Source: Escherichia coli
Lineage (GTDB): Bacteria; Pseudomonadota; Gammaproteobacteria; Enterobacterales; Enterobacteriaceae
Assembly (NCBI RefSeq): GCF_024502345.1
Contig: NZ_JALDNN010000001.1
Reading direction: 5' to 3' (one strand)
Length of the DNA stretch: 64,000 nt
Part shown: piece after piece, positions 1 to 64,000 of the stretch
How positions within the stretch are numbered: the first letter of the stretch is position 1
How the letters are laid out: each line of letters begins with the position of its first letter
Translations under genes and position numbers: made by a program
Notes under the pieces: model-generated
The model's database searches: none
Told to the model about the DNA's origin: nothing
Seen by the model: the letters and a program-made list of their open reading frames with translations, nothing else

Positions 1-2277
1 ATGTCCGTTAAAGCCTCCGGGCGTTTTGTCCCTCCGTCAGCATTTGCCGCAGGCACCGGTAAGGCGTTTACCGGTGCTTATGCATGGAACGCGCCACGCG
101 AGGCTGTAGGGCGCGAAAGACCTCTTACACGTGACGAGATGCGTCAGGTGCAAGGTGTTTTATCCACGATTAATCGCCTGCCTTACTTTTTGCGTTCGCT
201 GTTTACTTCACGCTATGACTACATCCGGCGCAATAAAAGCCCGGTGCACGGGTTTTATTTCCTCACATCCACTTTTCAGCGTCGTTTATGGCCGCGCATT
301 GAGCGTGTGAATCAGCGCCATGAAATGAACACCGACGCGTCGTTGCTGTTTCTGGCAGAGCGTGACCACTATGCGCGCCTGCCGGGAATGAATGACAAGG
401 AGCTGAAAAAGTTTGCCGCCCGTATCTCATCGCAGCTTTTCATGATGTATGAGGAACTCAGCGATGCCTGGGTGGATGCGCATGGCGAAAAAGAATCACT
501 GTTTACGGATGAGGCGCAGGCTCACCTGTATGGTCATGTTGCTGGCGCTGCACGTGCTTTCAATATTTCCCCTCTCTACTGGAAAAAATACCGTAAAGGG
601 CAGATGACCACGAGGCAGGCATATTCTGCCATTGCCCGTCTGTTTAACGATGAGTGGTGGACTCATCAGCTTAAAGGCCAGCGTATGCGCTGGCATGAAG
701 CGTTACTGATAGCTGTCGGGGAGGTCAATAAAGACCGTTCTCCTTATGCCAGTAAACACGCCATTCGTGATGTGCGTGCGCGCCGCCAGGCAAATCTGGA
801 ATTTCTTAAATCGTGTGACCTTGAAAACAGGGAAACCGGCGAGCGCATCGACCTTATCAGTAAGGTGATGGGCAGTATTTCTAATCCTGAAATTCGCCGG
901 ATGGAGCTGATGAACACCATTGCCGGTATTGAGCGTTACGCCGCTGCAGAGGGTGATGTGGGGATGTTTATCACGCTGACCGCGCCGTCAAAGTATCACC
1001 CGACTCGTCAGGTCAGAAAAGGCGAAAGTAAAACCGTTCAGCTTAATCACGGCTGGAACGATGAGGCATTTAATCCAAAGGATGCGCAGCGTTATCTCTG
1101 CCGCATCTGGAGCCTGATGCGCACGGCATTCAAGGATAATGATTTACAGGTCTACGGTTTGCGTGTCGTCGAGCCACACCACGACGGAACGCCGCACTGG
1201 CATATGATGCTTTTTTGTAATCCACGCCAGCGTAACCAGATTATCGAAATCATGCGTCGCTATGCGCTCAAAGAGGATGGTGACGAAAGAGGAGCCGCGC
1301 GAAACCGTTTTCAGGCAAAGCACCTTAACCGGGGCGGTGCTGCGGGATATATCGCGAAATACATTTCAAAAAATATCGACGGCTATGCACTGGATGGTCA
1401 GCTCGATAACGATACCGGTAAGCCGCTTAAAGATACTGCCGCGGCTGTTACCGCATGGGCGTCAACGTGGCGCATCCCGCAATTTAAAACGGTTGGACTG
1501 CCGACAATGGGGGCTTACCGTGAACTACGCAAATTGCCTCGCGGCGTCAGCATTGCTGATGAGTTTGACGAGCGCGTCGAGGCTGCACGCGCCGCCGCAG
1601 ACAGTGGTGATTTTGCGTTGTATATCAGCGCGCAGGGTGGGGCAAATGTCCCGCGCGATTGTCAGACTGTCAGGGTCGCCCGTAGCCCGTCGGATGACGT
1701 TAACGAGTACGAGGAAGAAGTCGAGAGAGTGGTCGGCATTTACGCGCCGCATCTCGGCGCGCGTCATATTCATATCACCAGAACCACGGACTGGCGCATT
1801 GTGCCGAAAGTGCCGGTCGTTGAGCCTTTGACTTTAAAAAGCGGCATCGCCGCGCCTCGGAGTCCTGTCAATAACTGTAGAAAGCTCTCCGGTGGTGATA
1901 CTTCGTTACCGGCTCCCACACCTTCTGAGCACGCCGCAGCAGTGCTTAATCTGGTTGATGACGGTGTTATCGAATGGAATGACCCGGAGGTCGTGAGGGC
2001 GCTCAGGGGGGCATTAAAACACGACCGGAGAACGCCAAACCGTCAGCAAAGAAACGGAAGCCCGTTAAAACAGCATGAAATGGCACCATCGGCCAGACTG
2101 ACCCGGTCGGAACGAATGCAAATTACCCGTATCCGCGTTGACCTTGCTCAGAACGGTATCAGGCCGCAGCGATGGGAGCTCGACGCGCTGGCGCGTGGCG
2201 CGACCGTAAATTATTACGGGAAATCTTTCAATTATCAGGTCGCTGATGAGTGGCCTGGATTTTTGTTACCCATTTGA
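1..2277 (+). CDS. A: P2 gpA rolling-circle replication initiator endonuclease (758 aa)
   Basis: Begins MSVKASGRFVPP like P2 gpA; HUH-type motif TPHWHMMLF and catalytic tyrosine motif GYIAKYISKN seen in translation. Confidence 0.9.
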   Translation: MSVKASGRFVPPSAFAAGTGKAFTGAYAWNAPREAVGRERPLTRDEMRQVQGVLSTINRLPYFLRSLFTSRYDYIRRNKSPVHGFYFLTSTFQRRLWPRIERVNQRHEMNTDASLLFLAERDHYARLPGMNDKELKKFAARISSQLFMMYEELSDAWVDAHGEKESLFTDEAQAHLYGHVAGAARAFNISPLYWKKYRKGQMTTRQAYSAIARLFNDEWWTHQLKGQRMRWHEALLIAVGEVNKDRSPYASKHAIRDVRARRQANLEFLKSCDLENRETGERIDLISKVMGSISNPEIRRMELMNTIAGIERYAAAEGDVGMFITLTAPSKYHPTRQVRKGESKTVQLNHGWNDEAFNPKDAQRYLCRIWSLMRTAFKDNDLQVYGLRVVEPHHDGTPHWHMMLFCNPRQRNQIIEIMRRYALKEDGDERGAARNRFQAKHLNRGGAAGYIAKYISKNIDGYALDGQLDNDTGKPLKDTAAAVTAWASTWRIPQFKTVGLPTMGAYRELRKLPRGVSIADEFDERVEAARAAADSGDFALYISAQGGANVPRDCQTVRVARSPSDDVNEYEEEVERVVGIYAPHLGARHIHITRTTDWRIVPKVPVVEPLTLKSGIAAPRSPVNNCRKLSGGDTSLPAPTPSEHAAAVLNLVDDGVIEWNDPEVVRALRGALKHDRRTPNRQQRNGSPLKQHEMAPSARLTRSERMQITRIRVDLAQNGIRPQRWELDALARGATVNYYGKSFNYQVADEWPGFLLPI

Positions 2278-2537
2278 GTAAAAATGCAGCGTGATTTTAT
2301 ATGCCTTTGAATGGATTATGCGAAGCGCCTCTAAGGCAGATGAGGAGCAATAGCATGCTGAAGTAGAAGGCTAAATTGTATTGAATCGCTAGCATGTAAT
2401 TTAAGGCAGCTATTTGATTCGAGTCATAAAAGAGCATCTATTTCGGCTAATAAAACCATTGCGAGTGACCTTTTGTCGAAGCATAATTCATCTCGAGCGA
2501 AGTCTTGCTAGTCTTTCATCGGAATGATGACAGGCGC

Positions 2538-2568
2538 AAAAAAACCACCCTGGCAGGTGGTTTTTTTG
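2538..2568. terminator. Bidirectional rho-independent terminator
   Basis: A-run, inverted repeat aaccacc/ggtggtt with loop ctggcag, then T-run (aaaaaaaccaccctggcaggtggttttttt). Confidence 0.6.
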
Positions 2569-2579
2569 TTTGAAGCATA

Positions 2580-2693
2580 CTAAAGAATAATACTTACATG
2601 GATATTACTGACGTTTACTGACAAACCACTTGGACTACCATATGGATAGCCAAAGAGGGCCAGAACGAGAATGCAGTAATAGCACTTCTTCAT
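2580..2693 (-). CDS. Hypothetical small hydrophobic peptide, 37 aa (MKKCYYCILVLALFGYPYGSPSGLSVNVSNIHVSIIL)
   Basis: ATG preceded by SD-like GGAGGAGAT; ORF ends just before the bidirectional terminator at 2538-2568; start overlaps stop of upstream minus-strand ORF 2690-2935 (ATGA); below the 60-aa cutoff of the ORF track. Confidence 0.25.
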   Translation of the reverse strand: MKKCYYCILVLALFGYPYGSPSGLSVNVSNIHVSIIL

Positions 2694-3263
2694 ATCTCCT
2701 CCTGTAAGCAGAGGGCAATTTCCGCCGATATATGCGCTTCTAAGGCGGAGTTACTATTTAGCGAAGTCTTGCCCTGAAATAATGCTCTGTTTAAACGCAA
2801 AGTGATCTGGCATATCACCGAACAGAGAGCCTGAACAACACAACATATAGTATGTCGTTGTTTCTGGTTGCATTTTATGTTGTGTAATACTGGTTTTGCA
2901 TCAAGGATGTTTGAGCTTTTTTTGATATAGCTCAAAGTAAAAAGCAGGGACTACGGATGATAAGGTATTGAAAGCAATGTAAATTTTTTAAAGTTATTGG
3001 TGGCTAAAAAATGCACGGTTTCAATATGGCGGACTTAAATAAGCAATTAAAAAAGTCATAAATATCACTAAAATCATGGTGTTACGTTTTTTGTGGGAGC
3101 TGCGGTGACGCTTAAGTTGATTTGTCATTAAATAAGCCGTGCATGCAACAAGTGAATGTTTTTGCATGCGTCGGGGATGCCCGTTCCAGCTGCTTGCGGT
3201 CAGAGCTGGTGCGGATCCATAGTATCTATGCAACTGCATTAAAACCGACTCATGAAGCGGGCG

Positions 3264-3282
3264 GGCGAGGCGGGGAAAGCAC
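3264..3282. other. cos: P2 cos cohesive-end sequence (19 nt GGCGAGGCGGGGAAAGCAC)
   Basis: Exact string present between gene A and Q, where cos lies in P2; the 19-nt sequence is recalled from P2/186 literature. Confidence 0.6.
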
Positions 3283-3421
3283 TGCGCGCTGGCGGTGGTG
3301 CTGATTTTATTTTTTCAGCGTCTGAGCGCGTCGTGAAGGCGTTTACTTGGCCTGCTGGGCGTTGGTGTGTCTGCGGGGTGTTTTGTGCGGTGGTGAGCGT
3401 GTGAGGGCGTGATGGCGGGGT

Positions 3422-3449
3422 GTAAAAAAGCCGCCCGCAGGCGGCGATG
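3422..3449 (-). terminator. Rho-independent terminator downstream of Q (minus strand)
   Basis: Minus strand reads gccgcctgcgggcggc hairpin followed by a T-run immediately after the Q stop. Confidence 0.55.
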
Positions 3450-3450
3450 T

Positions 3451-4485
3451 TCAGCCGTTGTCAGTGTCCAGTGAGTAGTTTTTAAAGCGGATGACCTCCT
3501 GACCGAGCCAGCCGTTTATCTCGCGGATCCTGTCCTGTAACGGGATAAGCTCATTGCGGACAAAGACCTTTGCCACTTTCTCTATATCACCCAGCGACCC
3601 GACGTTCTCCGGCTTGCCACCCATCAACTGAAAGGGGATGCGGTGCGCGTCCAGCAGGTCTGCGGCGCTGGCTTTTTTGATATTAAAAAAATCATCCTTC
3701 GTTGCCACTTCACTGAGCGGGATAATTTTAATGCCGTCGGCTTTCCCTTGTGGGGCATAGAGAAACAGGTTTTTAAAGTTGTTGCGGCCTTTCGACTTCA
3801 CCATGTTTTCGCGGAGCATTTCGATATCGTTGCGATCCTGCACGGCATCGGTGACGTACATGATGTATCCGGCATGTGCGCCGTTTTCGTAATACTTGCG
3901 GCGGAACAGCGTGGCCGACTCATTCAGCCAGGCAGAGTTAAGGGCGCTGAGATATTCCGGCAGGCCGTACAGCTCCTGATTAATATCCGGCTCCAGCAGG
4001 TGAAACACGGAGCCGGGCGCGAAAGGTGTCGGCTCATGGAAGGACGGCACCCACCAGTAAACATCCTCTTCCACGCCACGGCGGGTATATTTTGCCGGTG
4101 AGGTTTCCAGTCTGATGACCTTACCGGTGGTGCTGTAACGCTTTTCCAGAAACGCATTACCGAACACCAGAAAATCCAGCACAAAGCGGCTGAAATCCTG
4201 CTGGGAAAGCCACGGATGCGGGATAAATGTCGAGGCCAGAATATTGCGTTTGACGTAAATCGGCGAGCTGTGATGCACGGCAGCACGCAGGCTTTTCGCC
4301 AGACCGGTAAAGCTGACCGGCGGCTCATACCATCTGCCGTTACTGATGCACTCGACGTAATCCAGAATGTCACGGCGGTCGAGTACCGGCACCGGCTCAC
4401 CAAAGGTGAATGCCTCCATTTTCGGGGCGCTGGCGGTCATTTTTTTTGCCGCAGGTTGCGGTGTTTTCCCTTTTTTCTTACTCAT
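3451..4485 (-). CDS. Q: P2 gpQ portal protein (344 aa)
   Basis: 344 aa, same length as P2 Q; position next to cos and terminase P; stop overlaps P region. Confidence 0.9.
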   Translation of the reverse strand: MSKKKGKTPQPAAKKMTASAPKMEAFTFGEPVPVLDRRDILDYVECISNGRWYEPPVSFTGLAKSLRAAVHHSSPIYVKRNILASTFIPHPWLSQQDFSRFVLDFLVFGNAFLEKRYSTTGKVIRLETSPAKYTRRGVEEDVYWWVPSFHEPTPFAPGSVFHLLEPDINQELYGLPEYLSALNSAWLNESATLFRRKYYENGAHAGYIMYVTDAVQDRNDIEMLRENMVKSKGRNNFKNLFLYAPQGKADGIKIIPLSEVATKDDFFNIKKASAADLLDAHRIPFQLMGGKPENVGSLGDIEKVAKVFVRNELIPLQDRIREINGWLGQEVIRFKNYSLDTDNG

Positions 4486-6257
4486 CAGTAAAACTCCAGA
4501 ATGGTGGATGTCAGCGGGGTGCTGATACCGGCGGTGAGTGGCTCATTTAACAGGGCGTGCATGGTCGCCCAGGCGAGGTCGGCGTGGCTGGCTTCCTCGC
4601 TGCGGCTGGCCTCATAGGTGGCGCTGCGTCCGCTGCTGGTCATGGTCTTGCGGATAGCCATAAACGAGCTGGTGATGTCGGTGGCGCTGACGTCATATTC
4701 CAGACAGCCACGGCGGATAACGTCTTTTGCCTTGAGCACCATTGCGGTTTTCATTTCCGGCGTGTAGCGGATATCGCGCGCGGCGGGATAGAACGAGCGC
4801 ACGAGCTGGAACACGCCGACACCGAGGCCGGTGGCATCAATCCCGATGTATTCAACGTTATATTTTTCGGTGAGTTTGCGGATGGATTCCGCCTGGGTGG
4901 CAAAGTCCATGCCTTTCCACTGGTGACGCTCAAGTATTCTGAATTTGCCACCGGCCACCACCGGCGGTGCCAGTACCACGCATCCGGCGCTGTCGCCACG
5001 GTGTGACGGGTCGTAACCAATCCATACCGGGCGGGAGCCGAACGGATTGGCGGCAAAGGGTGCATAGTCTTCCCATTCTTCCAGCGTGTCGACCATGCAG
5101 CGTTGCAGCTCCTCGAACGGGAACACCGACGCCTTGTCGTCAACAAATTCACACATGAACAGGTTTTTAAAATCGTCGGCGCTGTTTTCGCGTTTGAGCT
5201 GCTCAATGTCGAACAGCGTGCAGCCACCTTTCAGGGCGTCCTCAATGGTGACAATCTGTCGCCACTGGCCGTCCGCACAGAGAAGCCCACCGGCAAGGGC
5301 GTTATGACTGACGTCGATTTCCACGCGTTCGGCGGCGCTGGCGCGTCCCCGGTTAAACAGTGCACCCGACCAGAACGGGTAGGCGTCGTGCGCCAGCGTG
5401 GACGGGGTGGAGAAATAGGTCGAACGCAGGTGACTCTGTGAGGCCATACCTGATGCCACCTTACGCAGTACCTGAAAATTCGGGATCCAGAAAATCTCGT
5501 CGACGTACAGGTCGCCGTTATGGCTCTGTGCGGTGTTGGAGTTGGTGCCGAGAAAAATCAGTTTTGCGCCGTTATTGCCCAGGACAATCGGGTCACCGGT
5601 CAGGTCAACGTCAACCAGCCGGGCAAAGGCGATGATGTATTCACGGAACACATACGCCTGCGTTTTACTGGCCGACAGAAAAATCTGGTTATGGCCGGTT
5701 TTCAGGGCGCGCAGCAGCGCCTCGCGGGAAAAATAAAACGTTGCGCCAATCTGACGGGATTTCAGGATATCGCGGATGCGGTGCTCAAGCCCGGCGCGAT
5801 ACCAGTGCAGCTGATAGTCGAAAGACTGCTCAAAGAAAATCTGCTCCAGCTTTTCGATGGCCTCGTCACTGAAAAAATTCTTTTTCGGTTTGCGACGCCC
5901 GCCTTTGTTGCGGTTAGCGATGTTCGGATTAAGGTCTGCCTCGTTGCCGGTCTGGCTGTAACGGTTGACCCGTGCCAGTCGTTCAATCTGGCGTCCCAGC
6001 AGGTCAATTTCCTTGAAGTCCCCGCCGGTTTTCTGCGGTTTGATGATGAGCTGGGTCAGCCGCGCTTCCAGACTCATTTCGACACGGCTGATGGGGGCAA
6101 CGCTGTCCCAGCCGTCGCGCTGTTTCCAGCTCTGCACCGTCGGGCGTTTCATCTGCAACATGGCGGCAATCTGCGGCACGGAAAACCCCTGCCAGTACAG
6201 CAGCGCCGCCTGACGACGCGGGTCGTGTAAAAGAGTGGTGTCTGTGGTGATGGTCAT
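4485..6257 (-). CDS. P: P2 gpP terminase large (ATPase) subunit (590 aa from internal ATG)
   Basis: ORF-track frame 4485-6287; start placed at MTITTDTTLL (ATG 6257) to match P2 gpP length; terminase-like translation. Confidence 0.9.
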   Translation of the reverse strand: MTITTDTTLLHDPRRQAALLYWQGFSVPQIAAMLQMKRPTVQSWKQRDGWDSVAPISRVEMSLEARLTQLIIKPQKTGGDFKEIDLLGRQIERLARVNRYSQTGNEADLNPNIANRNKGGRRKPKKNFFSDEAIEKLEQIFFEQSFDYQLHWYRAGLEHRIRDILKSRQIGATFYFSREALLRALKTGHNQIFLSASKTQAYVFREYIIAFARLVDVDLTGDPIVLGNNGAKLIFLGTNSNTAQSHNGDLYVDEIFWIPNFQVLRKVASGMASQSHLRSTYFSTPSTLAHDAYPFWSGALFNRGRASAAERVEIDVSHNALAGGLLCADGQWRQIVTIEDALKGGCTLFDIEQLKRENSADDFKNLFMCEFVDDKASVFPFEELQRCMVDTLEEWEDYAPFAANPFGSRPVWIGYDPSHRGDSAGCVVLAPPVVAGGKFRILERHQWKGMDFATQAESIRKLTEKYNVEYIGIDATGLGVGVFQLVRSFYPAARDIRYTPEMKTAMVLKAKDVIRRGCLEYDVSATDITSSFMAIRKTMTSSGRSATYEASRSEEASHADLAWATMHALLNEPLTAGISTPLTSTILEFY

Positions 6258-6430
6258 GAATACCTCGCCGTGATGAATACACGGCAAGGCTACTGAGTCG
6301 CGCCCCGCGATTCGCTAAGGTGCTGTTGTGTCAGTGATAAGCCATCCGGGACTGATGGCGGAGGATGTGCATCGTCGGGAAACTGATGCCGACATGTGAC
6401 TCCTCTAATCACTATTCAGGACTCCTGACA

Positions 6431-7285
6431 ATGGCAAAAAAAGCATCAAAATTCTTTCGTATCGGCGTTGAGGGTGACACCTGTGACGGGCGTGTCATCA
6501 GTGCGCAGGATATTCAGGAAATGGCCGAAACCTTTGACCCGCGAGTCTATGGTTGCCGCATTAACCTGGAACATCTGCGCGGCATCCTGCCTGACGGTAT
6601 TTTTAAGCGTTATGGCGATGTGGCCGAACTGAAGGCCGAAAAGATTGCCGATGATTCGGCGCTGAAAGGCAAATGGGCGCTGTTTGCGAAAATCACCCCG
6701 ACCGATGACCTTATCGCGATGAACAAGGCCGCGCAGAAGGTCTATACCTCAATGGAAATTCAGCCGAACTTTGCCAATACCGGCAAATGTTATCTGGTGG
6801 GTCTGGCCGTCACCGATGACCCGGCAAGCCTCGGCACGGAATACCTGGAATTCTGCCGCACGGCAAAACACAACCCCCTGAACCGCTTCAAATTAAGCCC
6901 TGAAAACCTGATTTCAGTGGCAACGCCTGTTGAGCTGGAATTTGAAGACCTGCCTGAAACCGTGTTCACCGCCCTGACCGAAAAGGTGAAATCCATTTTT
7001 GGCCGCAAACAGGCCAGCGATGACGCCCGTCTGAATGACGTGCATGAAGCGGTGACCGCTGTTGCTGAACATGTGCAGGAAAAACTGAGTGCCACTGAGC
7101 AGCGCCTCGCTGAGATGGAAACCGCCTTTTCCGCACTTAAGCAGGATGTGACTGACAGGGCGGATGAAACCAGCCAGGCATTCACCCGCCTGAAAAACAG
7201 CCTCGACCACACCGAAAGTCTGACCCAGCAGCGCCGCAGCAAGGCCACCGGCGGTGGCGGTGACGCCCTGATGACGAACTGCTGA
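6431..7285 (+). CDS. O: P2 gpO capsid scaffolding protein (284 aa)
   Basis: Start placed at MAKKASKFFRIGVEGDTC within ORF 6365-7285; divergent from P as in P2. Confidence 0.9.
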   Translation: MAKKASKFFRIGVEGDTCDGRVISAQDIQEMAETFDPRVYGCRINLEHLRGILPDGIFKRYGDVAELKAEKIADDSALKGKWALFAKITPTDDLIAMNKAAQKVYTSMEIQPNFANTGKCYLVGLAVTDDPASLGTEYLEFCRTAKHNPLNRFKLSPENLISVATPVELEFEDLPETVFTALTEKVKSIFGRKQASDDARLNDVHEAVTAVAEHVQEKLSATEQRLAEMETAFSALKQDVTDRADETSQAFTRLKNSLDHTESLTQQRRSKATGGGGDALMTNC

Positions 7286-7343
7286 CCGGCGTCAGTCAGT
7301 CCGGGAAAACCTTCACGATTAACCCTTAATTTCAGGAAAAACT

Positions 7344-8417
7344 ATGCGCCAGGAAACCCGCTTTAAATTTAATGCCTATCTGTCCCGTGTTGCCGAACTG
7401 AACGGCATCGACGCCGGTGATGTGTCGAAAAAATTCACCGTTGAACCGTCGGTCACCCAGACCCTGATGAACACCATGCAGGAGTCCTCTGATTTTCTGA
7501 CCCGCATCAACATTGTGCCGGTCAGCGAAATGAAAGGGGAAAAAATTGGCATCGGTGTCACCGGCTCCATCGCCAGCACCACCGACACCGCCGGTGGCAC
7601 CGAGCGTCAGCCGAAGGACTTCTCGAAGCTGGCGTCAAACAAGTACGAATGCGACCAGATTAACTTCGATTTTTATATCCGCTACAAAACGCTGGACCTG
7701 TGGGCGCGTTATCAGGATTTCCAGCTCCGTGTCCGTAATGCCATTATCAAACGCCAGTCCCTTGATTTAATCATGGCCGGTTTTAACGGCGTGAGGCGTG
7801 CCGAAACCTCTGACCGCAGCAGTAACCCGATGCTGCAGGATGTGGCGGTCGGCTGGCTGCAGAAATACCGCAATGAAGCCCCGGCGCGCGTGATGAGCAA
7901 GGTTACTGACGAGGAAGGTCACACGACCTCTGAGGTCATCCGCGTGGGTAAGGGCGGTGATTATGCCAGCCTCGATGCACTGGTGATGGATGCGACCAAC
8001 AACCTGATTGAGCCGTGGTATCAGGAAGACCCTGACCTTGTGGTGATTGTGGGGCGTCAGCTACTGGCGGACAAGTATTTCCCCATCGTTAACAAGGAGC
8101 AGGACAACAGCGAAATGCTGGCCGCTGACGTCATCATCAGCCAGAAACGCATCGGTAACCTGCCGGCGGTACGCGTCCCGTACTTCCCGGCGGATGCGAT
8201 GCTCATCACGAAGCTGGAAAACCTGTCCATCTACTACATGGATGACAGCCATCGCCGCGTGATTGTGGAAAACCCGAAACTCGACCGCGTGGAGAACTAC
8301 GAGTCAATGAACATTGATTACGTGGTGGAAGACTACGCCGCCGGTTGTCTGGTGGAAAAAATTAAGGTCGGTGATTTCTCCACACCGGCTAAGGCGACCG
8401 CAGAGCCGGGAGCGTAA
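7344..8417 (+). CDS. N: P2 gpN major capsid protein (357 aa)
   Basis: 357 aa, P2 N size and position after O. Confidence 0.9.
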   Translation: MRQETRFKFNAYLSRVAELNGIDAGDVSKKFTVEPSVTQTLMNTMQESSDFLTRINIVPVSEMKGEKIGIGVTGSIASTTDTAGGTERQPKDFSKLASNKYECDQINFDFYIRYKTLDLWARYQDFQLRVRNAIIKRQSLDLIMAGFNGVRRAETSDRSSNPMLQDVAVGWLQKYRNEAPARVMSKVTDEEGHTTSEVIRVGKGGDYASLDALVMDATNNLIEPWYQEDPDLVVIVGRQLLADKYFPIVNKEQDNSEMLAADVIISQKRIGNLPAVRVPYFPADAMLITKLENLSIYYMDDSHRRVIVENPKLDRVENYESMNIDYVVEDYAAGCLVEKIKVGDFSTPAKATAEPGA

Positions 8418-8420
8418 CCG

Positions 8421-9164
8421 ATGACGAGTCCCGCACAGCGCCACATGATGCGGGTCTCGGCAGCGATGACCGCGCAGCGGGAAGCCGCCCCGCTGCGACA
8501 TGCAACTGTCTATGAGCAGATGCTGGTTAAGCTCGCCGCAGACCAGCGCACACTGAAAGCGATTTATTCAAAAGAGCTGAAGGCCGCAAAAAAACGCGAA
8601 CTGCTGCCGTTCTGGTTGCCGTGGGTGAACGGCGTGCTGGAGCAGGGCAAAGGTGCACAGGATGACATTCTGATGACGGTCATGCTGTGGCGTCTGGATA
8701 CCGGCGATATTGCCGGTGCGCTGGAGATTGCCCGTTATGCCCTGAAATACGGCCTGGCCATGCCGGGGAAACACCGCCGTACCCCGCCGTACATGTTCAC
8801 CGAGGAGGTGGCGCTTGCTGCCATGCGCGCTCACGCTGCCGGTGAGTCTGTGGATACCCGCCTGCTGACGGACACCCTTGAACTGACCGCCACGGCTGAC
8901 ATGCCTGATGAAGTGCGCGCAAAGCTGCACAAAATCACCGGTCTGTTTCTGCGTGACGCTGGTGATGCCGCAGGTGCGCTGGCGCATCTGCAACGTGCGA
9001 CACAGCTCGACTGTCAGGCAGGCGTCAAAAAAGAGATTGAACGACTGGAGCGGGAGCTGAAACCGAAGCCGGAGCCGCAGCCCAAAGCGGTCACCCGCGC
9101 CCCGCGTAAGACACGGAGCGTGACACCGGCAAAACGTGGACGCCCGAAAAAGAAAGCCAGTTAA
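8421..9164 (+). CDS. M: P2 gpM terminase small/endonuclease subunit (247 aa)
   Basis: 247 aa, position after N; basic C-terminal tail. Confidence 0.9.
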   Translation: MTSPAQRHMMRVSAAMTAQREAAPLRHATVYEQMLVKLAADQRTLKAIYSKELKAAKKRELLPFWLPWVNGVLEQGKGAQDDILMTVMLWRLDTGDIAGALEIARYALKYGLAMPGKHRRTPPYMFTEEVALAAMRAHAAGESVDTRLLTDTLELTATADMPDEVRAKLHKITGLFLRDAGDAAGALAHLQRATQLDCQAGVKKEIERLERELKPKPEPQPKAVTRAPRKTRSVTPAKRGRPKKKAS

Positions 9165-9263
9165 CAACCGAATGCGCCCCGCGCCAGGGCGGCACGCCGG
9201 TCAGTGAGGGTGAATCACCTGACACTGCACCGGCGTCCACCGCCCGACTTTTCAGAGGTAGTC

Positions 9264-9773
9264 ATGATGACGCTGATTATTCCGCGAAAGGAGGCTCCCG
9301 TGTCCGGTGAGGGTACGGTGGTCATCCCGCAACCGGCAGGCGACGAGCCGGTGATTAAAAACACGTTCTTTTTTCCCGATATCGACCCGAAGCGCGTCCG
9401 GGAACGTATGCGCCTTGAGCAGACCGTCGCCCCCGCCCGTCTGCGTGAGGCCATCAAGTCAGGCATGGCTGAAACGAATGCGGAGCTGTACGAGTACCGC
9501 GAACAGAAAATTGCCGCCGGTTTTACGCGTCTGGCGGACGTCCCGGCGGACGACATCGACGGTGAAAGCATCAAAGTTTTTTACTACGAGCGCGCCGTGT
9601 GTGCGATGGCGACCGCGTCGCTTTATGAGCGTTATCGCGGCGTGGATGCCAGTGCGAAAGGCGACAAGAAGGCTGACAGCATTGACAGCACCATTGATGA
9701 GCTGTGGCGGGATATGCGCTGGGCGGTGGCGCGCATCCAGGGCAAGCCGCGCTGCATCGTGAGTCAAATCTGA
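9264..9773 (+). CDS. L: P2 gpL capsid completion protein (169 aa)
   Basis: Start placed at MMTLIIPRKEAP within ORF 9204-9773. Confidence 0.85.
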   Translation: MMTLIIPRKEAPVSGEGTVVIPQPAGDEPVIKNTFFFPDIDPKRVRERMRLEQTVAPARLREAIKSGMAETNAELYEYREQKIAAGFTRLADVPADDIDGESIKVFYYERAVCAMATASLYERYRGVDASAKGDKKADSIDSTIDELWRDMRWAVARIQGKPRCIVSQI

Positions 9774-9976
9774 TGAAGACCTTTGCGCTACAGGGCGACA
9801 CGCTCGACGCCATTTGTGTCCGGTATTACGGGCGCACTGAGGGCGTGGTTGAGACCGTGCTCGCCGCAAATTCGGGACTGGCTGAACTGGGGGCGGTGCT
9901 GCCACATGGCACCGCCGTCGAACTGCCCGACGTTCAGACCGCGCCCGTGGCTGAAACTGTCAATCTGTGGGAGTAA
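9773..9976 (+). CDS. X: P2 gpX tail protein X (67 aa)
   Basis: MKTFALQGDTLDAI...; ATGA overlap with L stop; P2 X is 67 aa. Confidence 0.85.
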   Translation: MKTFALQGDTLDAICVRYYGRTEGVVETVLAANSGLAELGAVLPHGTAVELPDVQTAPVAETVNLWE

Positions 9977-9979
9977 CGC

Positions 9980-10261
9980 ATGACAGCAGAAGAAAAAAGC
10001 GTCCTGTCGCTTTTCATGATTGGGGTGCTGATTGTTGTCGGCAAGGTGCTTGCCGGTGGTGAACCCATCACCCCGCGTCTGTTTATCGGGCGCATGTTGC
10101 TCGGTGGTTTTGTCTCGATGGTTGCCGGTGTTGTTCTGGTGCAGTTTCCTGACCTGTCACTGCCTGCGGTGTGCGGCATCGGCTCCATGCTGGGTATCGC
10201 CGGTTATCAGGTGATTGAGATTGCCATTCAGCGCCGCTTTAAGGGCAGGGGGAAACAGTAA
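9980..10261 (+). CDS. Y: P2 gpY holin (93 aa)
   Basis: 93 aa with hydrophobic transmembrane segments and charged C-terminus; first gene of lysis cassette. Confidence 0.9.
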   Translation: MTAEEKSVLSLFMIGVLIVVGKVLAGGEPITPRLFIGRMLLGGFVSMVAGVVLVQFPDLSLPAVCGIGSMLGIAGYQVIEIAIQRRFKGRGKQ

Positions 10262-10758
10262 TGCCGGAAATTAACACGCATCAGAATATCGCCGCCTTTC
10301 TCGACATGCTGGCGGTGTCCGAAGGGACGGCAAATCATCCGCTGACGAAAAACCGGGGCTATGACGTGATAGTCACCGGACTGGACGGGAAGCCGGAAAT
10401 TTTCACCGACTACAGTGACCACCCGTTCGCGCATGGCCGACCGGCGAAGGTGTTTAACCGTCGCGGTGAAAAGTCCACGGCCTCCGGTCGCTATCAGCAG
10501 CTTTACCTGTTCTGGCCGCACTACCGCAAACAGCTTGCCCTGCCGGATTTCAGTCCGTTGTCACAGGACAGACTCGCCATTCAGTTGATCCGCGAACGCG
10601 GTGCACTGGATGACATCCGGGCGGGACGCATTGAGCGCGCCATTTCACGCTGTCGCAATATCTGGGCGTCCCTGCCGGGTGCCGGTTACGGTCAGCGTGA
10701 GCATTCACTGGAAAAACTGGTCACCGTCTGGCGTACCGCTGGCGGCGCACCGGCTTAA
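10261..10758 (+). CDS. K: P2 gpK endolysin (165 aa)
   Basis: 165 aa, follows holin with overlapping stop/start. Confidence 0.9.
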   Translation: MPEINTHQNIAAFLDMLAVSEGTANHPLTKNRGYDVIVTGLDGKPEIFTDYSDHPFAHGRPAKVFNRRGEKSTASGRYQQLYLFWPHYRKQLALPDFSPLSQDRLAIQLIRERGALDDIRAGRIERAISRCRNIWASLPGAGYGQREHSLEKLVTVWRTAGGAPA

Positions 10759-10772
10759 ACGGAGTAAACACC

Positions 10773-11198
10773 ATGAAAAAATTATCCCTTTCACTGATGC
10801 TGCACGTGTCGCTGGCGCTGATGCTGGCACTGTCCCTGATTTACCCGCAGAGCGTGGCCGTCAGTTTTGTCGCTGCCTGGGCGATTCTGGCGACGGTTAT
10901 CTGTGTGGTTGCCGGTGGTGTCGGCGTGTATGCCACGGAGTATGTACTGGAACGCTACGGACGGGAGCTGCCGCCGGAATCGCTGGCCGTGAAGATTGTC
11001 ACGTCGCTGTTTTTGCAGCCGGTGCCGTGGCGCAGACGGGCAGTAGCTCTGGTGGTGATGGTGGCGACATTTATCTCGCTGGTCGCTGCCGGGTGGATTT
11101 TTACCGCGCTGATTTATCTCGTGGCATCGGTGTTCTTCCGGCTGATACGTACGGCCTGCCGTCAGCGTTTTGAGGGGCGGGAAACATGTCAAGGCTGA
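10773..11198 (+). CDS. lysA: P2 LysA lysis timing protein, membrane (141 aa)
   Basis: 141 aa, multiple hydrophobic helices, follows K. Confidence 0.85.
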   Translation: MKKLSLSLMLHVSLALMLALSLIYPQSVAVSFVAAWAILATVICVVAGGVGVYATEYVLERYGRELPPESLAVKIVTSLFLQPVPWRRRAVALVVMVATFISLVAAGWIFTALIYLVASVFFRLIRTACRQRFEGRETCQG

Positions 11199-11611
11199 TG
11201 ATTGTGCTGGTCGTGTTGTTATCGCTGGCGGTGGCGGGTCTGTTTCTGGCGAAGCATAAAAACGCCAGCCTGCGCGCCTCACTGGACAGGGCGAACAGCG
11301 TCGCCAGCGGGCAGCAGACGACCATCACCATGCTGAAAAATCAGCTTCATGTTGCGCTCACCAGGGCAGACAAAAACGAGCTGGCGCAGGTGGCACTGCG
11401 TCAGGAACTGGAGAACGCCGCGAAGCGTGAAGCACAGCGCGAGAAAACCATCACGAGGTTACTTAATGAAAACGAGGATTTTCGCCGCTGGTACGGTGCT
11501 GACCTGCCTGATGCTGTGCGCCGGTTGCACCAGCGTCCGGCCTGCACCGACGCCAGTGATTGTCCACAACGCCTGCCCGAAAGTGAGCCTTTGCCCGATG
11601 CCGGGCAGTGA
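11186..11611 (+). CDS. lysB: P2 LysB, Rz-like spanin component (141 aa)
   Basis: 141 aa, N-terminal transmembrane anchor then coiled-coil-like region. Confidence 0.85.
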   Translation: MSRLMIVLVVLLSLAVAGLFLAKHKNASLRASLDRANSVASGQQTTITMLKNQLHVALTRADKNELAQVALRQELENAAKREAQREKTITRLLNENEDFRRWYGADLPDAVRRLHQRPACTDASDCPQRLPESEPLPDAGQ

Positions 11612-11756
11612 TCCGGAGACGAACGGCGATTTAAGTGCTGATATCCGGCAGCTTGAGAACGCGCTGGCACGCTGTGCCAGCCAGGTAAAAATGATTAAAC
11701 ACTGTCAGGACGAAAACGATGCTCAAACCCGACAGCCTGCGCAGGGCGCTGACTGA
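11466..11756 (+). CDS. lysC: P2 LysC, Rz1-like lipoprotein encoded in alternate frame overlapping lysB and R (96 aa)
   Basis: MKTRIFAAGTVLTCLMLCAGC has a signal peptide with lipobox; embedded in the lysB 3' end in another frame. Confidence 0.75.
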   Translation: MKTRIFAAGTVLTCLMLCAGCTSVRPAPTPVIVHNACPKVSLCPMPGSDPETNGDLSADIRQLENALARCASQVKMIKHCQDENDAQTRQPAQGAD

Positions 11757-12186
11757 TGCCGTCACGGTGCTGAAAACTAACCCCGATATGCTGCGGATAT
11801 TCGTGGATAACGGGAGTATTGCCTCCACACTGGCGGCGTCGTTGTCATTCGAAAAGCGTTACACGCTCAATGTGATTGTGACCGACTTTACCGGTGATTT
11901 TGACCTGCTCATCGTGCCGGTGCTGGCGTGGCTGCGGGAAAATCAGCCCGACATCATGACCACCGACGCAGGCCAGAAAAAGGGCTTCACGTTTTATGCA
12001 GACATCAACAATGACAGCAGCTTTGATATCAGCATCAGCCTGATGCTGACCGAGCGCACGCTGGTCAGTGAGGTGGACGGCGCGCTGCATGTGAAGAATA
12101 TCCCGGAACCTCTGCCGCCGGAGCCGGTCACCCGCCCGATGGAGCTGTATATCAATGGCGAACTGGTGAGCAAGTGGGATGAATGA
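11719..12186 (+). CDS. R: P2 gpR tail completion protein (155 aa)
   Basis: 155 aa, position after lysis genes. Confidence 0.85.
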   Translation: MLKPDSLRRALTDAVTVLKTNPDMLRIFVDNGSIASTLAASLSFEKRYTLNVIVTDFTGDFDLLIVPVLAWLRENQPDIMTTDAGQKKGFTFYADINNDSSFDISISLMLTERTLVSEVDGALHVKNIPEPLPPEPVTRPMELYINGELVSKWDE

Positions 12187-12637
12187 GTTTAAGCGTTTTG
12201 AAGACCGGCTGACCGGACTTATTGAATCGCTGTCACCGTCAGGGCGTCGGCGACTGGCGGTAGATATTGCGAAGAAACTGCGCCAGCGCCAGCAGCAGCG
12301 AATTAAATTACAAAAAGCCCCGGATGGTACGCCGTATGTACCGAGAAAAAACCAGCCAGTGCGAAATAAGAAAGGCCGGATAAAGCGGGAAATGTTTGCG
12401 AAATTACGCACAAACCGATTTATGAAAGCAACAGGTAGCGAGAGTGCGGCTGTGGTGGAGTTTGCCAGCGGAGTACAACGAATTGCGAGAGTACATCAAT
12501 TAGGGCTTAGGGATAAGCCGGGGCGTAATAGTGCTGTGGTGGAATATCCTGTTCGTGAGTTATTAGGTTTTGACAAGGAATCTATACAATTGATAGAAAA
12601 GGAGTTATTAGTGATTCTATCGAAAGATGTTATATGA
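12179..12637 (+). CDS. S: P2 gpS tail completion protein (152 aa), 3' part AT-rich/mosaic
   Basis: MNEFKRFEDRLTGLIESLSPSGRRRL N-terminus; composition turns AT-rich in 3' third. Confidence 0.85.
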   Translation: MNEFKRFEDRLTGLIESLSPSGRRRLAVDIAKKLRQRQQQRIKLQKAPDGTPYVPRKNQPVRNKKGRIKREMFAKLRTNRFMKATGSESAAVVEFASGVQRIARVHQLGLRDKPGRNSAVVEYPVRELLGFDKESIQLIEKELLVILSKDVI

Positions 12638-13389
12638 GATGGGTGTTTGTGGATAAAAAATTTTCCATTTTGAGAAAAAGAGTAAAGCATTCTCAAAAGA
12701 AAGTTATGGATTGTATTATTGCTGACCATAATGCTGATGTATGTGTGTTATGCGGGAGTTCTGACGATATTACTCGTGAGCACATTATTCCTCAGTGGGC
12801 CTTTGAGTCAAATGCTGAAAAACTTTTAATTAATAAAAAGAATAATCAGTCAACTCATTACATCAAAGCCACTGTACCAGCATGCAGAGTGTGCAATTCT
12901 GATTTGCTGGGAGCGTTTGAGTATAACCTGAAGAAATTTCTTACGGAAAAGAGGGGCGATGAGTTAACAGATTATGAATATGATTGCATCATATGGTGGT
13001 TGCAATACATGGGCTTTAAGTTGCAATTAATGGATTTACGGACCCGCTTTCTCAGGTATAAAGGGGGGGATTATATCCCTTTCCTTGCAAACTTCCCGGT
13101 TGCAATGTTTTGGGGGAATGTCGATACGACACCGGAGGATGTCTTCAGGATTATAAGAAAATCGCGACGCAATCTGATGTCGAAATGGAAGGATAAAAAA
13201 CATAATTCTTTGATGGTTTTTGAAACATCAAACAAGAGTTTTCATTTCTTTCATAAGGTTGATGAATTTATTTTTATTGAAATGCCTCAGGTTAAGAAGG
13301 CGTTTTTCTTCTTTTTTAATAAAGAATTTGACAGCCATGATTTAGCTCATGAGGAGTGTATGAAGATTATAGAGAAGTGCTACAACTAA
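12634..13389 (+). CDS. Accessory protein with HNH-type nuclease motif (251 aa), inserted between S and V
   Basis: CVLCGSSDDITREHIIPQWAF ... ATVPACRVCNSDL resembles a CxxC...H...N...CxxC HNH core; strongly AT-rich; ATG overlaps S stop (ATGA). Confidence 0.6.
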   Translation: MRWVFVDKKFSILRKRVKHSQKKVMDCIIADHNADVCVLCGSSDDITREHIIPQWAFESNAEKLLINKKNNQSTHYIKATVPACRVCNSDLLGAFEYNLKKFLTEKRGDELTDYEYDCIIWWLQYMGFKLQLMDLRTRFLRYKGGDYIPFLANFPVAMFWGNVDTTPEDVFRIIRKSRRNLMSKWKDKKHNSLMVFETSNKSFHFFHKVDEFIFIEMPQVKKAFFFFFNKEFDSHDLAHEECMKIIEKCYN

Positions 13390-13466
13390 TATTTATTATG
13401 TTGTGTCACGGCTGACAGAGTCCTCCATGATTGCTGCTGGTATCGTCCGGCGGCATCCTTCCCGTC

Positions 13467-14102
13467 ATGAACACTCTCGCAAATATTCAGGAACTCGCGC
13501 GCGCACTGCGCAACATGATCCGCACCGGCATTATCGTCGAAACCGACCTTAACGCCGGTCGCTGCCGTGTGCAGACCGGCGGCATGTGCACCGACTGGCT
13601 TCAGTGGCTGACCCATCGCGCCGGACGTTCGCGCACATGGTGGGCACCTTCCGTGGGGGAACAGGTGCTGATTCTGGCCGTGGGCGGTGAACTCGACACG
13701 GCGTTCGTTCTGCCGGGGATTTATTCCGGCGATAACCCCGCGCCGTCTGCGTCGGCGGATGCCCTGTATATCCGTTTCCCTGACGGGGCGGTGATTGAAT
13801 ATGAACCCGAAACCAGTGCACTCACGGCAAGCGGAATTAAAACGGCCAGCGTGACGGCTTCTGATTCTGTTACTGCCACGGTGCCGGTGGTCATGGTGAA
13901 AGCATCAACCCGCATCACCCTGGACACACCGGAGGTGGTCTGCACCAACAGGCTGATTACCGGCACGCTGGAAGTGCAGAAGGGCGGGACGATGCGCGGC
14001 AACATTGAACACACCGGCGGTGAACTCTCATCAAACGGTAAGGTACTGCATACCCATAAACACCCCGGCGACAGCGGCGGCACAACAGGGGGACCTCTAT
14101 GA
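13467..14102 (+). CDS. V: P2 gpV baseplate spike (211 aa)
   Basis: Start placed at MNTLANIQELARALRNMIRTGII within ORF 13431-14102. Confidence 0.9.
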   Translation: MNTLANIQELARALRNMIRTGIIVETDLNAGRCRVQTGGMCTDWLQWLTHRAGRSRTWWAPSVGEQVLILAVGGELDTAFVLPGIYSGDNPAPSASADALYIRFPDGAVIEYEPETSALTASGIKTASVTASDSVTATVPVVMVKASTRITLDTPEVVCTNRLITGTLEVQKGGTMRGNIEHTGGELSSNGKVLHTHKHPGDSGGTTGGPL

Positions 14103-14446
14103 CTGCGCGTTATCTCGGAATGAATCGCAGTGATGGCCTGACTGTCACTGACCTTGAGCATATCAGCCAGAGTATCGGCGATATCCTGCGCACACCGGTC
14201 GGCTCACGGGTGATGCGTCGTGATTACGGCTCGTTGCTGGCGTCAATGATTGACCAGCCGCAGACCCCGGCGCTTGAGTTGCAGATTAAAGTCGCCTGTT
14301 ACATGGCAGTGCTGAAATGGGAACCCCGCGTCACCCTGTCATCCGTCACCACGGCGCGCAGTTTTGACGGGCGAATGACGGTCACGTTAACCGGTCAGCA
14401 CAACGACACCGGCCAGCCACTTTCGTTAACCATCACTGTGAGTTGA
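14099..14446 (+). CDS. W: P2 gpW baseplate protein (115 aa)
   Basis: 115 aa, overlapping start with V stop. Confidence 0.9.
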   Translation: MTARYLGMNRSDGLTVTDLEHISQSIGDILRTPVGSRVMRRDYGSLLASMIDQPQTPALELQIKVACYMAVLKWEPRVTLSSVTTARSFDGRMTVTLTGQHNDTGQPLSLTITVS

Positions 14447-14450
14447 AACC

Positions 14451-15359
14451 ATGCCGATTATCGACCTGAACCAGCTACCCGCACCGGATGTGGTCGAGGA
14501 GCTGGACTTTGAAACCATTCTTGCCGAACGCAAGGCGACACTGATTTCCCTTTACCCGGAAGACCAGCAGGAGGCGGTCGCCCGTACCCTGACGCTGGAA
14601 TCCGAGCCTCTCGTCAAACTGCTGGAGGAAAATGCGTATCGCGAGCTTATCTGGCGTCAGCGTGTGAATGAGGCTGCACGGGCGGTGATGCTGGCCTGTG
14701 CAGCCGGTAATGACCTTGATGTGATTGGTGCCAATTACAACACCACGCGCCTGACTATCACCCCGGCAGATGATTCGACCCTCCCGCCGACACCGGCAGT
14801 GATGGAATCTGACACGGATTATCGTCTGCGTATTCAGCAGGCGTTTGAAGGTTTAAGCGTTGCCGGGTCGGTGGGTGCCTATCAGTATCATGGTCGCAGT
14901 GCCGACGGGCGCGTCGCAGATATCTCTGTCACCAGTCCGTCTCCGGCCTGCGTCACCATCTCTGTGCTGTCACGTGAAAATAACGGTGTCGCATCCGAAG
15001 ACCTGCTGGCTGTGGTACGTAACGCCCTTAATGGCGAGGACGTCAGGCCGGTGGCCGACCGCGTGACCGTGCAGTCTGCCGCCATTGTTGAATATCAGAT
15101 AAACGCCACGCTTTACCTTTACCCTGGTCCCGAAAGCGAACCCATTCGCGCTGCCGCCGTGAAAAAACTGGAAGCGTATATCACGGCACAGCACCGGCTG
15201 GGGCGCGACATCCGTCTGTCTGCCATTTATGCCGCTTTGCATGTGGAAGGCGTGCAGCGTGTCGAACTGGCTGCACCACTGGCTGACATCGTGCTCAACA
15301 GTACGCAGGCGTCTTTCTGTACCGAATACCGCGTCGTGACCGGAGGCTCGGATGAGTGA
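14451..15359 (+). CDS. J: P2 gpJ baseplate protein (302 aa)
   Basis: 302 aa, position and size. Confidence 0.9.
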   Translation: MPIIDLNQLPAPDVVEELDFETILAERKATLISLYPEDQQEAVARTLTLESEPLVKLLEENAYRELIWRQRVNEAARAVMLACAAGNDLDVIGANYNTTRLTITPADDSTLPPTPAVMESDTDYRLRIQQAFEGLSVAGSVGAYQYHGRSADGRVADISVTSPSPACVTISVLSRENNGVASEDLLAVVRNALNGEDVRPVADRVTVQSAAIVEYQINATLYLYPGPESEPIRAAAVKKLEAYITAQHRLGRDIRLSAIYAALHVEGVQRVELAAPLADIVLNSTQASFCTEYRVVTGGSDE

Positions 15360-15882
15360 TTCGCGACTGCTGCCGACCGGCTCATCACCGCTTGAAGTTG
15401 CTGCCGCAAAAGCCTGTGCGGAAATTGAAAAAACGCCGGTCAGTATTCGTGAGCTGTGGAACCCGGACACCTGCCCGGCAAATCTGCTGCCGTGGCTGGC
15501 GTGGGCGTTTTCGGTCGACAGGTGGGATGAAAAGTGGCCGGAAGCGACAAAACGCGCCGTTATCCGCGATGCGTATTTCATTCATTGTCATAAAGGCACT
15601 ATAGGTGCAATCCGGCGTGTGGTGGAGCCGCTCGGCTATCTCATCAACGTGACGGAGTGGTGGGAAACCAGTGACCCGCCAGGCACCTTCCGGCTTGATA
15701 TTGGTGTACTGGAAAGCGGCATCACAGAGGCAATGTATCAGGAAATGGAACGGCTTATTGCTGATGCCAAACCTGCAAGCCGTCATCTTATTGGCCTGAA
15801 CATTACCCGGGACATTCCCGGCTACCTGTTCGCCGGTGGTGTGGCTTACGACGGCGATGTAATTACGGTTTACCCCGGATAA
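15352..15882 (+). CDS. I: P2 gpI baseplate protein (176 aa)
   Basis: 176 aa, overlaps J stop. Confidence 0.9.
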   Translation: MSDSRLLPTGSSPLEVAAAKACAEIEKTPVSIRELWNPDTCPANLLPWLAWAFSVDRWDEKWPEATKRAVIRDAYFIHCHKGTIGAIRRVVEPLGYLINVTEWWETSDPPGTFRLDIGVLESGITEAMYQEMERLIADAKPASRHLIGLNITRDIPGYLFAGGVAYDGDVITVYPG

Positions 15883-15892
15883 GTGAGGAATA

Positions 15893-18211
15893 ATGAGCAC
15901 AAAATTCAGAACCGTTATCACCACTGCCGGTGCAGCAAAGCTGGCAGCGGCAACCGCACCGGGAGGGCGGAAGGTCAACATTACCACGATGGCCGTCGGG
16001 GATGGCGGTGGTAAATTGCCTGTCCCGGATGCCGGACAGACCGGGCTTATCCACGAAGTCTGGCGACATGCGCTGAACAAAATCAGCCAGGACAAACGAA
16101 ACAGTAATTATATTATCGCAGAGCTGGTTATTCCGCCGGAGGTGGGCGGTTTCTGGATGCGTGAGCTTGGCCTGTACGATGATGCGGGAACGTTAATTGC
16201 CGTGGCGAACATGGCCGAAAGTTATAAGCCAGCTCTTGCCGAAGGCTCAGGGCGTTCGCAGACCTGCCGCATGGTCATCATCGTCAGCAGTGTGGCCTCA
16301 GTGGAGCTGACCATTGACACTACAACGGTGATGGCAACGCAGGATTACGTTGATGACAAAATTGCAGAGCACGAACAGTCACGACGTCACCCGGACGCCT
16401 CGCTGACCGCAAAAGGTTTTACTCAGTTAAGCAGTGCGACCAACAGCACGTCTGAAACACTGGCCGCAACGCCGAAAGCGGTAAAGGCCGCCTATGACCT
16501 TGCTAACGGGAAATATACTGCGCAGGATGCCACCACGGCGCGAAAAGGCCTTGTTCAGCTCAGTAGTGTGACCAACAGCACGTCTGAAACGCTCGCCGCA
16601 ACGCCGAAAGCGGTAAAGGCAGCATATGACCTTGCTAACGGGAAATACACTGCACAGGACGCCACCACCGCGCGAAAAGGCCTTGTTCAGCTCAGTAGCG
16701 CCACCAACAGCGATTCTGAAACGCTTGCGGCAACACCAAAGGCGGTTAAGACAGCGTATGACCTTGCTAACGGGAAATACACTGCACAGGATGCCACCAC
16801 TGCGCGAAAAGGTCTTGTCCAGCTCAGTAGCGCCACCAACAGTGATTCTGAAACCCTCGCGGCAACGCCAAAAGCAGTGAAGTCTGCCTATGACAATGCT
16901 GAAAAACGTCTTCAGAAAGATCAGAACGGTGCGGATATTCCGGGAAAGGATACCTTTACGAAAAATATCGGTGCCTGTCGTGCTTATAGCGGCGCTTTGA
17001 GCACTGAAGCCGGAAACTGGACAACCGCTCAGTTTATTGAATGGCTGGATTCCCGTGGTGCATTTAATCATCCGTACTGGATGTGCAAAGGCTCCTGGTC
17101 ATATGCAAATAACAAAATCATTACGGATACCGGATGTGGTGATATCCACCTGGCTGGTTGTGTAGTCGAGGTCATGGGAACTAAATCTGCAATCACTATC
17201 CGAGTGACCACGCCGACAACATCAAGCGGTGGCGGTACAACCAGCGCACAATTCACTTACATTAATCATGGGGACGGCTACTCCCCCGGCTGGCGTCGTG
17301 ACTGGAATCGTCAGGGCGACTCAATGACCGGAACGATTAATCAGGATGGCGGAAGCCAGAATGCCTATATGTCTACGGCCTTATGTTCAGGCACCAGAGG
17401 CGGCAAAAAATATCTCAGAAAGTTTCGTGGTGGAGAAGGAGACACTATCTGGCATGAAACAGTGCAGGGCGGGGTAATTCGCTGGGCGACAGGAAACTAT
17501 GACGCTCAGGAAGAATTATCACTCAGCTCCGCTTATGGTCTCCGTTCTAGAGGTGAAATTACATCACTCAGTGCTAATGGTCTGCGCATTGCTTATGGCA
17601 ATTATGGATTCTTTATCAGGAATGATGGTGGCAGCACATATTTAATGCTGACGGCCTCTGGTGATAAATTTGGGACATGGAACGGTTTAAGGCCGCTGAC
17701 TATCAATAACGCTAATGGCGGAGTGTCAATGGGGCATGGCCTGAGTGTTACTGGTGATATTGCCTCAAGTACCAAAGTACGTGCCGGTAGCGGGAAAAAG
17801 TTCACGGTCAGCAGCAGCAATACATCCACGAAGGAAGCCGCATTCAATTTGTGGGGAAACTCAAGTCGTCCTGTGGTGGCTGAATTAGGTGATGATGCAG
17901 GCTGGCATTTTTACAGTCAGAGAAATACAGATAACAGCATCACTTTTGCTGTTAACGGGCAGGTATCACCATCTAACTATAGTAATTTTGATTCACGCTA
18001 TGTCCGGGATATCCGACTTGGTGGTGCTGCCACATACAAACCTGCTAACAATGGCATGACATGGACACATCAGGCACCGTCCGGGTGTGTATATTCCGGC
18101 ATTATTGTTCAGGATACCGGCTCAAACTCTGCCGATAACATTGGTGGCGTATATTACAGACCGGTGCAGAAATACATTAATGGGACTTGGTATAACGTGG
18201 CGCAGGTATAA
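15893..18211 (+). CDS. H: P2 gpH tail fiber protein (772 aa) with internal tandem repeats
   Basis: Conserved N-terminus MSTKFRTVITTAGAAKLAAATAPGG; four 44-aa repeats; variable C-terminal half. Confidence 0.9.
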   Translation: MSTKFRTVITTAGAAKLAAATAPGGRKVNITTMAVGDGGGKLPVPDAGQTGLIHEVWRHALNKISQDKRNSNYIIAELVIPPEVGGFWMRELGLYDDAGTLIAVANMAESYKPALAEGSGRSQTCRMVIIVSSVASVELTIDTTTVMATQDYVDDKIAEHEQSRRHPDASLTAKGFTQLSSATNSTSETLAATPKAVKAAYDLANGKYTAQDATTARKGLVQLSSVTNSTSETLAATPKAVKAAYDLANGKYTAQDATTARKGLVQLSSATNSDSETLAATPKAVKTAYDLANGKYTAQDATTARKGLVQLSSATNSDSETLAATPKAVKSAYDNAEKRLQKDQNGADIPGKDTFTKNIGACRAYSGALSTEAGNWTTAQFIEWLDSRGAFNHPYWMCKGSWSYANNKIITDTGCGDIHLAGCVVEVMGTKSAITIRVTTPTTSSGGGTTSAQFTYINHGDGYSPGWRRDWNRQGDSMTGTINQDGGSQNAYMSTALCSGTRGGKKYLRKFRGGEGDTIWHETVQGGVIRWATGNYDAQEELSLSSAYGLRSRGEITSLSANGLRIAYGNYGFFIRNDGGSTYLMLTASGDKFGTWNGLRPLTINNANGGVSMGHGLSVTGDIASSTKVRAGSGKKFTVSSSNTSTKEAAFNLWGNSSRPVVAELGDDAGWHFYSQRNTDNSITFAVNGQVSPSNYSNFDSRYVRDIRLGGAATYKPANNGMTWTHQAPSGCVYSGIIVQDTGSNSADNIGGVYYRPVQKYINGTWYNVAQV
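16412..16939 (+). repeat. Four tandem 132-bp repeats inside tail fiber gene H
   Basis: Repeated unit KG(L/F)xQLSSxTNSxSETLAATPKAVKxAYDLANGKYTAQDATTAR visible in protein and DNA; fourth copy diverges. Confidence 0.8.
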
Positions 18212-18214
18212 TTT

Positions 18215-18742
18215 ATGCAGCATTTGATAAATATAATGGCAGGTAATCCAAAAACGGTTGAACAATATCAATTGACAAAGGACTTTGATGTTGTCTGGTT
18301 TTTTTCAGAAGATGGTAAGAACTGGTACGAAGAACAAAAGTATTTTGCTGATGACACGATAAAAATAGCGTACGACAAAGATAATATTATCCGCTATGTG
18401 GAAAAGGATGTGACAGCTATCAGACCGGATGGATTAAGTGTTGTTGAAGTGCCGGATATTACTGCTAACCGACGGGCGGACATTTCAGGGAACTGGATGT
18501 TTAAGGACGGTACAGTGATTAAACGAATTTATACGGCAGAGGAATTGCAGCAGCAGGCAGAAAATCGGAAAGCCAGACTTCTTGCAGATGCTGAATCCGT
18601 GATTTTGCCGCTGGAGCGCGCTGTCAGGCTGAATATGGCAACAGATGAGGAGCGCAGTCGACTGGAGGCATGGGAACGCTACAGTGTTCTGGTCAGTCGT
18701 GTGGATCCTGCAAATCCTGAATGGCCGGAAATGCCGCAATAA
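18215..18742 (+). CDS. G: P2 gpG tail fiber assembly chaperone (175 aa)
   Basis: 175 aa, immediately after H. Confidence 0.85.
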
Positions 18743-18864
18743 GTTGTATGAGCTCTGGTGTGAGCTTACATATCTATGGCACAGAGTAAAGCCTAATCTG
18801 AGAGTCCGCTCTGTGCCAGGAGGGGACGTTGCTCACCTATAAATATCCCAGCAAAACGGAACAC

Positions 18865-19673
18865 TCATCTTTGCAATCTTTTTATGTTTATATAAAGTTC
18901 CTCAATCAGCTCTTCCGAATTTTGACTGTAATGCAATGCCCGATGGCAATTCGGGCATAATGCAACACAATTGCTTATGGTGTCAGCACCAGATAAAGAA
19001 AGAGGTATCACATGATACACTTCGAGATATGGGATATCGCCATTTATTAAGAACGGTGTATTTTCACTACATCTTTCACAAACGCCCTTACTCCCTTGCA
19101 ATACACAAGATTTAACAGCAAGATCCCGAATATAAACCTTCTGAACTCTTTCTAATGTTCCAGTTTTTTATGTCCCTCGGACTCGTTCAAAGGAATTTAT
19201 ATTAGCTTACTGACCATTTTACTTAGAACACTCTCATCATTAGTGGCTCGAAAAGCACTGATGTATCTCCGTAGATGATAGGTTTCCAAAATTCAGCACT
19301 ATTAACACTAGGAACATTTATCATTACTCGCTCAGTTCTGTTCCCTGATGGTGCATCTTTTTTAGCAGTACTGTTCAAATGAGTCTGATACATACACATT
19401 TTTTGGGAAATATCGGAAGGGTAGTTTCCCACTAAAGAAAATTACATCATCAGGATGTATTTTTCTTTCCGCTATAGATGGTATATGTCTTCCGGTTGAT
19501 GATGAGGCCAAATACACAACGCCTTTGTTTACCCCGGAATCAATAAGTCGTCCAATGATATAATCGATGGCAATATTATAATCTTTGTTTCTATGCGCCA
19601 GTCATCAGGGCTCAAATATCAGGCCATATACCCCATCTTCTTCACCTACTAGGCACTCAACGTTCAGTTCCAT
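18865..19673 (-). pseudogene. mcrA-like HNH endonuclease gene (type IV 5-methylcytosine restriction family), disrupted by several frame changes
   Basis: Pieces in three frames: MELNVECLVGEEDGVYGLIFEP; AHRNKDYNIAIDYIIGRLIDSGVNKGVVYLASSSTGRHIPSIAERKIHPDDV; ...SGNRTERVMINVP...; intact C-terminal HNH core CERC...PYLEVYHVIPLSLSGADTISNCVALCPNCHRALH. These resemble McrA as recalled from memory. Confidence 0.6.
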
Positions 19674-19877
19674 ACCATTGTTATCAAGAGATTGCTTTGT
19701 ATTGCGCGGGAAACGTCTAGTTTGAATTAAGGAATTGTGAGGCGGAAGATGGGATTTAGGAATTTGGTTAGAGTTAGCAATGTTAATAAATGGGCCTAAT
19801 TTCACTTTAAATCAAATTCCTAAATATTAAAGAAAGCAAGCTGGCCTACATAAACAGCCAGCCTTGGATAATTCAAT

Positions 19878-21692
19878 TCACTTCTTACATAGAATGCTGG
19901 GTTTTACTCCGTACTCAACACATGCACTCAAAAATGTATTTATAAGCCAGATTAGCTGAACAGTATAAGGTTTGGCTGACTGATTTCTCTTGATGATTTC
20001 CACCTCATCGATTAACATTTTTTTTCTTAAAAATGGAGCAGCTAATATTAACTCCCTACTAGTTTTCGGACTCTCATTAATTTTGTCAAGAGCTAACTCA
20101 ATGTCATTCCTGGAAGTGTCAATTGGTCTAATTCTACTAATCTGCGTTTGTAAATATTTTGAAGACCATTCATTATCATATTTATCAAGGTAAAGTTCTT
20201 TTGGTGAATGTAATCTGCCAATATTTTTTAAAGCTTGACTTATAACTTCATGAAATTTACTGGCGCCATAGCTCTCTTTTTTAATATATTTAGAATGAAT
20301 AAACTTTATGGATGGATTTCCTGTCGTGATATCCAGCACAATATGATCGGCCCACTCATCATTCATATCATCACAAATTACAATAGCATCTTTATTTGAA
20401 TAGATATTCTCCACTCGTCTAAATAGCGATCTCACTGGAAATCTTTTAATATTTTCTGGATAAGATTGTTTGTCATCTTTCTCTTTTTCCGATCTGATTG
20501 TTGAAAAATCAAAGCTATCATCAAAAACGGACAGGAAAATATTCAAATTATTTAACATCGTTTTATCTTCAAAACACGAACGACCATGATAGCAATATTG
20601 GGGGGAATCGAAGGTTATAGTGAATGGCTTAAACTTGTTAATATATTTACTAAGCGACATTAACTGAGAACCATTTTCACTAATCATTATACCATCGAGA
20701 TATTTGGATACTATAGTCACAACCTTAGTATTGAATCTCAGACGACATTTGAATTTGAATCTTAAATTGGTTAGCGTTTCACCATCTAAGAAATATGATG
20801 ATTTAAATCCATTGAAAAATTTGTCAAGTTCAACAGAACTTAACGTCACCGTTCCATGAGGCACATTTTTTGTTAGTGTAAAAGTATGGGACGTGCCACG
20901 CACCATATCATCCAACTCGCTAAGATCTATAAAAATAGCTTTTGGCTTGACTTTTTTTGCTAATAATTCACTCAAAGTAATAGGGGAAGAGAAACCTGCC
21001 ATTAGCTTACTTGACAAAGAGGCTGTGTTAGATAATTCATTTACTGTAGCTATTGCCCATGAGCAGAAATTAAAAAAATCCACTTTTTTATCTTTGTAGC
21101 CTATTCGTGAAGTATTTGGTGTTAAAGTAAATATGTCATTTCCTGTCTTGACTCTAAATGTCCCTGGAATTGAACGTCCAGTCGTGTTAGGAGAAAGAAT
21201 GCCACTTAGATTTTTTGCTTCCACTGTTCTATTTCTTATCACTGAATCTGACAGTGACATATTCCTCATGCTAATTTTTTCATACTCAGGATTCAGCCTT
21301 CCATTAAAATTTGAAAATTTATCAAACTCAAAGTATTCTATGAACCTTTCCAACTCGCTTTCAATTGCATCAACATTTTTCTTCGAAATTATTAAAAAAT
21401 CCTGAACCTCCAAGATCATTAGATACGCATACTTGCTTTCTGAAATGCTAGTGCCTTGTAGAAATGAAGGCTCTTCTAGAACTTTAAAAGACACCAAAGA
21501 GTAAGTTAAATTCCCATTATCTACAACAACTTCAGATTTAATTTTATTTATAAGAAAGACACCATCTTTTATCGAGGATATGCTTCTAAATAGATTTTTT
21601 ATTTTATTTCTAGATAAAGGTTTTTTTATCTTAAAAAATTGTGCATTTTTTGATAAAATTAAATCATTGATACTGAAAATATATTTAGTCAC
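19878..21692 (-). CDS. Orphan AT-rich protein of unknown function (604 aa), prophage hotspot cargo
   Basis: Long uninterrupted ORF in very AT-rich DNA; GTG start 8 nt after AAGGA; no Walker A, no YxDD box, no HNH seen by eye; C-terminal segment AIVICDDMNDEWADHIVLD...IKFIHSKY could be a nuclease-like acidic/basic cluster. Confidence 0.6.
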   Translation of the reverse strand: MTKYIFSINDLILSKNAQFFKIKKPLSRNKIKNLFRSISSIKDGVFLINKIKSEVVVDNGNLTYSLVSFKVLEEPSFLQGTSISESKYAYLMILEVQDFLIISKKNVDAIESELERFIEYFEFDKFSNFNGRLNPEYEKISMRNMSLSDSVIRNRTVEAKNLSGILSPNTTGRSIPGTFRVKTGNDIFTLTPNTSRIGYKDKKVDFFNFCSWAIATVNELSNTASLSSKLMAGFSSPITLSELLAKKVKPKAIFIDLSELDDMVRGTSHTFTLTKNVPHGTVTLSSVELDKFFNGFKSSYFLDGETLTNLRFKFKCRLRFNTKVVTIVSKYLDGIMISENGSQLMSLSKYINKFKPFTITFDSPQYCYHGRSCFEDKTMLNNLNIFLSVFDDSFDFSTIRSEKEKDDKQSYPENIKRFPVRSLFRRVENIYSNKDAIVICDDMNDEWADHIVLDITTGNPSIKFIHSKYIKKESYGASKFHEVISQALKNIGRLHSPKELYLDKYDNEWSSKYLQTQISRIRPIDTSRNDIELALDKINESPKTSRELILAAPFLRKKMLIDEVEIIKRNQSAKPYTVQLIWLINTFLSACVEYGVKPSILCKK

Positions 21693-22214
21693 TTTGATGT
21701 CCTTATAATTAACATTTGATTATTCAAGAACAACTAGACAGCACTTCAGAGAAAATCAAATGGGAAATGGAATAGTTTAGATTCAGAAGATTACATTAAC
21801 ACGTAATATATTAAAAGTAATTATCTAAAACAATATTAATTATTGACTCGCGCAGTATTTAACTGCAAAAATTTGATTTAGGTCGTTTTTTTCTTACAAA
21901 GGCCAAGCCGCCAGGCCCGAAATGCCGCCTCTGCCGGTTAGCGCAATTGGGCTGACGCCCCGGGGCACTGGGGAGCCGAAACTTTAAGAAATCCGGAGAA
22001 TTGACCGTTATTTGAAATAAAAATGCCATTGTAACTTTCGTGTTTAGGCATAGAAAAATTTCCTTTTAACAAAACATAGTAATACTAGTAATGCGCCTTG
22101 TGCGGTGATCAAAATTGCGAACTTCCGCTCCTCGCTCAAAGCAGACTGTCAGATTTGATAGCGTTTTGGCTATGTAAATTGTCAGTCGGAAAATGAGTGA
22201 GTACAAACTAGGAC

Positions 22215-22240
22215 AGGCGGGCGAATTGCCCGCCTTTTCT
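22215..22240 (+). terminator. Rho-independent terminator upstream of FI
   Basis: ggcgggcg-aatt-gcccgcc hairpin followed by ttttct. Confidence 0.55.
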
Positions 22241-22338
22241 GTATCTGTTGTTTCATCCACTGACCAGACAGGTCAAATAGCGTCTCATGCTCTGCCCAAC
22301 GGAAAATAGTTGCACCCATTAACCACGGAGTTAAACGG

Positions 22339-23529
22339 ATGAGTGACTATCATCACGGCGTGCAGGTGCTGGAGATTAACGACGGCACCCGCGTCATTTC
22401 CACCGTATCCACTGCCATTGTCGGCATGGTCTGTACGGCCAGCGATGCAGATGCGGAAACCTTCCCCCTCAATAAACCGGTGTTGATTACCAATGTGCAG
22501 AGCGCAATTGCAAAGGCCGGTAAAAAAGGCACGCTGGCGGCATCGTTGCAGGCCATCGCTGACCAGTCAAAACCGGTCACCGTTGTCGTGCGCGTGGAAG
22601 ACGGCACCGGTGATGACGAGGAAACGAAACTCGCGCAGACCGTTTCCAATATCATCGGCACCACCGACGAAAACGGTCAGTACACCGGACTGAAAGCCCT
22701 GCTGGCGGCGGAGTCGGTAACCGGTGTTAAACCGCGTATTCTCGGCGTGCCGGGACTGGACACCAAAGAGGTGGCTGTTGCACTGGCATCAGTCTGTCAG
22801 AAGCTGCGCGCTTTCGGGTATATCAGCGCATGGGGCTGTAAAACTATTTCCGAGGTGAAAGCCTACCGCCAGAATTTCAGCCAGCGTGAGTTGATGGTCA
22901 TCTGGCCGGATTACCTCGCATGGGATACGGTCACCAGTACCACCGCCACCGCGTATGCCACCGCCCGTGCGCTGGGTCTGCGCGCTAAAATCGACCAGGA
23001 GCAGGGCTGGCATAAAACACTGTCCAACGTTGGGGTGAACGGTGTTACCGGCATCAGCGCATCTGTATTCTGGGATTTGCAGGAGTCCGGCACCGATGCT
23101 GACCTGCTGAATGAGTCAGGCGTCACAACGCTGATTCGCCGTGACGGTTTCCGCTTCTGGGGTAACCGTACCTGCTCTGATGACCCGCTGTTCCTCTTTG
23201 AAAACTACACCCGCACCGCGCAGGTACTGGCCGACACGATGGCTGAGGCGCACATGTGGGCGGTGGACAAGCCCATCACCGCAACGCTGATTCGCGACAT
23301 CGTTGACGGCATCAATGCCAAATTCCGTGAGCTGAAAACAAACGGTTATATCGTGGATGCGACCTGCTGGTTCAGCGAAGAATCCAACGATGCGGAAACC
23401 CTCAAGGCCGGAAAACTGTATATCGACTATGACTATACACCGGTGCCTCCTCTCGAAAACCTGACCCTGCGCCAGCGTATTACCGATAAATACCTGGCGA
23501 ATCTGGTCACCCCGGTTAACAGCAATTAA
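22339..23529 (+). CDS. FI: P2 gpFI tail sheath protein (396 aa)
   Basis: 396 aa, size and position. Confidence 0.9.
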   Translation: MSDYHHGVQVLEINDGTRVISTVSTAIVGMVCTASDADAETFPLNKPVLITNVQSAIAKAGKKGTLAASLQAIADQSKPVTVVVRVEDGTGDDEETKLAQTVSNIIGTTDENGQYTGLKALLAAESVTGVKPRILGVPGLDTKEVAVALASVCQKLRAFGYISAWGCKTISEVKAYRQNFSQRELMVIWPDYLAWDTVTSTTATAYATARALGLRAKIDQEQGWHKTLSNVGVNGVTGISASVFWDLQESGTDADLLNESGVTTLIRRDGFRFWGNRTCSDDPLFLFENYTRTAQVLADTMAEAHMWAVDKPITATLIRDIVDGINAKFRELKTNGYIVDATCWFSEESNDAETLKAGKLYIDYDYTPVPPLENLTLRQRITDKYLANLVTPVNSN

Positions 23530-23541
23530 GGAGCCTGACCG

Positions 23542-24060
23542 ATGGCAATGCCGCGCAAACTCAAGTTAATGAACGTCTTTCTGAACGGCTACAGCTATCA
23601 GGGCGTTGCAAAGTCCGTCACGCTGCCAAAACTGACCCGTAAACTCGAAAACTATCGCGGTGCGGGGATGAACGGCAGCGCACCGATAGACCTCGGCCTT
23701 GATGACGATGCGCTGTCAATGGAGTGGTCGCTCGGTGGTTTCCCGGATTCGGTTATCTGGGAGCTTTACGCCGCAACCGGTGTGGATGCCGTACCGATTC
23801 GTTTTGCAGGCTCTTACCAGCGCGACGATACCGGCGAAACGGTGGCCGTCGAGGTGGTCATGCGTGGACGTCAGAAAGAAATCGACACCGGCGAGGGTAA
23901 ACAGGGAGAAGACACCGAGTCGAAAATCTCCGTGGTCTGCACCTATTTCCGGCTGACGATGGACGGTAAGGAGCTGGTCGAAATCGACACCATCAACATG
24001 ATTGAGAAGGTGAACGGCGTCGACCGGCTGGAGCAACACCGCCGCAATATCGGCCTGTGA
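23542..24060 (+). CDS. FII: P2 gpFII tail tube protein (172 aa)
   Basis: 172 aa, follows sheath. Confidence 0.9.
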   Translation: MAMPRKLKLMNVFLNGYSYQGVAKSVTLPKLTRKLENYRGAGMNGSAPIDLGLDDDALSMEWSLGGFPDSVIWELYAATGVDAVPIRFAGSYQRDDTGETVAVEVVMRGRQKEIDTGEGKQGEDTESKISVVCTYFRLTMDGKELVEIDTINMIEKVNGVDRLEQHRRNIGL

Positions 24061-24116
24061 TTTTCATCCGGTCAGCCAGGCTGACCGGTTAACCCTGATT
24101 AAGAAGTGAGAAAACC

Positions 24117-24392
24117 ATGAACAAAGAAAATGTGATTACCCTGGACAATCCGGTCAAACGTGGTGAGCAGGTCATCGAACAGGTCACGCTGATGAAACCC
24201 AGTGCGGGGACGCTGCGCGGTGTCAGTCTGGCTGCGGTCGCAAACTCCGAAGTCGATGCACTGATTAAAGTGCTGCCGCGCATGACGGCACCGATGCTGA
24301 CCGAGCAGGAGGTCGCCGCACTGGAACTGCCTGACCTTGTGGCGCTGGCCGGTAAGGTGGTCGGTTTTTTGTCGCCGAACTCGGTGCAGTGA
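24117..24392 (+). CDS. E: P2 gpE tail assembly chaperone (91 aa)
   Basis: 91 aa between tube and tape measure. Confidence 0.85.
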   Translation: MNKENVITLDNPVKRGEQVIEQVTLMKPSAGTLRGVSLAAVANSEVDALIKVLPRMTAPMLTEQEVAALELPDLVALAGKVVGFLSPNSVQ

Positions 24393-24544
24393 CGTTCCCG
24401 AAAAATCTCTCGGTCGATGACCTGATGGCGGATGTGGCAGTGATATTTCACTGGCCGCCATCAGAACTGTATCCCATGAGCCTGACCGAACTCATCACAT
24501 GGCGCGAAAAGGCGCTCCGGCGAAGCGGAAACACGAATGAGTAA
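24117..24544 (+). CDS. E': P2 gpE+E' produced by programmed -1 ribosomal frameshift (about 142 aa)
   Basis: Slippery GGTTTTTTG run at 24363-24371 near the end of E; the -1 frame stays open to TAA at 24542-24544, overlapping the T start. Confidence 0.65.
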
Positions 24545-26984
24545 CAATGTAAAATTACAGGTATTGCTCAGGGCTGTTGACCAGGCATCCCGCCCGTTTA
24601 AATCCATCCGCACAGCGAGTAAGTCGCTGTCGGGGGATATCCGGGAAACACAAAAATCACTACGCGAGCTGAACGGTCACGCATCCCGTATTGAGGGATT
24701 CCGCAAGACCAGCGCACAGCTCGCCGTGACTGGTCATGCACTTGAAAAGGCACGGCAGGAGGCCGAAGCCCTTGCCACACAGTTTAAAAACACCGAACGT
24801 CCGACCCGTGCTCAGGCGAAAGTGCTGGAATCCGCAAAGCGAGCGGCGGAGGACTTACAGGCGAAATATAACCGCCTGACGGATTCCGTTAAACGCCAGC
24901 AGCGGGAACTGGCCGCTGTGGGAATTAATACCCGCAATCTTGCACATGATGAGCAGGGACTGAAAAACCGTATCAGTGAAACCACCGCACAGCTTAACCG
25001 GCAGCGTGACGCGCTGGCGCGTGTCAGTGCGCAACAGGCAAAACTTAACGCAGTAAAACAGCGTTATCAGGCAGGCAAGGAACTGGCCGGAAATATGGCC
25101 TCAGTGGGCGCTGCCGGTGTGGGGATTGCGGCGGCGGGAACGATGGCCGGAGTTAAGTTGCTGATGCCCGGTTATGAGTTTGCGCAGAAAAACTCAGAAT
25201 TGCAGGCCGTGCTCGGAGTGGCAAAAGACTCCGCCGAAATGACCGCACTACGCAAACAGGCGCGCCAGCTCGGCGACAATACCGCCGCCTCGGCGGATGA
25301 TGCGGCCGGTGCACAGATAATCATCGCGAAAGCGGGTGGGGATGTTGATGCCATTCAGGCGGCAACGCCGGTCACGCTGAATATGGCGCTGGCGAACCGT
25401 CGCACGATGGAAGAAAACGCCGCCCTGCTGATGGGGATGAAATCCGCCTTTCAGCTTTCAAACGATAAGGTCGCTCATATTGGGGATGTTCTCTCCATGA
25501 CGATGAACAAAACCGCCGCCGATTTTGACGGTATGAGCGATGCGCTGACCTATGCCGCACCTGTGGCAAAAAATGCCGGTGTCAGCATTGAAGAAACCGC
25601 CGCAATGGTCGGGGTGCTGCATGATGCAAAAATCACAGGCTCAATGGCGGGGACGGGAAGCCGTGCCGTGTTAAGCCGCCTGCAGGCACCGACGGGAAAA
25701 GCATGGGATGCACTCAAAGAGCTTGGAGTGAAAACCTCAGACAGCAAGGGAAACACCCGGTCAATATTTACCATTCTGAAAGAAATGCAGGCCAGTTTTG
25801 AGAAAAACCGGCTCGGTACTGCCCAGCAGGCTGAATACATGAAAACCATTTTCGGGGAGGAGGCCAGCTCAGCCGCCGCCGTGCTGATGACTGCCGCCTC
25901 AACCGGAAAGCTGGACAAACTGACCGCTGCGTTTAAAGCCTCAGACGGGAAGACCGCGGAGCTGGTAAATATCATGCAAGACAACCTCGGCGGTGACTTT
26001 AAGGAGTTTCAGTCCGCTTATGAGGCGGTAGGGACTGACCTGTTTGACCAGCAGGAAGGTGCGCTGCGTAAGCTCACGCAGACGGCCACAAAGTATGTGT
26101 TAAAACTCGACGGCTGGATACAGAAAAACAAATCACTGGCGTCAACCATCGGCCTCATTGCCGGTGGCGCACTGGTGCTGACTGGCATCATCGGTGCCAT
26201 TGGTCTTGTAGCCTGGCCGGTTATCACCGGCATCAATGCCATCATCGCGGCAGCAGGCGCAATGGGGGCAGTCTTCACGACGGTTGGCAGTGCTGTTATG
26301 ACCGCCATCGGGGCGATTAGCTGGCCGGTTGTGGCCGTGGTGGCCGCAATTGTCGCCGGGGCGTTGCTTATCCGTAAATACTGGGAGCCTGTCAGCGCAT
26401 TCTTTGGCGGTGTGGTTGAAGGGCTGAAAGTGGCATTTGCGCCGGTGGGGGAACTGTTCACGCCACTTAAGCCGGTGTTTGACTGGCTGGGTGAAAAGTT
26501 ACAGGCCGCGTGGCAGTGGTTTAAAAACCTGATTGCCCCGGTCAAAGCCACTCAGGACACCCTGAACAGTTGCCGTGACACGGGGGTCATGTTCGGGCAG
26601 GCACTGGCTGACGCGCTGATGCTGCCGCTTAATGCGTTCAACAAACTGCGCAGCGGTATTGACTGGGTACTGGAAAAACTCGGTGTTATCAACAAAGAGT
26701 CAGACACACTTGACCAGACCGCCGCCAGAACTCAAGCCGCCACGTATGGCAGCGGTGGTTATATTCCGGCGACCAGCTCTTATGCAGGCTATCAGGCTTA
26801 TCAGCCAGTCACGGCACCGGCTGGCCGCTCTTATGTGGACCAGAGTAAAAACGAATATCACATCAACCTGACGGGCGGTACTGCGCCGGGAACACAGCTT
26901 GACCGCCAGTTACAGGATGCGCTCGAAAAATACGAGCGGGATAAACGTGCGCGCGCCCGTGCCAGCATGATGCATGACGGTTAA
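24537..26984 (+). CDS. T: P2 gpT tail tape measure protein (815 aa)
   Basis: 815 aa; coiled-coil N-terminal half and Gly/Ala-rich hydrophobic segments. Confidence 0.9.
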   Translation: MSNNVKLQVLLRAVDQASRPFKSIRTASKSLSGDIRETQKSLRELNGHASRIEGFRKTSAQLAVTGHALEKARQEAEALATQFKNTERPTRAQAKVLESAKRAAEDLQAKYNRLTDSVKRQQRELAAVGINTRNLAHDEQGLKNRISETTAQLNRQRDALARVSAQQAKLNAVKQRYQAGKELAGNMASVGAAGVGIAAAGTMAGVKLLMPGYEFAQKNSELQAVLGVAKDSAEMTALRKQARQLGDNTAASADDAAGAQIIIAKAGGDVDAIQAATPVTLNMALANRRTMEENAALLMGMKSAFQLSNDKVAHIGDVLSMTMNKTAADFDGMSDALTYAAPVAKNAGVSIEETAAMVGVLHDAKITGSMAGTGSRAVLSRLQAPTGKAWDALKELGVKTSDSKGNTRSIFTILKEMQASFEKNRLGTAQQAEYMKTIFGEEASSAAAVLMTAASTGKLDKLTAAFKASDGKTAELVNIMQDNLGGDFKEFQSAYEAVGTDLFDQQEGALRKLTQTATKYVLKLDGWIQKNKSLASTIGLIAGGALVLTGIIGAIGLVAWPVITGINAIIAAAGAMGAVFTTVGSAVMTAIGAISWPVVAVVAAIVAGALLIRKYWEPVSAFFGGVVEGLKVAFAPVGELFTPLKPVFDWLGEKLQAAWQWFKNLIAPVKATQDTLNSCRDTGVMFGQALADALMLPLNAFNKLRSGIDWVLEKLGVINKESDTLDQTAARTQAATYGSGGYIPATSSYAGYQAYQPVTAPAGRSYVDQSKNEYHINLTGGTAPGTQLDRQLQDALEKYERDKRARARASMMHDG

Positions 26985-26998
26985 GGAGGTGACGAAAA

Positions 26999-27478
26999 AT
27001 GATGCTCGCGTTAGGTATGTTTGTTTTTATGCGCCAGACGCTGCCACACCAGGCCATGCAGCGTGAATCAGATTATCGCTGGCCGTCAAATTCCCGTATC
27101 GGTAAACGGGATGCCTTTCAGTTTCTCGGTGTGGGTGAGGAAAACATTACGCTTGCCGGTGTGCTTTATCCCGAACTGACAGGCGGAAAGCTGACGATGA
27201 CCACGCTCAGGATGATGGCAGAGGAAGGTCGGGCGTGGCCGTTGCTGGATGGCACCGGCATGATTTACGGCATGTATGTCATCAGCAGGGTGAGTGAAAC
27301 AGGGAGTATTTTCTTTGCAGACGGCACACCCCGGAAAATTGATTTTACGCTGTCGCTCACCCGCGTTGATGAATCACTGGCCGCGCTTTATGGCGATATC
27401 GGTAAACAGGCGGAATCGCTCATCGGTAAGGCTGGCAGTATGGCGACCAGATTCACGGGTATGACGGGGGCGGGATAA
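26999..27478 (+). CDS. U: P2 gpU tail protein (159 aa)
   Basis: 159 aa, size and position. Confidence 0.9.
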   Translation: MMLALGMFVFMRQTLPHQAMQRESDYRWPSNSRIGKRDAFQFLGVGEENITLAGVLYPELTGGKLTMTTLRMMAEEGRAWPLLDGTGMIYGMYVISRVSETGSIFFADGTPRKIDFTLSLTRVDESLAALYGDIGKQAESLIGKAGSMATRFTGMTGAG

Positions 27479-28641
27479 TGCTGGATGCGCTGACATTTGA
27501 TGCAGGCAGTACGCTGACGCCGGATTACATGCTGATGCTCGACAGCAGGGATATTACCGGCAATATCAGCGACCGTCTGATGAGCATGACCCTGACGGAT
27601 AACCGGGGCTTTGAGGCTGACCAGCTTGATATTGAACTGAACGATGCCGACGGGCAGGTCGGGCTGCCGGTTCGTGGCGCTGTCCTGACGGTGTATATCG
27701 GCTGGAAAGGTTTTGCCCTGGTATGCAAAGGGAAATTTACCGTTGATGAGGTTGAACACCGGGGCGCACCGGATGTGGTCACCATCCGTGCCCGGAGTGC
27801 AGATTTTCGTGGGACGCTCAATTCCCGCCGGGAAGGCTCCTGGCATGACACCACGCTCGGTGCGATTGTTGAGGCGATAGCCTCCCGTAACAGGCTGGAA
27901 GCCAGTGTCGCTCCGTCACTGGCCGGAATTAAAATCCCGCACATCGACCAGTCGCAGGAGTCTGATGTGAAATTCCTGACCCGTCTTGCTGAACGCAACG
28001 GCGGCGAGGTGTCGGTAAAAATGGGAAAACTGCTGTTTCTCAAAGCAGGGCAGGGGGTGACGGCCAGCGGTAAAAAAATCCCGCAGATTACCATCACCCG
28101 CAGCGACGGCGACCGTCATCATTTTGCGATTGCTGACCGTGGAGCTTACACCGGCGTAACGGCAAAGTGGTTACACACCAAAGACCCGAAGCCGCAAAAG
28201 CAGAAGGTAAAACTGAAACGCAAAAAGAAAGAAAAACACCTGCGCGCACTGGAGCACCCGAAAGCGAAACCGGTCACGCAGAAGAAAGCGCCAAAAGTAC
28301 CGGAAGCGCGCGAAGGTGAATACATGGCCGGTGAAGCTGACAACGTTTTTGCCCTGACTACGGTATATGCCACAAAAGCGCAGGCCATGCGCGCCGCTCA
28401 GGCAAAGTGGGACAAACTGCAACGGGGCGTCGCGGAGTTCTCCATCAGCCTGGCTACCGGTCGGGCAGATATTTACACGGAAACACCGGTTAAAGTGTCA
28501 GGCTTTAAGCGCGTCATAGACGAGCAGGACTGGACAATCACTAAGGTGACACATTTTCTGAATAATAGCGGCTTCACGACGTCCTTAGAGCTTGAGGTCA
28601 GGCTTTCTGATGTGGAGTACGAAACAGAAGATGATGAGTGA
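27478..28641 (+). CDS. D: P2 gpD tail protein (387 aa)
   Basis: 387 aa, size and position. Confidence 0.9.
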   Translation: MLDALTFDAGSTLTPDYMLMLDSRDITGNISDRLMSMTLTDNRGFEADQLDIELNDADGQVGLPVRGAVLTVYIGWKGFALVCKGKFTVDEVEHRGAPDVVTIRARSADFRGTLNSRREGSWHDTTLGAIVEAIASRNRLEASVAPSLAGIKIPHIDQSQESDVKFLTRLAERNGGEVSVKMGKLLFLKAGQGVTASGKKIPQITITRSDGDRHHFAIADRGAYTGVTAKWLHTKDPKPQKQKVKLKRKKKEKHLRALEHPKAKPVTQKKAPKVPEAREGEYMAGEADNVFALTTVYATKAQAMRAAQAKWDKLQRGVAEFSISLATGRADIYTETPVKVSGFKRVIDEQDWTITKVTHFLNNSGFTTSLELEVRLSDVEYETEDDE

Positions 28642-28722
28642 TGTTTATTATTTATCTGTTTGTTTTATAAGGATAAATTAACTAAAATGGCACCATCAAC
28701 AAAACCGGAAGAGGTGCTCGCG

Positions 28723-28941
28723 ATGTTTCATTGTCCTTTATGCCAGCATGCCGCACATGCGCGTACAAGTCGCTATATCACTGACACGACAAAAGAGCGT
28801 TATCACCAGTGCCAGAACGTGAATTGCAGCGCCACGTTCATCACTTATGAGTCGGTACAGCGATACATCGTTAAGCCGGGAGAAGTCCACGCCGTAAGGC
28901 CGCACCCGTTGCCGTCAGGGCAGCAAATTATGTGGATGTAA
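28723..28941 (+). CDS. ogr: P2 Ogr late-gene transcriptional activator, zinc-finger (72 aa)
   Basis: MFHCPLCQHAAHARTSRYITDTTKERYHQCQNVNCSATF has the Cys4 arrangement; last gene before att. Confidence 0.9.
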   Translation: MFHCPLCQHAAHARTSRYITDTTKERYHQCQNVNCSATFITYESVQRYIVKPGEVHAVRPHPLPSGQQIMWM

Positions 28942-28952
28942 TTACAAACAGA

Positions 28953-28979
28953 AAGCCCCTCAGTCGAGGGGCTTTTTTG
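28953..28979 (+). terminator. Rho-independent terminator after ogr
   Basis: agcccctc-agtc-gaggggct hairpin followed by a T-run. Confidence 0.65.
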
Positions 28980-29042
28980 TCGATGTGGTCAATGTGTGGA
29001 CGTGACCAGAAATAAATCCTTTTATTTCATCGTATTACGCGT

Positions 29043-29069
29043 AAAAAATAAGCCCGTGTAAGGGAGATT
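29043..29069. other. attR: Probable P2 attachment core (prophage/host junction) overlapping the cyaR 3' end
   Basis: AAAAAATAAGCCCGTGTAAGGGAGATT matches the 27-nt P2 att core as recalled; lies exactly where phage sequence gives way to host backbone. Confidence 0.5.
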
Positions 29070-29129
29070 ACACAGGCTAAGGAGGTGGTTCCTGGTACAG
29101 CTAGCATTTTATGGGTTATGTTTTTCAGC
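29043..29129 (-). ncRNA. cyaR: CyaR (RyeE) Hfq-dependent sRNA
   Basis: Minus strand reads GCTGAAAAACATAACCCATAAAATGCTAGCTGTACCAGGAACCACCTCCTTAGCC...terminator hairpin and U-run; sits between yegQ and the ogr end as in K-12. Confidence 0.8.
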
Positions 29130-29213
29130 GAAACGGATGATAACCTTAATAAATGCAGCTGTATGTGATCGGTTTCTAAGAATTTTCCATCCGGGAAAAA
29201 TAATCGAAATTAA

Positions 29214-30575
29214 TCACTTACCGTGTGGGTTACGCGTGGTTTCCCCGGAGAAATTACGCATCAGCAGCGCGTAATTTAGCTCAAGATCCTGCGGCACCGG
29301 GAGCCACACAGTATAACCATCGCCTGGTGCTACCGGCATAGCTTCGCCTTTGGCGTTTTCCATGTGCTCAAGGGTAAAGTTAATGTTGCCTTGCGGCGTC
29401 ATCAGCTCAAGGCTGTCGCCAACGGAGAATTTATTTTTCACTGCTACCGCCGCGAGGTCCCCCTTGCGCTCACCGGTAAACTCACCAACAAACTGCTGGC
29501 GGTCAGAAACCGAATAACCGTATTCGTAGTTCTGATAATCGTCGTGAGTATGACGACGCAGGAAACCTTCGGTATAGCCACGATGCGCCAGACCTTCCAG
29601 AGTTTCCAGCAGGCTGGTATCGAACGGTTTGCCCGCAGCGGCATCATCGATAGCTTTACGATAAACCTGTGCGGTGCGTGCGCAATAGTAGAAAGATTTA
29701 GTACGGCCTTCGATCTTCAGCGAATGCACGCCCATTTTGGTCAGGCGCTCAACGTGGGCGATGGCACGCAGATCTTTCGAGTTCATAATGTAAGTGCCGT
29801 GTTCGTCTTCAAACGCGGTCATATACTCGCCCGGACGCTGGGCCTCTTCGATCATAAACACTTTGTCGGTTGGCGCGCCAATACCAAGCGTCGGCTCAAC
29901 GTTTTGCACCGGAATCGGCTCGTACTTGTGTACGATGTTGCCGACGTCATCTTCTTTACCTTCCTGTACGTTGTACTCCCAGCGGCAGGCATTGGTGCAG
30001 GTTCCCTGGTTCGGGTCGCGTTTGTTAATGTAGCCCGAGAGCAGGCAGCGGCCGGAGTAGGCCATGCACAGTGCGCCGTGAACGAAGATCTCGATCTCCA
30101 TATCCGGCACCTGATTGCGGATCTCTTCAATCTCTTCCAGCGACAGCTCGCGAGAGAGGATCACGCGGGTCAGGCCCATTTGCTGCCAGAATTTCACCGT
30201 CGCCCAGTTTACGGCGTTAGCCTGCACCGAGAGGTGGATCGGCATTTCAGGGAAGTGCTCACGCACCAGCATAATCAGCCCTGGATCGGACATAATCAGC
30301 GCATCCGGCCCCATTTCCACCACCGGTTTCAGGTCACGGATAAAGGTTTTCAGCTTGGCGTTGTGCGGGGCAATGTTGACCACGACATAAAACTTTTTCC
30401 CCAGCGCGTGGGCTTCATTGATGCCGAGCTGAAGATTTTCGTGGTTGAATTCGTTGTTGCGCACACGCAGGGAGTAACGCGGCTGGCCCGCATAAACAGC
30501 ATCTGCGCCATAAGCGAAAGCGTAACGCATATTTTTCAGCGTTCCCGCCGGGGAAAGGAGTTCCGGTTTAAACAT
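29214..30575 (-). CDS. yegQ: U32-family peptidase-like protein YegQ (453 aa)
   Basis: 453 aa; MFKPELLSPAGTLKNMRYAFAYGADAVYAG N-terminus typical of U32 family. Confidence 0.9.
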   Translation of the reverse strand: MFKPELLSPAGTLKNMRYAFAYGADAVYAGQPRYSLRVRNNEFNHENLQLGINEAHALGKKFYVVVNIAPHNAKLKTFIRDLKPVVEMGPDALIMSDPGLIMLVREHFPEMPIHLSVQANAVNWATVKFWQQMGLTRVILSRELSLEEIEEIRNQVPDMEIEIFVHGALCMAYSGRCLLSGYINKRDPNQGTCTNACRWEYNVQEGKEDDVGNIVHKYEPIPVQNVEPTLGIGAPTDKVFMIEEAQRPGEYMTAFEDEHGTYIMNSKDLRAIAHVERLTKMGVHSLKIEGRTKSFYYCARTAQVYRKAIDDAAAGKPFDTSLLETLEGLAHRGYTEGFLRRHTHDDYQNYEYGYSVSDRQQFVGEFTGERKGDLAAVAVKNKFSVGDSLELMTPQGNINFTLEHMENAKGEAMPVAPGDGYTVWLPVPQDLELNYALLMRNFSGETTRNPHGK

Positions 30576-30677
30576 AATTCTCTCGTTCTGATGACAGGTC
30601 AGATCCGCTTCACCTGATGAAGCGGTTAGGGGAGTGCCCCCACTTTAAGGGCGGGCATTGTAGCGCAATCGGCGGGT

Positions 30678-30974
30678 TTAGCTCCAGTGTAAATGTCTGG
30701 TGGCGTCCTGGTTTTGGTTAAGGATACGAATGACGATAATTTCCCCTGGTGATTGCAGGAAATAAATTACGTGGCGTTCAAAAGGAAGAACAAAAATACC
30801 TTCGCCTAATTCAGGTCTGGGCGTACCTATATTATTGTTACTCAGAATCTGGAGAACGTCTGAAAGATGTTCCACATATCTGTCGGCTTGTGGTTCGCCG
30901 AAATGGTGATAACTGTAATACCAGATGCCTTCTAAATCCTCATTGGCTTTTGGCATGAGTTTAATAATACGCAC
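30678..30974 (-). CDS. ParE/RelE-family type II toxin (98 aa)
   Basis: About 100 aa, directly downstream of and 1 nt separated from a small RHH antitoxin-like gene; ParE-like sequence character. Confidence 0.6.
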   Translation of the reverse strand: MRIIKLMPKANEDLEGIWYYSYHHFGEPQADRYVEHLSDVLQILSNNNIGTPRPELGEGIFVLPFERHVIYFLQSPGEIIVIRILNQNQDATRHLHWS

Positions 30975-30975
30975 A

Positions 30976-31227
30976 TTATTTCCTTATCCCTGCTTTCACC
31001 TTCCGTAAAAACGCGTCCTTTTCCCACGGCTGAGCTTCACCACTACTCAACCCTTCTGCAAGCATGCCACGTAACGCTTGCAGGCGAGACTCTGCTTGCT
31101 TTTCTCGAAGTAAGCGCAGTGACTCACGGATCACTTCGCTTTGGGTGCGATAGTCGCCGGATTCAATTAAGGACTCGATAAATTCACGCAACTCATCGCC
31201 GAGATCAACCGTCATCGTTCTGGCCAT
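30976..31227 (-). CDS. ParD-like ribbon-helix-helix antitoxin (83 aa)
   Basis: 83 aa, N-terminal RHH-like segment, acidic C-terminal half; precedes the toxin. Confidence 0.6.
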   Translation of the reverse strand: MARTMTVDLGDELREFIESLIESGDYRTQSEVIRESLRLLREKQAESRLQALRGMLAEGLSSGEAQPWEKDAFLRKVKAGIRK

Positions 31228-31470
31228 GTTTATGCTCTCCTGTAAGTAAAAATCTTACATCAGTGTATGTCATAAACCGGATAGCGTCACGAAAAGTATT
31301 AGAAGATATTTTGGCAGATGAACATGTTCAGGAGGATAAGCATGGAGATGTTAAACAAAGAAAGCACAATGAGTATTCATCAGTGTCCACTATTTTAATG
31401 GCGCAGGTAAATAATTAAGCGTTATTTGGAAATAAAGCCGGACGCCAACAACCCACGCCCGGCATCGTAA

Positions 31471-31803
31471 TTACGTATTGTCTTTTACCGTCTGACTTGT
31501 GCCATTGGCTTTAACGGAGGCAATTCCGGTTTCACGAGATTGCGCGGTGGCGTACATCTGGCTGGAGCCGATAATTTGATGATTGGCGGCTTTCAGATTG
31601 AAATAGAATTTGCCGTTACTTGCCGTTTTTTTCTCATAGCGTTCTTCTTGCGGGCTGTTGCTACGCACCGACGCGATGCCCTTTTCCGCAGAGGCTTTTG
31701 AGGTATACAGCTCGCTGGTGAGGATAGTCTCACCATTGCCCGCTTTTAGCACAAACCGGAACTGATTATCACTGCTCTTACTGAGTTCAAACCAACCAGC
31801 CAT
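31471..31803 (-). CDS. yegP: UPF0339/DUF1508 protein YegP (110 aa)
   Basis: Start at MAGWFELSKSSDNQFRFVLKAGNGE; two tandem DUF1508-like halves. Confidence 0.85.
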   Translation of the reverse strand: MAGWFELSKSSDNQFRFVLKAGNGETILTSELYTSKASAEKGIASVRSNSPQEERYEKKTASNGKFYFNLKAANHQIIGSSQMYATAQSRETGIASVKANGTSQTVKDNT

Positions 31804-31993
31804 AATGACTCCTTGATTGAAATTGCTTATCGAAAACAGCATCTAAAGGTGCTGTTTACCGATTAAAGTATGAGCGATTTTCTGATGCCTGCCAGGGCGG
31901 AGAGATAATGTCAGTTTGCTGACCATGCGTGGGATAATGTTGCCGGATCTGGTCTGAACGCCATCTCCGGCTAACAAAGTAATGTCGCTAAAA

Positions 31994-32716
31994 CTAAACG
32001 ATGCGGCAGGCGTCGGCTTCCCAGCGGTAACCAACGCCGTAAACGGCGCGGATAAATGACTGTTCGGCGTCGAGAGATTCCAGCTTGCGGCGCAGGTTTT
32101 TAATGTGGCTGTCGATGGTGCGGTCGGTTACTACGCGGTAGTCGTCATAAAGATGATTGAGCAATTGCTCGCGGGAGAACACTTTTCCTGGTTCATGAGA
32201 GAGCGTTTTCAGCAGACGAAATTCCGCAGGCGTCAGGTCAAGCATTTTACCGCGCCATGAAGCCTGAAAACGACCTTCGTCGATAATCAACGGGCTTTCA
32301 GCATCCTGTTGCTGCAACTCGCGCTGCGGTTTGCAACGGCGCAAAATGGTTTTGACGCGCGCTACCACTTCCCGTGGGCTGTACGGCTTACAGATATAAT
32401 CATCTGCGCCAATCTCCAGTCCGAGCAGGCGGTCGATCTCTTCGATTTTTGCCGTGACCATCACGATAGGAATGTCAGAAAAACGACGAATTTCCCGGCA
32501 CAGCGTCAAGCCATCGGTACCAGGGAGCATCAGATCCAACAGGATCAGATCCGGTGGTGTCTGGCGCACATACGGCAGTACCTGATCGCCGTGGCTGATA
32601 AGCGTCGGCGCATAGCTCGCAGCACGCAGATAATCAATGAGCAACTGCCCCAGCTTCGGTTCATCTTCCACGATCAAAATACGCGGTGTGTTTTCGTCGA
32701 TTGGTAACTCGGTCAT
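31994..32716 (-). CDS. baeR: Envelope stress response regulator BaeR (240 aa)
   Basis: OmpR-family receiver plus winged helix; 240 aa; downstream of baeS. Confidence 0.95.
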
Positions 32717-34116
32717 ACTTCTCTCTGTAAATCCCGTTCCAGCGGTAACTCAACTGTAATGCTTACCCCGCCAAAAGGCGAATGGGCAGCAATAATGCGG
32801 CCATTATGTGCTTCAACAATGTTCAGGCAAATCGCCAGCCCCAGCCCGGAACCGCCGCTGGCACGGTTGCGGGAACCTTCGGTGCGATAAAAACGTTCAA
32901 ACAATTTTTGTAGCTGATCGTCACTGACACCTGGCGCACTGTCGGCAAAGGTCAGGCGCACCGTTTTGTCGTGTTGCTCGGCAGAGATTTTCAGGCTGCC
33001 GCCGCTGTCAGTGTAGCGCAGGCTGTTTTCAAGTAAGTTATTGAATAACTGCATTAAACGGTCGCGATCGCCAAATACGGTAATACTGTCTGGCAGGGAA
33101 AATTGCAGTTTCAGGCCACGGCTGGCGAATCGTTCGCGAAATGCGCCTCCCGCCACTTCCAGCAGTGGGATCAAATCTACCGGTGCTTTTTGATAGGCGA
33201 GAGCGCCTTCATCAGACATCGACAACTGATGGAGATCGTCAACCAGTTTGGTCAGTGTACCGACCTCCGCCTGTAAAGACGCCACCGTCTCCGGCGTGAA
33301 TTTACGCACGCCATCCTGAATGGCTTCCAGTTCACCGCGCAGCACCGCTAATGGCGTACGCAGTTCGTGAGAAATATCGGCCATAAAATCGCGCCGCATT
33401 TGCTGGTTTTTCTCCAGCGTGCTGGCAAGCTGGTTGAAGTCTTGCGCCAGTTTGCCCAGTTCATCTTCACTGGTGGGCGTTACGCGGGTAGTGAAATCGC
33501 CCGCCGCCAGTTTGTGCGTGCCGTCCACCAGCCGTTTGACCGGGGCCAAAAGGCCACGCGCCAGCAGAAAGGTGGCGAGCGCCGCGAGTAACGTTGCCAG
33601 GGCGACAATCAGCCAGCTGGTTTGCCGCTGTTGTTTATCGAAATTGATATCAGTATTGCGGGTCAGCCGCTCAACGGGGGAGGCAATCACCGCGCCCACT
33701 TCCGCACCGTTGACCAGAATGGGTCGCCGTGTACCGTCAGGTGGAATCGGCGCTCGCGGACCAACCAGCACCTTGTTGTTTTGATCAACCACCCAGAACT
33801 GAGTACGCCAGCCGTGTGGTGGCATACCCGGGCCGGGTTTATCTTCCGAATTATCGTGTTCAAATGAACGCAGGATCTGAAAGACAAAACGATCATTGTT
33901 GCGCAGGAAGCGCCAGTTGCCATGCTGCGCATACTGCTCGCCAAGCGCATCACTTAACAGTTGTAATCGCTGTTCATTACCATGCTTGATGTAATCAATA
34001 AAGCCACGCTCAAAACTGATACGCACCGCCCAGTGCATACTGATCAGCAAGACAATGCAGGTGGCGAAAATCGCCAGAAACAGTTTGCCGGTAATACCGG
34101 GTCGCCAGAACTTCAT
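32713..34116 (-). CDS. baeS: Sensor histidine kinase BaeS (467 aa)
   Basis: Two TM segments, HAMP, H-box SHELRTPL, ATPase domain; 467 aa. Confidence 0.95.
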
Positions 34117-35528
34117 TGCGCGCTCCTTTTTCGCCGCGAAATAGCTACATTTTGATGCGTATCGTTCGGCACTCTGGCAAAGATGAACGCCGGAAGGGCG
34201 ATGATAAACGCCATGCTAAGCCAGGTGTACATAAAGACGGTTTGTGTGGTGCCGCTGTCGACGCTGACATGCTGCGAACCAAAAAGTCCCAGCAACAGCC
34301 CGGCGATGGTGACGCCGATACTCATCGACAATTGCATAATCATCGACAGCAGACTGTTGCCGCTGCTCGCCAGATTGTCCGGGAGATCTTTCAGCGTCAG
34401 GGTGTTCATGGAGGAGAAACGGGTCGAGTTGACCATCCCTTGTAAAAACAGGACGAACGGCAAAACGTAGTACCAGCCCAACAGAGCGGTAGTCATAAAC
34501 AACAGGGTGACCAGCGACAGACCCTGCGTGGTCGCTACCAGTACCCGACGATAACCAAAGCGATTCACCACCTGTACCACAATTCGCTTCATTCCCATGC
34601 TGCCAAGCACCATCGGGATCATCATCAGTCCGGCATGAAACGGTGAGAAGCCAAGGCCAATTTGCAGGAAAACTGGTGTCATAAAGGGCAACATGCCGCT
34701 ACCGATACGTCCGGCAAAGCTCCCCGCCAGGCCCAGCGAAAAGGTACGAGTACGGAACAGTTTCAGACTGAACAGGGCGCGGTTGTTATTTCTGGCGTGC
34801 AGCAGATAAAGCACCAGTGCCACCACACCAACTGCGACCAGGCCAGCAATCGCCAGCGGCGATAAACCTGTACCTTTACTGCCGTCCAGCGCCAGGGTTA
34901 ATACCGCCATGCCAACCGCCAGCAATAAAAAGCCGGAAAGATCAAAGCGCCGCGTCTGCATGGTGTAGTTCGGCATTAACATCAATGTGGCGATCGCACC
35001 GATAATCCCCACCGGAATGTTGATCAAAAAGATCCAGTGCCACGACGCGTACTCCACCAGCAGACCGCCGAGCGCCGGACCGAGCAGCGGACCGACCTGA
35101 CCGGGTAACGTGACAAAGGTCATCGCCGCCATATACTGCTCGCGCGGTACGATTTTCATCACCGTCAATCTGCCGACCGGCACCATCATCGCGCCGCCAA
35201 CGCCCTGTAACGCGCGTGCCAGCAACAATTCGTTCAGCGTGCCGGAAAGCGCGCAAAACAGTGAACCGAGAGTAAACAGCACGATAGCGGTAAAGAAAAT
35301 ATTGCGCACGCCGACTTTGTCCGCCAGCCAGCCGCTGGCGGGCAGCATCACCGCCACGGTCAGCACATAAGAGACAATGACCATGTGCATATGCAACGGA
35401 CTTTCCCCGAGGCTTTGCGCCATTGAGGGAAGGGCGGTGTTTACGATGGTGGTATCCAGCGACTGCATAAAGAAGCCGAAAGCCACAATCCACAATTGCC
35501 AACGGGTGCTGTCGGGAAGATCAGTCAT
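34113..35528 (-). CDS. mdtD: MFS transporter MdtD (471 aa)
   Basis: Multi-TM MFS protein, 471 aa, in mdtABCD-baeSR operon order. Confidence 0.95.
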
Positions 35529-38500
35529 TTACTCGGTTACCGTTTGTTTAGGTTTACGCGAAAAACGCAGCCGTAGACGGTCGAAAAAGAGATACACCAC
35601 CGGCGTGGTGTACAGCGTCAGGAGCTGACTCATTACCAGACCGCCGACAATGGTGATCCCCAAGGGTTGCCGCAGCTCCGAGCCGTCACCGCCCGACAAC
35701 ACCAGCGGCAGCGCGCCAAACAGCGCCGCCAGGGTAGTCATCATAATCGGGCGAAAACGCAGCAGACAGGCCTGGAAAATAGCTTCCTTCGGCGTCAGGT
35801 TACCGTGCCGTTGGGCTTCAAGCGCAAAATCGACCATCATAATGGCGTTTTTCTTCACAATGCCGATTAATAGCATGATCCCTATCAGGGCGATTAGGCT
35901 GAACGGGGCATTGAACAGCTCCAGCGCCAGCAGCGCTCCAACGCCCGCCGAGGGCAGGGTGGAGAGAATCGTCAGCGGATGTACGTAACTCTCGTAAAGG
36001 ATACCCAGCACGATATACACCGTGGCGATGGCGGCGATAATCAGGAGCACCTGTGAGTTCATCGTCTCCTGGAACACCTGCGCCGTGCCGGCAAAACTGC
36101 CGCGCACCGTCGAAGGCACACCAAGCTGGGTCATTGCGCGATCGATCGCCGCACTGGCGTCCGAGAGCGATTTTCCGGTCGGCAGGTTGAACGAGATGGT
36201 CGAGGCTGCCGATAATCCCTGATGATTCACCGATAGTGGGGCATTCGCCGGTTGCCATTTAGCGAAATACGACAGCGGGATCGCTTTTCCTTCGTTATTG
36301 ATAACGAACATTTTTTCTAGCGCGCTGATGTCCTGGGTATAGCGCGGATCTACTTCCATCACCACTTTATACTGGTTCATCGGCTGGTAAATGGTCGAGA
36401 TTTGCCGCTGACCGAAGGCGTTATTTAACAGGCTGTTGGCGGCCTGTACGTCGATTCCCAGCCGTGCCATGGTGTCGCGGTCGTAAACCAGATTCATCTC
36501 CGCGCCGTTATCCTGCTGATCGGAGTTCACGTCCGCTAGTTCCGGCAATGTCGCCAGTTTTTTGCGGATTTTCGGCTCCCATTCGCGCAGTGCCGCCAGG
36601 TCGTCGGATAACAACGTGTACTGATAACTGGCGTTAGACTGACGTCCGCCAACGCGAATATCCTGTACCGCCATCAGGAACAGATTCGCCCCCGGTTCTT
36701 TCGCCAGCTTCACCCGCAGACGGTCGATAATTTGCTGCGCCGTTTCGCTGCGTTCGTCGCGTGGCTTGAGGGTGATAAACATCATCCCACTGTTAACTGG
36801 TGAACCGCCGGTAAAGCCGGTGACATTATCCACTGCCGGATCGTCACGGATAATTTTCATAAAATCCTGCAATTTGCCGCGCATCGCCTGAAACGAAATA
36901 CTCTGATCCGCCTGTATCCCGCCCATCAACACGCCAGTGTCCTGCTCCGGGAAGAAGGTTTTCGGGATCGAGATATACAGCCAGATATTCAAAGCAATGG
37001 TGCCAAGCAGCACCACGCCCACCAGACGGGTATGATTGAGCACCCATTTCAGCGACTTACCATAGCCTTGTTGCAGGGCTACCAACATTCGACCAAAACC
37101 ACGCAGTCGCTTTTGCTCGCGCGGCTTGCTGGCTTTCAGCATCCAGCCACACATCATCGGCGTTAATGTCAGAGAAACCAGCAACGAAATACCAATGGCG
37201 ACAGAAAGCGTCACGGCAAACTCGCGTAACAGTCGGCCCGGCAATCCGCCCATCAACAGCAGCGGCAGGAACACCGCCACCAGTGACAGACTCATCGACA
37301 GCACCGTAAAACCGACTTCGCGAGTACCTTGCAGTGCGGCTTGCAACGGTTTCATTCCCGCTTCCAGATGACGTGCAATGTTTTCCAGCACCACGATGGC
37401 GTCATCCACCACGAAACCAGTAGCGATGGTGAGCGCCATTAACGAAAGGTTATTGAGGCTGAATCCGCACAGGTACATCGCCGCAAACGTACCAATCAGC
37501 GAAACCGGCACCGCAACGGCGGGAATAATAGTGGCGCGACCCGAGCGTAGGAATAAAAACACCACCAGAATCACCAGCGCCACCGAGATAATCAGCGTTT
37601 GCTCGACTTCTTCCAGCGAGGCGCGAATGGTGGGGGAGCGATCCTGGGCAATTTGCAGATCAATCGCCGCCGGAATGGTTTCCTGCAACTCCGGTAATTT
37701 TGCCCGGATGCTGTCAACCGTCTGGATAATATTGGCTTCCGGCAGCTTGCGGATCATCAGCAAAATAGCCGGTTTGGCGTTGGTCATCCCGGCGTTGCGC
37801 ACATCCTGCACTGAGTCGGTCACCGTCGCCACATCACCCAGACGAACCGCGCCGCCGTTGTTGTAATGAATAATCAACGGCTGATATTCAGCGGCGGTTT
37901 TTAGCTCATCATTGGTCTGGATCTGCCAGCGGTGAGTGCCATCTTCCAGCGCCCCCTGCGGTTTACGCACGTTGGCATTGCTGATGGCAGTGCGTACGTC
38001 GTCCAGCGACACGCCCTGATTAAACAGCGCCTGCGGGTTCAGCCCGACGCGCACGGCGGGCAGCGAGCTGCCGCCGACATCGACATCACCGACACCGTCG
38101 ATTTGCGAAATCGTCGGAGCCAGCTGCGTCGAGGCGAAATCGTACAGTTCACCCTGCGAATAAGTATCGGATGTCAGCGTGAGGATCATAATTGGCGCAT
38201 CCGACGGGTTCGCTTTGCGATAGGTCGGACGGCTGGGCATCCCGCTGGGCAGCAAACTTTGTGCAGCGTTGATCGCCGCCTGCACATCGCGCGCCGCGCC
38301 GTTGATATCCCGGTCAAAATCAAACTGCAAAATAATACGCGTGCTGCCGAGCGAACTGCTGGAGGTCATTTCACTGACTCCGGCAATGCGCCCAAGTGAG
38401 CGCTCCAGCGGCGTGGCAACGGAAGACGCCATTGTTTCTGGTGACGCACCGGGCAGCGAGGCGCTGACCATAATCACTGGAAAATCGACCTGCGGCAGCG

Positions 38501-38606
38501 GGGCGACCGGCAGCATACGGAAGCCCAGTATGCCGCACAGGGTAATGGCAACCGACAGTAAAATCGTCGCCACCGGGCGGTAAATGAAGAGGGCAAAAAA
38601 CTTCAC
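35529..38606 (-). CDS. mdtC: RND multidrug efflux pump subunit MdtC (1025 aa)
   Basis: 1025-aa RND permease. Confidence 0.95.
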
Positions 38607-41600
38607 TTACGCCTCCTCTTCATGACGGGCAAAGCGGCTTTTGGTCCACAATGCCAGGCGGTCGAACAGCAAATAAATCACCGGCGTGGTAAACAGCGTC
38701 AGCACCTGGCTGATAATCAGACCGCCGACCATGCCGATACCTAACGGACGACGCAGTTCCGCGCCGACCCCGGTACTCAACATCAGCGGCAGCGCGCCAA
38801 GCAGAGCCGCCAGAGTGGTCATCAGGATCGGACGAAAACGCAACAGACAAGCCTGGTAGATTGCCTCGCGCGGCGACATGCCTTGCTCGCGCTCGGCAGC
38901 CAGCGCGAAGTCGATCATCATGATGGCGTTCTTCTTCACGATACCGATCAGCAAAATAATGCCGATAATCGCAATCACATCCAGTTCGCTACCAGCAATC
39001 AGCAACGCCAGCAGTGCGCCAACCCCTGCGGTGGGTAGCGTCGAGAGAATGGTGATCGGGTGAATAAAGCTCTCGTACAGAATGCCGAGCACGATATACA
39101 TCGCCACCACCGCCGCGACAATCAGCCAGACAGTGCTGCCCAGCGCCGACTGGAAGGCGAGGGTGCTGCCCTGGAACTGCGTGGTGATATCCACCGGCAG
39201 ATTCAGCGTCTTTTCGGTGTCCATAATCGCCTGCACCGCATCGCCCAGCGAATAGTTATCCGGCACGTTAAAGGAGATGGTCGTTACCGGGAACTGATCC
39301 AGATGGTTGATGGAGAGCGGCGCAAAACGCTGCTCAATTTTGGCAATTGAGCTTAACGGCACCACGCCACCATCGCTGCTGGTCAGGCGAATGGTATCCA
39401 GCGCCGCGAGGCCTGGGGTATTTTCGGTGTTGTGTTCCAGCACCACGCGATACTGGTTAGCCTGAGTATAAATAGTGGAAATCAGCCGCTGACCAAACGC
39501 GTTGTACAGGGCGTTATCGACATCCGCCATACTGATCCCCAGACGGCTGGCGCTGTCGCGATCAACATTGACATACGCCACCAGCCCTTTGTCCTGCCAG
39601 TCGCTGGAGACATCAGAAAGCTGTGGTAGTTGCTGGAGTTTTTCCATCAACTGTGGCACCCAGGTACTGAGCGCATCCAGTGACGTGGCCTGCAAGGTAA
39701 ACTGGTACTGGGTGCGGCTGACCTGAGTATCGATGGTCAGGTCCTGCGTTGGTTGCAGGAAGAGATCGACGCCCGGCAATTTATCCACCGCCGTTTGCAG
39801 ACGGGCGATGACTTTTTGCACCCGATCATCACGTTCATCCAGCGGTTTGAGGTTGATCTGCAAACGCGCACTGTTCAGCGACGGGTTAGTGCCATCAACG
39901 CCAACAAATGAGGTCAGACTTTGCACTGCCGGATCCTGCAAAATCACGTCCGCGACCTGGCGTTGCCGCTGGGCCATATTGGCAAAGGAGCTGGATTGCG
40001 GTGCCTGCAAAGTGCCCTGAATAATGCCGTTATCCTGTACCGGGAAGAAACCTTTCGGAATGAACACCCACAATAGAACGCTAAGCAGCAGCGTGCTGAG
40101 CGCCACGCTTAAGGTCAGCCACGGATGATTCAGCACTTTCGCCAGTCCACGACCATAGGCGGCGATTATCTTGTCGAACATTTTTTCCGAGGCACGGGAG
40201 AAGCGGTTCTGTTTACGCAACGACTCCTGGCTGAGCATCCGTGCGCACATCATCGGTGTCAGGGTTAGCGACACCACGGCTGAGATTAAAATCGCTACCG
40301 CCAGGGTAATAGCAAATTCGCGGAACAGTCGCCCGACGATATCGCCCATAAACAGCAGTGGGATCAACACCGCAATCAGCGAGAAGGTCAGCGAGATAAT
40401 GGTAAAGCCGATTTCACCTGCGCCTTTGAGCGCCGCCGCCAATGGTTTTTCGCCTTTTTCGATATAGCGGGAAATATTTTCGATCACCACGATGGCGTCA
40501 TCGACCACGAACCCGGTGGCGATAGTTAACGCCATCAGCGTCAGGTTATTGATTGAAAAATCGAGAAACACCATGACCGCGAAGGTGCCGATTAACGACA
40601 GCGGCACTGCGACGCCGGGAATGATGGTCGCCGGAATATTGCGCAAAAACAGGTAGATAATCATGACTACCAGCGCGATAGCCATCATCAATTCAAACTG
40701 AGTATCATCGACGGATGCGCGGATATTGGTGGTACGGTCAGAAAGTACCGTCACCTTCACCGATTTCGGCAGACTCTCGGTGAGCTGTGGCAGCATCTGC
40801 CGGATGCTGTCGGCGGTGGAGATAATGTTAGCACCGGGCTGGCGCTGAACATTCATCACAATGGCCTGTTCTTTGTTCGCCCATGCGCCGAGCCAGCTGT
40901 TTTCTGCACCTTGCTCTACGGTTGCGACATCGCCCAGACGAATCGGCGCGCCGTTCTGGTAGGCGATAATCAACTGGCGATATTCTTCCGCAGATTGCAT
41001 TTGGTCATTCGCGGAAAGCGTAACCGCGCGGGAAGGGCCGTCGAGGCTACCTTTTGCCGAGTTAACGTTAGCGCCGGTAATGGCGGTGCGCACGGTTTCG
41101 CTGGTCAGGCCGAGGGCGGCAATCGCCTGAGCGTTAAGTTTGACGCGAACAGCCGGACGCTGGCCGCCGGAAAGCGTCACCAGGCCGACGCCGGAAATCT
41201 GCGAGATTTTCTGCGCGACGCGGGTTTCCACCATATCTTCCACTTGCGTCATCGGCATGGCTGTTGAGGTGACGGCGAGCGTCATGATCGGCGGATCTGC
41301 CGGGTTCACTTTGCTGTAAACCGGCGGGTTAGGCAGATCGCTCGGCAACAAGTTGGTCGCAGCGTTAATCGCGGCCTGCACTTCCTGCTCGGCGACATCG
41401 AGCGGTAATGTTAGCTGGAACTGTAAAGTGATAACTGACGCACCGCCGGAACTTTGCGACGACATCTGTTTCAGGCCAGACATCTGCCCGAACTGGCGTT
41501 CGAGCGGCGCGGTAACGGCAGAGGTCATGACATCCGGGCTCGCACCTGGGTAGAGCGTGACCACCTGAATGGTCGGATAGTCCACTTCCGGCAGCGCCGA

Positions 41601-41729
41601 AACGGGCAGGGCGCGATAACCGATAATCCCGGCGAGTAAGATCGCCACCATCAGCAGCGTGGTGGCCACAGGACGCATAATAAACAGGCGCGACGGGCCG
41701 CCTGTGCTGCCCGGGGGTAACACCTGCAT
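38607..41729 (-). CDS. mdtB: RND multidrug efflux pump subunit MdtB (1040 aa)
   Basis: 1040-aa RND permease, paralogous to MdtC. Confidence 0.95.
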
Positions 41730-42976
41730 CAGGAGCGAGCTCCTTTTTTCGCGTATTCGCGGCTGGTGGCTTTCTCTTCCGGAGTGGTGGCGCTCTGGGC
41801 TTCCACCACTTCCACTTTCGCCCCTTCGGTCAGGCGATCAATGCCGTCTGTCACCACGCGATCGCCCGCAGAAATACCTGCGCGGATCACCACTTTCTGA
41901 CTGTCCTGAATGCCCGGCGTCACCAGATGTTTGCTGACCTTGTTTTCGCTATTCAGCACCCAGACAAAATGGCCTTCATTGCCCATTTGCAGGGCGGCGG
42001 TGGGGATCACTACGGCGTTTTGTTCGGTGTCGACTAACATGCGCGCGTTAACAAACTGATTGGGAAACAGCGCATCATCCTGATTATTAAAGCGTGCTTT
42101 CACTTTAATCGTACCGGTAGTGGCATCGATTTGGTTATCGAGACTTAACAGCGTGCCTTCACTTAATTTCTTCGAGTTGGTGCGATCCCAGGCTTCTACC
42201 ACCAGCGGTTTTCCGGCTTTTTGCGCCTGCACGACGGTAGCGATATCGCTTTCCGGCAGGGTAAAGAGCAAATCGATAGGATGCGTCTGGGTGATCACCA
42301 CGATCCCGGTGGTATCACCACTGGAGATTTGGTTACCAACATCAACCTGCTTGAGACCAACGCGACCATCGACTGGTGCGGTAATACGGCTCCAGTCGAG
42401 TTGCAGCTGCGCGCTGGCGACGCTTGCTTCATCAGCCTTAATGGTGCCTTCGGTTTCACTGACCAGCGCCTGTTGGGCATCCAGCTCCTGGCGGGAGACG
42501 AGATTGGTTTTTGCCAGTTGCTGATAACGCGCCAGATCACGGCGGGCGTTGGTAAGCGTGGCTTTATCTTTTGCCAGTTGGCCCTGGGCTTGTGCTAATG
42601 CAACTTTGAACTGGCTGGGGTCAATTTCTGCCAGTAAATCGCCTGCTTTGACCTGCTGGCCTTCCTGGAAATGTAACGCCATCAGTTGACCGTCCACGCG
42701 GCTGCGCACCGTAACAGTATTAGCAGCGGTAATGGTGCCAAGCCCGGTGAGGTAACGCGGAACTGCCTGTTCTACGGCGGTCGCCGCCTGAACCGGGGCT
42801 AATGGGCCGGAACGCATACCACGGCGACCACCCGCTGGCGATTGCTGCGCTTGTTTCGTCGCCCCTGGGGCTGCACTCTGGGAGTCATTGCGGCCTTGCC
42901 AGAACCAGAATGCGGCGATGGCGGCGATAACCACCACGATTACGATTACCCAACGGGATTTATAACTGCCTTTCAT
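41729..42976 (-). CDS. mdtA: Periplasmic adaptor (membrane fusion) protein MdtA (415 aa)
   Basis: Start placed at [19 protein letters not shown] within ORF 41729-43123. Confidence 0.9.
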
Positions 42977-43199
42977 CGTTAAGAGTTTCTCTTCCTGAAA
43001 CGTTTCGCGGAATGATACTAGTGTAGCCAGCCAATAAGGGAGAAAAATGGAGGAATTATGAAACACTATCGGGAATCGTCTGAATGGCGGGCACATTTGC
43101 GAGCACGCATCCAGTAATAACACAGGAAACTATTTTATCTACGCGTTAGCGATAGACTGCTTGCATGGCGAAAGGAGGTAAGCCGACGATTTCAGCGGG

Positions 43200-43340
43200 A
43201 CGCTGAAACGGGAAAGCCCCTCCCGAGGAAGGGGCCATAAATAAGGAAAGGGTCATGATGAAGATACTCATCATCGTGGTGCTCTTAGTGATTAGCTACC
43301 CAGCATACTAAGACTACCAGGGCGGGGGAAACCCCGCTCT
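43200..43340 (-). ncRNA. Sib antisense sRNA, unit 1 (approximate boundaries)
   Basis: Sib RNAs are about 140 nt and fully antisense to ibs; the hairpin upstream of ibs on the plus strand would serve as the minus-strand terminator. Confidence 0.45.
43255..43311 (+). CDS. Ibs-family type I toxin peptide (MMKILIIVVLLVISYPAY)
   Basis: Tiny hydrophobic ORF with SD-like aaggaaaggg upstream, in repeat unit 1. Confidence 0.7.
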   Translation: MMKILIIVVLLVISYPAY

Positions 43341-43527
43341 ACCCTCACTCCTGAAAGTATGCCTTCACGTTCAGAATGTCAATCCGCAGGCTTTGCAGTC
43401 TGCGATCCTGCCAGCAAATATTCTTTGCGAGACGTTACGCAATAATCACAGAGGAAACTATTTTGTTCACGCGTTAGCGATAGACTGAATTCAGGGCGAA
43501 AGGAGGTAAGCCGACGATTTCAGCGGG

Positions 43528-43668
43528 ACGCTGAAACGGGAAAGCCCCTCCCGAGGAAGGGGCCTTAAATAAGGAAAGGGTCATGATGAAGTGGATCATC
43601 ATCGTGGTGCTCTTAGTCATAAGCTTCCCGGCTTACTAAGACTACCAGGGCGGGGGAAACCCCGCTCT
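43528..43668 (-). ncRNA. Sib antisense sRNA, unit 2 (approximate boundaries)
   Basis: As unit 1. Confidence 0.45.
43583..43639 (+). CDS. Ibs-family type I toxin peptide (MMKWIIIVVLLVISFPAY)
   Basis: Same architecture in repeat unit 2. Confidence 0.7.
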   Translation: MMKWIIIVVLLVISFPAY

Positions 43669-43855
43669 ACCCTCACTCCTGAAAGTATGCCTTCACGATA
43701 AGATTGTCAATCTGCAGGCTTTGCAGTCTGCGATCCTGCCAGCAAATATTCTTTGCGAGACGTTACGCAATAATCACACTGGAAACTATTTTATCCGCAA
43801 GTCAGCGATAGACTGCATGCATGGCGAAAGGAGGTAAGCCGACGATTTCAGCGGG

Positions 43856-43996
43856 ATGCTGAAACGGGAAAGCCCCTCCCGAGGAAGGGGCCTTAAATAA
43901 GAAAAGGGTTATGATGAAGCACGTCATCATACTGGTGATACTCTTAGTGATTAGCTTCCAGGCTTACTAAGAACACCAGGGGGAGGGGAAACCTCT
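43856..43996 (-). ncRNA. sibA: Sib antisense sRNA, unit 3 (approximate boundaries)
   Basis: As unit 1. Confidence 0.45.
43911..43970 (+). CDS. ibsA: Ibs-family type I toxin peptide (MMKHVIILVILLVISFQAY)
   Basis: Same architecture in repeat unit 3; closest to the K-12 IbsA sequence as recalled. Confidence 0.7.
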   Translation: MMKHVIILVILLVISFQAY

Positions 43997-44189
43997 CCCT
44001 AACCCTCACTCCTGAAATTATGTCACTCCGCCCTTAGTGTCAATCGACGGCTCTCCGTTCTTGCGAGGCGAATAGCAAAATTTTCTGCGCCGCCGGGACT
44101 AATTCTGAAAGTTTCTTCGTTTGCTCTTATTTCATTATTGCAGTCGGTATGATACCGGACCTCAATAATTCTCTAAGAAAGGATTTCTT

Positions 44190-44849
44190 ATGAGCGAACA
44201 AATCACGTTTGCCACCAGCGATTTTGCCAGTAACCCGGAACCACGTTGCCCCTGCATTCTGCTGCTGGATGTTTCTGGCTCGATGAGCGGCAGACCTATT
44301 AATGAACTTAACGCCGGATTGGTTACCTTTCGTGATGAACTGCTTGCTGATCCGCTGGCTTTAAAAAGAGTGGAACTCGGCATTGTGACGTTCGGCCCGG
44401 TGCATGTGGAACAACCCTTTACCAGCGCCGCTAACTTTTTCCCGCCCATCCTGTTTGCCCTGGGGGATACGCCTATGGGGGCCGCCATTACCAAAGCCCT
44501 GGATATGGTAGAGGAGCGGAAACGTGAGTACCGCGCAAATGGTATTTCGTATTATCGCCCGTGGATTTTCCTGATCACCGATGGCGCTCCAACCGATGAG
44601 TGGCAGGCTGCCGCCAACAAAGTGTTTCAGGGGGAAGAAGATAAGAAGTTTGCCTTCTTTTCCATCGGTGTTCAGGGGGCGGATATGAAGACGCTGGCAC
44701 AAATCAGCGTTCGTCAGCCTTTGCCACTGCAGGGATTACAATTCCGTGAACTGTTTAGCTGGTTATCCAGTTCGCTGCGTTCGGTTTCCCGCTCCACGCC
44801 GGGAACGGAAGTTGTGCTGGAAGCGCCAAAAGGCTGGACGTCAGTGTGA
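44190..44849 (+). CDS. yegL: von Willebrand factor A domain protein YegL (219 aa)
   Basis: 219 aa; vWA MIDAS-like DxSxS motif [11 protein letters not shown]. Confidence 0.9.
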
Positions 44850-45606
44850 GCTGGCGTCTGGTTTATGCATCCGCTGTTGGAACGTCGCACATTAGCGCTG
44901 ATTTACCTTGTCAGGATGCCTGCCAGATGCAGGTTGCCTGGCTAAATGACCAGCAGCCATTACTGGTGATGTTCCTTGCTGATGGCGCAGTAGCGTTTCG
45001 CAGGGAGGAGAAGGCGCGAAGCTCGCCGTCAATGAAGCGATGACGTTTATGGTGCAAAAAGTACAGGACGGTGAATTGGGGCTTAATGATGTCCTCGCCA
45101 CAAATATGGTACTGACCATTCGTCAACGACTTTTTGCCGAGGCAGAAGCCAAAGCATTAGCAGTTCGCGATTTTGCCTGCACGTTTCTGGGATTGATTTC
45201 ATCGGCTAACGGCACATTGATTATGCAAATTGGCGACGGCGGTGTAGTGGTGGATTTTGGTCACGGTCTGCAATTACCGCTTACGCCGATGGTGGGTGAA
45301 TATGCCAATATGACGCATTTCATTACCGATGAAGATGCCGTTTCCAGACTGGAAACTTTCACCAGCACTGAGCGTGTGCATAAAGTTGCAGCATTTACGG
45401 ATGGTATCCAGCGACTGGCGTTAAATATGTTGGATAATTCTCCGCATGTGCCTTTCTTTACCCCTTTTTTCAATGGACTGGCGGCAGCAACGCAGGAACA
45501 GCTCGATTTATTACCTGAATTGTTAAAGCAGTTTTTGTCCAGCCCGGCGGTAAACGAGCGTACCGATGATGATAAAACGTTGGCACTGGCGCTGTGGTTA
45601 CCATGA
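44846..45606 (+). pseudogene. yegK: PP2C-like phosphatase gene yegK/pphC, split by a frameshift into 65-aa and 188-aa ORFs
   Basis: ORFs 44846-45043 and 45040-45606 lie in different frames; together they span 761 nt, not a multiple of 3. Confidence 0.6.
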
Positions 45607-47543
45607 AACCCACTTTATATACTGCTACTGGTGAGTGCGTTACGCCAGGCCGTGAACTGGGCAAAGGTGGCGAAGGCGCGGTTTATGATATCAATGAGTT
45701 TGTCGATAGCGTCGCCAAGATTTATCACACGCCGCCACCCGCCTTAAAACAGGACAAACTTGCCTTTATGGCTGCGACAGCTGACGCGCAGTTGTTGAAT
45801 TATGTCGCCTGGCCGCAGGCAACGCTTCACGGTGGACGAGACGGAAAAGTTATCGGTTTTATGATGCCAAAAGTTTCTGGTAAAGAACCGATTCATATGA
45901 TCTATAGCCCGGCACATCGTCGCCAGAGTTACCCTCATTGTGCGTGGGATTTTCTACTCTATGTTGCGCGCAATATTGCTTCATCTTTTGCTACGGTTCA
46001 CGAGCACGGGCACGTCGTGGGGGACGTAAACCAGAACAGCTTTATGGTAGGTCGCGACAGCAAAGTGGTGTTGATCGATAGTGACTCCTTTCAGATTAAC
46101 GCCAATGGCACACTGCATTTATGCGAAGTCGGCGTGTCGCATTTTACGCCGCCAGAGCTACAAACCTTGCCATCATTTGTCGGTTTTGAACGTACCGCGA
46201 ATCACGATAATTTTGGCCTTGCGTTGCTGATTTTTCACGTCTTGTTTGGTGGGCGGCATCCTTATTCTGGTGTGCCGCTTATCTCTGATGCGGGTAATGC
46301 GCTGGAGACGGATATTGCCCATTTCCGTTATGCCTACGCGTCAGATAATCAGCGACGTGGTTTAAAACCGCCGCCACGATCTATTCCGCTGTCGATGTTA
46401 CCGGGCGATGTTGAAGCCATGTTTCAGCAGGCATTCACGGAAAGTGGCGTGGCAACGGGGCGTCCGACGGCTAAAGCGTGGGTAGCGGCACTGGACTCTC
46501 TACGCCAACAGTTAAAGAAATGTACCGTTTCAGCAATGCATGTTTACCCCGCTCATTTGACTGACTGCCCGTGGTGTGCGCTGGATAATCAAGGTGTTAT
46601 CTATTTTATTGATCTTGGTGAAGAGGTCATTACCACCGGCGGGGATTTTGTGCTGGCGAAAGTCTGGGCGATGGTGATGGCGTCAGTAGCACCGCCAGCA
46701 TTGCAATTGCCATTACCCGATCATTTCCAACCGACTGGCAGGCTGCTTCCTTTAGGCCTGTTACGGCGCGAATACATCATTCTGATTGAGATCGCACTGT
46801 CAGCGTTATCGCTGTTGCTTTGCGGCCTTCAGGCAGAACCGCGTTATATTATTTTGGTTCCTGTGCTGGCGGCTATCTGGATTATTGGCAGTCTGACAAG
46901 CAAAGCTTATAAAGCAGAAATCCAGCAACGCCGTGAGGCATTTAATCGCGCGAAAATGGACTATGACCATTTAGTCAGCCAGATCCAACAGTTGGGCGGG
47001 CTGGAAGGTTTTATCGCCAAACGGACGATGCTCGAAAAAATGAAGGACGAAATTCTCGGGTTACCGGAAGAAGAAAAACGTGCTCTGGCAGCACTTCACG
47101 ACACTGCAAGGGAACGGCAGAAGCAGAAGTTTCTGGAGGGATTTTTTATTGATGCTGCCTCTATTCCCGGCGTTGGCCCTGCGCGTAAAGCGGCGTTACG
47201 GTCTTTTGGTATTGAAACAGCCGCGGATGTTACCCGTCGTGGGGTTAAGCAAGTTAAAGGGTTTGGCGACCATCTGACCCAGGCGGTTATCGACTGGAAA
47301 GCGAGTTGCGAACGCCGTTTTGTGTTCAGGCCGAACGAAGCGGTAACGCCAGCAGACAGACAGGCGGTAATGGCGAAAATGGCCGCCAAACGACATCGGC
47401 TGGAAGCCGCATTGACAGAGGGCGCGACAGAGTTGCAGCGATTCCGCCTTCATGCTCCAGCACGGACCATGCCGTTGATGGAACAGTTACGTCAGGCAGC
47501 AGAAAAACTGGCTCAGGCGCAGGCAGATTTAAGCCGCTGCTGA
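45594..47543 (+). CDS. yegI: Eukaryotic-like Ser/Thr protein kinase family protein YegI (649 aa)
   Basis: 649 aa; kinase-like N-terminal region, central TM segment, C-terminal helix-hairpin-helix-like region. Confidence 0.9.
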   Translation: MVTMKPTLYTATGECVTPGRELGKGGEGAVYDINEFVDSVAKIYHTPPPALKQDKLAFMAATADAQLLNYVAWPQATLHGGRDGKVIGFMMPKVSGKEPIHMIYSPAHRRQSYPHCAWDFLLYVARNIASSFATVHEHGHVVGDVNQNSFMVGRDSKVVLIDSDSFQINANGTLHLCEVGVSHFTPPELQTLPSFVGFERTANHDNFGLALLIFHVLFGGRHPYSGVPLISDAGNALETDIAHFRYAYASDNQRRGLKPPPRSIPLSMLPGDVEAMFQQAFTESGVATGRPTAKAWVAALDSLRQQLKKCTVSAMHVYPAHLTDCPWCALDNQGVIYFIDLGEEVITTGGDFVLAKVWAMVMASVAPPALQLPLPDHFQPTGRLLPLGLLRREYIILIEIALSALSLLLCGLQAEPRYIILVPVLAAIWIIGSLTSKAYKAEIQQRREAFNRAKMDYDHLVSQIQQLGGLEGFIAKRTMLEKMKDEILGLPEEEKRALAALHDTARERQKQKFLEGFFIDAASIPGVGPARKAALRSFGIETAADVTRRGVKQVKGFGDHLTQAVIDWKASCERRFVFRPNEAVTPADRQAVMAKMAAKRHRLEAALTEGATELQRFRLHAPARTMPLMEQLRQAAEKLAQAQADLSRC

Positions 47544-47555
47544 GCCATTTTTCAA

Positions 47556-48908
47556 TTAACGAAACACCACTTCCGCCCAGCGTGCCAGCCCGGCGGTGAC
47601 GGAGCCAAAGTCATCGCCGCCTGCAATCGGAATGCCCGGCAACTGTTCTGCCAGCGCTTTTTTAATCAGCGGAGAACGGGCGCTACCGCCGGTCAGGTAG
47701 ATAACGTCCGGTTTTTCCTGGGCGTTATCCAGGGCCAGTTGCACCTGTTCCAGAATCCGCGCCAGTGGCTGGCTGAGGGCGCTTTCCAGCCCTCGCTGGC
47801 TAATCAGCGTAGCCAGTTCATTGCTGATAAACGGCAGTGAGGCGCGGGTTTCCGCTACGCTTGAAAGAGCAATTTTGCACTCTTCTGCGCTACGCACCAG
47901 GCGATAGCTTAAACGCTGACGCCAGACTTTCTGTAACAGGGCCACTTTTTCCGGTTCGCGGGCATCGCGTACCAGATCGTTAAGCAGACGACCGTTGGCA
48001 CTACTGTAGAAATCACTCTGCGCAGGTACGTCGTTGATGGCAACCGCATTCCACCACGGCAGGATCGGCAGGGCGATGCCTTTTTCGGTTTCGCCACCCA
48101 TACCCAGCAGTGGCATCAGGTTTTTAAACGCCAGGGCGATATCCAGATCGTTACCGCCAATACGACAACCACTGTGACCCAGCAGACTGGCTTCACGATC
48201 GAGACGCGAACGCCACTGCGGCCCCATCAGCAGCAATGAACAGTCAGTCGTACCACCGCCGATATCCACCACCAGCACCCGTTTTTCTTCCTGCAAGGTG
48301 GCTTCGTAATCCAGCCCAGCCGCGACCGGCTCGTACTGGAATACCACGTCCCTGAATCCGGCACGCTTCGCCGCGCGTTCCAGAATCCCTTGCGCCTGGG
48401 CGTTTGCTTCATCGCCGCCCAGCCCCTGGAAGTTGATCGGGCGACCAATCACCGCCTGAGTAATCGCTTCTGGCAGCTGCGCCTGCGCCTGCTGGCGAAT
48501 GTGCAACATCATTGCGCAGACCAGATCCTCAAACAGCGCTACCTGCTGCGGTTTTAAGCCGCTGGCACCGAGGAACGATTTTGGTGATTTCACAAACCAC
48601 ACTTCTTCTGGATCATCAATGTACTGTGCCAGTGAGGAAAGACCGAACTGCACGCTTTTCGCCGTAACATCGATATCTTCTTCGCGGTTATAACGAATCG
48701 CCCGACGTAACAGCGCCTGCGTTTCATCGTCGTCTGCCGGAACATCATGATGGCGGTACAGCCATTCACTTACTGCTTCACGCGTTGGCGCGCAAAGCAT
48801 TGAAGGCAGCAGCGTGCTGTCGTTTTCCATTTTCAGTAATTGCGGTTTACCGTCACGCATGACCGCCACTGAACAGTTTGCTGTACCGTAATCAAAACCA
48901 ATAAACAC
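47556..48908 (-). CDS. yegD: Hsp70/actin-like ATPase family protein YegD (450 aa)
   Basis: MFIGFDYGTANCSVAV N-terminus is an Hsp70-type phosphate-1 motif; 450 aa. Confidence 0.9.
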   Translation of the reverse strand: MFIGFDYGTANCSVAVMRDGKPQLLKMENDSTLLPSMLCAPTREAVSEWLYRHHDVPADDDETQALLRRAIRYNREEDIDVTAKSVQFGLSSLAQYIDDPEEVWFVKSPKSFLGASGLKPQQVALFEDLVCAMMLHIRQQAQAQLPEAITQAVIGRPINFQGLGGDEANAQAQGILERAAKRAGFRDVVFQYEPVAAGLDYEATLQEEKRVLVVDIGGGTTDCSLLLMGPQWRSRLDREASLLGHSGCRIGGNDLDIALAFKNLMPLLGMGGETEKGIALPILPWWNAVAINDVPAQSDFYSSANGRLLNDLVRDAREPEKVALLQKVWRQRLSYRLVRSAEECKIALSSVAETRASLPFISNELATLISQRGLESALSQPLARILEQVQLALDNAQEKPDVIYLTGGSARSPLIKKALAEQLPGIPIAGGDDFGSVTAGLARWAEVVFR

Positions 48909-49041
48909 GAATTAATCCCCATGCCGGTGAAGAAGGGGCGTGACTTTAGCGAAATGTTGCCGTCGCGACAACCGGAATATGAAAGCAAAGCGTAGCGTCT
49001 GAATAACGTTTATGCTGAAAGCGGATGAATAAGGAGATGCG

Positions 49042-49890
49042 ATGTATACCCTGAACTGGCAGCCGCCGTATGACTGGTCGTGGATGTTGGGATTTCTCGC
49101 CGCCCGTGCAGTGAGTGGTGTGGAAACGGTAGCTGAGGATTATTATGCCCGTAGTCTGGCGGTGGGCGAATATCGCGGCGTGGTGACTGCTATTCCGGAT
49201 ATAGCCCGCCATACTCTGCACATAAATTTAAGTGCAGGTTTAGAACCCGTTGCCGCTGAGTGTCTGGCGAAAATGAGCCGCCTGTTTGATCTGCAATGTA
49301 ACCCGCAGATTGTTAACGGTGCGTTGGGCAAGTTAGGCGCGGCGCGGCCCGGATTGCGTTTACCCGGCTGTATTGATGCTTTTGAGCAGGGTGTGCGGGC
49401 GATTTTAGGCCAACTGGTGAGCGTGGCGATGGCGGCAAAATTGACTGCCAAAGTTGTACAGCTTTATGGCGAACGGCTGGATGATTTTCCGGAGTATATC
49501 TGCTTCCCCACGCCTCAGCGGCTGGCAGCAGCCGACCCGCAGGCATTAAAAGCGTTAGGCATGCCGTTGAAACGGGCAGAGGCACTGATTCATCTGGCAA
49601 ATGCGGCGCTGGAGGGCAGCTTACCAATGACAATTCCGGGCGATGTGGAGCAGGCGATGAAAACGCTGCAAACTTTTCCGGGTATCGGGCGCTGGACGGC
49701 GAATTATTTCGCTTTGCGTGGCTGGCAGGCGAAAGATGTTTTCCTGCCGGATGATTATCTGATTAAACAGCGGTTTCCGGGAATGACACCAGCACAAATC
49801 CGCCGTTATGCCGAACGCTGGAAGCCCTGGCGTTCTTATGCGCTGTTGCATATCTGGTATACGGAAGGCTGGCAACCAGACGAAGCATGA
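49042..49890 (+). CDS. alkA: 3-methyladenine DNA glycosylase II AlkA (282 aa)
   Basis: 282 aa; helix-hairpin-helix glycosylase signature near FPGIGRWTANYFALRG. Confidence 0.95.
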   Translation: MYTLNWQPPYDWSWMLGFLAARAVSGVETVAEDYYARSLAVGEYRGVVTAIPDIARHTLHINLSAGLEPVAAECLAKMSRLFDLQCNPQIVNGALGKLGAARPGLRLPGCIDAFEQGVRAILGQLVSVAMAAKLTAKVVQLYGERLDDFPEYICFPTPQRLAAADPQALKALGMPLKRAEALIHLANAALEGSLPMTIPGDVEQAMKTLQTFPGIGRWTANYFALRGWQAKDVFLPDDYLIKQRFPGMTPAQIRRYAERWKPWRSYALLHIWYTEGWQPDEA

Positions 49891-49892
49891 CG

Positions 49893-49985
49893 TTGGTCGC
49901 CGGATGCGGTGCGAGCGCCTTATCCGGCCTGGGGAATGAGCGATTTGTAGGCATGATAAGACGCGTTAGCGTCGCATCAGGCGAT
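49893..49985. repeat. REP/BIME palindromic elements
   Basis: gccggatgcggtgcgagcgccttatccggcc ... gataagacgcgttagcgtcgcatcaggc. Confidence 0.75.
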
Positions 49986-49998
49986 GGGGAAGCACGCC

Positions 49999-52900
49999 TC
50001 AGTTAATCGCGAAATAACTGCTATTCACCAGCAAATCCAGCGGTTGGGAATCGGCAATCACATCACCATAAATCAGATCGACGCCGATGCCAGAAAGCGT
50101 ATCCATCACTAAGGGTAAAACGACTGGCCCGGCGATGGTTTTCATCCCGAGTCGCTGAGCGTGCCCCTGAATAATCGTAATCAGCATCTCATCCATCAAA
50201 TTACCCTGCACGTTGGCGCATAACTCACCATCAAGTAGCAGGTAATCTGCCATATTCGCTTTCAGCGAGTTGAAGATTTGCAGATCGCGGCCCACCTGGC
50301 TGAGCACTATCCGACATCCCGCCAGCCGCAGTTTTTGCACGCTTACTGCGTGATCTAAAATCGCTTCAGCCGGAATAATCAGATGTAATAACCGTGGTGG
50401 TAGAGGGCTATTTTCCAGCTGCTCAAGCAGTTCATTCACCAGCGTGGCGCTACTCAAACCGGCAACGGAAAGAGGGAGGGCGATGCTTATGCCTTTACTG
50501 GCAACCGCTTTTGCGGCCTGCTGGAAAAATTCGTGGAATACCCGTCGGTCAAGAGCATGGCTAAGTGCCGGATCGCTGAAGCTACGACGAAATTTTTGTT
50601 CATCAATAATCTCGCCTTCGCAACTCCAGAGCTTAAGTGAAATCAGCCACAAATTACGCGCTTCCGGGATCCGCGGCGAAGCGACACCGTGGGCGATCAT
50701 CATCAACTGATTCTCTTTAATCATCCGCCACTGTTCATCAAGCGACATCGCCGCCCGTTCGCTATGTGCGGCAGCTTGCTGTGGTTCGTAAATCGTCACC
50801 CGGCCCCGGCCACCATTTTTGGAGGCATAACAGGCGATATCAGCCTGCGACATCACTTCAGCCGCCTGATGATTGTTGTCATCAATCAAGGTAATCCCGG
50901 CACTGGCACCTACCCGATGTACACGTCCTTCCCAGATAAAGTGATAGTCATTCACGGCACTGATAATGCGTGTAGCGATAAAACGCGCGCTTTCAACATT
51001 ACAGTCTGGTAGCAGCAGACCAAATTCATCCCCACCGAGTCGCGCCAGCACGTCGCTGGAACGCAGCATACTCAGCATTAACGACGCCAGTTCGCGCAGC
51101 AAAGCGTCACCCGCCGCATGCCCGGCGCTGTCATTCACCGCTTTAAAGCGATCAAGATCGATAAACACCAGGGCATGTCGCTGATGTGTACTGTTTACCG
51201 TTTGCAGCAGGATACGCAGTTGTTTCTCAAAACTGGCGCGATTGGCGAGATGCGTCAGTGCATCATGGGAGGCGCTGTAGCTCAGCTGGCGCAGCATTTT
51301 GCGTGATTCGGTAACGTCCTGAATCACCAGAACCGAACCAATATTGCTGCCGTCCAGAGTACTTAACGGCGTAATACTGTAATGCACGTCGTAGCTGCCG
51401 CCGCTCCGGCAGTGCAACACCACATCTTGTTCAATCGCGGAACGTGAGGTGTCGGCACTGTAAATGTTCTCCATCAGGGGACCATTGTCGCCAAAGGTAA
51501 TATGCAACACCGTCAGGAGCGGAACACCTAATGCTTCTTCCTGCGTCCAGCCGCTCATCTTCTCCGCCACTGGATTCATAAAGGTAATTTTCATTGCCAT
51601 ATCAATACAGACCACGGCTTCGCCGATGGAGTCCAGCGTAATGTGCAGGCGCTCTTTTTCCTAAAACAATGCCTCGTTAAGCTGTTTCACTTCGGTCATA
51701 TCCATATTGATGCCGAGGAGACGTTCGACTTCGCCTTCTTTATTCAGTACCCGGTTGGCGAGGGCGCGGATATGGCGAATACCGTCTTTTACGGTAATGC
51801 GAAATTCCAGTTTAAAGGGCGAGCGTGATTGCAACGAATCACGAATCACTTTTTCGGCATGCTGGCGATCTTCCGGCAGCACGCACTCGTACCACACCTG
51901 CCAGTTCGGTTTGATATGTGGAGGAATTTCATACAGCTCGAACATCCGCTTATCCCAGCTAAAAACATTCGGTTTCAACTCCCACTCCCAGATGCCAATC
52001 CCGCCCGCTTCGTTAGACAGCGTGATGCGCTCCATCAGTTGCTGATTGACCTGTTCGGTGCGTTTTAGCTCGTTAATGTCTTCAATCTGAGCGATAAAAT
52101 AGAGCGGCGTGCCATCCGTGTGGCGCACCAGTGAGACGGCAAGCAACGCCCAGACAACATCGCCATTGCGGTTGTAGTAGCGTTTTTCCATTGAATAGGT
52201 GTTTATTTCACCGCTTATCAGCTTTTCAACCTGTTGGAGATCTTTATTGAGATCCTCCGGCCAGGTCAGTTGCTGAAAGGTGAGTCCGCGCAGCTCTTCC
52301 TGACTGTACCCGAGAAACTGGCAGAGCGCTTTGTTGGTTTGCAGCCATTGTCCCTCGGTGCCCACTAACGCCATACCGATAGCGGAATATTCCATCGCGT
52401 TCCGAAAGCGGGTTTCGCTTTCGGAAATGTGTTTGCGTTCCGCACGAAAGGCATACATCACCATGGTCATGATGTTGGCGGGCAGCAGGATCAGCAAAAA
52501 CGGTAGCCACGGCATATGGCTCATCAGGTACGTACGCGGCGTAGCAAGCAGGGAGGGATCCGCGGCCATCATCAGCGACACCATCATCACCGTGGTAAGG
52601 AAGATCAAAAAGGCTTCCATTCGTGGCAGGCGCACGGCGCTCCACATCAACAGCACAATAATGAAAGTAAAAGGCCACGGCAGATACAGCATCGAAAGCC
52701 AGCTTAACGTCAGTGTGATGGCTAACGTGAGCAGCGACTCAAAAAGCAACCGTGGGTTGCGATGGCGCAGCAGATAGTGTGGTTTAAATAACAATCCCAG
52801 CGGCACCAGTGCCAGAGCGCCGATGGATTCTGACAGTACCCATATCAAAAATGCCCTGAGAGGATCGTCTCCGGGCGTCAGCAGGACAACCAGACCCCCC

Positions 52901-53316
52901 CCCAACAGAGGCGGAACAATGGCGCTGCCGAGTGCCAGACGCAGCCAGTCAGCCAGATTTTGCAAGGGGTTATACCACGGCAGCAATTTACGTAGCAGCA
53001 CTGCCCCGACCACGGCTTCAACCATATTGATGGTCGTCCAGGTCATGTTCAGCGAGCTGGTGGAAAAAAGCAGGATGGATGCGGCGATATTTCCCAGCGA
53101 ACAGCTCAGCGCAATTCCCGGCCACATGCGCCCGGCATGGCGATAAAACGCCACCATCATGATGGACGTCGGGAACCACAGTGGGGCGAGTTGGGTGCCA
53201 AACTGCGAAAGCTCAAGCGAGAAAAGGGTAAAGATAAACGAGACTAAACCTAAACTGACCAGGTGAAGCAGCGGGTGGGGCAGGGCAATTAATACATGCT
53301 GTGATTGTTTGCTCAT
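49999..53316 (-). pseudogene. dgcE: Diguanylate cyclase DgcE (YegE) reading frame, interrupted by one in-frame amber (TAG) codon
   Basis: Minus-strand ORFs 51661-53316 (551 aa: membrane N-terminus and PAS) and 49999-51615 (538 aa: PAS, GGDEF with RLGGDEFGLLL, EAL) are in the same frame; only stop between them is TAG at 51661-51663; 551+1+15+538 = 1105 codons. Confidence 0.7.
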
Positions 53317-53633
53317 TACCGCTTTATCCGCAAGACCAGGTCGCCAGTATTCGTTTCTGTGTTTATGCTAGTACAAAAGTTTTACATTTTATATGCGAAT
53401 TGCTCATAAAGTGACGTAAAGGCGGATAATTTGCGCAACTGCGTATAACATTTTTTACCTTACATAAAACTGATCAACGTAATTTGCCACCGGGAATTCT
53501 TTGTCAACAATTAACTCTGAGCGCGCGGCAACGCTATTCGACTGGTATCAGACGGATGAAATCCCTATAATTGCCGCGTTTGGCGCTTCGTCGCCCCCTT
53601 CCTAACATCCAGGTTAATCAGGTCGCTAAATAT

Positions 53634-54275
53634 ATGACTGATCAGTCTCATCAGTGCGTCATTATCGGTATCGCTGGCGCATCGGCTTCCGGCAAGAGTC
53701 TTATTGCCAGTACCCTTTATCGTGAATTACGTGAGCAAGTCGGTGATGAACACATCGGCGTAATTCCCGAAGACTGCTATTACAAAGATCAAAGCCATCT
53801 GTCGATGGAAGAACGCGTTAAGACCAACTACGACCATCCCAGCGCGATGGATCACAGCCTGTTGCTTGAGCATTTACAAGCGTTGAAACGCGGCTCGGCA
53901 ATTGACCTGCCGGTTTACAGCTATGTTGAACATACGCGTATGAAAGAAACGGTGACGGTTGAGCCGAAGAAGGTCATCATTCTCGAAGGCATTTTATTGC
54001 TGACGGATGCGCGTTTGCGTGACGAACTTAACTTCTCCATTTTCGTTGATACCCCGCTGGATATCTGCCTGATGCGCCGCATCAAGCGTGACGTTAACGA
54101 GCGTGGGCGTTCAATGGATTCCGTGATGGCGCAATATCAAAAAACCGTGCGCCCGATGTTCCTGCAATTCATTGAGCCTTCTAAACAATATGCGGACATT
54201 ATCGTGCCGCGCGGCGGGAAAAACCGCATCGCGATCGATATATTGAAAGCGAAAATAAGTCAGTTCTTTGAATAA
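53634..54275 (+). CDS. udk: Uridine/cytidine kinase Udk (213 aa)
   Basis: Start at [22 protein letters not shown] with P-loop; 213 aa. Confidence 0.95.
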
Positions 54276-54366
54276 GCTTGATAAATTGTGTACCGTTCAG
54301 TGATAACCTGGTATGCCCTTGACGTAATTGGCGTTAAGGGAGTGATGCGCGAAAGGAGAAAATGCC

Positions 54367-54948
54367 ATGCGTCTGTGTGACCGAGATATTGAAGCCTGGC
54401 TTGATGAAGGCCGTTTGTCGATCAACCCACGTCCGCCAGTGGAGCGTATTAACGGCGCGACGGTGGATGTACGCCTGGGCAATAAATTTCGTACCTTCCG
54501 TGGTCACACGGCAGCGTTTATCGATCTGAGCGGTCCCAAAGATGAAGTGAGCGCCGCGCTTGACCGCGTGATGAGCGATGAGATCGTTCTCGACGAGGGC
54601 GAGGCGTTCTATCTTCACCCAGGAGAGCTGGCGCTGGCGGTGACGCTGGAGTCGGTGACGCTGCCAGCCGATCTGGTGGGCTGGCTGGACGGGCGTTCCT
54701 CTTTGGCGCGTCTGGGGCTGATGGTGCACGTCACCGCGCACCGTATCGATCCGGGCTGGTCTGGTTGCATTGTGCTGGAGTTCTACAACTCCGGTAAGCT
54801 GCCGCTGGCGCTGCGTCCGGGCATGTTAATTGGTGCGCTGAGCTTTGAGCCGCTTTCCGGCCCGGCGGCGCGACCTTACAACCGCCGTGAAGATGCGAAA
54901 TATCGCAACCAGCAGGGCGCGGTAGCCAGCCGAATCGATAAAGACTAA
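54367..54948 (+). CDS. dcd: dCTP deaminase Dcd (193 aa)
   Basis: [24 protein letters not shown]-terminus; 193 aa. Confidence 0.95.
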
Positions 54949-54969
54949 TTCAGGCCCATTGAGGATACC

Positions 54970-56823
54970 ATGAGACGATTTCTGACGACGCTGATGATAC
55001 TCCTGGTCGTGCTGGTGGCCGGGTTATCTGCGTTAGTGTTGCTGGTGAATCCGAATGATTTCCGCGACTATATGGTCAAGCAAGTTGCTGCACGTAGCGG
55101 TTATCAATTGCAGCTCGACGGGCCACTGCGTTGGCACGTCTGGCCGCAGCTTAGTATCCTCTCCGGGCGAATGTCTCTCACCGCCCAGGGCGCAAGCCAG
55201 CCACTGGTTCGCGCCGACAACATGCGTCTGGACGTGGCGCTTTTACCACTACTGAGTCATCAACTGAGCGTTAAGCAGGTGATGCTAAAAGGGGCAGTGA
55301 TCCAACTGACGCCGCAGACGGAAGCGGTGCGCAGTGAAGACGCTCCGGTTGCACCGCGCGACAATACCTTGCCGGATCTGTCAGACGATCGCGGATGGTC
55401 GTTTGATATATCCAGTCTTAAGGTGGCGGACAGCGTGCTGGTGTTCCAGCATGAAGATGACGAGCAGGTGACAATCCGCAATATTCGCCTGCAAATGGAA
55501 CAAGATCCCCAACATCGTGGTTCATTTGAGTTCTCCGGGAGGGTTAATCGCGATCAGCGCGATCTCACGATATCCCTTAACGGTACGGTAGATGCTTCTG
55601 ATTATCCGCATGATTTAACGGCGGCTATTGAACAAATTAACTGGCAGTTGCAGGGTGCAGATTTACCAAAACAAGGTATTCATGGGCAGGGGAGTTTCCA
55701 GGCCCAGTGGCAGGAGTCACATAAACGCCTTTCATTTAACCAAATCAGCTTGACCGCCAATGACAGCACGCTGAGCGGGCAAGCACAGGTCACGCTGACA
55801 GAGAAACCTGAATGGCAGCTGAGACTGCAATTCCCGCAACTGAATCTTGACAACCTCATCCCGCTTAATGAAACCGCTAATGGTGAAAACGGTGCCGCGC
55901 AGCAGGGGCAGAGCCAATCAACGTTGCCGCGCCCGGTTATTTCTTCGCGTATTGATGAACCGGCCTATCAGGGACTGCAAGGCTTTACGGCTGATATTTT
56001 GTTGCAGGCCAGTAACGTGCGCTGGCGCGGAATGAATTTTACAGATGTTGCCACGCAAATGACCAACAAGTCGGGTTTGCTGGAAATTACTCAACTGCAG
56101 GGCAAGCTTAACGGTGGACAGGTTTCACTGCCGGGCACGCTGGACGCGACATCAATAAATCCGCGGATAAACTTCCAGCCACGGCTGGAGAACGTTGAGA
56201 TTGGTACCATTCTGAAGGCGTTTAACTATCCGATTTCGTTGACCGGAAAGATGTCACTGGCTGGTGATTTCTCCGGTGCTGACATAGATGCCGACGCATT
56301 CCGCCACAACTGGCAAGGACAGGCACATGTCGAAATGACCGACACGCGCATGGAAGGGATGAACTTCCAGCAGATGATTCAGCAAGCGGTAGAACGTAAT
56401 GGTGGTGATGTGAAGGCCGCTGAAAACTTCGATAACGTAACGCGTCTTGACCGCTTTACCACCGATTTGACGTTGAAGGATGGCGTCGTGACGTTAAACG
56501 ACATGCAAGGTCAATCGCCTGTGCTGGCGCTGACAGGGGAAGGCATGTTGAATCTGGCAGATCAAACCTGCGACACCCAGTTTGATATTCGGGTCGTGGG
56601 TGGCTGGAGCGGGGAAAGCAAACTGATTGATTTCCTCAAAGAAACGCCAGTACCGCTGCGGGTTTATGGCAACTGGCAGCAACTCAATTACAGCCTGCAG
56701 GTGGATCAGTTACTGCGCAAACATCTACAGGACGAAGCGAAACGTCGCCTGAATGACTGGGCCGAGCGGAATAAAGATTCCCGCAATGGCAAAGATGTGA
56801 AGAAGTTGCTGGAGAAGATGTAG
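54970..56823 (+). CDS. asmA: Outer-membrane assembly protein AsmA (617 aa)
   Basis: 617 aa, N-terminal TM anchor, follows dcd. Confidence 0.95.
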   Translation: MRRFLTTLMILLVVLVAGLSALVLLVNPNDFRDYMVKQVAARSGYQLQLDGPLRWHVWPQLSILSGRMSLTAQGASQPLVRADNMRLDVALLPLLSHQLSVKQVMLKGAVIQLTPQTEAVRSEDAPVAPRDNTLPDLSDDRGWSFDISSLKVADSVLVFQHEDDEQVTIRNIRLQMEQDPQHRGSFEFSGRVNRDQRDLTISLNGTVDASDYPHDLTAAIEQINWQLQGADLPKQGIHGQGSFQAQWQESHKRLSFNQISLTANDSTLSGQAQVTLTEKPEWQLRLQFPQLNLDNLIPLNETANGENGAAQQGQSQSTLPRPVISSRIDEPAYQGLQGFTADILLQASNVRWRGMNFTDVATQMTNKSGLLEITQLQGKLNGGQVSLPGTLDATSINPRINFQPRLENVEIGTILKAFNYPISLTGKMSLAGDFSGADIDADAFRHNWQGQAHVEMTDTRMEGMNFQQMIQQAVERNGGDVKAAENFDNVTRLDRFTTDLTLKDGVVTLNDMQGQSPVLALTGEGMLNLADQTCDTQFDIRVVGGWSGESKLIDFLKETPVPLRVYGNWQQLNYSLQVDQLLRKHLQDEAKRRLNDWAERNKDSRNGKDVKKLLEKM

Positions 56824-56829
56824 GTTACC

Positions 56830-56895
56830 AGGTGACCAGTCCTGTAGGCCTGATAAGACGCGTAAAGCGTCGCATCAGGCGTTCGTGGCGGCATC
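56830..56895. repeat. REP palindromic element
   Basis: gtaggcctgataagacgcgtaaagcgtcgcatcaggc. Confidence 0.75.
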
Positions 56896-57115
56896 ATTAT
56901 ATTCTGAATATGTAAGATCGAAGGCTGTTCCGTTCACTTGATGTTCCTCGCTACTATGGAACGCTCAAGCCGGTGAACGTGCCATGGTGGCTCAATCTCC
57001 ACCACCCTGGCAACCCGGGCCCACACCCCCGCTGTGATGTCCGTTTACCACAGACAACGCTTCATTGCTGAAGTTATAAGGCGTTACGCAGCATCGGGTA
57101 AAATGACCGATACCA

Positions 57116-58699
57116 TCACACCTCGTACTCCATCTCGCCATCCTTACGCAGCGGTATAATCTGCACCTTCTGCACGCGATGGCTTTCTACCTGCAACGTT
57201 TTAAGCAAATAATCCCCCACCTGAACTTCTTCGCCAGGTTTTGGAATACGCTGCAAATACTCCATCAACAGCCCGGCAATGGTGTGATATTCACGTTTTT
57301 CATCCAGCGGCAGCGGCACATATTGCACCAGATCCTCCAGCGGCATATGACCATTCGCCGTCCAGGAACCGTCCGCATTTTTCTGAATATCATGGCGGGC
57401 GTCGATCTCTTCCACTTCGTTCGGTAAGTTACCGGCAATGGTTTCAGTGACGTCACTTAATGTCACAATCCCTTCCACCGAGCCAAACTCATCCACTACA
57501 AAAGCAAAGTGCGTGCGGGCATTACGGAACTGCTCCAGGGCAGGTAACAACGGCAAGGTTTCCGGGAACACCAGCGGCTGGCGAATCAACACCCGCAGGT
57601 TGAGCGGTTCGCCGCGCAGTGACTGTTGTAGCAGGTCGATAACGTGAACAACACCGAGCAAATCTTCTGCGTCATCACCGTCGGTAACCACCAGCCGCGT
57701 ATGCTGATTTCGCTCCAGTAACTGGCGGATCTCGTCTTCCGGCGCGTTGAGATCGATATGCTCAATATCGTGGCGCGACGTCATAATGCTGCTGACGGTA
57801 CGCTGGTTAAGATTTAGTACCCGCTCAATCATCCGCCGTTCCTGCGGATTAAAGATCTGCTGGTTACCATGATCCACCAGCATGGACGCGGTTTCGGCGT
57901 CCAGTTCCGCATCTTCTTTTTGCCCGCTAAGCAGGCGCATTACCGCTTCGGTAGTCCGCTGGCGTAGCGTCTGGTTAGCGGAAAGAAAACGTCGCCGGTT
58001 AAAGATAGCCAACTGATTGAGCGCCTCGATCATCACCGAGAAACCAATGGCAGCGTACAGGTAGCCTTTCGGAATGACGAAGCCGAAACCTTCTGCCACC
58101 AGGCTAAAGCCAATCATCAACAGGAAGCTTAAGCAGAGAATAACGATGGTCGGGTGACTGTTAACAAATTGCGTTAACGGCTTGCTGGCCATCAACATCA
58201 GGCTGATAGCGATAACCACGGCGGCCATCATGACCAGTAAATGGTCGACCATCCCGACGGCGGTAATCACTGAGTCGAGTGAGAAAATGGCGTCCAGTAC
58301 CACAATTTGCGTCACCACGCCCCAGAACTTCGCACCTTTGCGTTGTGTGGGATTATTGCTGTCTTTCCCTTCCAGCCGTTCGTTCAGCTCCATCGTGGCT
58401 TTGAACAACAGGAATAAACCACCAAACAGCATGATTAAGTCGCGGGCGCTAAAGGTAAACGAGCGGAAGCTGAACAGCGGTTGAGTCAGGGTGACCAGCC
58501 AGGAGATTGACGCCAGCAGTAACAGGCGCATTAACATTGCCAGCAGCAGCCCGGTAACCCGTGCGCGGTCACGCTGCTTCGGCGGTAGTTTTTCGGCGAG
58601 GATGGCAATAAAGACCAGGTTATCAATGCCGAGGACCAGTTCGATCACAATCAGCGTGATTAACCCGGCCCAGATAGACGGATCGGCAATCCATTCCAT
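57116..58699 (-). CDS. yegH: TerC/CBS/CorC-domain inner membrane protein YegH (527 aa)
   Basis: Start placed at [16 protein letters not shown] within ORF 57116-58765; multi-TM N-terminal half and CBS/CorC-like C-terminal half. Confidence 0.9.
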
Positions 58700-59167
58700 A
58701 GTAAGTACAAAACCTATTCGTTGTATGACAAATGTCACAATTCGATCATGGATAAATCGGGGCAAAAATGCAATGTTGCAGCACTATTTATCTCATATTA
58801 TTTGAGGGTAATAACCTCACATTATCCCTGAATTAAAAGTGGTAATAATAAAACATTATTTAAGAAATATCGCATGTGGAGACACTATATTAAATATTGT
58901 CAACCTAAAGAAACTCCTAAAAACCATATTGAATGACACTTAATATAATTCTTAAAAATAGCCAATTACCGAATTGTTATCTTGCCTGCTATTCCGTTAG
59001 CTGTAACACTTCCTCCTGCATTATTGGAAAGCCAATATTCAATTACCATAATGTCACCTTATATTCGGAAGTTAATTTCCGTAATAACCCTTTCTCATCA
59101 ACGACTGCATGCTGAGAGGGTGTGAAAAATTAAACTAAATCAGTGTATTGGTAGCTAAAAAGCCAGG

Positions 59168-59179
59168 GGCGGTAGCGTG
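59168..59179 (+). promoter_or_regulatory. ops element (GGCGGTAGCGTG) within a JUMPstart-like leader upstream of wza
   Basis: Exact 12-mer GGCGGTAGCGTG about 180 nt upstream of the wza start codon. Confidence 0.6.
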
Positions 59180-59357
59180 TCTGGATGCCTGAAAGACCAG
59201 TCTGAATTATTCTGTCAATAGCCTGCGGATGAAATCAATTTTTTTAGGACTGATGCCAGTTAAATTTTTATTCAATTAACTGCAAGGTAAATGTGCATGG
59301 CGACATTGCTATTAATAGTGCACAGGATAATTACTCTGCCAAAGTGATAAATAAACA

Positions 59358-60497
59358 ATGATGAAATCCAAAATGAAATTGATGCCATTATTGGTGTCAG
59401 TAACCTTGATAAGCGGTTGCACAGTACTTCCGGGCAGCAATATGTCGACGATGGGCAAAGACGTCATCAAACAGCAGGACGCTGATTTCGATCTCGACAA
59501 AATGGTGAATGTTTATCCGCTGACCCCGCGCCTGATTGACCAATTACGCCCACGCCCGAATGTAGCGCGCCCCAATATGACGCTGGAAAGTGAGATCGCG
59601 AATTACCAGTATCGCGTCGGGCCGGGGGACGTTCTTAATGTCACCGTCTGGGATCACCCGGAACTCACCACGCCAGCCGGTCAGTACCGCAGCTCCAGCG
59701 ACACCGGCAACTGGGTACAGCCTGACGGCACTATGTTTTACCCGTATATCGGCAAGGTCCACGTAGTCGGGAAAACGCTCGCTGAAATCCGCAGTGATAT
59801 TACCGGGCGCTTAGCGACGTACATCGCTGACCCGCAGGTGGACGTTAATATCGCCGCCTTCCGCTCACAAAAGGCCTATATCTCCGGTCAGGTGAATAAA
59901 TCCGGTCAACAGGCGATCACCAACGTGCCACTGACTATTCTCGACGCCATCAACGCCGCAGGTGGCCTGACCGACACCGCTGACTGGCGCAACGTGGTGT
60001 TAACACACAATGGTCGTGAAGAACGCATTTCTTTGCAGGCGCTGATGCAAAACGGCGACCTCAATCAGAACCGACTGCTTTATCCCGGCGATATTCTCTA
60101 CGTGCCGCGTAATGATGATCTGAAAGTGTTTGTGATGGGTGAAGTGAAGAAACAGAGCACCCTGAAAATGGACTTTAGCGGCATGACCCTGACTGAAGCC
60201 CTGGGCAATGCTGAAGGCATCGACATGACCACCTCCAACGCCAGCGGCATCTTTGTCATTCGTCCGCTGAAAGGCGAGGGCGGGCGTAACGGCAAGATTG
60301 CCAATATCTACCAGCTGGATATGTCCGATGCGACGTCGCTGGTGATGGCGACAGAATTCCGCCTGCAACCTTATGACGTGGTGTATGTCACCACCGCCCC
60401 GGTTTCCCGCTGGAACCGTCTGATCAATCAGTTGCTGCCAACTATTAGCGGTGTCCGTTACATGACGGATACAGCCAGCGACATTCATAACTGGTAA
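59358..60497 (+). CDS. wza: Colanic acid export outer membrane lipoprotein Wza (379 aa)
   Basis: Signal peptide with lipobox LISGC; 379 aa. Confidence 0.95.
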
Positions 60498-60502
60498 TCG
60501 TC

Positions 60503-60946
60503 ATGTTTAACAACATCTTAGTTGTCTGTGTCGGCAATATTTGCCGTTCCCCGACGGCGGAACGCTTACTGCAACGTTATCACCCGGAGCTGAAAGTGGA
60601 GTCCGCTGGACTCGGCGCGCTGGTCGGTAAGGGCGCTGATCCTACCGCTATCAGCGTCGCCGCAGAACATCAACTGTCTCTGGAAGGTCACTGTGCACGG
60701 CAAATCAGCCGCCGCCTGTGTCGCAACTATGACCTGATTTTGACCATGGAAAAGCGCCATATCGAACGCTTATGCGAGATGGCACCTGAGATGCGCGGCA
60801 AAGTGATGCTGTTTGGTCACTGGGATAACGAATGTGAAATCCCCGATCCGTATCGCAAAAGCCGGGAAACGTTTGCAGCGGTGTACACATTACTTGAACG
60901 GTCTGCCCGCCAGTGGGCGCAGGCATTGAACGCAGAGCAGGTATAA
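60503..60946 (+). CDS. wzb: Low molecular weight protein-tyrosine phosphatase Wzb (147 aa)
   Basis: CVGNICRSP P-loop motif; 147 aa. Confidence 0.95.
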   Translation: MFNNILVVCVGNICRSPTAERLLQRYHPELKVESAGLGALVGKGADPTAISVAAEHQLSLEGHCARQISRRLCRNYDLILTMEKRHIERLCEMAPEMRGKVMLFGHWDNECEIPDPYRKSRETFAAVYTLLERSARQWAQALNAEQV

Positions 60947-60948
60947 GA

Positions 60949-63111
60949 ATGACAGAAAAAGTAAAACAACATGCCGCTCCGGTAACGGGCAGTGATGAAA
61001 TCGATATTGGTCGCCTGGTCGGCACCGTCATTGAAGCGCGCTGGTGGGTGATTGGCATCACCGCTGTATTTGCCCTCTGTGCTGTGGTTTACACTTTCTT
61101 CGCCACGCCGATTTATAGTGCCGACGCACTGGTACAAATCGAACAAAACAGCGGCAATTCGTTAGTGCAGGACATTGGCTCGGCATTAGCCAACAAACCG
61201 CCTGCATCGGACGCCGAGATCCAGTTGATTCGTTCGCGTCTGGTGCTTGGTAAAACGGTGGACGATCTAGACCTCGATATTGCGGTGAGCAAAAACACGT
61301 TCCCGATTTTCGGTGCGGGTTGGGATCGCCTGATGGGACGTCAGAACGAGACGGTGAAAGTGACCACCTTTAACCGCCCGAAAGAGATGGCGGACCAGGT
61401 GTTTACGCTTAATGTGCTGGATGACAAAAACTACACTCTGAGCAGTGATGGCGGCTTTAGCGCCCGTGGGCAAGCGGGCCAGATGCTGAAAAAAGAAGGC
61501 GTCACGCTGATGGTTGAAGCCATTCACGCCCGCCCGGGCAGTGAGTTTACCGTCACCAAATACTCCACGTTGGGGATGATCAACCAACTGCAAAACAGCC
61601 TGACGGTAACGGAGAACGGCAAAGACGCAGGCGTACTGAGCCTGACTTATACCGGTGAAGATCGCGAACAGATCCGCGACATTCTTAACAGCATCGCCCG
61701 TAACTATCAGGAACAAAATATTGAGCGCAAATCGGCGGAAGCGTCGAAAAGCCTCGCTTTCCTCGCGCAACAGTTACCGGAAGTACGTAGCCGCCTCGAT
61801 GTTGCCGAAAACAAACTGAATGCCTTCCGTCAGGATAAAGATTCTGTTGATCTGCCGCTGGAAGCGAAAGCGGTGCTCGATTCGATGGTGAACATCGACG
61901 CGCAGTTGAACGAACTGACCTTTAAAGAGGCGGAAATCTCCAAGCTGTACACCAAAGTTCACCCCGCGTACCGCACGCTGCTGGAGAAACGTCAGGCGCT
62001 GGAAGACGAAAAAGCCAAACTTAATGGTCGCGTAACGGCGATGCCGAAAACCCAGCAGGAAATTGTCCGTCTGACCCGCGATGTCGAGTCTGGTCAGCAG
62101 GTCTATATGCAACTGCTGAATAAAGAGCAGGAGCTGAAAATCACCGAAGCCAGCACCGTCGGCGATGTGCGCATTGTTGACCCGGCAATCACCCAGCCAG
62201 GTGTACTGAAACCGAAGAAAGGGCTGATTATCCTTGGGGCGATTATTCTTGGCCTGATGCTCTCTATCGTGGGTGTGCTGCTGCGCTCGTTGTTTAATCG
62301 CGGCATCGAAAGCCCGCAGGTGCTGGAAGAACACGGTATCAGCGTCTATGCCAGCATCCCGTTGTCGGAATGGCAGAAAGCGCGCGATAGCGTCAAAACC
62401 ATCAAAGGGATTAAACGCTATAAACAGAGCCAGCTACTGGCGGTGGGGAATCCAACCGATCTGGCGATTGAAGCCATCCGTAGTCTGCGTACCAGTTTGC
62501 ACTTCGCGATGATGCAGGCGCAGAACAATGTGTTGATGATGACCGGGGTTAGCCCGTCAATCGGTAAAACCTTTGTCTGCGCCAACCTGGCGGCGGTGAT
62601 CAGCCAGACCAATAAACGCGTGTTGTTGATCGACTGCGATATGCGCAAAGGCTACACCCACGAGCTGTTGGGCACTAATAACGTTAATGGCCTGTCGGAA
62701 ATTCTGATTGGTCAGGGCGATATTACTACCGCTGCTAAACCGACCTCTATTGCCAAATTTGACCTGATCCCGCGCGGTCAGGTGCCGCCAAATCCTTCTG
62801 AACTGTTGATGAGCGAACGCTTTGCCGAACTGGTGAACTGGGCGAGTAAAAACTATGACCTGGTGTTGATTGATACGCCGCCGATTCTGGCAGTGACCGA
62901 TGCGGCAATTGTTGGTCGTCATGTTGGAACCACGTTAATGGTGGCGCGTTATGCGGTCAACACATTGAAAGAAGTGGAAACCAGTCTGAGCCGCTTTGAG
63001 CAAAACGGTATTCCGGTGAAAGGGGTGATTCTGAACTCCATCTTCCGCCGCGCCAGCGCGTATCAGGATTATGGCTATTACGAATACGAATATAAGTCGG
63101 ATGCGAAATAA
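60949..63111 (+). CDS. wzc: Tyrosine autokinase / polysaccharide co-polymerase Wzc (720 aa)
   Basis: Start at MTEKVKQHAAP within ORF 60913-63111; Walker A GVSPSIGKT; Tyr-rich C-terminal tail YQDYGYYEYEYKSD. Confidence 0.95.
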   Translation: MTEKVKQHAAPVTGSDEIDIGRLVGTVIEARWWVIGITAVFALCAVVYTFFATPIYSADALVQIEQNSGNSLVQDIGSALANKPPASDAEIQLIRSRLVLGKTVDDLDLDIAVSKNTFPIFGAGWDRLMGRQNETVKVTTFNRPKEMADQVFTLNVLDDKNYTLSSDGGFSARGQAGQMLKKEGVTLMVEAIHARPGSEFTVTKYSTLGMINQLQNSLTVTENGKDAGVLSLTYTGEDREQIRDILNSIARNYQEQNIERKSAEASKSLAFLAQQLPEVRSRLDVAENKLNAFRQDKDSVDLPLEAKAVLDSMVNIDAQLNELTFKEAEISKLYTKVHPAYRTLLEKRQALEDEKAKLNGRVTAMPKTQQEIVRLTRDVESGQQVYMQLLNKEQELKITEASTVGDVRIVDPAITQPGVLKPKKGLIILGAIILGLMLSIVGVLLRSLFNRGIESPQVLEEHGISVYASIPLSEWQKARDSVKTIKGIKRYKQSQLLAVGNPTDLAIEAIRSLRTSLHFAMMQAQNNVLMMTGVSPSIGKTFVCANLAAVISQTNKRVLLIDCDMRKGYTHELLGTNNVNGLSEILIGQGDITTAAKPTSIAKFDLIPRGQVPPNPSELLMSERFAELVNWASKNYDLVLIDTPPILAVTDAAIVGRHVGTTLMVARYAVNTLKEVETSLSRFEQNGIPVKGVILNSIFRRASAYQDYGYYEYEYKSDAK

Positions 63112-63115
63112 CGAC

Positions 63116-63176
63116 GCCTGCATTCGCACCGCCCCGTAGGCCGGATAAGGCGCTCACGCCGCATCCGGCAAGCAAA
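63116..63176. repeat. REP palindromic element between wzc and wcaA
   Basis: gcctgcattcgcaccgccccgtaggccggataaggcgctcacgccgcatccggcaagc. Confidence 0.7.
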
Positions 63177-63203
63177 CCAGCTCATAAGCCGGGAGAACAA
63201 CCT

Positions 63204-64000
63204 ATGAAAGATAATCCGCTGATCTCAATCTATATGCCAACCTGGAACCGCCAACAACTGGCGATTCGGGCGATAAAATCGGTCCTGCGCCAGGACTACA
63301 GCAACTGGGAGATGATCATCGTGGATGATTGCTCCACCTCCTGGGAACAACTGCAACAGTACGTCACCGCCCTCAACGATCCGCGTATCACTTACATCCA
63401 CAACGATATTAACAGCGGGGCGTGCGCGGTACGTAACCAGGCTATTATGCTGGCGCAAGGGGAATACATTACCGGGATCGATGACGATGACGAATGGACA
63501 CCCAACCGCCTGAGCGTCTTCCTCGCCCATAAACAGCAACTGGTCACTCACGCCTTTTTGTACGCTAACGACTACGTATGCCAGGGAGAAGTTTATTCCC
63601 AACCAGCAAGCTTACCACTGTATCCCAAATCGCCGTACTCACGCCGCCTGTTCTATAAACGCAATATCATTGGCAATCAGGTTTTTACCTGGGCGTGGCG
63701 TTTCAAAGAGTGCTTGTTCGATACCGAACTGAAAGCAGCACAGGATTACGACATCTTCCTGCGGATGGTGGTGGAGTATGGCGAACCGTGGAAAGTGGAA
63801 GAGGCGACGCAGATCCTGCATATCAATCACGGTGAAATGCAGATCACCTCGTCACCGAAAAAATTCTCCGGGTACTTCCACTTTTACCGCAAGCACAAAG
63901 ATAAATTTGACCGTGCAAGCAAAAAATATCAGCTGTTTACCCTCTACCAGATCCGCAATAAACGTATGACCTGGCGCACTTTGCTGACGCTGCTGTCGGT
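63204..64000 (+). CDS. wcaA: Colanic acid glycosyltransferase WcaA, 5' part (runs off window end)
   Basis: MKDNPLISIYMPTWNRQ... family-2 glycosyltransferase N-terminus; open frame to the end of the window, so absent from the ORF track. Confidence 0.85.
   Translation, partial: MKDNPLISIYMPTWNRQQLAIRAIKSVLRQDYSNWEMIIVDDCSTSWEQLQQYVTALNDPRITYIHNDINSGACAVRNQAIMLAQGEYITGIDDDDEWTPNRLSVFLAHKQQLVTHAFLYANDYVCQGEVYSQPASLPLYPKSPYSRRLFYKRNIIGNQVFTWAWRFKECLFDTELKAAQDYDIFLRMVVEYGEPWKVEEATQILHINHGEMQITSSPKKFSGYFHFYRKHKDKFDRASKKYQLFTLYQIRNKRMTWRTLLTLLS

What the first reader, a model, noticed from the sequence alone, without database searches (positions are those of the whole stretch)
16412..16939. Four tandem 132-bp (44-aa) repeats in tail fiber gene H
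Near-identical repeats (KGLVQLSSxTNSxSETLAATPKAVKxAYDLANGKYTAQDATTAR) lengthen H to 772 aa versus about 669 aa for P2 H as recalled. Repeat number in fiber shafts can change by slippage and can alter fiber length or host range. An antisense 214-aa ORF in the track (16427-17071) is a by-product of this repetition.
Basis: seen in the sequence. Interest (0 to 1): 0.4.

Follow-up and report, generated by a model that had tools for sequence, protein, structure and literature searches.

The report
Ordinary tail-fibre shaft repeat, four copies
The tail-fibre gene of a P2-like prophage in E. coli carries four in-frame copies of a well-known 44-residue "phage tail fibre repeat"; relatives carry two to six copies, four is the commonest number, and this is routine tail-fibre modularity.

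Summary
Gene H (15893-18211, 772 aa) contains a 132-nt/44-aa tandem array in exactly the register given (units start at 16412, 16544, 16676, 16808). There are three complete units plus a fourth that keeps only the first 29 residues. All four match Pfam PF03406 (Phage_fiber_2). The units are 91-93% identical as protein but only 81-88% as DNA, and most differences are synonymous. They are therefore old copies under purifying selection, not a fresh slippage product.

Phage P2 H (669 aa) has two units. The two extra units explain 88 of the 103 extra residues; the rest comes from a different, Mu S'/S-like distal region.

Among 74 complete H genes with a ≥99% identical N-terminal domain, copy number is 2 (15), 3 (2), 4 (50) or 5 (7). 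Partial database proteins reach 6. Units keep a positional identity, and gains and losses look like in-register unequal recombination.

An independent complete E. coli genome carries the identical array, so assembly artefact is unlikely.

The antisense 214-aa ORF is a by-product. It is the in-register antisense frame, it is broken by stops in 22 of 81 relatives, and its non-synonymous/synonymous ratio is 25.

The feature is already known and of low interest.

The parts
15893..18211 (+). Tail-fibre gene H of a P2-like prophage (772 aa)
   Evidence: ORF. Pfam PF12571 + 4x PF03406 + PF21446. PHROG tail-fibre families. Gene order V-W-J-I-H-G in the 99.9% identical RefSeq locus and in P2.
15893..16345 (+). 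N-terminal tail-collar/baseplate-attachment domain (aa 1-151)
   Evidence: PF12571 Phage_tail_fib, E 1.6e-58, aa 1-151. It is 99-100% identical in 80 IMG/VR loci.
16412..16543 (+). Repeat unit 1 (aa 174-217) KGFTQLSSATNSTSETLAATPKAVKAAYDLANGKYTAQDATTAR
16544..16675 (+). Repeat unit 2 (aa 218-261), 87.9% nt identity to unit 1
16676..16807 (+). Repeat unit 3 (aa 262-305), 87.9% nt identity to unit 2 and 81.1% to unit 1
16808..16894 (+). Terminal unit, core only (aa 306-334, 29 aa). The linker half is replaced by the junction NAEKRLQKDQNGADI (16895-16939).
   Evidence: The same core plus junction occurs in Mu S aa 117-160.
16895..18208 (+). Distal fibre (438 aa), a mosaic related to the Mu S' and S variable parts; presumed receptor-binding region
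   Evidence: phmmer against PDB sequences: aa 334-487 match 8ju3 (S/S' chimera) and aa 548-771 match 5yvq (Mu S); PF21446 at aa 541-604. No similarity to P2 H aa 252-533.
18215..18742 (+). Tail-fibre assembly gene G (175 aa)
   Evidence: PF02413 Caudo_TAP, E 1.2e-34. RefSeq annotation in the 730V1 prophage.
16427..17071 (-). Antisense 214-aa ORF: not a gene, a by-product of H codon usage multiplied by the repeat
   Evidence: It is the in-register antisense frame, open wherever H lacks TTA/CTA/TCA codons (H codons 180-402). Stops interrupt it in 22 of 81 relatives. Non-synonymous/synonymous ratio is 25 antisense against 0.18 sense. No PHROG match. No nearby promoter-like site.

Best explanation
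The tract is an in-frame array of the known 'phage tail fibre repeat' (Pfam PF03406). It lies in the proximal shaft of the trimeric tail fibre H of a P2-like prophage. It sits between the conserved N-terminal baseplate-attachment domain and a distal Mu S'/S-like receptor-binding region.

Inferred structure: each 44-residue unit is predicted to form a short beta-hairpin, a helix of about 14 residues and a flexible linker. Each unit would then add a fixed increment of shaft length.

Shown from comparison of alleles: the units are old copies, diverged at synonymous sites and conserved as protein. Copy number (2-6 in close relatives, 4 the commonest) changes occasionally through in-register unequal homologous recombination or gene conversion between units, not through slippage of identical copies.

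Inferred from the same core and junction in Mu S and from established literature: the conserved core also serves as a homology patch at which different distal modules are joined.

The antisense ORF is a non-coding by-product.
For: Identity of the repeat:
- Pfam PF03406, 255 bits against a cut-off of 22, four stretches. PF12571 covers aa 1-151.
- H is followed by a Caudo_TAP chaperone gene and sits in P2 gene order.

Purifying selection on the protein:
- Between units, 11-18 of the 16-25 nucleotide differences fall at third codon positions.
- Across 55 four-copy alleles the non-synonymous/synonymous ratio is 0.18.

Copy-number polymorphism, always at 44-aa spacing:
- 2 copies in 15 loci, 3 in 2, 4 in 50 and 5 in 7, among 74 complete H ORFs.
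- Up to 6 in the protein database.
- P2 itself has 2.

Recombination rather than slippage:
- Units keep positional types. Five-copy alleles duplicate a unit-2-type or a unit-3-type unit, and three-copy alleles lack the unit-3-type unit.
- Adjacent units reach 99-100% identity in L010 and L032.

Copy number is decoupled from the receptor-binding module:
- The same distal modules (≥95-98% identical) occur with 3 and 5 copies, and with 4 and 5 copies.

Not an assembly artefact:
- The array is identical in the complete genome NZ_CP061764 and in L012 and L027.
- The 40 listed best of 173 E. coli genomes covering at least 80% of the gene are single-piece full-length alignments, all but three spanning the same 2319 nt.

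Breadth of the family:
- 4113 representative clusters match the unit, with 2-13 copies among the best 150. The commonest spacings are 44 and 56 aa.

Structure:
- An MSA-based AlphaFold2 model of two units has mean pLDDT 70.7 and shows hairpin plus helix per unit.
Against: - The structural role is inferred. The model is a monomer of a trimeric protein, only one of five models reached pLDDT 70, and Foldseek found no significant PDB match.
- No solved structure is known to me in which this motif is ordered. Only the Mu S chains contain it by sequence.
- No experiment here links copy number to fibre length, adsorption or host range.
- The recombination mechanism is inferred from patterns among alleles, not observed.
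Confidence: 0.85

Rival explanations
1. The four copies are an assembly artefact: collapse or expansion of a repeat by short-read assembly.
For: Many database homologues are 'partial' proteins that end within or soon after the repeat, which shows that short-read assemblies often break in this gene.
Against: Units differ at 16-25 of 132 nt, so reads can place them. The array is identical in an independent complete chromosome (NZ_CP061764; the 3 mismatches in H all lie outside the array) and in two IMG/VR contigs. The 40 listed best E. coli genome hits are single-piece full-length alignments, all but three spanning the same 2319 nt. Four is the commonest state in 74 complete ORFs.
Confidence: 0.02
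2. The array is a recent slippage-driven expansion, a contingency-type hypervariable tract that changes length at high frequency within a population.
For: Copy number is polymorphic among close relatives. Two alleles have 99-100% identical adjacent units, which indicates recent duplication or conversion.
Against: In the window, adjacent units are only 86-88% identical. Unit position is conserved across 55 four-copy alleles: unit 1 pairs best with unit 1 in 1483 of 1485 comparisons. Within the window's distal-module class 12 of 13 members, the window included, have four copies. The period is 132 nt, far longer than typical slippage tracts.
Confidence: 0.05
3. The antisense ORF 16427..17071 encodes a real 214-aa protein overlapping H.
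For: The open run is longer than expected. The longest in-register antisense run in H is 223 codons, against a mean of 123 in codon permutations; 0.85% of permutations reach it.
Against: That excess follows from repeating one stop-free unit four times. Stops interrupt the frame in 22 of 81 relatives, including alleles of the same 772-aa class. Substitutions are overwhelmingly non-synonymous in the antisense frame (39688 against 1582) and synonymous in the sense frame. There is no PHROG family match. The only minus-strand promoter-like sites in 15500-19500 lie more than 1.3 kb upstream of its start, and the region holds fewer sites than shuffled sequence.
Confidence: 0.01
4. The repeats are themselves ligand-binding modules (for example weak polysaccharide binders) whose multiplicity raises avidity, and are not a passive spacer.
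For: The core (SETLAATPKAVK) is extremely conserved across fibres of many phage types. Repeated domains in other phage proteins can be carbohydrate binders (general knowledge).
Against: The same units occur upstream of unrelated distal modules with different presumed receptors. This fits a structural or assembly role better than a specificity role. No carbohydrate-binding family matches the repeat. The prediction shows a small hairpin plus helix without a pocket, at moderate confidence.
Confidence: 0.05

Closest known systems
Pfam PF03406 Phage_fiber_2 ('phage tail fibre repeat'), first noted in lambda Stf and P2 H
   Same: All four units match the model far above the curated cut-off. They lie in a tail-fibre protein, in tandem. 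PMC3368898 lists this family as 'Pf2', found in lambda Stf and prophage fibres, and states that little is known about its structure and function.
   Different: Nothing essential differs. This is an instance with 3 full units and 1 truncated unit at a strict 44-aa period. Other fibre families alternate 44- and 56-aa periods and reach 10-12 copies.
Bacteriophage P2 tail fibre H (NC_001895, 669 aa)
   Same: The first 251 aa are 96% identical: the N-terminal domain, unit 1 and the unit-2 core. Gene order is the same and gene G follows.
   Different: P2 has 2 units, not 4. P2's terminal unit joins a different distal module (…KAVKTVMDETNKKAPLNSPALTG…). Window aa 340-628 has no detectable similarity to P2 H, and the C-terminal tip is 59% identical.
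Bacteriophage Mu tail fibre S / S' (PDB 5yvq, 8ju3, 9ki1)
   Same: Mu S aa 117-160 is one copy of the same core plus the same junction (KGLVQLTSATDSPSETLAATAKAVKIAMDNANARLAKDRNGADI). Window aa 334-487 resembles the S' part and aa 548-771 the S part.
   Different: Mu has a single unit and a different N-terminal domain. Mu switches S and S' by G-segment inversion, whereas no invertible segment or matching inverted repeats are present here.
Tandem in-frame duplications in the tail-fibre gene of Enterococcus phage EfV12-phi1 during coevolution (PMC6365445)
   Same: That system also shows in-frame variation in copy number of a fibre segment upstream of the predicted carbohydrate-binding domain. There it is linked experimentally to recovery of infectivity.
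   Different: The protein and host are unrelated and the units are 1.8 kb. Those duplications arose de novo within days. Here the units are ancient and diverged, and no phenotype has been tested.

Membership tests
Pfam PF03406 Phage_fiber_2 repeat | Sequence matches the family HMM above the curated gathering score | tested here: met
   255.4 bits against a cut-off of 22, E 1.5e-77, four stretches; the best covers aa 170-210 and profile positions 1-41 of 42.
Pfam PF03406 Phage_fiber_2 repeat | Occurs in phage or prophage tail-fibre proteins, usually in multiple copies | tested here: met
   The host protein has PF12571 and PF21446 and matches PHROG tail-fibre families. 4113 representative clusters carry the unit, with 2-13 copies among the best 150.
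Pfam PF03406 Phage_fiber_2 repeat | Defined three-dimensional fold of the unit within a trimeric fibre | tested here: inconclusive
   The monomer AF2 model with an MSA gives hairpin plus helix per unit at pLDDT 70.7, but four of the five models scored below 54. The single-sequence model was useless at pLDDT 43.8. Foldseek against the PDB found nothing with E below 0.3. No trimer prediction tool was available.
P2-type (Peduovirus) tail fibre protein H | N-terminal tail-collar fibre domain homologous to P2 H | tested here: met
   PF12571 at aa 1-151. 96% identity to P2 H over aa 1-251.
P2-type (Peduovirus) tail fibre protein H | Position in the late operon V-W-J-I-H-G, followed by a tail-fibre assembly gene | tested here: met
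   Tail_P2_I upstream and Caudo_TAP downstream. The annotated gene order in the near-identical prophage and in P2 agrees.
P2-type (Peduovirus) tail fibre protein H | Distal receptor-binding region homologous to that of P2 H | tested here: not met
   Window aa 340-628 has no BLASTP similarity to P2 H, and the tip is only 59% identical. The distal part is Mu S'/S-like. This is normal mosaicism in this family; it makes the gene a different H allele, not a non-member.
Slippage-type hypervariable (contingency) repeat tract | Near-identical DNA units that allow frequent strand slippage | tested here: not met
   Adjacent units are 86-88% identical, and units 1 and 3 are 81% identical.
Slippage-type hypervariable (contingency) repeat tract | Length heterogeneity within a clonal population | not testable with these tools
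   This needs read-level data. The only indirect evidence is that 12 of 13 members of the same distal class, the window included, have four copies.

The most novel reading that the evidence does not exclude
Copy number of the 44-aa unit may be an adaptive 'reach' setting. On this reading, fibres with 2 to 6 units differ in length so as to match the thickness of the host's O-antigen or capsule layer. The strong synonymous divergence between units (about 3x the diversity of the adjacent N-terminal domain) would then be maintained because it suppresses recombination and stabilises a chosen length. The evidence neither shows nor excludes this. The same distal modules occur with different copy numbers, but most classes are fixed for one number.
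Probability: 0.12. Interest if true: 0.4.

Novelty: already known. Interest (0 to 1): 0.12.

Why it matters
It matters little beyond correct annotation. The repeat is a curated Pfam family, and an essentially identical protein is already annotated as a tail-fibre protein in RefSeq. The practical points are:
1. The 214-aa antisense ORF should not be annotated as a gene.
2. H alleles cannot be compared by length alone, because both repeat number and the distal module vary.
3. People who engineer P2 or R-pyocin-type fibres have a natural series of 2-6 units that could be used to test whether shaft length affects adsorption.

Tried and rejected
- Single-sequence AlphaFold2 of aa 141-400 gave pLDDT 43.8 and an all-helix guess. 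I discarded it.
- Foldseek of the better two-unit model against the PDB found no match with E below 0.3. The weak hits were phage fibre proteins but are not significant.
- A profile search of PDB sequences with the unit found only the Mu S chains. Whether the motif is ordered in those entries could not be established: the Mu virion paper modelled only 'the N-terminus' of gp49 and gives no residue range in the text.
- The original P2 H paper (PMC206541) is not held. What I say about it rests on my own knowledge and on its citation in PMC12143355.
- I looked for a Mu-like invertible segment, given the S/S' similarity. Only weak inverted repeats of 71-84% complementarity turned up, and none flanks the distal H region plus G as an invertible segment would.
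- I looked for a promoter serving the antisense ORF and found none nearby. Promoter-like sites were fewer than in shuffled sequence.
- My first regex count of repeats missed variant cores and alternative N-termini. I replaced it with an HMM count.

Full report
**Observation**

Tandem Repeats Finder reports a single array in 15000-19000. It spans 16439-16894, with period 132, 3.5 copies, 88% matches, no indels and score 660. The repeat finder gives 226-nt copies at 132-nt spacing from 16411 to 16900. The surrounding ORF is 15893..18211 (+), 772 aa.

In that frame the units start at aa 174, 218, 262 and 306, which is nt 16412, 16544, 16676 and 16808.

- Units 1-3 are complete 44-aa units. They differ pairwise at 3-4 residues and at 16-25 of 132 nucleotides.
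- Unit 4 shares only its first 29 residues (KGLVQLSSATNSDSETLAATPKAVKSAYD). It then continues as NAEKRLQKDQNGADI.
- The tract is therefore about 3.7 units, conserved at the protein level and clearly diverged at the DNA level.
- The antisense ORF 16427..17071 (214 aa) is present.

**What it is**

Pfam places four Phage_fiber_2 (PF03406) stretches in the protein (255 bits, cut-off 22). It also finds the P2-type N-terminal domain PF12571 at aa 1-151 and a T4 gp34-type trimerisation domain at aa 541-604. The upstream ORF is Tail_P2_I and the downstream ORF is a Caudo_TAP fibre chaperone. PHROGs gives tail-fibre families.

The window is an E. coli chromosome carrying a P2-like prophage. The prophage runs from gene A (cut by the window start) to ogr and lies next to yegQ-baeSR-mdtABCD. 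In E. coli O19:H7 730V1, H is 99.9% identical and is annotated as a tail fibre protein within the usual V-W-J-I-H-G order.

**Comparison with P2**

In NC_001895, H is 669 aa and has two units. The window protein is 96% identical to P2 H over aa 1-251. It then has two additional complete units (88 aa). After that it has a distal region of 438 aa, against 423 aa in P2. Over aa 340-628 this region has no detectable similarity to P2, and its tip is 59% identical.

By sequence, the distal region is related to the Mu fibre. Aa 334-487 match the S' part of PDB 8ju3 and aa 548-771 match Mu S (5yvq). Mu S aa 117-160 is a single copy of the same core and the same junction. So the repeat explains most, but not all, of the length difference from P2. 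The conserved core sits at the seam between exchangeable modules. This is the classical picture of tail-fibre mosaicism; I know it from Haggård-Ljungquist et al. 1992, which is cited in PMC12143355 but is not readable here.

**Copy number among relatives**

I fetched 80 IMG/VR loci whose N-terminal domain is 99-100% identical and counted units with an HMM built from the window units.

| Units | Loci with a complete H ORF (74) |
|---|---|
| 2 | 15 |
| 3 | 2 |
| 4 | 50 |
| 5 | 7 |

Spacing is always exactly 44 aa. In the protein database the best 120 hits have 3-6 copies. Many are partial proteins from broken contigs. Two-unit alleles all carry the P2-type junction. Alleles with 3-5 units carry the Mu-type junction.

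Across all public proteins, 4113 representative clusters match the unit. The best 150 carry 2-13 copies, with 44 aa and then 56 aa as the commonest spacings. Other fibre families reach 10-12 copies. Four copies is thus the commonest state, and P2 is the short variant.

**How the number changes**

- Between units, most nucleotide differences fall at third codon positions.
- Among 55 four-copy alleles, the repeat region is about three times as diverse as the N-terminal domain (6.0% against 1.8%), mostly at synonymous sites.
- Units keep positional identity. Unit 1 is closest to unit 1 in 1483 of 1485 allele pairs. Units 2 and 3 swap affinity in 10-15% of pairs.
- Five-copy alleles contain a second unit-2-type or unit-3-type unit. 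Three-copy alleles lack the unit-3 type. L032 has units 1,3,3,terminal, with the two middle units 100% identical. L010 has a 99.2% identical adjacent pair.

This pattern is what in-register unequal homologous recombination and gene conversion between diverged units would produce. It is not what slippage of identical units would produce.

The same distal module occurs with 3 and 5 units (≥98% identical distal parts), and the window's own distal class occurs with 4 units (12 members, counting the window) and 5 units (1). Copy number therefore changes independently of the receptor-binding part, but not often.

**Assembly artefact**

This is unlikely.

- The units are distinguishable by sequence.
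- The array is identical in an independent complete genome. The three differences in H lie at gene positions 195, 2124 and 2289, outside the array.
- The array is also identical in L012 and L027.
- The 40 listed best E. coli genome hits, of 173 covering at least 80% of the gene, are single-piece full-length alignments; 37 span exactly 2319 nt and three differ by 1-10 nt.

**Antisense ORF**

- It is the in-register antisense frame. It stays open wherever H uses no TTA, CTA or TCA codon, and H codons 180-402 have none.
- The run is longer than in codon permutations (0.85% reach it). That is expected when one stop-free unit is present four times.
- Stops break the frame in 22 of 81 relatives.
- Substitutions are 25:1 non-synonymous in that frame, against 0.18 in the H frame.
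- The product matches no PHROG family, and no promoter-like site lies nearby.

**Structure and mechanism**

The single-sequence AlphaFold2 model was uninformative (pLDDT 43.8). With an alignment of 35 diverse two-unit segments, the best model reached pLDDT 70.7. In each unit it shows two short strands (around VQL and LAAT), then a helix of about 14 residues (PKAVKAAYDLANGK) and a low-confidence linker. Foldseek found no significant PDB match. PMC3368898 notes that little is known about this domain.

My reading is that each unit is a small trimerising shaft module that adds a fixed length between the baseplate anchor and the receptor-binding end. This is an inference from position, conservation and the moderate-confidence model.

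A phenotype for copy number is not shown here. An unrelated precedent exists in Enterococcus phage EfV12-phi1, where in-frame tandem duplications of a fibre segment arose during coevolution (PMC6365445).

**Verdict**

The corrections are:
- The fourth unit is partial.
- Four copies is the norm, not an expansion.
- Recombination fits better than slippage.
- The difference from P2 also involves a different distal module.

The feature belongs to a curated family and an already annotated protein. Interest is low.

Noticed in passing
window 19000-22300; ORF 19878..21692 (-): A low-GC island (32-38% against about 55% in the flanks) lies between tail-fibre assembly gene G and sheath gene FI. This is the slot that holds fun(Z) in P2. 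It contains a 604-aa ORF that matches the PADLOC candidate defence family PDC-S71 end to end (E 1e-218) and has no Pfam domain. It is probably prophage-borne anti-phage cargo with an unknown mechanism.
   Followed up: partly
window 12634..13389 (+): A 251-aa ORF lies between tail genes S and V, the slot of the nonessential orf30 in P2. It has only faint, sub-threshold HNH_5 and Endonuclease_1 hits and no PADLOC hit. The 730V1 prophage, whose alignable 2-kb blocks from window 14001 to 30000 are 97-100% identical, carries a different, opposite-strand 357-aa hypothetical gene there, so this is a second variable cargo slot.
   Followed up: partly
window 16895-18208 (H aa 335-772): The distal two-thirds of H is a mosaic of Mu fibre variable parts in one ORF. 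Aa 334-487 are very close to the S' part (PDB 8ju3) and aa 548-771 resemble Mu S (5yvq). No invertible segment is present. The receptor specificity of this H allele is therefore likely to differ from that of P2.
   Followed up: partly
related proteins P0121-P0127: Other tail-fibre families with different N-termini carry near-identical units in strictly alternating 44- and 56-aa periods, up to 10-12 copies. The 56-aa variant has the linker …AAGKAPSSHTHPWNQITGVPTASLTAKG. Such shared unit sequences could act as recombination bridges between fibre genes of unrelated prophages; that role is inferred, not tested.
   Followed up: no
related loci L001-L080, H aa 174-334: Among four-copy alleles the repeat region has about three times the nucleotide diversity of the adjacent N-terminal domain (6.0% against 1.8%), almost all synonymous. 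There are 66 distinct DNA arrays among 81 sequences. This suggests frequent gene conversion or import from other fibre genes, but I did not test it.
   Followed up: partly
protein database hits P0001-P0120: A large share of H homologues in public databases are 'partial' proteins of 340-610 aa, so short-read assemblies commonly break inside or just after this repeat-bearing gene. Copy-number surveys should use complete genomes only.
   Followed up: no

Follow-up and report, generated by a model that had tools for sequence, protein, structure and literature searches.

The window analysed here is a 64,000-nt stretch of Escherichia coli DNA, and at 18865-19697 it carries the remnant of a type IV restriction gene, referred to below as psi-mcrA. 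The remnant is very probably a non-functional, long-dead pseudogene of the EcoKMcrA family, riding as a passenger in a 3.35 kb cassette whose selected gene is PDC-S71. As a pseudogene it is real, old and ordinary; the enzyme concerned is well known, and nothing currently known of McrA is changed by it. In intact EcoKMcrA, the NEco domain reads YCGR sites that are fully modified with 5-methyl- or 5-hydroxymethylcytosine, without base flipping, and the HNH domain forms dimers and uses a divalent metal to cleave the DNA, with H229 as the general base. The features of the region are as follows:

18215-18742, plus strand: P2 gene G (tail fibre assembly), left flank, Z/fun hotspot
18804-22152, both genes on the minus strand: the cassette, 3.35 kb, bounded by 24-nt palindromic motifs
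18804-18827, no strand assigned: class A motif at the 3' cassette end, 24 nt, GTCCGCTC-N8-GAGGGGAC, one mismatch
18865-19697, minus strand: psi-mcrA, full-length EcoKMcrA-family remnant with an ancestral frame of 277 codons plus stop; N-terminal NEco 5mC-reading domain and C-terminal HNH nuclease
18865-19101, minus strand: residual ORF of 78 codons within psi-mcrA, TTG start, spanning the HNH domain and containing CERC...PYLEVYHVIPLSLSGADTISNCVALCPNCHRALH
19698-19877, minus strand: spacer separating the two cassette genes, with no relation to the promoter and ribosome-binding region of native mcrA
19878-21692, minus strand: PDC-S71 gene, intact, 604 aa, upstream of psi-mcrA
22123-22146, no strand assigned: class B motif at the 5' cassette end, degenerate, TTCCGCTC-CTCGCTCA-AAGCAGAC, inverted relative to class A
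22339-23529, plus strand: P2 gene FI (tail sheath), right flank, Z/fun hotspot

Identity and extent of the mcrA remnant

All three minus-strand frames of 18865-19697 give pieces that jointly span the whole McrA protein, in agreement with the original prediction, which had recognised a McrA-like gene from translated fragments in three frames. After frame repair, the sequence matched EcoKMcrA (PDB 6GHC; E=4.3e-105, query residues 2-268, tagged-chain residues 20-287), the isolated NEco sensor domain (6R64; E=3.6e-49) and the PADLOC mREase_IV profile PDLC03656 (E=5.7e-110, covering positions 9-277 of 277), and the homology to the EcoKMcrA family includes both the NEco and the HNH domains. The K-12 mcrA gene shares 68% nucleotide identity with psi-mcrA over 808 nt, and 61% aa identity after frame repair. 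The predicted extent, 18865-19673, was accurate at the 18865 end, but position 19673 is the ATG of codon 9 and the 5' limit of the remnant lies at 19697. The K-12 gene had been placed on the e14 element, and this was confirmed; it lies at the pinE/icd' end, between pinE and the icd remnant. Of the 5,426 complete E. coli genomes, 333 have mcrA of the K-12 type and 8 have the psi-mcrA lineage.

A search of 5.8 billion proteins returned 63 McrA-like matches. Four intact 277-residue relatives (P0001-P0004) are about 78-79% identical to the initial frame repair of psi-mcrA, and nothing closer was found in the searched proteins. The gene for one of them, P0002 (L008:1116-1949), shares 90% nucleotide identity with the window, and its product 82% aa identity once the frame is correctly repaired. 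Neither an intact ortholog above 82% aa identity nor an intact McrA beside PDC-S71 was present among the 63 matches, and in the nearest contexts of PDC-S71 the gene is accompanied by the same decayed copy (in Providencia, see below) or by no HNH gene.

The PGAP annotation covers only the last 51 codons of the residual ORF (18865-19020, GTG start) and leaves out the first CxxC pair. This 51-codon 'HNH endonuclease' is an annotation relic and not a conserved gene. The locus is better recorded as one mcrA pseudogene than as a 51-aa 'HNH endonuclease' or as hypothetical fragments, and where cloning or restriction is concerned the strain does not count as McrA-positive.

Inactivating lesions

Lesions were placed by codon-by-codon alignment against three intact genes (P0002, P0005 and K-12 mcrA), and are listed here in the direction of the ancestral reading frame:

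19695-19697, minus strand: start codon lost, ATG to AAG (AAA in the Providencia copy)
19602-19610, minus strand: S30P (CCC), W31 TGG to TGA (19607-19605) and G32 to TGA (19604-19602)
19446, minus strand: frameshift 1, +1, an inserted T at codons 84/85
19245/19246, minus strand: frameshift 2, a 1-nt deletion in codon 151
19197-19199, minus strand: nonsense change of codon 167 to TAA (AAA or AAT in relatives)
19163/19164, minus strand: frameshift 3, a 1-nt deletion in codon 179
19015-19017, minus strand: H228Y, CAT to TAT

Where at least three frame changes in about 800 bp had been predicted, exactly three could be placed (+1, -1 and -1, a net shift of -1), and the alignment to McrA proposed for locating them also brought out the stops, the start loss, S30P and H228Y. 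A continuous reading frame of some 277 codons, beginning with a start codon, is no longer present: AAG stands at the start, stops occur at codons 31, 32 and 167, and three frameshifts intervene. The loss of the start codon need not be inactivating by itself, because an ATG is present at codon 9. Translation in the old frame would end at codon 31, with three frameshifts and another stop beyond. The second TGA, at codon 32, was seen only in the window and in one other locus (L073) among the 19 copies compared, and these two differ by a single base.

The substitutions affect both functional centres of the protein. In EcoKMcrA, S30 and N119 belong to the proximal, and W31 and T121 to the distal, modified-cytosine pocket (PMC7145662), and H228 is an active-site metal ligand, the H228A variant of which gave no cleavage products in vitro (PMC6182155). 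In psi-mcrA, N119 and T121 are retained, but S30 is proline, a change that would disrupt a needed residue of the methyl pocket, and W31 is a stop. Within the HNH domain both CxxC pairs, H229, N243, H252 and H256 are retained, but H228 is tyrosine. The C-terminal HNH core had been described as intact, and it is indeed uninterrupted, but with a tyrosine in place of this metal ligand it is not functionally intact. No restriction dependent on 5mC or 5hmC in the YCGR context would be expected from psi-mcrA.

Assembly error or real decay

The frame breaks could in principle be sequencing or assembly indel errors in a gene that is really intact, an alternative that the original prediction had raised on account of further breaks in yegK and dgcE. 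Another single-base deletion does occur in the window, in pphC/yegK (44846-45606), where CAGG has become CAG at about 44989 relative to NCTC9064, the closest complete genome. As this is the sole indel in 10 kb between the two, it is probably a real frameshift. The break in dgcE (49999-53316, minus strand), which the first reading had also seen, involves no indel, since the gene is split by a nonsense substitution, Q552 CAG to TAG, at 51661-51663. With one indel per 10 kb against the nearest relative, and a substitution in dgcE, the window is not riddled with indel errors.

The same disabling lesions were found in independent assemblies. Eighteen others were compared, consisting of 8 RefSeq complete genomes, which carry the psi-mcrA locus at 99.4-99.7% identity, and 10 loci retrieved via the exact PDC-S71 protein; two of the latter repeat RefSeq genomes, which leaves about 16 distinct genomes from different laboratories and several genomic contexts. 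No alignment of the 19 cassette copies contained a gap, and every frameshift, all three indels being identical, was common to all. In addition, the start loss, the three stops, S30P and H228Y are substitutions and not indels, and the dN/dS of psi-mcrA between the window and Providencia is 1.26. The shared lesions, the substitution lesions and this neutral evolution exclude assembly error, which has practically no chance of being the explanation, and they bear out the prediction of a real pseudogene.

Age and neutral evolution of psi-mcrA

A related cassette occurs in Providencia rettgeri (L017, SRIZ01000046.1), with PDC-S71 (94% aa identity) followed by psi-mcrA and with the same cassette ends, and it shares 92.3% nucleotide identity with the window over 3.34 kb. 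Its site is an integrase island adjoining smpB (L017 136-9184), unlike the P2 prophage of the window. The island is packed with genes for nuclease-domain proteins of the PvuRts1I-like/SRA, HNH_2/HNH and Mrr-like types. Like the window copy, the Providencia psi-mcrA has lost its start codon and has a stop at W31 (TAG, where the window has TGA). Its other lesions are its own: -1 at codon 55, -3 at 86/87, -7 at 220-222, L255 TAG, H256Y and a +1 near the end of the gene. The start-codon loss is the sole lesion clearly common to both lineages. The W31 stops (TGA and TAG) and the exchange of a metal-ligand histidine for tyrosine (H228Y and H256Y) are parallel, independent hits.

The two genes of the cassette have evolved very differently. 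Between the window and Providencia, dN/dS is 1.26 for psi-mcrA (dN 0.118, dS 0.094) and 0.20 for PDC-S71 (dS 0.133), compared with 0.14-0.26 between intact McrA genes, and differences by codon position are distributed 37/29/17 in psi-mcrA and 21/15/47 in PDC-S71. Purifying selection is thus evident in PDC-S71 and not in psi-mcrA. The identity profile of psi-mcrA is that of non-coding DNA, and its divergence is near the dS of PDC-S71. Among the 19 copies, 8 segregating sites occur in the 833 bp of psi-mcrA, the highest SNP density in the cassette, versus 1 in the 1815 bp of PDC-S71 (Fisher p=6e-4).

On the 5' side, homology between psi-mcrA and the intact genes reaches only 2 nt beyond the start codon. 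The intact mcrA genes share about 147 nt of upstream sequence among themselves, and this is absent at psi-mcrA; judged from the sequence, its native promoter and ribosome-binding region is missing. We infer that the inactivation of mcrA coincided with, or preceded, its joining to PDC-S71 and came about by loss of the 5' region (promoter and ribosome-binding site) together with the start codon, and that the gene would then have decayed neutrally and independently in each lineage, hitch-hiking beside PDC-S71. Since the Providencia lesions are mostly its own, and dN/dS is 1.26 versus 0.20, the gene appears to have been dead before the cassette spread. An ancestral state with two working genes is deduced rather than observed, because no intact ortholog was found beside PDC-S71.

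The remnant has kept its full length (about 830 bp) in two lineages despite a divergence of about 11%, with indels of only 1-7 nt, which suggests that it is longer-lived than the usual bacterial deletion bias would lead one to expect. Psi-mcrA is a small, clean example of a defence gene whose death came before the spread of its cassette and which has since drifted in two genera. It supplies an internal neutral clock for the PDC-S71 cassette, and illustrates the turnover of restriction genes in prophage hotspots.

PDC-S71, the selected gene of the cassette

The protein encoded next to psi-mcrA is a full-length match to the PADLOC PDC-S71 profile (E=1.1e-218), with residues 7-604 aligned to positions 3-589 of the 589 in the profile, and no Pfam domain was detected in its 604 aa. 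It is 99.9-100% identical across the eight RefSeq genomes, and the exact protein is listed in 699 index blocks. In an AlphaFold model, a part presumed to be C-terminal, in which residues 440-468 are invariant and include a conserved D441/D442/E446/K468 block, resembles PD-(D/E)xK nucleases, and a nuclease domain of this type is probable. By its PADLOC listing, PDC-S71 is a candidate anti-phage protein, and no mention of it was found among the papers searched. PDC-S71 is the selected gene of the cassette and psi-mcrA is passenger DNA; homologs of PDC-S71 elsewhere have no HNH neighbour.

A cassette in the P2 Z/fun region

The cassette sits between genes G and FI of a P2-like prophage, i.e., in the P2 Z region, and the predicted location in a prophage hotspot was therefore correct. 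Its G+C content is 32-38%, against 54-55% for the prophage. The flanks are 94-95% identical to the 'proviral Z-region' records of P2-EC58 (AJ512683) and P2-EC30 (AJ512676), up to 18827 on the left and from 22121/22132 on the right, and the 'left/right inverted repeats' annotated in these records start at the same motif as in the window, where the motifs at 18804-18827 and 22123-22146 bound the cargo. The cargo of P2-EC58 and P2-EC30 shares with the cassette the G-FI insertion point and an orientation opposite to the late genes; the cargo genes differ. Cargo in the Z/fun region of P2-like coliphages was reportedly the subject of Nilsson et al. 2004 (Mol Biol Evol 21:1). A more recent study covers the other P2 hotspot and merely cites the Z/fun locus (Rousset et al. 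2022).

The same cassette is found in E. coli in an integrase/dynamin island and beside paoD, followed each time by a DUF6602 gene. At each cassette end, the P2-backbone and chromosomal-island homologies overlap exactly on a 24-nt palindromic motif, at the 3' end on the class A motif at 18804-18827. Searches of phage and plasmid collections did not recover the cassette; the matches there were limited to mcrA of the K-12 type and a single HNH fragment of 415 nt on a Klebsiella plasmid.

The spacer between the two genes contains an inverted repeat with 16-nt arms (19754-19769 and 19810-19825), and the corresponding hairpin (19754-19825) folds no better than shuffled sequences (z=-0.8). The approximately 89 nt directly upstream of psi-mcrA (19699-19787) are 84-89% identical to unannotated intergenic DNA of Pantoea megaplasmids, including two places in pSOD02, and a second short stretch, at about 21899-21963 on the upstream side of PDC-S71, has matches on plasmids of Pantoea and Erwinia. 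Both pieces may be small mobile or regulatory elements.

Two other sites of the window vary between strains. A plus-strand ORF of 251 aa (12634-13389) is flanked by the P2 morphogenesis genes and gene V, and its only match is PHROG 10503 (unknown function). Because strain 730V1 has a different, 357-aa gene on the opposite strand at this position, the prophage seems to have a further variable cargo site here. Between yegQ and yegP, a segment of about 770 bp (30667-31436) is absent from strain 730V1; it contains, side by side, an antitoxin gene of the ParD family at 30976-31227, which matches TIGR02606 with 86 bits, and a ParE-like ORF of 98 codons (30678-30974) with no family match.

Palindromic motifs at cassette boundaries

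The motifs at the two cassette ends have counterparts elsewhere. In its general form, the class A motif is a 24-nt palindrome, GTCCGCTC-(C/A)TGGCACA-GAGCGGAC, and class B is a variant of it with the loop TGAGCGAG; both are found at gene-cassette boundaries. Where cassettes abut, they are joined by a conserved 66-nt composite made up of class A, an 18-nt spacer (GATATCACTGAGCTGAAG) and class B, of which 21 distinct copies were present in the loci examined. In one viral contig (L023), three composites in a row separate single genes in either orientation. Motif sites in other loci are:

L002:3713-3778, 7074-7097 and 8826-8849
L023:3126-5310
L008:1986-2051
L007:1150-1215

The exact class A motif was found in 42 viral contigs, in about 33 of which it lies approximately 65 nt after P2 gene G, and none of the 42 carries PDC-S71 or McrA. 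In 100,044 species genomes there are 28 exact copies, nearly all in Enterobacterales, and one of these is beside P2 G; at so low a number, a high-copy REP-like repeat was rejected. Folding of the 66-nt composite gives one long hairpin (dG -19.4, z -3.2). Covariation supports neither a two-hairpin nor a single long-hairpin structure for the junction composite, with at most one compensatory pair, no better than shuffles. The genes adjacent to the motifs are varied and not exclusively defence-related.

One reading of these observations is that the 24-nt motifs and the 66-nt composite, which lie at the ends of the present cassette and between adjoining single-gene cassettes in islands and phages of Enterobacterales, are the recombination ends of a cassette-exchange system, and that the 3' tail of psi-mcrA keeps PDC-S71 mobile. 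We consider this rather unlikely. If it were true, accessory and defence genes would be moved singly between the P2 Z/fun site and chromosomal islands, and psi-mcrA would be a fossil that has survived since its 3' tail supplies a cassette end.

Alternative functions for the remnant

The 78-codon ORF at 18865-19101 might yield a small HNH nuclease in its own right, one that perhaps acts together with PDC-S71, given that the ORF is open, that it keeps both CxxC zinc motifs together with H229, N243, H252 and H256, and that PGAP calls part of it an HNH protein. The evidence makes this very improbable. With alanine at the metal ligand H228, no cleavage products were obtained in vitro (PMC6182155), and here this residue is tyrosine. 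The ORF has a TTG start with no AGGAG-like ribosome-binding site just upstream, and its region contains SNPs and diverges at the non-coding rate. In Providencia the ORF has been destroyed by a 7-nt deletion, the L255 TAG and a +1 insertion, whereas PDC-S71 is intact, and a partnership is further opposed by the PDC-S71 homologs that lack an HNH neighbour. Continued expression of mcrA, either entire or as separate NEco and HNH parts, might be achieved by programmed frameshifting, by reading through the stops or from internal starts. The three frame changes (net -1) are bridgeable in principle and codon 9 is an ATG, but the probability of such expression is vanishingly small. Whole-length expression would need three frameshifts and three read-throughs with neither a start codon nor the native ribosome-binding site, no slippery or structured element was found in psi-mcrA, and the lesions of the E. 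coli copy are not conserved in Providencia, which has a different set. The neutral evolution of the gene also speaks against continued expression.

It is less far-fetched, though still unlikely, that the coding function is dead and the DNA is kept for a non-coding role, either as a 3' UTR or terminator of PDC-S71 or as a spacer tying the 3' motif to that gene. Retention at full length in two lineages over about 11% divergence would fit such a role, as would the 3' tail and class A motif, which are common to the intact mcrA genes and form the exact cassette boundary, and a deletion that removed the 3' motif would strand PDC-S71. Against this, an Rfam scan of 18600-22400 at E<=1 gave only a chance match to RAGATH-32 (17.5 bits, against a threshold of 41.8 bits), the spacer hairpin is unremarkable (z=-0.8), and a scan for promoters and terminators gave counts no higher than in shuffles. 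Within psi-mcrA no part stands out clearly from non-coding DNA by stronger conservation, the SNP density of the gene, the highest in the cassette, argues against non-coding constraint, and its retention may simply reflect too little time for deletion. A long-dead passenger pseudogene beside PDC-S71 remains by far the preferred reading.

Comparison with related genes and enzymes

The closest relatives of psi-mcrA are the genes for P0001-P0004 and P0005, of metagenome or Klebsiella type (loci L008 and L007). They share with it a 62-nt 3' tail that ends in the same palindromic motif. Unlike psi-mcrA, they are intact and under purifying selection (dN/dS 0.26), retain the shared upstream promoter and ribosome-binding region of about 147 nt, and have as neighbours other defence-type genes (RT plus SLATT; TIR-caspase) and not PDC-S71.

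EcoKMcrA (K-12 mcrA; PDB 6GHC and 6R64) resembles psi-mcrA in its NEco plus HNH architecture, its 277 codons and its carriage by a prophage. Psi-mcrA differs in having no start codon, three stops, three frameshifts, S30P and H228Y, and in the loss of its native promoter. It also represents a different lineage, located in a P2 Z/fun cassette and not at the pinE/icd end of e14. The similarity to ScoMcrA (5ZMM) is confined to the C-terminal HNH domain (E=1.8e-8). The NEco domain is specific to the EcoKMcrA family, and the sensor domains of the SRA-HNH, EVE-HNH and ScoMcrA type IV enzymes differ from the NEco domain still recognisable in psi-mcrA.

Follow-up and report, generated by a model that had tools for sequence, protein, structure and literature searches.

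A PDC-S71 gene at the fun(Z) hotspot of a P2-like prophage encodes a candidate anti-phage nuclease with a predicted RdgC-like N-terminal domain

Introduction

The site between tail genes G and FI is the second defence-enriched locus of P2-like phages (Vassallo et al., PMC9519451). In phage P2 itself, fun(Z) fills this slot on the strand opposite to the tail operons, and the P2 record states that its product 'blocks growth of T5'. A second point of reference is a protein fold. It is common to RdgC and RexA, both of which are non-specific DNA binders, and to the Iml3-Chl4 heterodimer, which makes contact with DNA of the centromere; lambda RexA, with its RdgC-type fold, is a phage-exclusion protein (PMC11077077). 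A third is the PADLOC collection of defence models, in which the PDC-x models stand for unpublished, untested candidate systems (PMC11811056).

Here, we describe a 604-aa ORF that occupies the fun(Z) position in a P2-like prophage of Escherichia coli. The stretch of DNA that was analysed, hereafter the window, comprises 64,000 nucleotides of contig NZ_JALDNN010000001.1, and all coordinates refer to it. A first-pass annotation, made from the letters alone, had proposed that the ORF encodes an orphan protein and is a candidate single-gene defence or abortive-infection effector. We put at roughly 0.6 the probability that the ORF is a single-protein anti-phage defence gene encoding a DNA-sensing nuclease and carried as a moron in the P2-like fun(Z) hotspot.

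Results

A low-GC ORF takes the place of fun(Z) between genes G and FI

The ORF, its flanking signals, and the borders of the hotspot are as follows.

19878..21692 (stop included), minus strand: ORF of 604 aa with a GTG start, identical to WP_000170427.1 and a member of PADLOC PDC-S71
21700..21704, minus strand: Shine-Dalgarno sequence AAGGA, 7 nt 5' of the GTG (reads tcctt on the plus strand)
19822..19866, minus strand: terminator-like hairpin directly 3' of the stop codon, with a 9-bp stem and a U-rich tail
18215..18742, plus strand: P2 gene G (tail fibre assembly), left border of the hotspot
22339..23529, plus strand: P2 gene FI (tail sheath), right border of the hotspot

The ORF is real. 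RefSeq holds an identical CDS, WP_000170427.1, under the product name 'hypothetical protein', and the same GTG and N-terminus (VTKYIF...) recur in the orthologues from Providencia rettgeri and Erwinia sp. The first-pass annotation had noted the long intact reading frame, its GTG start, and the AAGGA, leaving the strand unstated; all of this was borne out, as was its remark on low GC, which is 0.33 over 20-22 kb versus 0.52-0.57 on both flanks. The hairpin 3' of the ORF had modest support (-15.5 kcal/mol, z -1.8) and was absent from the output of a consensus scan. Upstream of the ORF, consensus scans gave a promoter count not above chance.

The host element is the tail module of a P2-like prophage, which reads V, W, J, I, H, G, then FI, FII, E, T, U, D, and ogr. 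The ORF was placed between G and FI on the strand opposite to both, and it thus shares with fun(Z) its locus, its orientation, and a terminator-like hairpin. The two have only this address in common. We rejected homology to Fun(Z), since BLASTP gave an E value of 0.095 and hhalign a probability of 0.1%; in addition, Fun(Z) contains a P-loop-like motif, GEKGTGKT, whereas the ORF protein has none. The ORF is therefore a non-homologous replacement at a known hotspot.

The ORF protein is a full-length member of the PDC-S71 family

The ORF protein matched PADLOC PDC-S71 (HMM PDLC05077) with an E value of 1.1e-218 and 725.8 bits, aligning residues 7-604 to positions 3-589 of the 589-position model, and this was its sole PADLOC match at E<=1. 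A word-indexed search returned 162 relatives; the 120 matches listed were all unnamed or 'hypothetical', were mostly 588-604 aa long, and came from Gammaproteobacteria, Bacteroidota, and Campylobacterota. In a profile search of 1.84 billion representatives, we observed 991 clusters (50% identity) at E<=1e-3, 371 of them at E<=1e-30. Nearly all were full-length, at about 590-610 aa, and had a single architecture. With about 1,000 such clusters and a PADLOC model of its own, the protein is not the orphan that it had been taken for.

Other collections were silent. Pfam gave no match for the query or for any of 133 diverse family members, NCBIfam none for the query or for 20 diverse members, and PDB sequences none with the single sequence, the full-length profile, or the C-terminal profile; a PHROGs search returned only noise. 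The Pfam result, together with the NCBIfam result for the query, agrees with the earlier inspection by eye, which had seen no P-loop and no reverse transcriptase, HNH, or helicase domain. Some full-length structural relatives in AFDB bear the name 'TIGR04141' ('sporadically distributed protein'), a name that the NCBIfam search assigned to neither the query nor the 20 members. Some AFDB relatives also bear the name 'DUF4365'. A Peptidase_S41 domain was fused N-terminally in a single relative (P0131).

Judged by sequence, the protein belongs to PDC-S71 and to nothing else. The PDC-S71 label gives no function, fold, or mechanism, because PDC-x systems are unpublished, untested candidates. We found no paper naming PDC-S71 or WP_000170427, and literature searches on PDC-S71, the accession, TIGR04141, and DUF6119 gave nothing on the function of this family. 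A confident match to an already described defence protein had been named in advance as an outcome that would count against the candidate; the match obtained goes halfway, as PDC-S71 is an unpublished candidate and not a characterised system (PMC11811056).

The N-terminal domain is predicted to adopt an RdgC-type fold

AlphaFold2 modelled the full protein with a pLDDT of 81, and residues 1-398 alone with a pLDDT of 90.7 and a pTM of 0.85. In the model of residues 1-398, the N-terminal fold matched RdgC, Iml3, and CENP-L; it was not that of SRA, YTH/EVE, DUF3578, or other known modified-base readers. The structural prediction thus assigns an RdgC-type fold to this domain. By sequence, we observed only 6-11% identity to proteins with the RdgC/RexA/Iml3-Chl4 fold and no match to Pfam RdgC. 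Residues 1-225 are basic across the family, with a median pI of 9.2 and ten conserved K/R positions. A module of this kind may bind DNA and, as a dimer, may encircle or clamp it, as RdgC does.

The rest of the protein comprises three further features.

20493..21017, minus strand, codons 226-400: second alpha/beta domain, with no specific fold match; the family's most variable part
19878..20492, minus strand, codons 401-604: SEK(G) linker, followed by a predicted PD-(D/E)xK nuclease domain and a helical C-terminal extension
20223..20375, minus strand, codons 440-490: putative active site, C-D441-D442-x3-E446-W-A-D449 ... H466-x-K468 ... Q486-x2-K489-N490

The C-terminal domain is predicted to be a PD-(D/E)xK-type nuclease with a variant site

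The full model matched PD-(D/E)xK folds, among them Can2, Card1, Cap4-like proteins, and HamA. These matches vanished when residues 1-398 were modelled alone, and we therefore assigned them to residues ~420-604. The predicted core of this region is restriction-endonuclease-like, in the order alpha-beta-beta-beta-alpha-beta. Structure prediction, one of the checks that had been suggested for this ORF, thus yielded an RdgC-like fold at the N-terminus and a PD-(D/E)xK-type fold at the C-terminus.

Members of the PD-(D/E)xK superfamily have a canonical alpha-beta-beta-beta-alpha order, in which strand 2 begins with an Asp and strand 3 carries the x-K. In the ORF protein, we observed a predicted helix at 423-431, strands at 436-440, 450-454, and 461-467, and then a helix at 477-489. 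D449 directly precedes strand 450-454, H466-S-K468 lies at the end of strand 461-467, and helix 477-489 carries Q486 and K489. As mapped by topology and not by superposition, D449 fits the conserved Asp that opens core strand 2.

Conservation was counted over 133 family sequences with 21-43% identity. E402, F424, D442, E446, D449, K468, Q486, K489, N490, and W582 were invariant, and K403 of the linker was conserved in 132/133. The acidic/basic cluster in the C-terminal third that the first-pass annotation had cited does exist, with D442, E446, D449, K468, Q486, K489, and N490 as its invariant core, and it is the family's most conserved block. A distant relative from a Rhizobium plasmid, in which the region comes after an SF2-helicase C-terminal region, keeps SEK, CDD...E..D, K, and Q..KN, and has Val in place of the His.

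The position of the canonical (D/E)xK acid is held by His466 in 118/133 members, two residues ahead of the invariant K468; catalysis is thus plausible, not assured. The missing carboxylate could come from D442 or E446 in the preceding loop, or from residue 482 in the following helix, which is Asp or Glu in 103/133 members. E428 in helix 423-431 is also among the possible substitute acids (Glu in 116/133, Asp or Glu in 119/133). At the level of sequence, none of Pfam, NCBIfam, PDB sequences, or an hhalign comparison with FokI linked the domain to a nuclease family; the last, between the C-terminal profile and the FokI cleavage domain, gave a probability of 0.4%. Overall, the fold prediction and the invariance of the motif support a degenerate PD-(D/E)xK site of the kind guessed at in the first pass, with His466 in the place of the (D/E)xK acid.

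These features also bear on a sub-variant of the defence reading, in which the protein is a toxic abortive-infection effector that would degrade host and phage nucleic acid, possibly RNA, indiscriminately once a phage protein or a DNA-damage signal released its auto-inhibition. No antitoxin or partner is conserved beside this single gene, the fold matches include Can2, Card1, Cap4-like proteins, and HamA, and the switch could be the invariant SEK linker (E402, K403), which joins the regulatory half to the nuclease half. However, the similarity to RnlA was weak and concerned a generic alpha/beta fold, tight auto-inhibition would be needed for the gene to be carried stably in the absence of an antitoxin, and the evidence fits abortive and direct immunity alike. 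We consider the toxic effector an unlikely form of the defence reading.

The gene stands alone and shares a recurrent cassette with an mcrA pseudogene

The ORF forms part of a low-GC cassette with the following features.

18804..22146, no strand assigned: low-GC cassette of 3.34 kb (ORF, mcrA pseudogene, and leader)
18865..19690, minus strand: mcrA-like type IV HNH restriction endonuclease pseudogene in four frameshifted pieces, the decayed neighbour of the ORF

The earlier remark that the neighbour is decayed was accurate. Four short ORFs downstream, on the same strand, matched PADLOC mREase_IV at positions 4-29, 61-93, 89-151, and 200-277 of 277, and the DNA was ~69% identical in nucleotides to E. 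coli mcrA. Since the four ORFs match successive parts of the McrA-type model, and given the nucleotide identity, we identify the neighbour as an mcrA pseudogene, a frameshifted homologue in four pieces.

We observed the cassette with identical ends in three E. coli contexts and in a Providencia rettgeri island. The E. coli contexts are the P2-like prophage analysed here, a prophage remnant adjoining paoABCD (L002), and an island that carries genes for antirestriction, Ag43, and an integrase (L008); the Providencia copy, at 92% nucleotide identity, lies in an integrase island beside smpB. The Erwinia orthologue has only 2.2 kb in common and lacks the mcrA pseudogene. The cassette ends showed neither terminal repeats nor target duplications, Rfam gave no structured RNA in or around the cassette, and a GC-rich stretch in the leader had no second copy in E. 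coli.

The gene is rare in E. coli, where 8/5,426 complete genomes carried it. All 8 copies were 99.9-100% identical in DNA, so that intactness within E. coli says nothing on selection, and the first-pass argument from an intact gene beside a decayed one does not hold. The claim that selection maintains the gene nevertheless stands on other grounds. Between genera, dN/dS was 0.20 versus Providencia, 0.06 versus Erwinia, and 0.08 for Providencia versus Erwinia, and these values of 0.06-0.20 indicate purifying selection on the coding sequence across genera. Among deposited phage genomes (n=50,697), tblastn gave no match to the ORF, and a phage-borne origin is accordingly unsupported.

Across 35 loci from different species, the only family common to all was the gene itself; the next commonest occurred in 6 loci at varying distance. 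With no neighbour conserved across 35 species, we conclude that the gene is stand-alone. A two-gene system with the HNH neighbour was rejected, as that neighbour is a pseudogene, is absent at the Erwinia orthologue, and has no conserved counterpart among the 35 species.

Several relatives lay beside defence genes. The Draconibacterium relative was directly upstream of Gabija GajA (OLD-TOPRIM) and GajB (UvrD) in an integrative element, the Providencia relative shared its smpB-side island with PvuRts1I-SRA, HNH_2, and Mrr_cat genes, and relatives in other species adjoined DruH, a SIR2 protein, HEC-06 with an REase-like gene, or PDC-M26A. In a sample of 17 loci, taken without an enrichment test, ~6 had a defence-model match in a large flanking gene. 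One further flanking match, to a ClpB-sized AAA protein, is probably a false positive. Other relatives sat among ordinary genes, for example in Dechloromonas and in Aeromonas, where the gene is inserted on its own between guaA and the gene for an AraC-type regulator.

Its proximity to type IV genes raises the idea that the protein is itself a modification-dependent, type IV-like restriction enzyme, whose N-terminal and middle domains would read modified or glucosylated DNA and whose nuclease would cut only such DNA. An mcrA-like type IV pseudogene lies in the same cassette as the ORF, the closest relative of the ORF outside E. coli is the Providencia gene beside three type IV-type genes, and no methyltransferase partner is conserved. 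However, the predicted N-terminal fold is that of RdgC/Iml3/CENP-L and not of a modified-base reader, the ORF had no PADLOC mREase_IV match whereas the adjacent pseudogene did, and any gene of a defence island would cluster with type IV genes. We regard such an enzyme as improbable.

The same neighbourhoods, read differently, might suggest a DNA-transaction protein of mobile elements with no part in defence, such as an aid to recombination or integration, a homing-type nuclease by which the cassette spreads, or an RdgC-like regulator of recombination, that hitch-hikes in variable regions. Consistent with this, a known modulator of recombination has the RdgC fold (PMC11077077), the 3.34-kb cassette moves as a unit, judging by its identical ends in unrelated contexts and genera, several relatives lie near integrases or IS elements, and some lie among housekeeping genes. 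Against it, the cassette ends lack repeats and duplications, the 2.2 kb shared with Erwinia indicate that no fixed element surrounds the gene, and no partner or site is conserved. Moreover, the P2 position is known only for lysogenic-conversion or defence cargo, and a pipeline based on defence islands had picked out the family independently. A role outside defence thus seems very unlikely.

Discussion

Proposed mechanism

Our preferred reading remains a stand-alone anti-phage nuclease. In this model, the RdgC-like module, having engaged DNA, would act with the middle domain to control the C-terminal PD-(D/E)xK-type, metal-dependent nuclease. The nuclease would then stop the infection by cutting either the invading DNA or the DNA of phage and host during replication. 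DNA binding, nuclease activity, and the defence phenotype are what we infer here, and the model likewise supposes a trigger, a DNA substrate, and an outcome for the survival of the cell.

As a candidate for single-gene defence, the ORF keeps the standing that the first-pass annotation gave it: it lies in a defence hotspot, matches PDC-S71, has no conserved neighbour, and has relatives beside defence genes. That standing is not itself new, as the family was already catalogued as a candidate in a defence database. The ORF is a good and experimentally tractable but unsurprising anti-phage candidate.

A bolder form of the proposal is that the family represents a new class of stand-alone immune nuclease that senses infection-specific DNA through its RdgC-like clamp. 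The clamp would encircle such DNA or be threaded onto it, for instance at free ends, at intermediates of recombination or replication, or on linear DNA that has been injected, and this topological signal would license the D-E-D...H-x-K active site. We offer this tentatively, as possible rather than probable. If true, the RdgC/RexA/Iml3 fold would for the first time be seen coupled to a nuclease, and exclusion proteins of the lambda Rex type would be tied to defence effectors of a widespread family.

Significance

If the family is defensive, a widespread single-gene system would be added to those known, with ~1,000 clusters at 50% identity in Gammaproteobacteria, Bacteroidota, Campylobacterota, and others. 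PADLOC's PDC-S71 label would gain a mechanism at the level of folds, and the RdgC/RexA fold would have a second use in phage exclusion, here joined to a nuclease. Such a stand-alone sensor-nuclease, in which the DNA-recognition module is new, would also offer a simple system for non-self DNA recognition without sequence or modification cues. If the family is not defensive, it would still be large and conserved, with a predicted nuclease site. For P2 biology, the ORF is another non-homologous cargo at the fun(Z) hotspot. The presence of the same 3.3-kb cassette in the P2-like prophage, two other E. coli islands, and Providencia illustrates the swapping of defence cargo between elements.

Comparison with known systems

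Among catalogued systems, the closest is PDC-S71 itself, to which the ORF protein belongs by a full-length match and with which it shares the single-gene format of the model's class. Shedu SduA, HamA of Hachiman, and type IIS/IV enzymes such as FokI, N.BspD6I, and AspBHI combine an N-terminal sensor with a C-terminal PD-(D/E)xK domain, an arrangement that the structural model predicts for the ORF protein as well. However, the ORF protein matched none of the Shedu, Hachiman, and REase models of PADLOC and no Pfam family. Its predicted sensor fold is RdgC-like, unlike the sensors of the Shedu, HamA, or FokI type, and HamA works with a helicase partner, HamB, whereas the ORF protein has no helicase partner. 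Compared with the canonical PD-(D/E)xK motif of such nucleases, the motif has His for (D/E), plus the extra invariant D442 and E446.

To RdgC and RexA, the ORF protein is predicted to be similar in fold only. None of the cited RdgC, RexA, and Iml3-Chl4 proteins is described with a nuclease domain (PMC11077077), whereas such a domain is predicted here. For a nuclease-based single-gene candidate, the unusual features would thus be the RdgC-like front end and the H-x-K variant of the predicted active site.

The ORF, its leader and the mcrA pseudogene form one cassette

To the side of the 604-aa ORF (a candidate defence nuclease) lies a decayed mcrA-like gene, and we found that the two, together with the ORF leader, make up a single mobile unit of 3.34 kb.

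Cassette copies and the mcrA pseudogene
window 18804-22146: cassette, P2 hotspot copy
L002 8001-11343: cassette, E. coli island copy
L008 7927-11275: cassette, E. coli island copy
L044 7551-10874: cassette, Providencia smpB-side island copy, 92% nucleotide identity
window 18865-19690, minus strand: mcrA-like type IV HNH restriction enzyme pseudogene, in four reading-frame pieces

The cassette ends are identical across the P2 hotspot, the two further E. coli islands and the Providencia island; we searched these ends for terminal repeats and found none. At the pseudogene, RefSeq annotates only one 51-aa CDS ("HNH endonuclease signature motif"), and the same decayed copy occurs in each of the 8 E. 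coli genomes that carry the ORF, as well as in Providencia.

Within the AT-rich leader, we observed a GC-rich stretch of ∼90 nt (window 21900-21990) in which a run of 15 nt nearly repeats the 3' terminus of gene G (window 18723-18737; GGCCGGAAATGCCGC versus GGCCCGAAATGCCGC). In E. coli the stretch occurs only in the cassette, and the Erwinia orthologue lacks it. Possibly it is the remnant of an older recombination joint.

Unusual relatives of the ORF

A distant relative on a Rhizobium plasmid shares 23% identity with the ORF over query residues 140-604 and retains the SEK, CDD...E..D, K and Q..KN residues.

NZ_CP072869.1 (L048 2300-4513): distant ORF relative, annotated "RNA helicase"

Here, an SF2-helicase C-terminal region precedes the ORF-like part; the gene has IS5 and IS66 elements on its flanks and a "dsDNA nuclease domain" gene next to it. 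In a single family member, P0131 (a metagenomic representative of 1018 aa), a 430-residue N-terminal extension carries a Peptidase_S41 domain, which could be a genuine fusion or a gene-calling artefact.

Other candidate cargo

Genes near the cassette and a second low-GC patch
L002 6535-7851; L008 6461-7777: DUF6602 protein WP_001700313.1, abutting the mcrA end of the cassette
window 12001-13400 (L001 1-887, minus strand): second low-GC patch, GC 0.45
L008 13760-17004: dynamin-family protein and hypothetical protein, STEC309 island

The same DUF6602 gene directly adjoins the cassette in both non-P2 E. coli contexts, and the P2 context lacks this gene, which may be further defence-type cargo within a larger shared block. 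The low-GC patch, which may be an additional cargo site, encodes WP_047657858.1 ("hypothetical protein", minus strand) just upstream of the baseplate gene V, at the position of P2 orf30. In the STEC309 island, the dynamin-family/hypothetical pair lies ∼3 kb from the cassette, beyond an integrase, and resembles a dynamin-like defence pair (Eleos/LeoBC-like).

Follow-up and report, generated by a model that had tools for sequence, protein, structure and literature searches.

A G+C-rich segment upstream of a phage-defence candidate gene in a P2-like prophage: probably a decayed copy of a structured element from conjugative plasmids

A short G+C-rich segment is found upstream of a 604-aa gene in the cargo region of an Escherichia coli prophage. 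This raises the question of what the segment is and whether it does anything for the gene next to it. The window, i.e. the whole stretch of 64,000 nt that was analysed, represents a P2-like prophage and is 100% identical to E. coli O19:H7 730V1. A preliminary description of this DNA pointed to a GC-rich patch with a perfect palindrome and proposed that it may be a recombination junction, a structured RNA or a regulatory site.

The patch is real and has the position that was described. The segment (21893-21985) has a G+C content of 0.645, as against 0.26 in the left flank (21693-21892), 0.333 in the right flank (21986-22123) and 0.349 in the cassette as a whole. It is situated within AT-rich cargo, 211 nt upstream of the minus-strand gene. 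Both sequence strings that had been singled out are present, ggccaagccgccaggcccgaaatgccgcctctgccgg at 21901-21937 and acgccccggggcactgggg at 21955-21973, and so is the 10-nt palindrome, GCCCCGGGGC, at 21957-21966. By itself this palindrome is unremarkable; by our own estimate, which is not the output of a program, a stretch of ~90 G+C-rich positions should contain a perfect 10-nt palindrome about 0.1-0.35 times. It results from a conserved hairpin (H3, see below), of which it overlaps the 5′ arm and the loop. The contrast in composition exceeds chance, because the segment is homologous to a family of G+C-rich elements. The features are listed in Table 1.

Table 1. Features of the cassette, the segment and the neighbouring prophage genes (positions in the window)
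Feature	Position	Strand	Remarks
Tail-fibre gene H	15893-18211		
Tail-fibre assembly gene G	18215-18742		
Mobile cassette, 3.34 kb	18804-22146	.	HNH remnant, PDC-S71 and 450-bp non-coding leader
Left junction hairpin	18804-18827	+	GTCCGCT-CTGTGCCAGG-AGGGGAC, full GTCCGCTCTGTGCCAGGAGGGGAC; shared block starts there in L002/L003 and L188
HNH type IV methyl-directed restriction enzyme pseudogene	18865-19805	-	Downstream of PDC-S71; three frameshifted ORF fragments
PDC-S71, 604-aa gene, PADLOC phage-defence candidate	19878-21692	-	PDLC05077, E=1.1e-218, full length
G+C-rich segment as degenerate short-form LRE copy	21893-21994	+	Covariance model, nhmmer, blastn
j1 remnant (AGCCGCCAGG) and H1 5′ arm (CCCGAAA)	21906-21922	+	H1 3′ arm missing; alignments, 44-copy parse
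H2 3′ arm (CCGGTTAGC) and junction motif j3	21934-21957	+	H2 arm partnerless; alignment
Helix H3, CCCCGG / loop GGCA / CTGGGG	21958-21973	+	Sole helix kept; sequence; arms compensated relative to family CCCGGC/GCCGGG
TTGACC motif	22001-22006	+	Right flank; common with right flank of many Pantoea copies (..GTTGACCTTCAG..); MAFFT, 31 copies with flanks
Right junction hairpin	22124-22146	+	TCCGCT-CCTCGCTCAA-AGCAGAC, full TCCGCTCCTCGCTCAAAGCAGAC; shared block ends 22144-22152 in all four contexts
Tail sheath gene FI	22339-23529		

The cassette that carries the segment

The 604-aa protein, PDC-S71, gave nothing significant in a Pfam search, and a literature search on PDC-S71 found nothing. It has 162 homologues in Gammaproteobacteria and beyond, and its closest relatives include an Erwinia protein with 92% identity. 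The fragments of the HNH pseudogene match successive parts of the PADLOC entry mREase_IV (PDLC03656), with a Pfam HNH match at E=1e-12.

The cassette is found in several other settings. It is 99.7% identical over 3,343-3,349 bp in two non-phage E. coli islands (L002 and L003), 98.7% identical in a prophage contig from IMG/VR (L187), and 92.3% identical in an integrase island of Providencia rettgeri that adjoins smpB (L188). The segment is present in 8 of 5,426 complete E. coli genomes, each time with the same gene, and among these genomes sequence of the window type is confined to the PDC-S71 cassette.

All four contexts diverge within copies of the hairpin motif TCCGCT-N10-AGCGGAC, at 18804-18809 on the left and at 22137-22152 on the right, and each context retains its own outer half of the hairpin sites. 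The right junction is 143 nt to the right of the end of the segment's core match (21980). A recombination junction or scar at the segment itself, joining the island to the prophage, would agree with the abrupt change in composition and with the location near the edge of the AT-rich cargo. The contexts do not, however, diverge at 21880-22010. Positions 21693-21892 and 21986-22146 travel with the segment at 92-100% identity in the four unrelated contexts, so that the same DNA is present on both sides of it, and divergence is seen only within the terminal hairpin sites. In P2, Wphi and other P2-like phages, backbone homology begins only at 22104-22124. Since the contexts diverge at the hairpin sites and the flanks travel along, the segment is internal cargo of the cassette, and a junction at this place is very improbable. 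The segment may nevertheless be the trace of a far earlier fusion of plasmid-derived with AT-rich DNA.

The two hairpin sites recur in P2 and Wphi around their own, different G/FI cargo, and the left site follows gene G. In the P2/Wphi backbone the arms CTGACAG and CTGTCAG form inverted repeats. The left-junction stretch (18796-18840) has matches in 1,446 of the 5,426 E. coli genomes. An empty G/FI site was found in none of these 5,426 genomes, and the sole record that matched on both sides did so over 613 bp, in two pieces. The hairpin motif, with both loop types, also adjoins many copies of the plasmid element described below in Pantoea/Mixta plasmid contigs. By way of its terminal hairpin sites, the cassette would be exchanged among genomic islands that include the variable G/FI locus of P2. 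A third match to the motif, at 31739-31760, is inside baeR and was set aside as a chance match. A terminator scan of 21600-22400 displayed one terminator-like hairpin, at 22215-22235, which is part of the P2 backbone.

Nilsson et al. reportedly treated the variable cargo loci of P2-like phages in 2004. The PDC-S71 cassette resembles such cargo in that it sits in the G/FI locus, where other genes are found in P2 (Z/fun) and Wphi (orf44). No mention of hairpin sites bounding the G/FI cargo, or of a plasmid-derived fossil, was found in the papers on P2-like cargo that were read. The P2-like hotspot with old/tin that has been analysed elsewhere adjoins cos and not G/FI (PMC9122126).

A structured element of plasmid leading regions

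A phage collection searched with positions 21700-22140 gave no match. In a blastn search of plasmids, the segment displays 80-86% identity to intergenic repeats that bear no annotation; they occur in 32 Erwiniaceae and related plasmids, up to five in each. This unnamed family is termed here the leading-region element (LRE). A covariance model (R1) that was built from 16 Pantoea copies alone finds 21893-21994 at 32.8 bits (E=6e-7) as its sole match in the 64-kb window; full-length members score 58-156 bits with the same model. An nhmmer profile built without the window copy matches 21903-21980 with profile positions 11-111 of 123 (E=3.1e-9). By the sequence and covariance profiles of the other members, the segment belongs to the LRE family.

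Intact LREs are non-coding and have a length of 123-138 nt in the copies that were read (alignments of 31 and later of 49 copies). A full-length Pantoea copy used as query was found at 8,114 places in 3,355 plasmid records (2,656 Klebsiella, 2,498 conjugative). Conjugative plasmids of enterobacteria carry 2-8 LREs each, in their leading regions. A search of the 5,426 complete E. coli genomes with a Klebsiella-type copy yielded 334 places, all of them on plasmids and none chromosomal. Loose gapped pattern scans were of limited use: they gave 120 metagenome and 41 viral stretches, nearly all chance matches in G+C-rich DNA, and only L032, L060, L061, L105 and L169 contain real LREs. A strict pattern was too lineage-specific and found only 15 Pantoea/Mixta stretches in genome contigs.

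The Pantoea agglomerans plasmid NZ_CP090210 will serve as an example. The stretch examined (L023) has eight LRE copies as determined by nhmmer, and six mapped copies are situated 200-530 nt upstream of successive operons on the same strand. The genes of this region include ssb, psiB, psiA and genes for a ParB-like protein, a methyltransferase, a DUF3560 protein and a RadC-like protein. IncF plasmids of K. pneumoniae and E. asburiae have four copies each between oriT and parM/stbA, all on the T-strand (5′ to 3′ away from oriT) and antisense to the leading-region genes. The orientation of the LRE is always that of the transferred strand. Each LRE of a Klebsiella plasmid (L024) is 78-81 nt distal to a homologue of F ssiD/Frpo, a spacing that was measured in this one plasmid. 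In Enterobacter and Pantoea, the Frpo-like hairpins that precede the LRE copies are of other types.

The LRE fold consists of a 3-bp closing helix (P0), an inner 3-bp helix (P5), and three covarying hairpins (H1-H3) with near-invariant junctions. When 44 copies were parsed by the invariant junction motifs, the three hairpins were found to vary in sequence between lineages with pairing kept. For H1, CCGAA/TTCGG is replaced by CCGGA/TCCGG, and the inner stem is CCC/GGG, CGC/GCG or CGCC/GGCG. For H2, ACCGGC/GCCGGT is replaced by ACCGCG/CGCGGT, GCCAGGC/GCCTGGC or CGGCGG/CCGCC. For H3, CCCGGC/GCCGGG is replaced by CCGGACAGC/GCTGGCCGG, CTGCCC/GGGCAG or CTGGCCAGC/GCTGGTCAG, and 4 of its 6 pairs display compensatory changes across the family. 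The closing helix joins both ends of the element, and its middle pair may be C-G, A-T, T-A or G-C. In the inner helix, CCC of junction j1 pairs with GGG of junction j3, with C-G, A-T or T-A as the middle pair.

In an alignment of 49 copies, which was fitted to the model and whose copies are phylogenetically clustered, a model with four helices has 97.7% of its cells paired, as against 87.1 +/- 0.5% in shuffles and 24-53% in slid controls where the partner was moved by 1-3 columns, and 13 of 23 pairs are compensatory; an extended structure, with the inner 3-bp helix and a 3-bp extension of H2, has 97.2% paired (87.7% in shuffles, 30-54% in slid controls) and 16 of 29 pairs compensatory. None of 500 shuffles reached the value observed for the extended structure on any measure. 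Three of four full-length copies have ssDNA fold z-scores of -2.5 to -3.2. Wobble cells number 15 for G.T and 5 for A.C; H2 and H3 favour the plus strand and H1 the minus strand. The excess of G.T points only weakly to the T-strand orientation as the strand that folds.

A raw MAFFT alignment gave a muddled consensus in RNAalifold, with one covarying pair, and was replaced by the hand-parsed architecture and a covariance-model alignment. The helix GTTAGC/GCTGAC from RNAalifold was rejected, since Enterobacter copies alter one of its sides with no compensation. Resemblances noted by eye to a hammerhead (CUGANGA...GAAA), to an integron attC site (R″/R′ cores) and to the D-arm of a tRNA were dropped; in each case the motif does not fit and Rfam is silent.

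Rfam 15 was searched with 37.7 kb of plasmid loci (three stretches with 15 full-length copies, E up to 1) and gave no match at any LRE copy. A scan of window positions 18000-23000 with E up to 10 gave nothing in the segment, and only chance-level matches at E>1 elsewhere. The LRE is therefore outside every curated Rfam family. A literature search yielded no description of the LRE as an element of its own, but an earlier account may exist beyond the literature that was searched.

The closest comparison is with the Frpo/ssi ssDNA promoters of conjugative plasmids, such as F ssiD and ColIb-P9 ssi1-3 (Masai and Arai 1997; PMC11541004; PMC12672017). LREs occur in the same long intergenic gaps of the T-strand leading region, with one LRE per Frpo unit. 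Samuel et al. 2024 (PMC11541004, supplementary file 4) list 400-nt candidate regions, of which ‘Frpo*4’ and ‘Frpo*5’ take in the first ~30-100 nt of the LRE at their far end; to this extent the published ‘Frpo*’ candidates already cover part of the family. Frpo and the ssDNA promoters of classes 1-3, however, each consist of one long hairpin in which -35 and -10 boxes are rebuilt (PMC12672017), whereas the LRE is a separate multi-helix junction of ~125 nt without promoter boxes, upstream of the promoter relative to transcription. It is unlike all three of these promoter classes, and its sequence resembles neither F ssiD nor ColIb Frpo1. The window copy displays neither a ~200-330 nt hairpin with promoter boxes nor homology to Frpo/ssi, and a promoter scan of 21600-22400 gave only weak, chance-level promoter-like sites, on the plus strand.

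The radC and STAXI motifs are structured, are found upstream of ssb, radC and anti-restriction genes, and have been proposed to act as ssDNA. LREs likewise accompany genes of incoming mobile DNA and may act as ssDNA, but the LRE copies have no match in Rfam 15. With REP and ERIC repeats and MITEs the LRE shares a short, G+C-rich, hairpin-forming sequence that is present intergenically in multiple copies and hitch-hikes with neighbouring genes. Unlike these, it is restricted to plasmids (0 chromosomal among the 334 places in E. coli), keeps to one orientation and one partner, Frpo, and lacks terminal inverted repeats and target duplications.

The copy in the prophage

The window copy has lost most of this architecture, and H3 is the one helix that it can still form. 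P0 is missing or mutated on both sides, P5 on its 5′ side, H1 in its 3′ arm and H2 in its 5′ arm. The H2 loop and both termini are also lost; because of the latter the closing helix cannot form. Loss of the H1 3′ arm together with the H2 5′ arm and loop represents a 33-nt deletion between two CGGTT direct repeats. Junction motif j3, which has near-invariant columns across the family, is kept with three substitutions and reads AGCGCAATTGGGCTGACG as against the family consensus AGCGCAGTGGGGCTGACGA. As RNA, the window copy has fold z-scores versus shuffles of -0.27 (minus strand) and +0.77 (plus strand); as ssDNA it has +0.99, no better than shuffles. Thus the idea of a structured nucleic acid holds for the family, with its five covarying helices, but not for the copy in the prophage, which has lost four of the five and folds like shuffled sequence.

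The setting has changed as well. Intact LREs are on the T-strand of a conjugative leading region, distal to a Frpo-type hairpin, whereas this copy is in a chromosomal P2-like prophage. A blastn search with five Frpo/ssi sequences found no Frpo homology in the whole window. The sole feature of the plasmid setting that is kept is the orientation relative to the downstream gene, which could be more than coincidence. A tblastn search of plasmids with PDC-S71 gave only four records, all distant; therefore PDC-S71 is not a typical leading-region gene.

Taken together, the segment is probably a decayed LRE copy that came from conjugative plasmids and not from phages, and is most likely a functionless fossil in the cassette. 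The functionless state is inferred from the lost helices and the altered setting: a prophage is not moved as a single strand by conjugation and no Frpo is nearby, so that the LRE copy would do nothing there. As a fossil, it would mark part of the non-coding DNA of the cassette as having once come from an Erwiniaceae-type plasmid.

Two homologous Erwinia/Pantoea plasmid loci have the short form as well, deleted between identical end-points, upstream of the defence operon DUF6694-qatABCD; these two (H44 and H45) are the only blastn plasmid matches that span the deletion. A short variant may thus have a function of its own, e.g. as a cis-element for the control of PDC-S71 in the cassette and of the Qat operon in the Erwiniaceae plasmids, in the form of a 5′-leader, an antisense structure or a site to which a protein binds. 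In two independent settings it has the same orientation, 200-320 nt upstream of a minus-strand defence gene, and j3 and H3 are kept, with compensatory changes in H3. Several observations speak against such a role. The short form is known only from the two plasmids and the PDC-S71 cassette (8 of 5,426 E. coli genomes), and it has no significant fold on either strand.

Comparison with the Providencia cassette is also unfavourable to a working element. The segment differs there at 14 of 92 positions (15.2%), 11 of the 14 being changes from G/C to A/T, as against 35 of 335 (10.4%) in the non-coding flanks; this is one comparison with little power (Fisher p=0.20). The Providencia copy has j3 and H3 degraded. 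The preliminary description had named conservation no higher than that of a recombination scar, along with the lack of a transcript, as what would refute its proposal, and the conservation seen here is no higher.

In addition, PDC-S71 homologues whose protein identity is 64% or less lack the segment. Those at 64% (~69% at the nucleotide level; P0004 and P0005, with L189, L190 and L193 compared by blastn and L189-L193 scanned with the profile) share nothing with the window upstream of position -13 and have no LRE. Homologues of the P0004/P0005 type are chromosomal and adjoin an AsnC-type regulator. The segment accompanies PDC-S71 only in the cassette lineage of at least 92% nucleotide identity (L002, L003, L187 and L188), and a conserved cis-partner of PDC-S71 it is not. 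A cis-acting role of the short form thus appears unlikely.

A non-coding RNA partner of the 604-aa protein, such as that of a retron, is a far more doubtful proposition. A G+C-rich non-coding stretch followed by a gene is superficially like msr-msd followed by a reverse transcriptase (RT). The 604-aa protein, however, has no RT or other Pfam domain, and the segment has no adjacent RT and no msr/msd-type RNA. Rfam holds a retron msr family, and the segment has no Rfam match up to E=10. Moreover, the more distant PDC-S71 homologues lack the segment, and its own homologues adjoin dozens of unrelated plasmid genes. A retron-like arrangement had been considered from the first and set aside, and this was right.

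Equally hard to credit is a small protein encoded by the segment. A 56-aa open reading frame on the minus strand (21859-22029) has an ATG start, spans the segment and is still open in the Providencia copy. An open frame is to be expected from the G+C-rich composition, however, and the translated sequence has no Pfam match. At ~15% nucleotide divergence, 10 of 45 aligned residues differ between the E. coli and Providencia sequences and the C-terminus is frameshifted. The homologous plasmid DNA is non-coding and structured. Thus there is no sign of coding constraint, either in the Providencia comparison or in Pfam.

Proposed role of the intact element and its meaning

The location of intact LREs next to Frpo suggests what they may do. 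Folded on the incoming single strand, an LRE would probably act together with Frpo, as a compact structural barrier or as a binding platform. Because the T-strand is read 3′ to 5′, complementary-strand synthesis reaches the LRE first. It would meet the LRE just before the promoter hairpin, and early expression could be prolonged in this way. The barrier idea was prompted by a preprint, which reports Frpo itself as a roadblock that is resolved by UvrD (bioRxiv 10.64898/2026.01.09.698686). A role of the LRE as RNA, e.g. as a 3′-UTR structure of the upstream operon, is possible.

A broader proposal is offered tentatively, with less assurance than the fossil origin of the segment. The LRE family may be an undescribed structured element of ssDNA (or RNA) and an obligatory partner of Frpo-type promoters in thousands of clinically important conjugative plasmids (Klebsiella/Enterobacter IncF, pOXA-48-size, Pantoea). 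It may control early establishment, e.g. by stalling complementary-strand synthesis in front of the promoter or by attracting a protein of the host or of the plasmid. The TCCGCT-N10-AGCGGAC sites, for their part, may mark a route by which cassettes are exchanged among plasmid leading regions, the P2 G/FI locus and chromosomal defence islands. Short hairpin sites flank the P2 G/FI cargo as well as the same cassette in unrelated islands and genera, and this is open to test.

For PDC-S71 itself, the GC patch appears to be neither an RNA partner nor a regulator, and work on this gene can ignore it. As a fossil, the LRE copy would record a flow of DNA from conjugative leading regions, with their anti-defence cargo, to a phage-borne defence cassette. 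For plasmids, the timing of early gene expression and of strand conversion after entry is an active question (PMC9849209; bioRxiv 10.64898/2026.01.09.698686). A five-helix element that is absent from Rfam and is coupled one-to-one with Frpo in >3,000 plasmids may bear on this timing.

Hairpin sites at the cassette ends and in related cargo

The hairpin motif TCCGCT-N10-AGCGGAC forms both ends of the 3.34-kb cassette, and it does so in four unrelated contexts. Its loops are of two types, ..TGTGCCAG.. and ..CTCGCTCA... The G/FI cargo of phages P2 and Wphi, i.e. the variable cargo between genes G and FI, is unlike that of the cassette but is also flanked by TCCGCT-N10-AGCGGAC, and the arms CTGACAG and CTGTCAG of the P2/Wphi backbone at this locus are inverted repeats. 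The motif often adjoins leading-region elements (LREs) in Pantoea and Mixta plasmids. A search of 5,426 E. coli genomes for an empty G/FI site yielded none. TCCGCT-N10-AGCGGAC looks like a putative recombination site or a MITE-like end.

Positions of TCCGCT-type hairpin sites and short-form LREs
Feature	Locus	Positions
Hairpin sites	Window	18804-18827 and 22124-22146
Hairpin sites	L002 (non-phage E. coli island)	3106-3127 and 6425-6446
Hairpin sites	L188 (Providencia rettgeri island)	4550-4571 and 7857-7878
Hairpin sites	L195 (P2)	1403-1424 and 3001-3022
Hairpin sites	L194 (Wphi)	3005-3026; other one after G, about 1845-1870
Hairpin sites	L011 and L008	numerous
Additional hairpin	L002/L003 (non-phage E. 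coli islands)	1354-1375
Hairpin site	L005 (Erwinia pyri plasmid)	1823-1844
Short-form LRE	L005	1491-1591
Short-form LRE	L007 (P. agglomerans plasmid)	1496-1594

Two features belong to the prophage outside the cassette. The plus strand of the P2 backbone carries a strong terminator-like hairpin (window 22215-22235; AGGCGGGCGAATTGCCCGCCT, then TTTTCT) just upstream of FI. The tail fibre gene H carries tandem repeats of ~132 nt at 16411-16900, detected as internal blastn self-matches and in translation, which encode four copies of the unit ..SSxTNSxSETLAATPKAVKxAYDLANGKYTAQDATTARKGLVQL...

HNH gene decay and a larger shared block

Downstream of PDC-S71, the gene for an HNH type IV methyl-directed restriction enzyme (window 18865-19805, minus strand) is split into at least three frames. 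Every cassette copy shows the same decay, including that of Providencia, where the sole HNH call is a 25-aa fragment. Pseudogenisation therefore took place before the cassette spread.

The two non-phage E. coli islands have in common a block larger than the cassette (1357-6438, 5.08 kb, 99.9% identity), which also holds a DUF6602-domain gene. This gene has its own TCCGCT-type hairpin boundary, which suggests a series of cassettes delimited by hairpins.

The leading-region element in other plasmids

The Erwinia pyri and P. agglomerans copies are of the same short form as that of the window, with a 33-nt deletion between CGGTT repeats. About 310 nt downstream of them, a gene for a DUF6694 lipoprotein precedes qatA, and the element thus once more stands ahead of a defence operon. 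In the Erwinia plasmid a TCCGCT-type hairpin lies ~240 nt to the right of the LRE, an arrangement like that of the window.

In stretch L023 of P. agglomerans plasmid NZ_CP090210, an LRE copy (L023 14252-14373) begins ~40 nt past the stop codon of a 255-aa leading-region gene (14415-15182) annotated as a 'reverse transcriptase domain-containing protein'.

In E. coli, 63,589-bp plasmids (e.g. NZ_LR025098.1, 32552-32639) carry a single diverged LRE copy, with 77% identity across two-thirds of the element. Their length is the exact size of pOXA-48. The diverged copy in these plasmids therefore indicates that the LRE family is not confined to IncF-type backbones.

Follow-up and report, generated by a model that had tools for sequence, protein, structure and literature searches.

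The window analysed here, a stretch of 64,000 nucleotides from Escherichia coli (NCBI RefSeq assembly GCF_024502345.1, contig NZ_JALDNN010000001.1), starts with the gene of the P2 replication protein gpA (758 amino acids, PF05840) and contains further on a phage tail operon in which Pfam matches give the order FI, FII, E/E′, T, U, D and ogr (Table 1). The host gene yegQ comes after ogr, as it also does in E. coli E47. The locus is a P2-type prophage integrated beside yegQ in the E. coli chromosome. According to the list of open reading frames and the Pfam matches, the tail operon genes are intact; a 5.5-kb stretch that extends from upstream of FI into D aligns with phage P2 almost without gaps at 96.7% identity, and the sequence of the E/E′ site occurs in 1581 of the 5426 complete genomes of E. 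coli.

Three other parts of the prophage were noted. Within the first part of the window (1–3451), the gap of 1.2 kb between A and the portal gene Q contains only short ORFs here; in P2, this gap is the slot for tin and old. Between the tail-fibre assembly gene G and FI, the minus strand carries an ORF of 604 amino acids (19878–21692) with a GC content of about 0.29–0.35, compared with about 0.55 in the tail genes. This ORF has no Pfam match and aligns over its full length with the PADLOC candidate defence gene PDC-S71 (E = 8.5e-219). The cargo gene found upstream of FI in P2 is fun(Z), and a DUF5677 gene occupies this slot in E. coli E47, which indicates a variable cargo or defence hotspot. 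Lastly, the intergenic gap between FII and E includes a perfect 10-bp inverted repeat, CCGGTCAGCC/GGCTGACCGG, with arms 1 nt apart (24068–24088). The record of phage 186 describes the equivalent position as 'tI, partial terminator of pJ transcript', and the repeat may lower the expression of E, T, U and D relative to the sheath and tube genes.

Table 1. Coordinates of the tail genes and of the features at the E/E′ junction (positions in the window).
Feature	Position	Strand	Description	Basis
FI	22339–23529		tail sheath	Pfam
FII	23542–24060	+	tail tube; upstream neighbour defining the chaperone slot	PF04985 Phage_tube, E = 3.1e-60; P2 gpFII at the same position
E	24117–24392	+	zero-frame gpE, 91 aa; short form of the tail assembly chaperone	ORF and translation; PF10109; match to P2 E CDS
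Candidate 5′ element	24353–24361	+	Shine-Dalgarno-like TAAGGTGGT, codons 79–82 of E	anti-Shine-Dalgarno pairing; synonymous constraint
E/E′ joint open window	24356–24392	+	37 nt open in both frames	TAA 24353 upstream; E stop 24390–24392
Slippery heptamer	24365–24371	+	T TTT TTG, −1 shift site	sequence; P2 annotation; conservation
E′ segment	24371–24544	+	57 codons read in the −1 frame, then the stop; C-terminal portion of gpE+E′ (142 aa)	translation; PF06528
T	24537–26984	+	tape measure, 815 aa	ORF; PF10145 PhageMin_Tail, E = 2.9e-45
U	26999–27478		P2 gpU	Pfam
D	27478–28641		gpD	Pfam
ogr	28660–28941		Ogr/Delta zinc finger	Pfam

The E/E′ pair sits between the tube gene FII and the tape-measure gene T. 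Gene E stops at a TGA codon (24390–24392), and near this end the sequence reads GGTTTTTTG at 24363–24371. The original prediction had placed a slippery run joining E and E′ between 24360 and 24372, an interval that contains the run observed. In the frame of E, the heptamer is read within GGT TTT TTG, that is, codons 83–85 (Gly83-Phe84-Leu85), 6 codons before the stop of E, and its register is the canonical X XXY YYZ. The −1 frame is closed by a TAA at 24353 and is open from 24356. Since both frames are jointly open for only 37 nt, any shift between them must fall within 24356–24392. Downstream of the heptamer, the E′ codons span 24371–24541 and are followed by a TAA stop (24542–24544), which agrees exactly with the anticipated extension of about 57 codons up to a stop that overlaps the start of T. 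The ATG of T (24537) overlaps the end of E′ by 8 nt, an overlap that was also present in 9 of the 18 loci scored. Translation across the shift predicts a gpE+E′ fusion of 142 amino acids.

The resemblance to phage P2, which had been proposed as the model for this arrangement, proved to be close to identity. Over 541 bp around the site, the DNA identity to P2 is 97.8%, and the only differences are scattered synonymous changes elsewhere in E; across 70 bases (24327–24396), a stretch that takes in the heptamer together with the entire 37-nt overlap, the two sequences do not differ. Residues 1–84 and 86–142 of the fusion, the two parts compared, are 100% identical to P2 gpE+E′. The position in the operon, the products of 91 and 142 amino acids and the 8-nt overlap with T are common to both. 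In addition, the GenBank record of P2 (AF063097) contains, besides E, an E+E′ CDS in two pieces and a 'site of -1 translational frameshift', and its note on the E+E′ CDS reads 'shares amino terminus with gpE; -1 frameshift; essential tail protein'. By offset, the frameshift base annotated in P2 corresponds to position 24372 of the window, one base 3′ of the last G of the heptamer.

Both halves of the fusion belong to recognised families. The zero-frame part matches PF10109, Phage_TAC_7 (47.8 bits, cutoff 25, residues 7–85), described as 'tail assembly chaperone proteins E, or 41 or 14' (P2 E, Mu gp41), and the zero-frame product also falls in phrog_103 'tail' (E = 9.4e-43). The −1 part matches PF06528, Phage_P2_GpE (76.3 bits, cutoff 23, E = 1.2e-21), over residues 104–139 of the fusion, and the alignment with PHROG 1756 crosses the junction (fusion residues 82–142). 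An AlphaFold2 model of the fusion was obtained with a pLDDT of 91, in which a single helix (residues 71–89) spans the junction. A search of NCBIfam gave no match for E or the fusion, and a sequence search of the PDB returned nothing meaningful.

From these results, we consider it almost certain that gene E, a tail chaperone gene of the P2 type within a P2-like prophage, has its programmed −1 frameshift site here. The feature was known before, since it is the P2 site itself; it is real but ordinary. According to this mechanism, most ribosomes would read E in frame and halt at 24390–24392, yielding the 91-aa gpE. A minority would slip with tRNA-Phe on UUU (24366–24368) in the P site and tRNA-Leu on UUG (24369–24371) in the A site; both tRNAs would move back one base and re-pair with UUU UUU, as in a tandem slippage. 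After the slip, the next codon would be GUC at 24371, and translation would continue for 57 codons to the TAA at 24542–24544. The junction of the 142-aa gpE+E′ is predicted to be ...K-V-V-G-F-L|V-A-E-L-G..., and the predicted tryptic peptide across it is VVGFLVAELGAVTFPK, in which the Leu is retained. By analogy with lambda gpG/gpGT, the common E part would bind the tape-measure protein gpT, and the E′ domain of the rarer fusion would recruit the tail tube protein. A fixed frequency of shifting would set the ratio of the two chaperones, neither of which would end in the virion if the analogy with lambda holds. The E/E+E′ frameshift of P2 is said to have been demonstrated in 2002 by Christie et al. 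(J Bacteriol 184:6522), and the P2 fusion reportedly amounts to roughly 10% of gpE. It has been published that P2 makes the fusion at this site, and that its E′ has no ribosome-binding site and reaches 37 nt back into E (PMC3091744, PMC3931495, PMC5009743).

We evaluated how often the elements of the site would be expected by chance. The window holds 24 copies of the bare string TTTTTTG, where 17.65 would be expected, and 4 of 100 shuffles reach 24. This is near the chance level, and the string by itself therefore carries no meaning. An in-frame X XXY YYZ appears at a rate of 0.0024 per codon in the long ORFs of the window, which gives P ~0.024 for finding one among the 10 possible codon positions of the overlap; the probability that the −1 frame stays open for at least 57 codons from random in-gene positions is P ~0.07. 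The non-random features are the register and the position of the heptamer, not the string. Judged from sequence comparisons, the homology and conservation described here override these chance figures.

The abundance of the bare heptamer could nevertheless suggest that the motif and the open −1 frame coincide by accident, or that they are relics of a dead prophage with no present function. The operon does contain other in-frame heptamers; for example, FII carries T TTC CCG at 23739–23745, followed by 51 open −1 codons, which is probably a chance occurrence. At the E/E′ junction, by contrast, the −1 frame bears the Pfam domain mentioned above, the operon is intact and nearly gapless against P2, the sequence of the site recurs among complete E. 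coli genomes, and the arrangement is conserved among related phages with selection on the heptamer at the RNA level, as described in the following paragraphs. We give a reading based on coincidence or decay a practically negligible probability, and the conservation data effectively refute it.

The conservation of the arrangement was assessed with a tblastn search in which the fusion was used as the query. This search retrieved 418 phage records, and in 401 of them at least 80% of the fusion was covered as two pieces, down to ~37% identity. We examined 99 loci, 19 from GenBank and 80 from IMG/VR. The former come from phages of Escherichia, Salmonella, Yersinia, Klebsiella, Burkholderia, Ralstonia, Pseudomonas, Aeromonas, Vibrio, Acidovorax and Mannheimia and provide the deep diversity; the latter, recovered with a 6-sequence query, are mostly close relatives (69–100% identity). 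All 99 loci show homology to E′ in the −1 frame together with an in-frame X XXY YYZ inside the overlap. A −1 frame closed in related phages had been named in advance as the observation that would speak against the prediction; in every one of these loci, this frame is open and carries E′ homology.

The heptamer is TTTTTTG in 93 of the 99 loci, TTTTTTC in two, TTTTTTA in one, and GGGAAAG, AAATTTT and CCCTTTC in one each. Since different heptamers occupy one and the same register, what appears to be favoured is the re-pairing of the tRNAs rather than any particular sequence. In some distant relatives, T6G is replaced by GGGAAAG, AAATTTT, CCCTTTC or TTTTTTC in the same register, as observed in Mannheimia phage PHL101 (L013, positions 682–688) and in loci L014 (652–658), L018 (643–649) and L011 (634–640). 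The linker from E to the conserved E′ block is longer in L013, L014 and L018. The GGGAAAG of the Mannheimia relative is also the heptamer of lambda.

A closer view was provided by the codons of E. Among 90 distinct E genes with a T-type heptamer, the codon that precedes the slip encodes Gly, Ser, Thr or Asp, yet its third base is T in all 90. The Phe codon of the heptamer is TTT in 90 of 90, and its Leu codon is TTG or TTA, never CTN, with G at the Z position in 87 of 90. In the 70 distinct E genes that encode a protein of 91 amino acids (median nucleotide identity 81%), codons 83–85 are synonymously invariant while their neighbours vary, and all the other Leu codons of E prefer CTG or CTT. 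This pattern of synonymous constraint shows that selection acts on the heptamer RNA itself.

These data also bear on the possibility that the shift occurs during transcription. In this alternative, the RNA polymerase would add a U on the T6 run, a homopolymer in which a single additional U places E′ in frame, and the junction would be G-F-F-V instead of G-F-L-V. The corresponding peptide, which would also be produced by a shift involving the P site only, is VVGFFVAELGAVTFPK and not VVGFLVAELGAVTFPK. The T-run is preceded by a weak hairpin (24344–24365), a terminator-like layout that could pause the polymerase; however, this hairpin has no significant covariation. The run has six T, compared with about nine A or T for productive slippage in bacteria (PMC5009743), and the heptamers GGGAAAG, AAATTTT and CCCTTTC of the relatives preserve X XXY YYZ even though they are poor sites for polymerase slippage. 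Moreover, the constraint on the Z position (G in 87 of 90) is relevant to slippage of the A-site tRNA and not to the polymerase. Transcriptional slippage was accordingly rejected as the main route in view of the length of the run and the heteropolymeric heptamers of the relatives, and we regard it overall as a very unlikely explanation of the site.

Another alternative is that E′ is a separate small gene of 51 amino acids that starts at a GTG at 24389, in which case the T-run would be incidental. The −1 frame does hold this GTG, RefSeq (PGAP) enters it as a 51-aa 'GpE family phage tail protein' in many genomes, that of E. coli E47 among them, and several phage records likewise annotate a separate E′. 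The interval from 24389 to 24544 of the window, which corresponds to positions 6273–6428 of locus L019, is annotated in this way in 12 of 12 records among the matches listed, out of 1584. However, no match to a Shine-Dalgarno sequence was found at −17 to −4 of GTG 24389, and in the 19 GenBank loci the start-like codons that come before the conserved E′ block likewise have none. The GTG equivalent to 24389 is missing in phages 186, PSP3, Burkholderia phiE202, RSA1, phiCTX and others, and in Klebsiella phage ST16-OXA48phi5.4 a start-like codon first appears within the conserved domain, 138 nt beyond the heptamer. A separate gene would also leave unexplained why synonymous sites in the heptamer are fixed and why the −1 relation between the two frames is universal, and the E′ of P2 has been described as lacking a ribosome-binding site and being made as a frameshift extension of E (PMC3091744, PMC3931495). 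Given the lack of Shine-Dalgarno sequences and of conserved start codons across the 19 loci, we rejected independent initiation of E′ as the main route, and we consider a separate E′ gene extremely improbable. The annotation of E′ in RefSeq is thus incorrect, and automated pipelines consistently miss the real 142-aa product.

With the programmed −1 shift as the preferred explanation, we looked for RNA elements around the heptamer that could stimulate it. On the 3′ side, folding of the single sequence from 24372 to 24460 gave a z-score of −1.46 and supported no downstream structure. RNAalifold with 18 diverse sequences yielded −4.73 kcal/mol with no compensatory pairs or covariation, and a hairpin of the form CGCCG-N4-CGGYG located just 3′ of the heptamer showed no two-sided changes and was not above shuffles. 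A downstream stimulatory structure was rejected on the basis of these three analyses (the fold, RNAalifold and the covariation test of the hairpin). Published statements on P2 and its Burkholderia relatives agree that there is no downstream structure (PMC3091744).

On the 5′ side, the Shine-Dalgarno-like sequence TAAGGTGGT pairs with the anti-Shine-Dalgarno more strongly (−14 kcal/mol) than all other in-frame stretches of 18 nt in E. Within the 19-locus set, the strongest pairing lies directly 5′ of the heptamer in 15 of the 15 loci with TTTTTTG and in none of the 4 loci with other heptamers, from which the Shine-Dalgarno-like sequence is missing. Codons 80 (AAG, 0.95) and 81 (GTG, 1.00) are synonymously fixed in the 70 distinct E genes, and they are located outside the translated overlap; codon −4, which mainly encodes K, E, Q, V or A (Ile in one case), has G as its third base in 85 of 90. 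Per-locus synonymous shuffles of this element gave P values of 0.05–0.3 only. Depending on the pairing register, the spacing from TAAGGTGGT to the heptamer is 5–8 nt, outside the published range of 9–14 nt upstream for Shine-Dalgarno sequences that stimulate −1 shifts (PMC5009743). In view of the shuffle values and of this spacing, we did not adopt the element as a proven stimulator. No literature was found that links the TTTTTTG heptamer with a Shine-Dalgarno sequence.

The hairpin at 24344–24365, detected in a terminator scan, is weak and G-U-rich, with 8 pairs and a 6-nt loop, and ends exactly at the T-run. It was 90% paired over 30 contexts, 72 of 500 shuffles equalled it, and one of its pairs is broken in 8 sequences. 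It is conceivable, although we think it rather unlikely, that a 5′ RNA element, either AAGGTG at 24354–24359 or this hairpin, tunes the shift at a spacing shorter than 9–14 nt. The efficiency of P2-type shifts has been reported to be 2- to 3-fold above that of lambda (PMC5009743), and such an element, if real, could explain this difference without a 3′ structure.

As a discovery, the site matters little, since the frameshift that tailed phages conserve in their tail chaperone genes is commonly exemplified by it. The comparative data show cleanly how selection can act on the RNA at a recoding site: ahead of the slip, the encoded residue changes but its codon keeps T as the third base, and varied heptamers keep one register. 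They also raise the small, testable question of a 5′ Shine-Dalgarno-like modulator.

Among the known systems, the site resembles E. coli dnaX (A AAA AAG) in its proposed −1 tandem slippage, in a heptamer composed of a homopolymer plus G, and in the presence of a Shine-Dalgarno-like sequence upstream. The two differ in that dnaX has a 3′ stem-loop, whereas none is supported 5–9 nt downstream of the E/E′ heptamer, and in the spacing of the upstream sequence, which for the dnaX class of 5′ Shine-Dalgarno elements is 9–14 nt but only 5–8 nt here. They also differ in magnitude, since ~50% of ribosomes shift at dnaX (PMC5009743), far above the 2- to 3-fold-over-lambda level of P2. The analogy with lambda G/GT formed part of the original prediction, and it has also been drawn in the literature (PMC3091744, PMC3931495, PMC5009743). 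The products of lambda G/GT chaperone the tape-measure protein, the longer of them brings in the tube protein, and the virion contains neither (PMC5009743). The class is defined by two overlapping ORFs between the genes for the major tail protein and the tape measure (Levin et al. 1993; Xu, Hendrix and Duda 2004, 2013, 2014), and E/E′ shares with it this position, the −1 shift, which takes place at an X XXY YYZ close to where the first ORF ends, and the scheme of a short, abundant product accompanied by a rarer, extended one.
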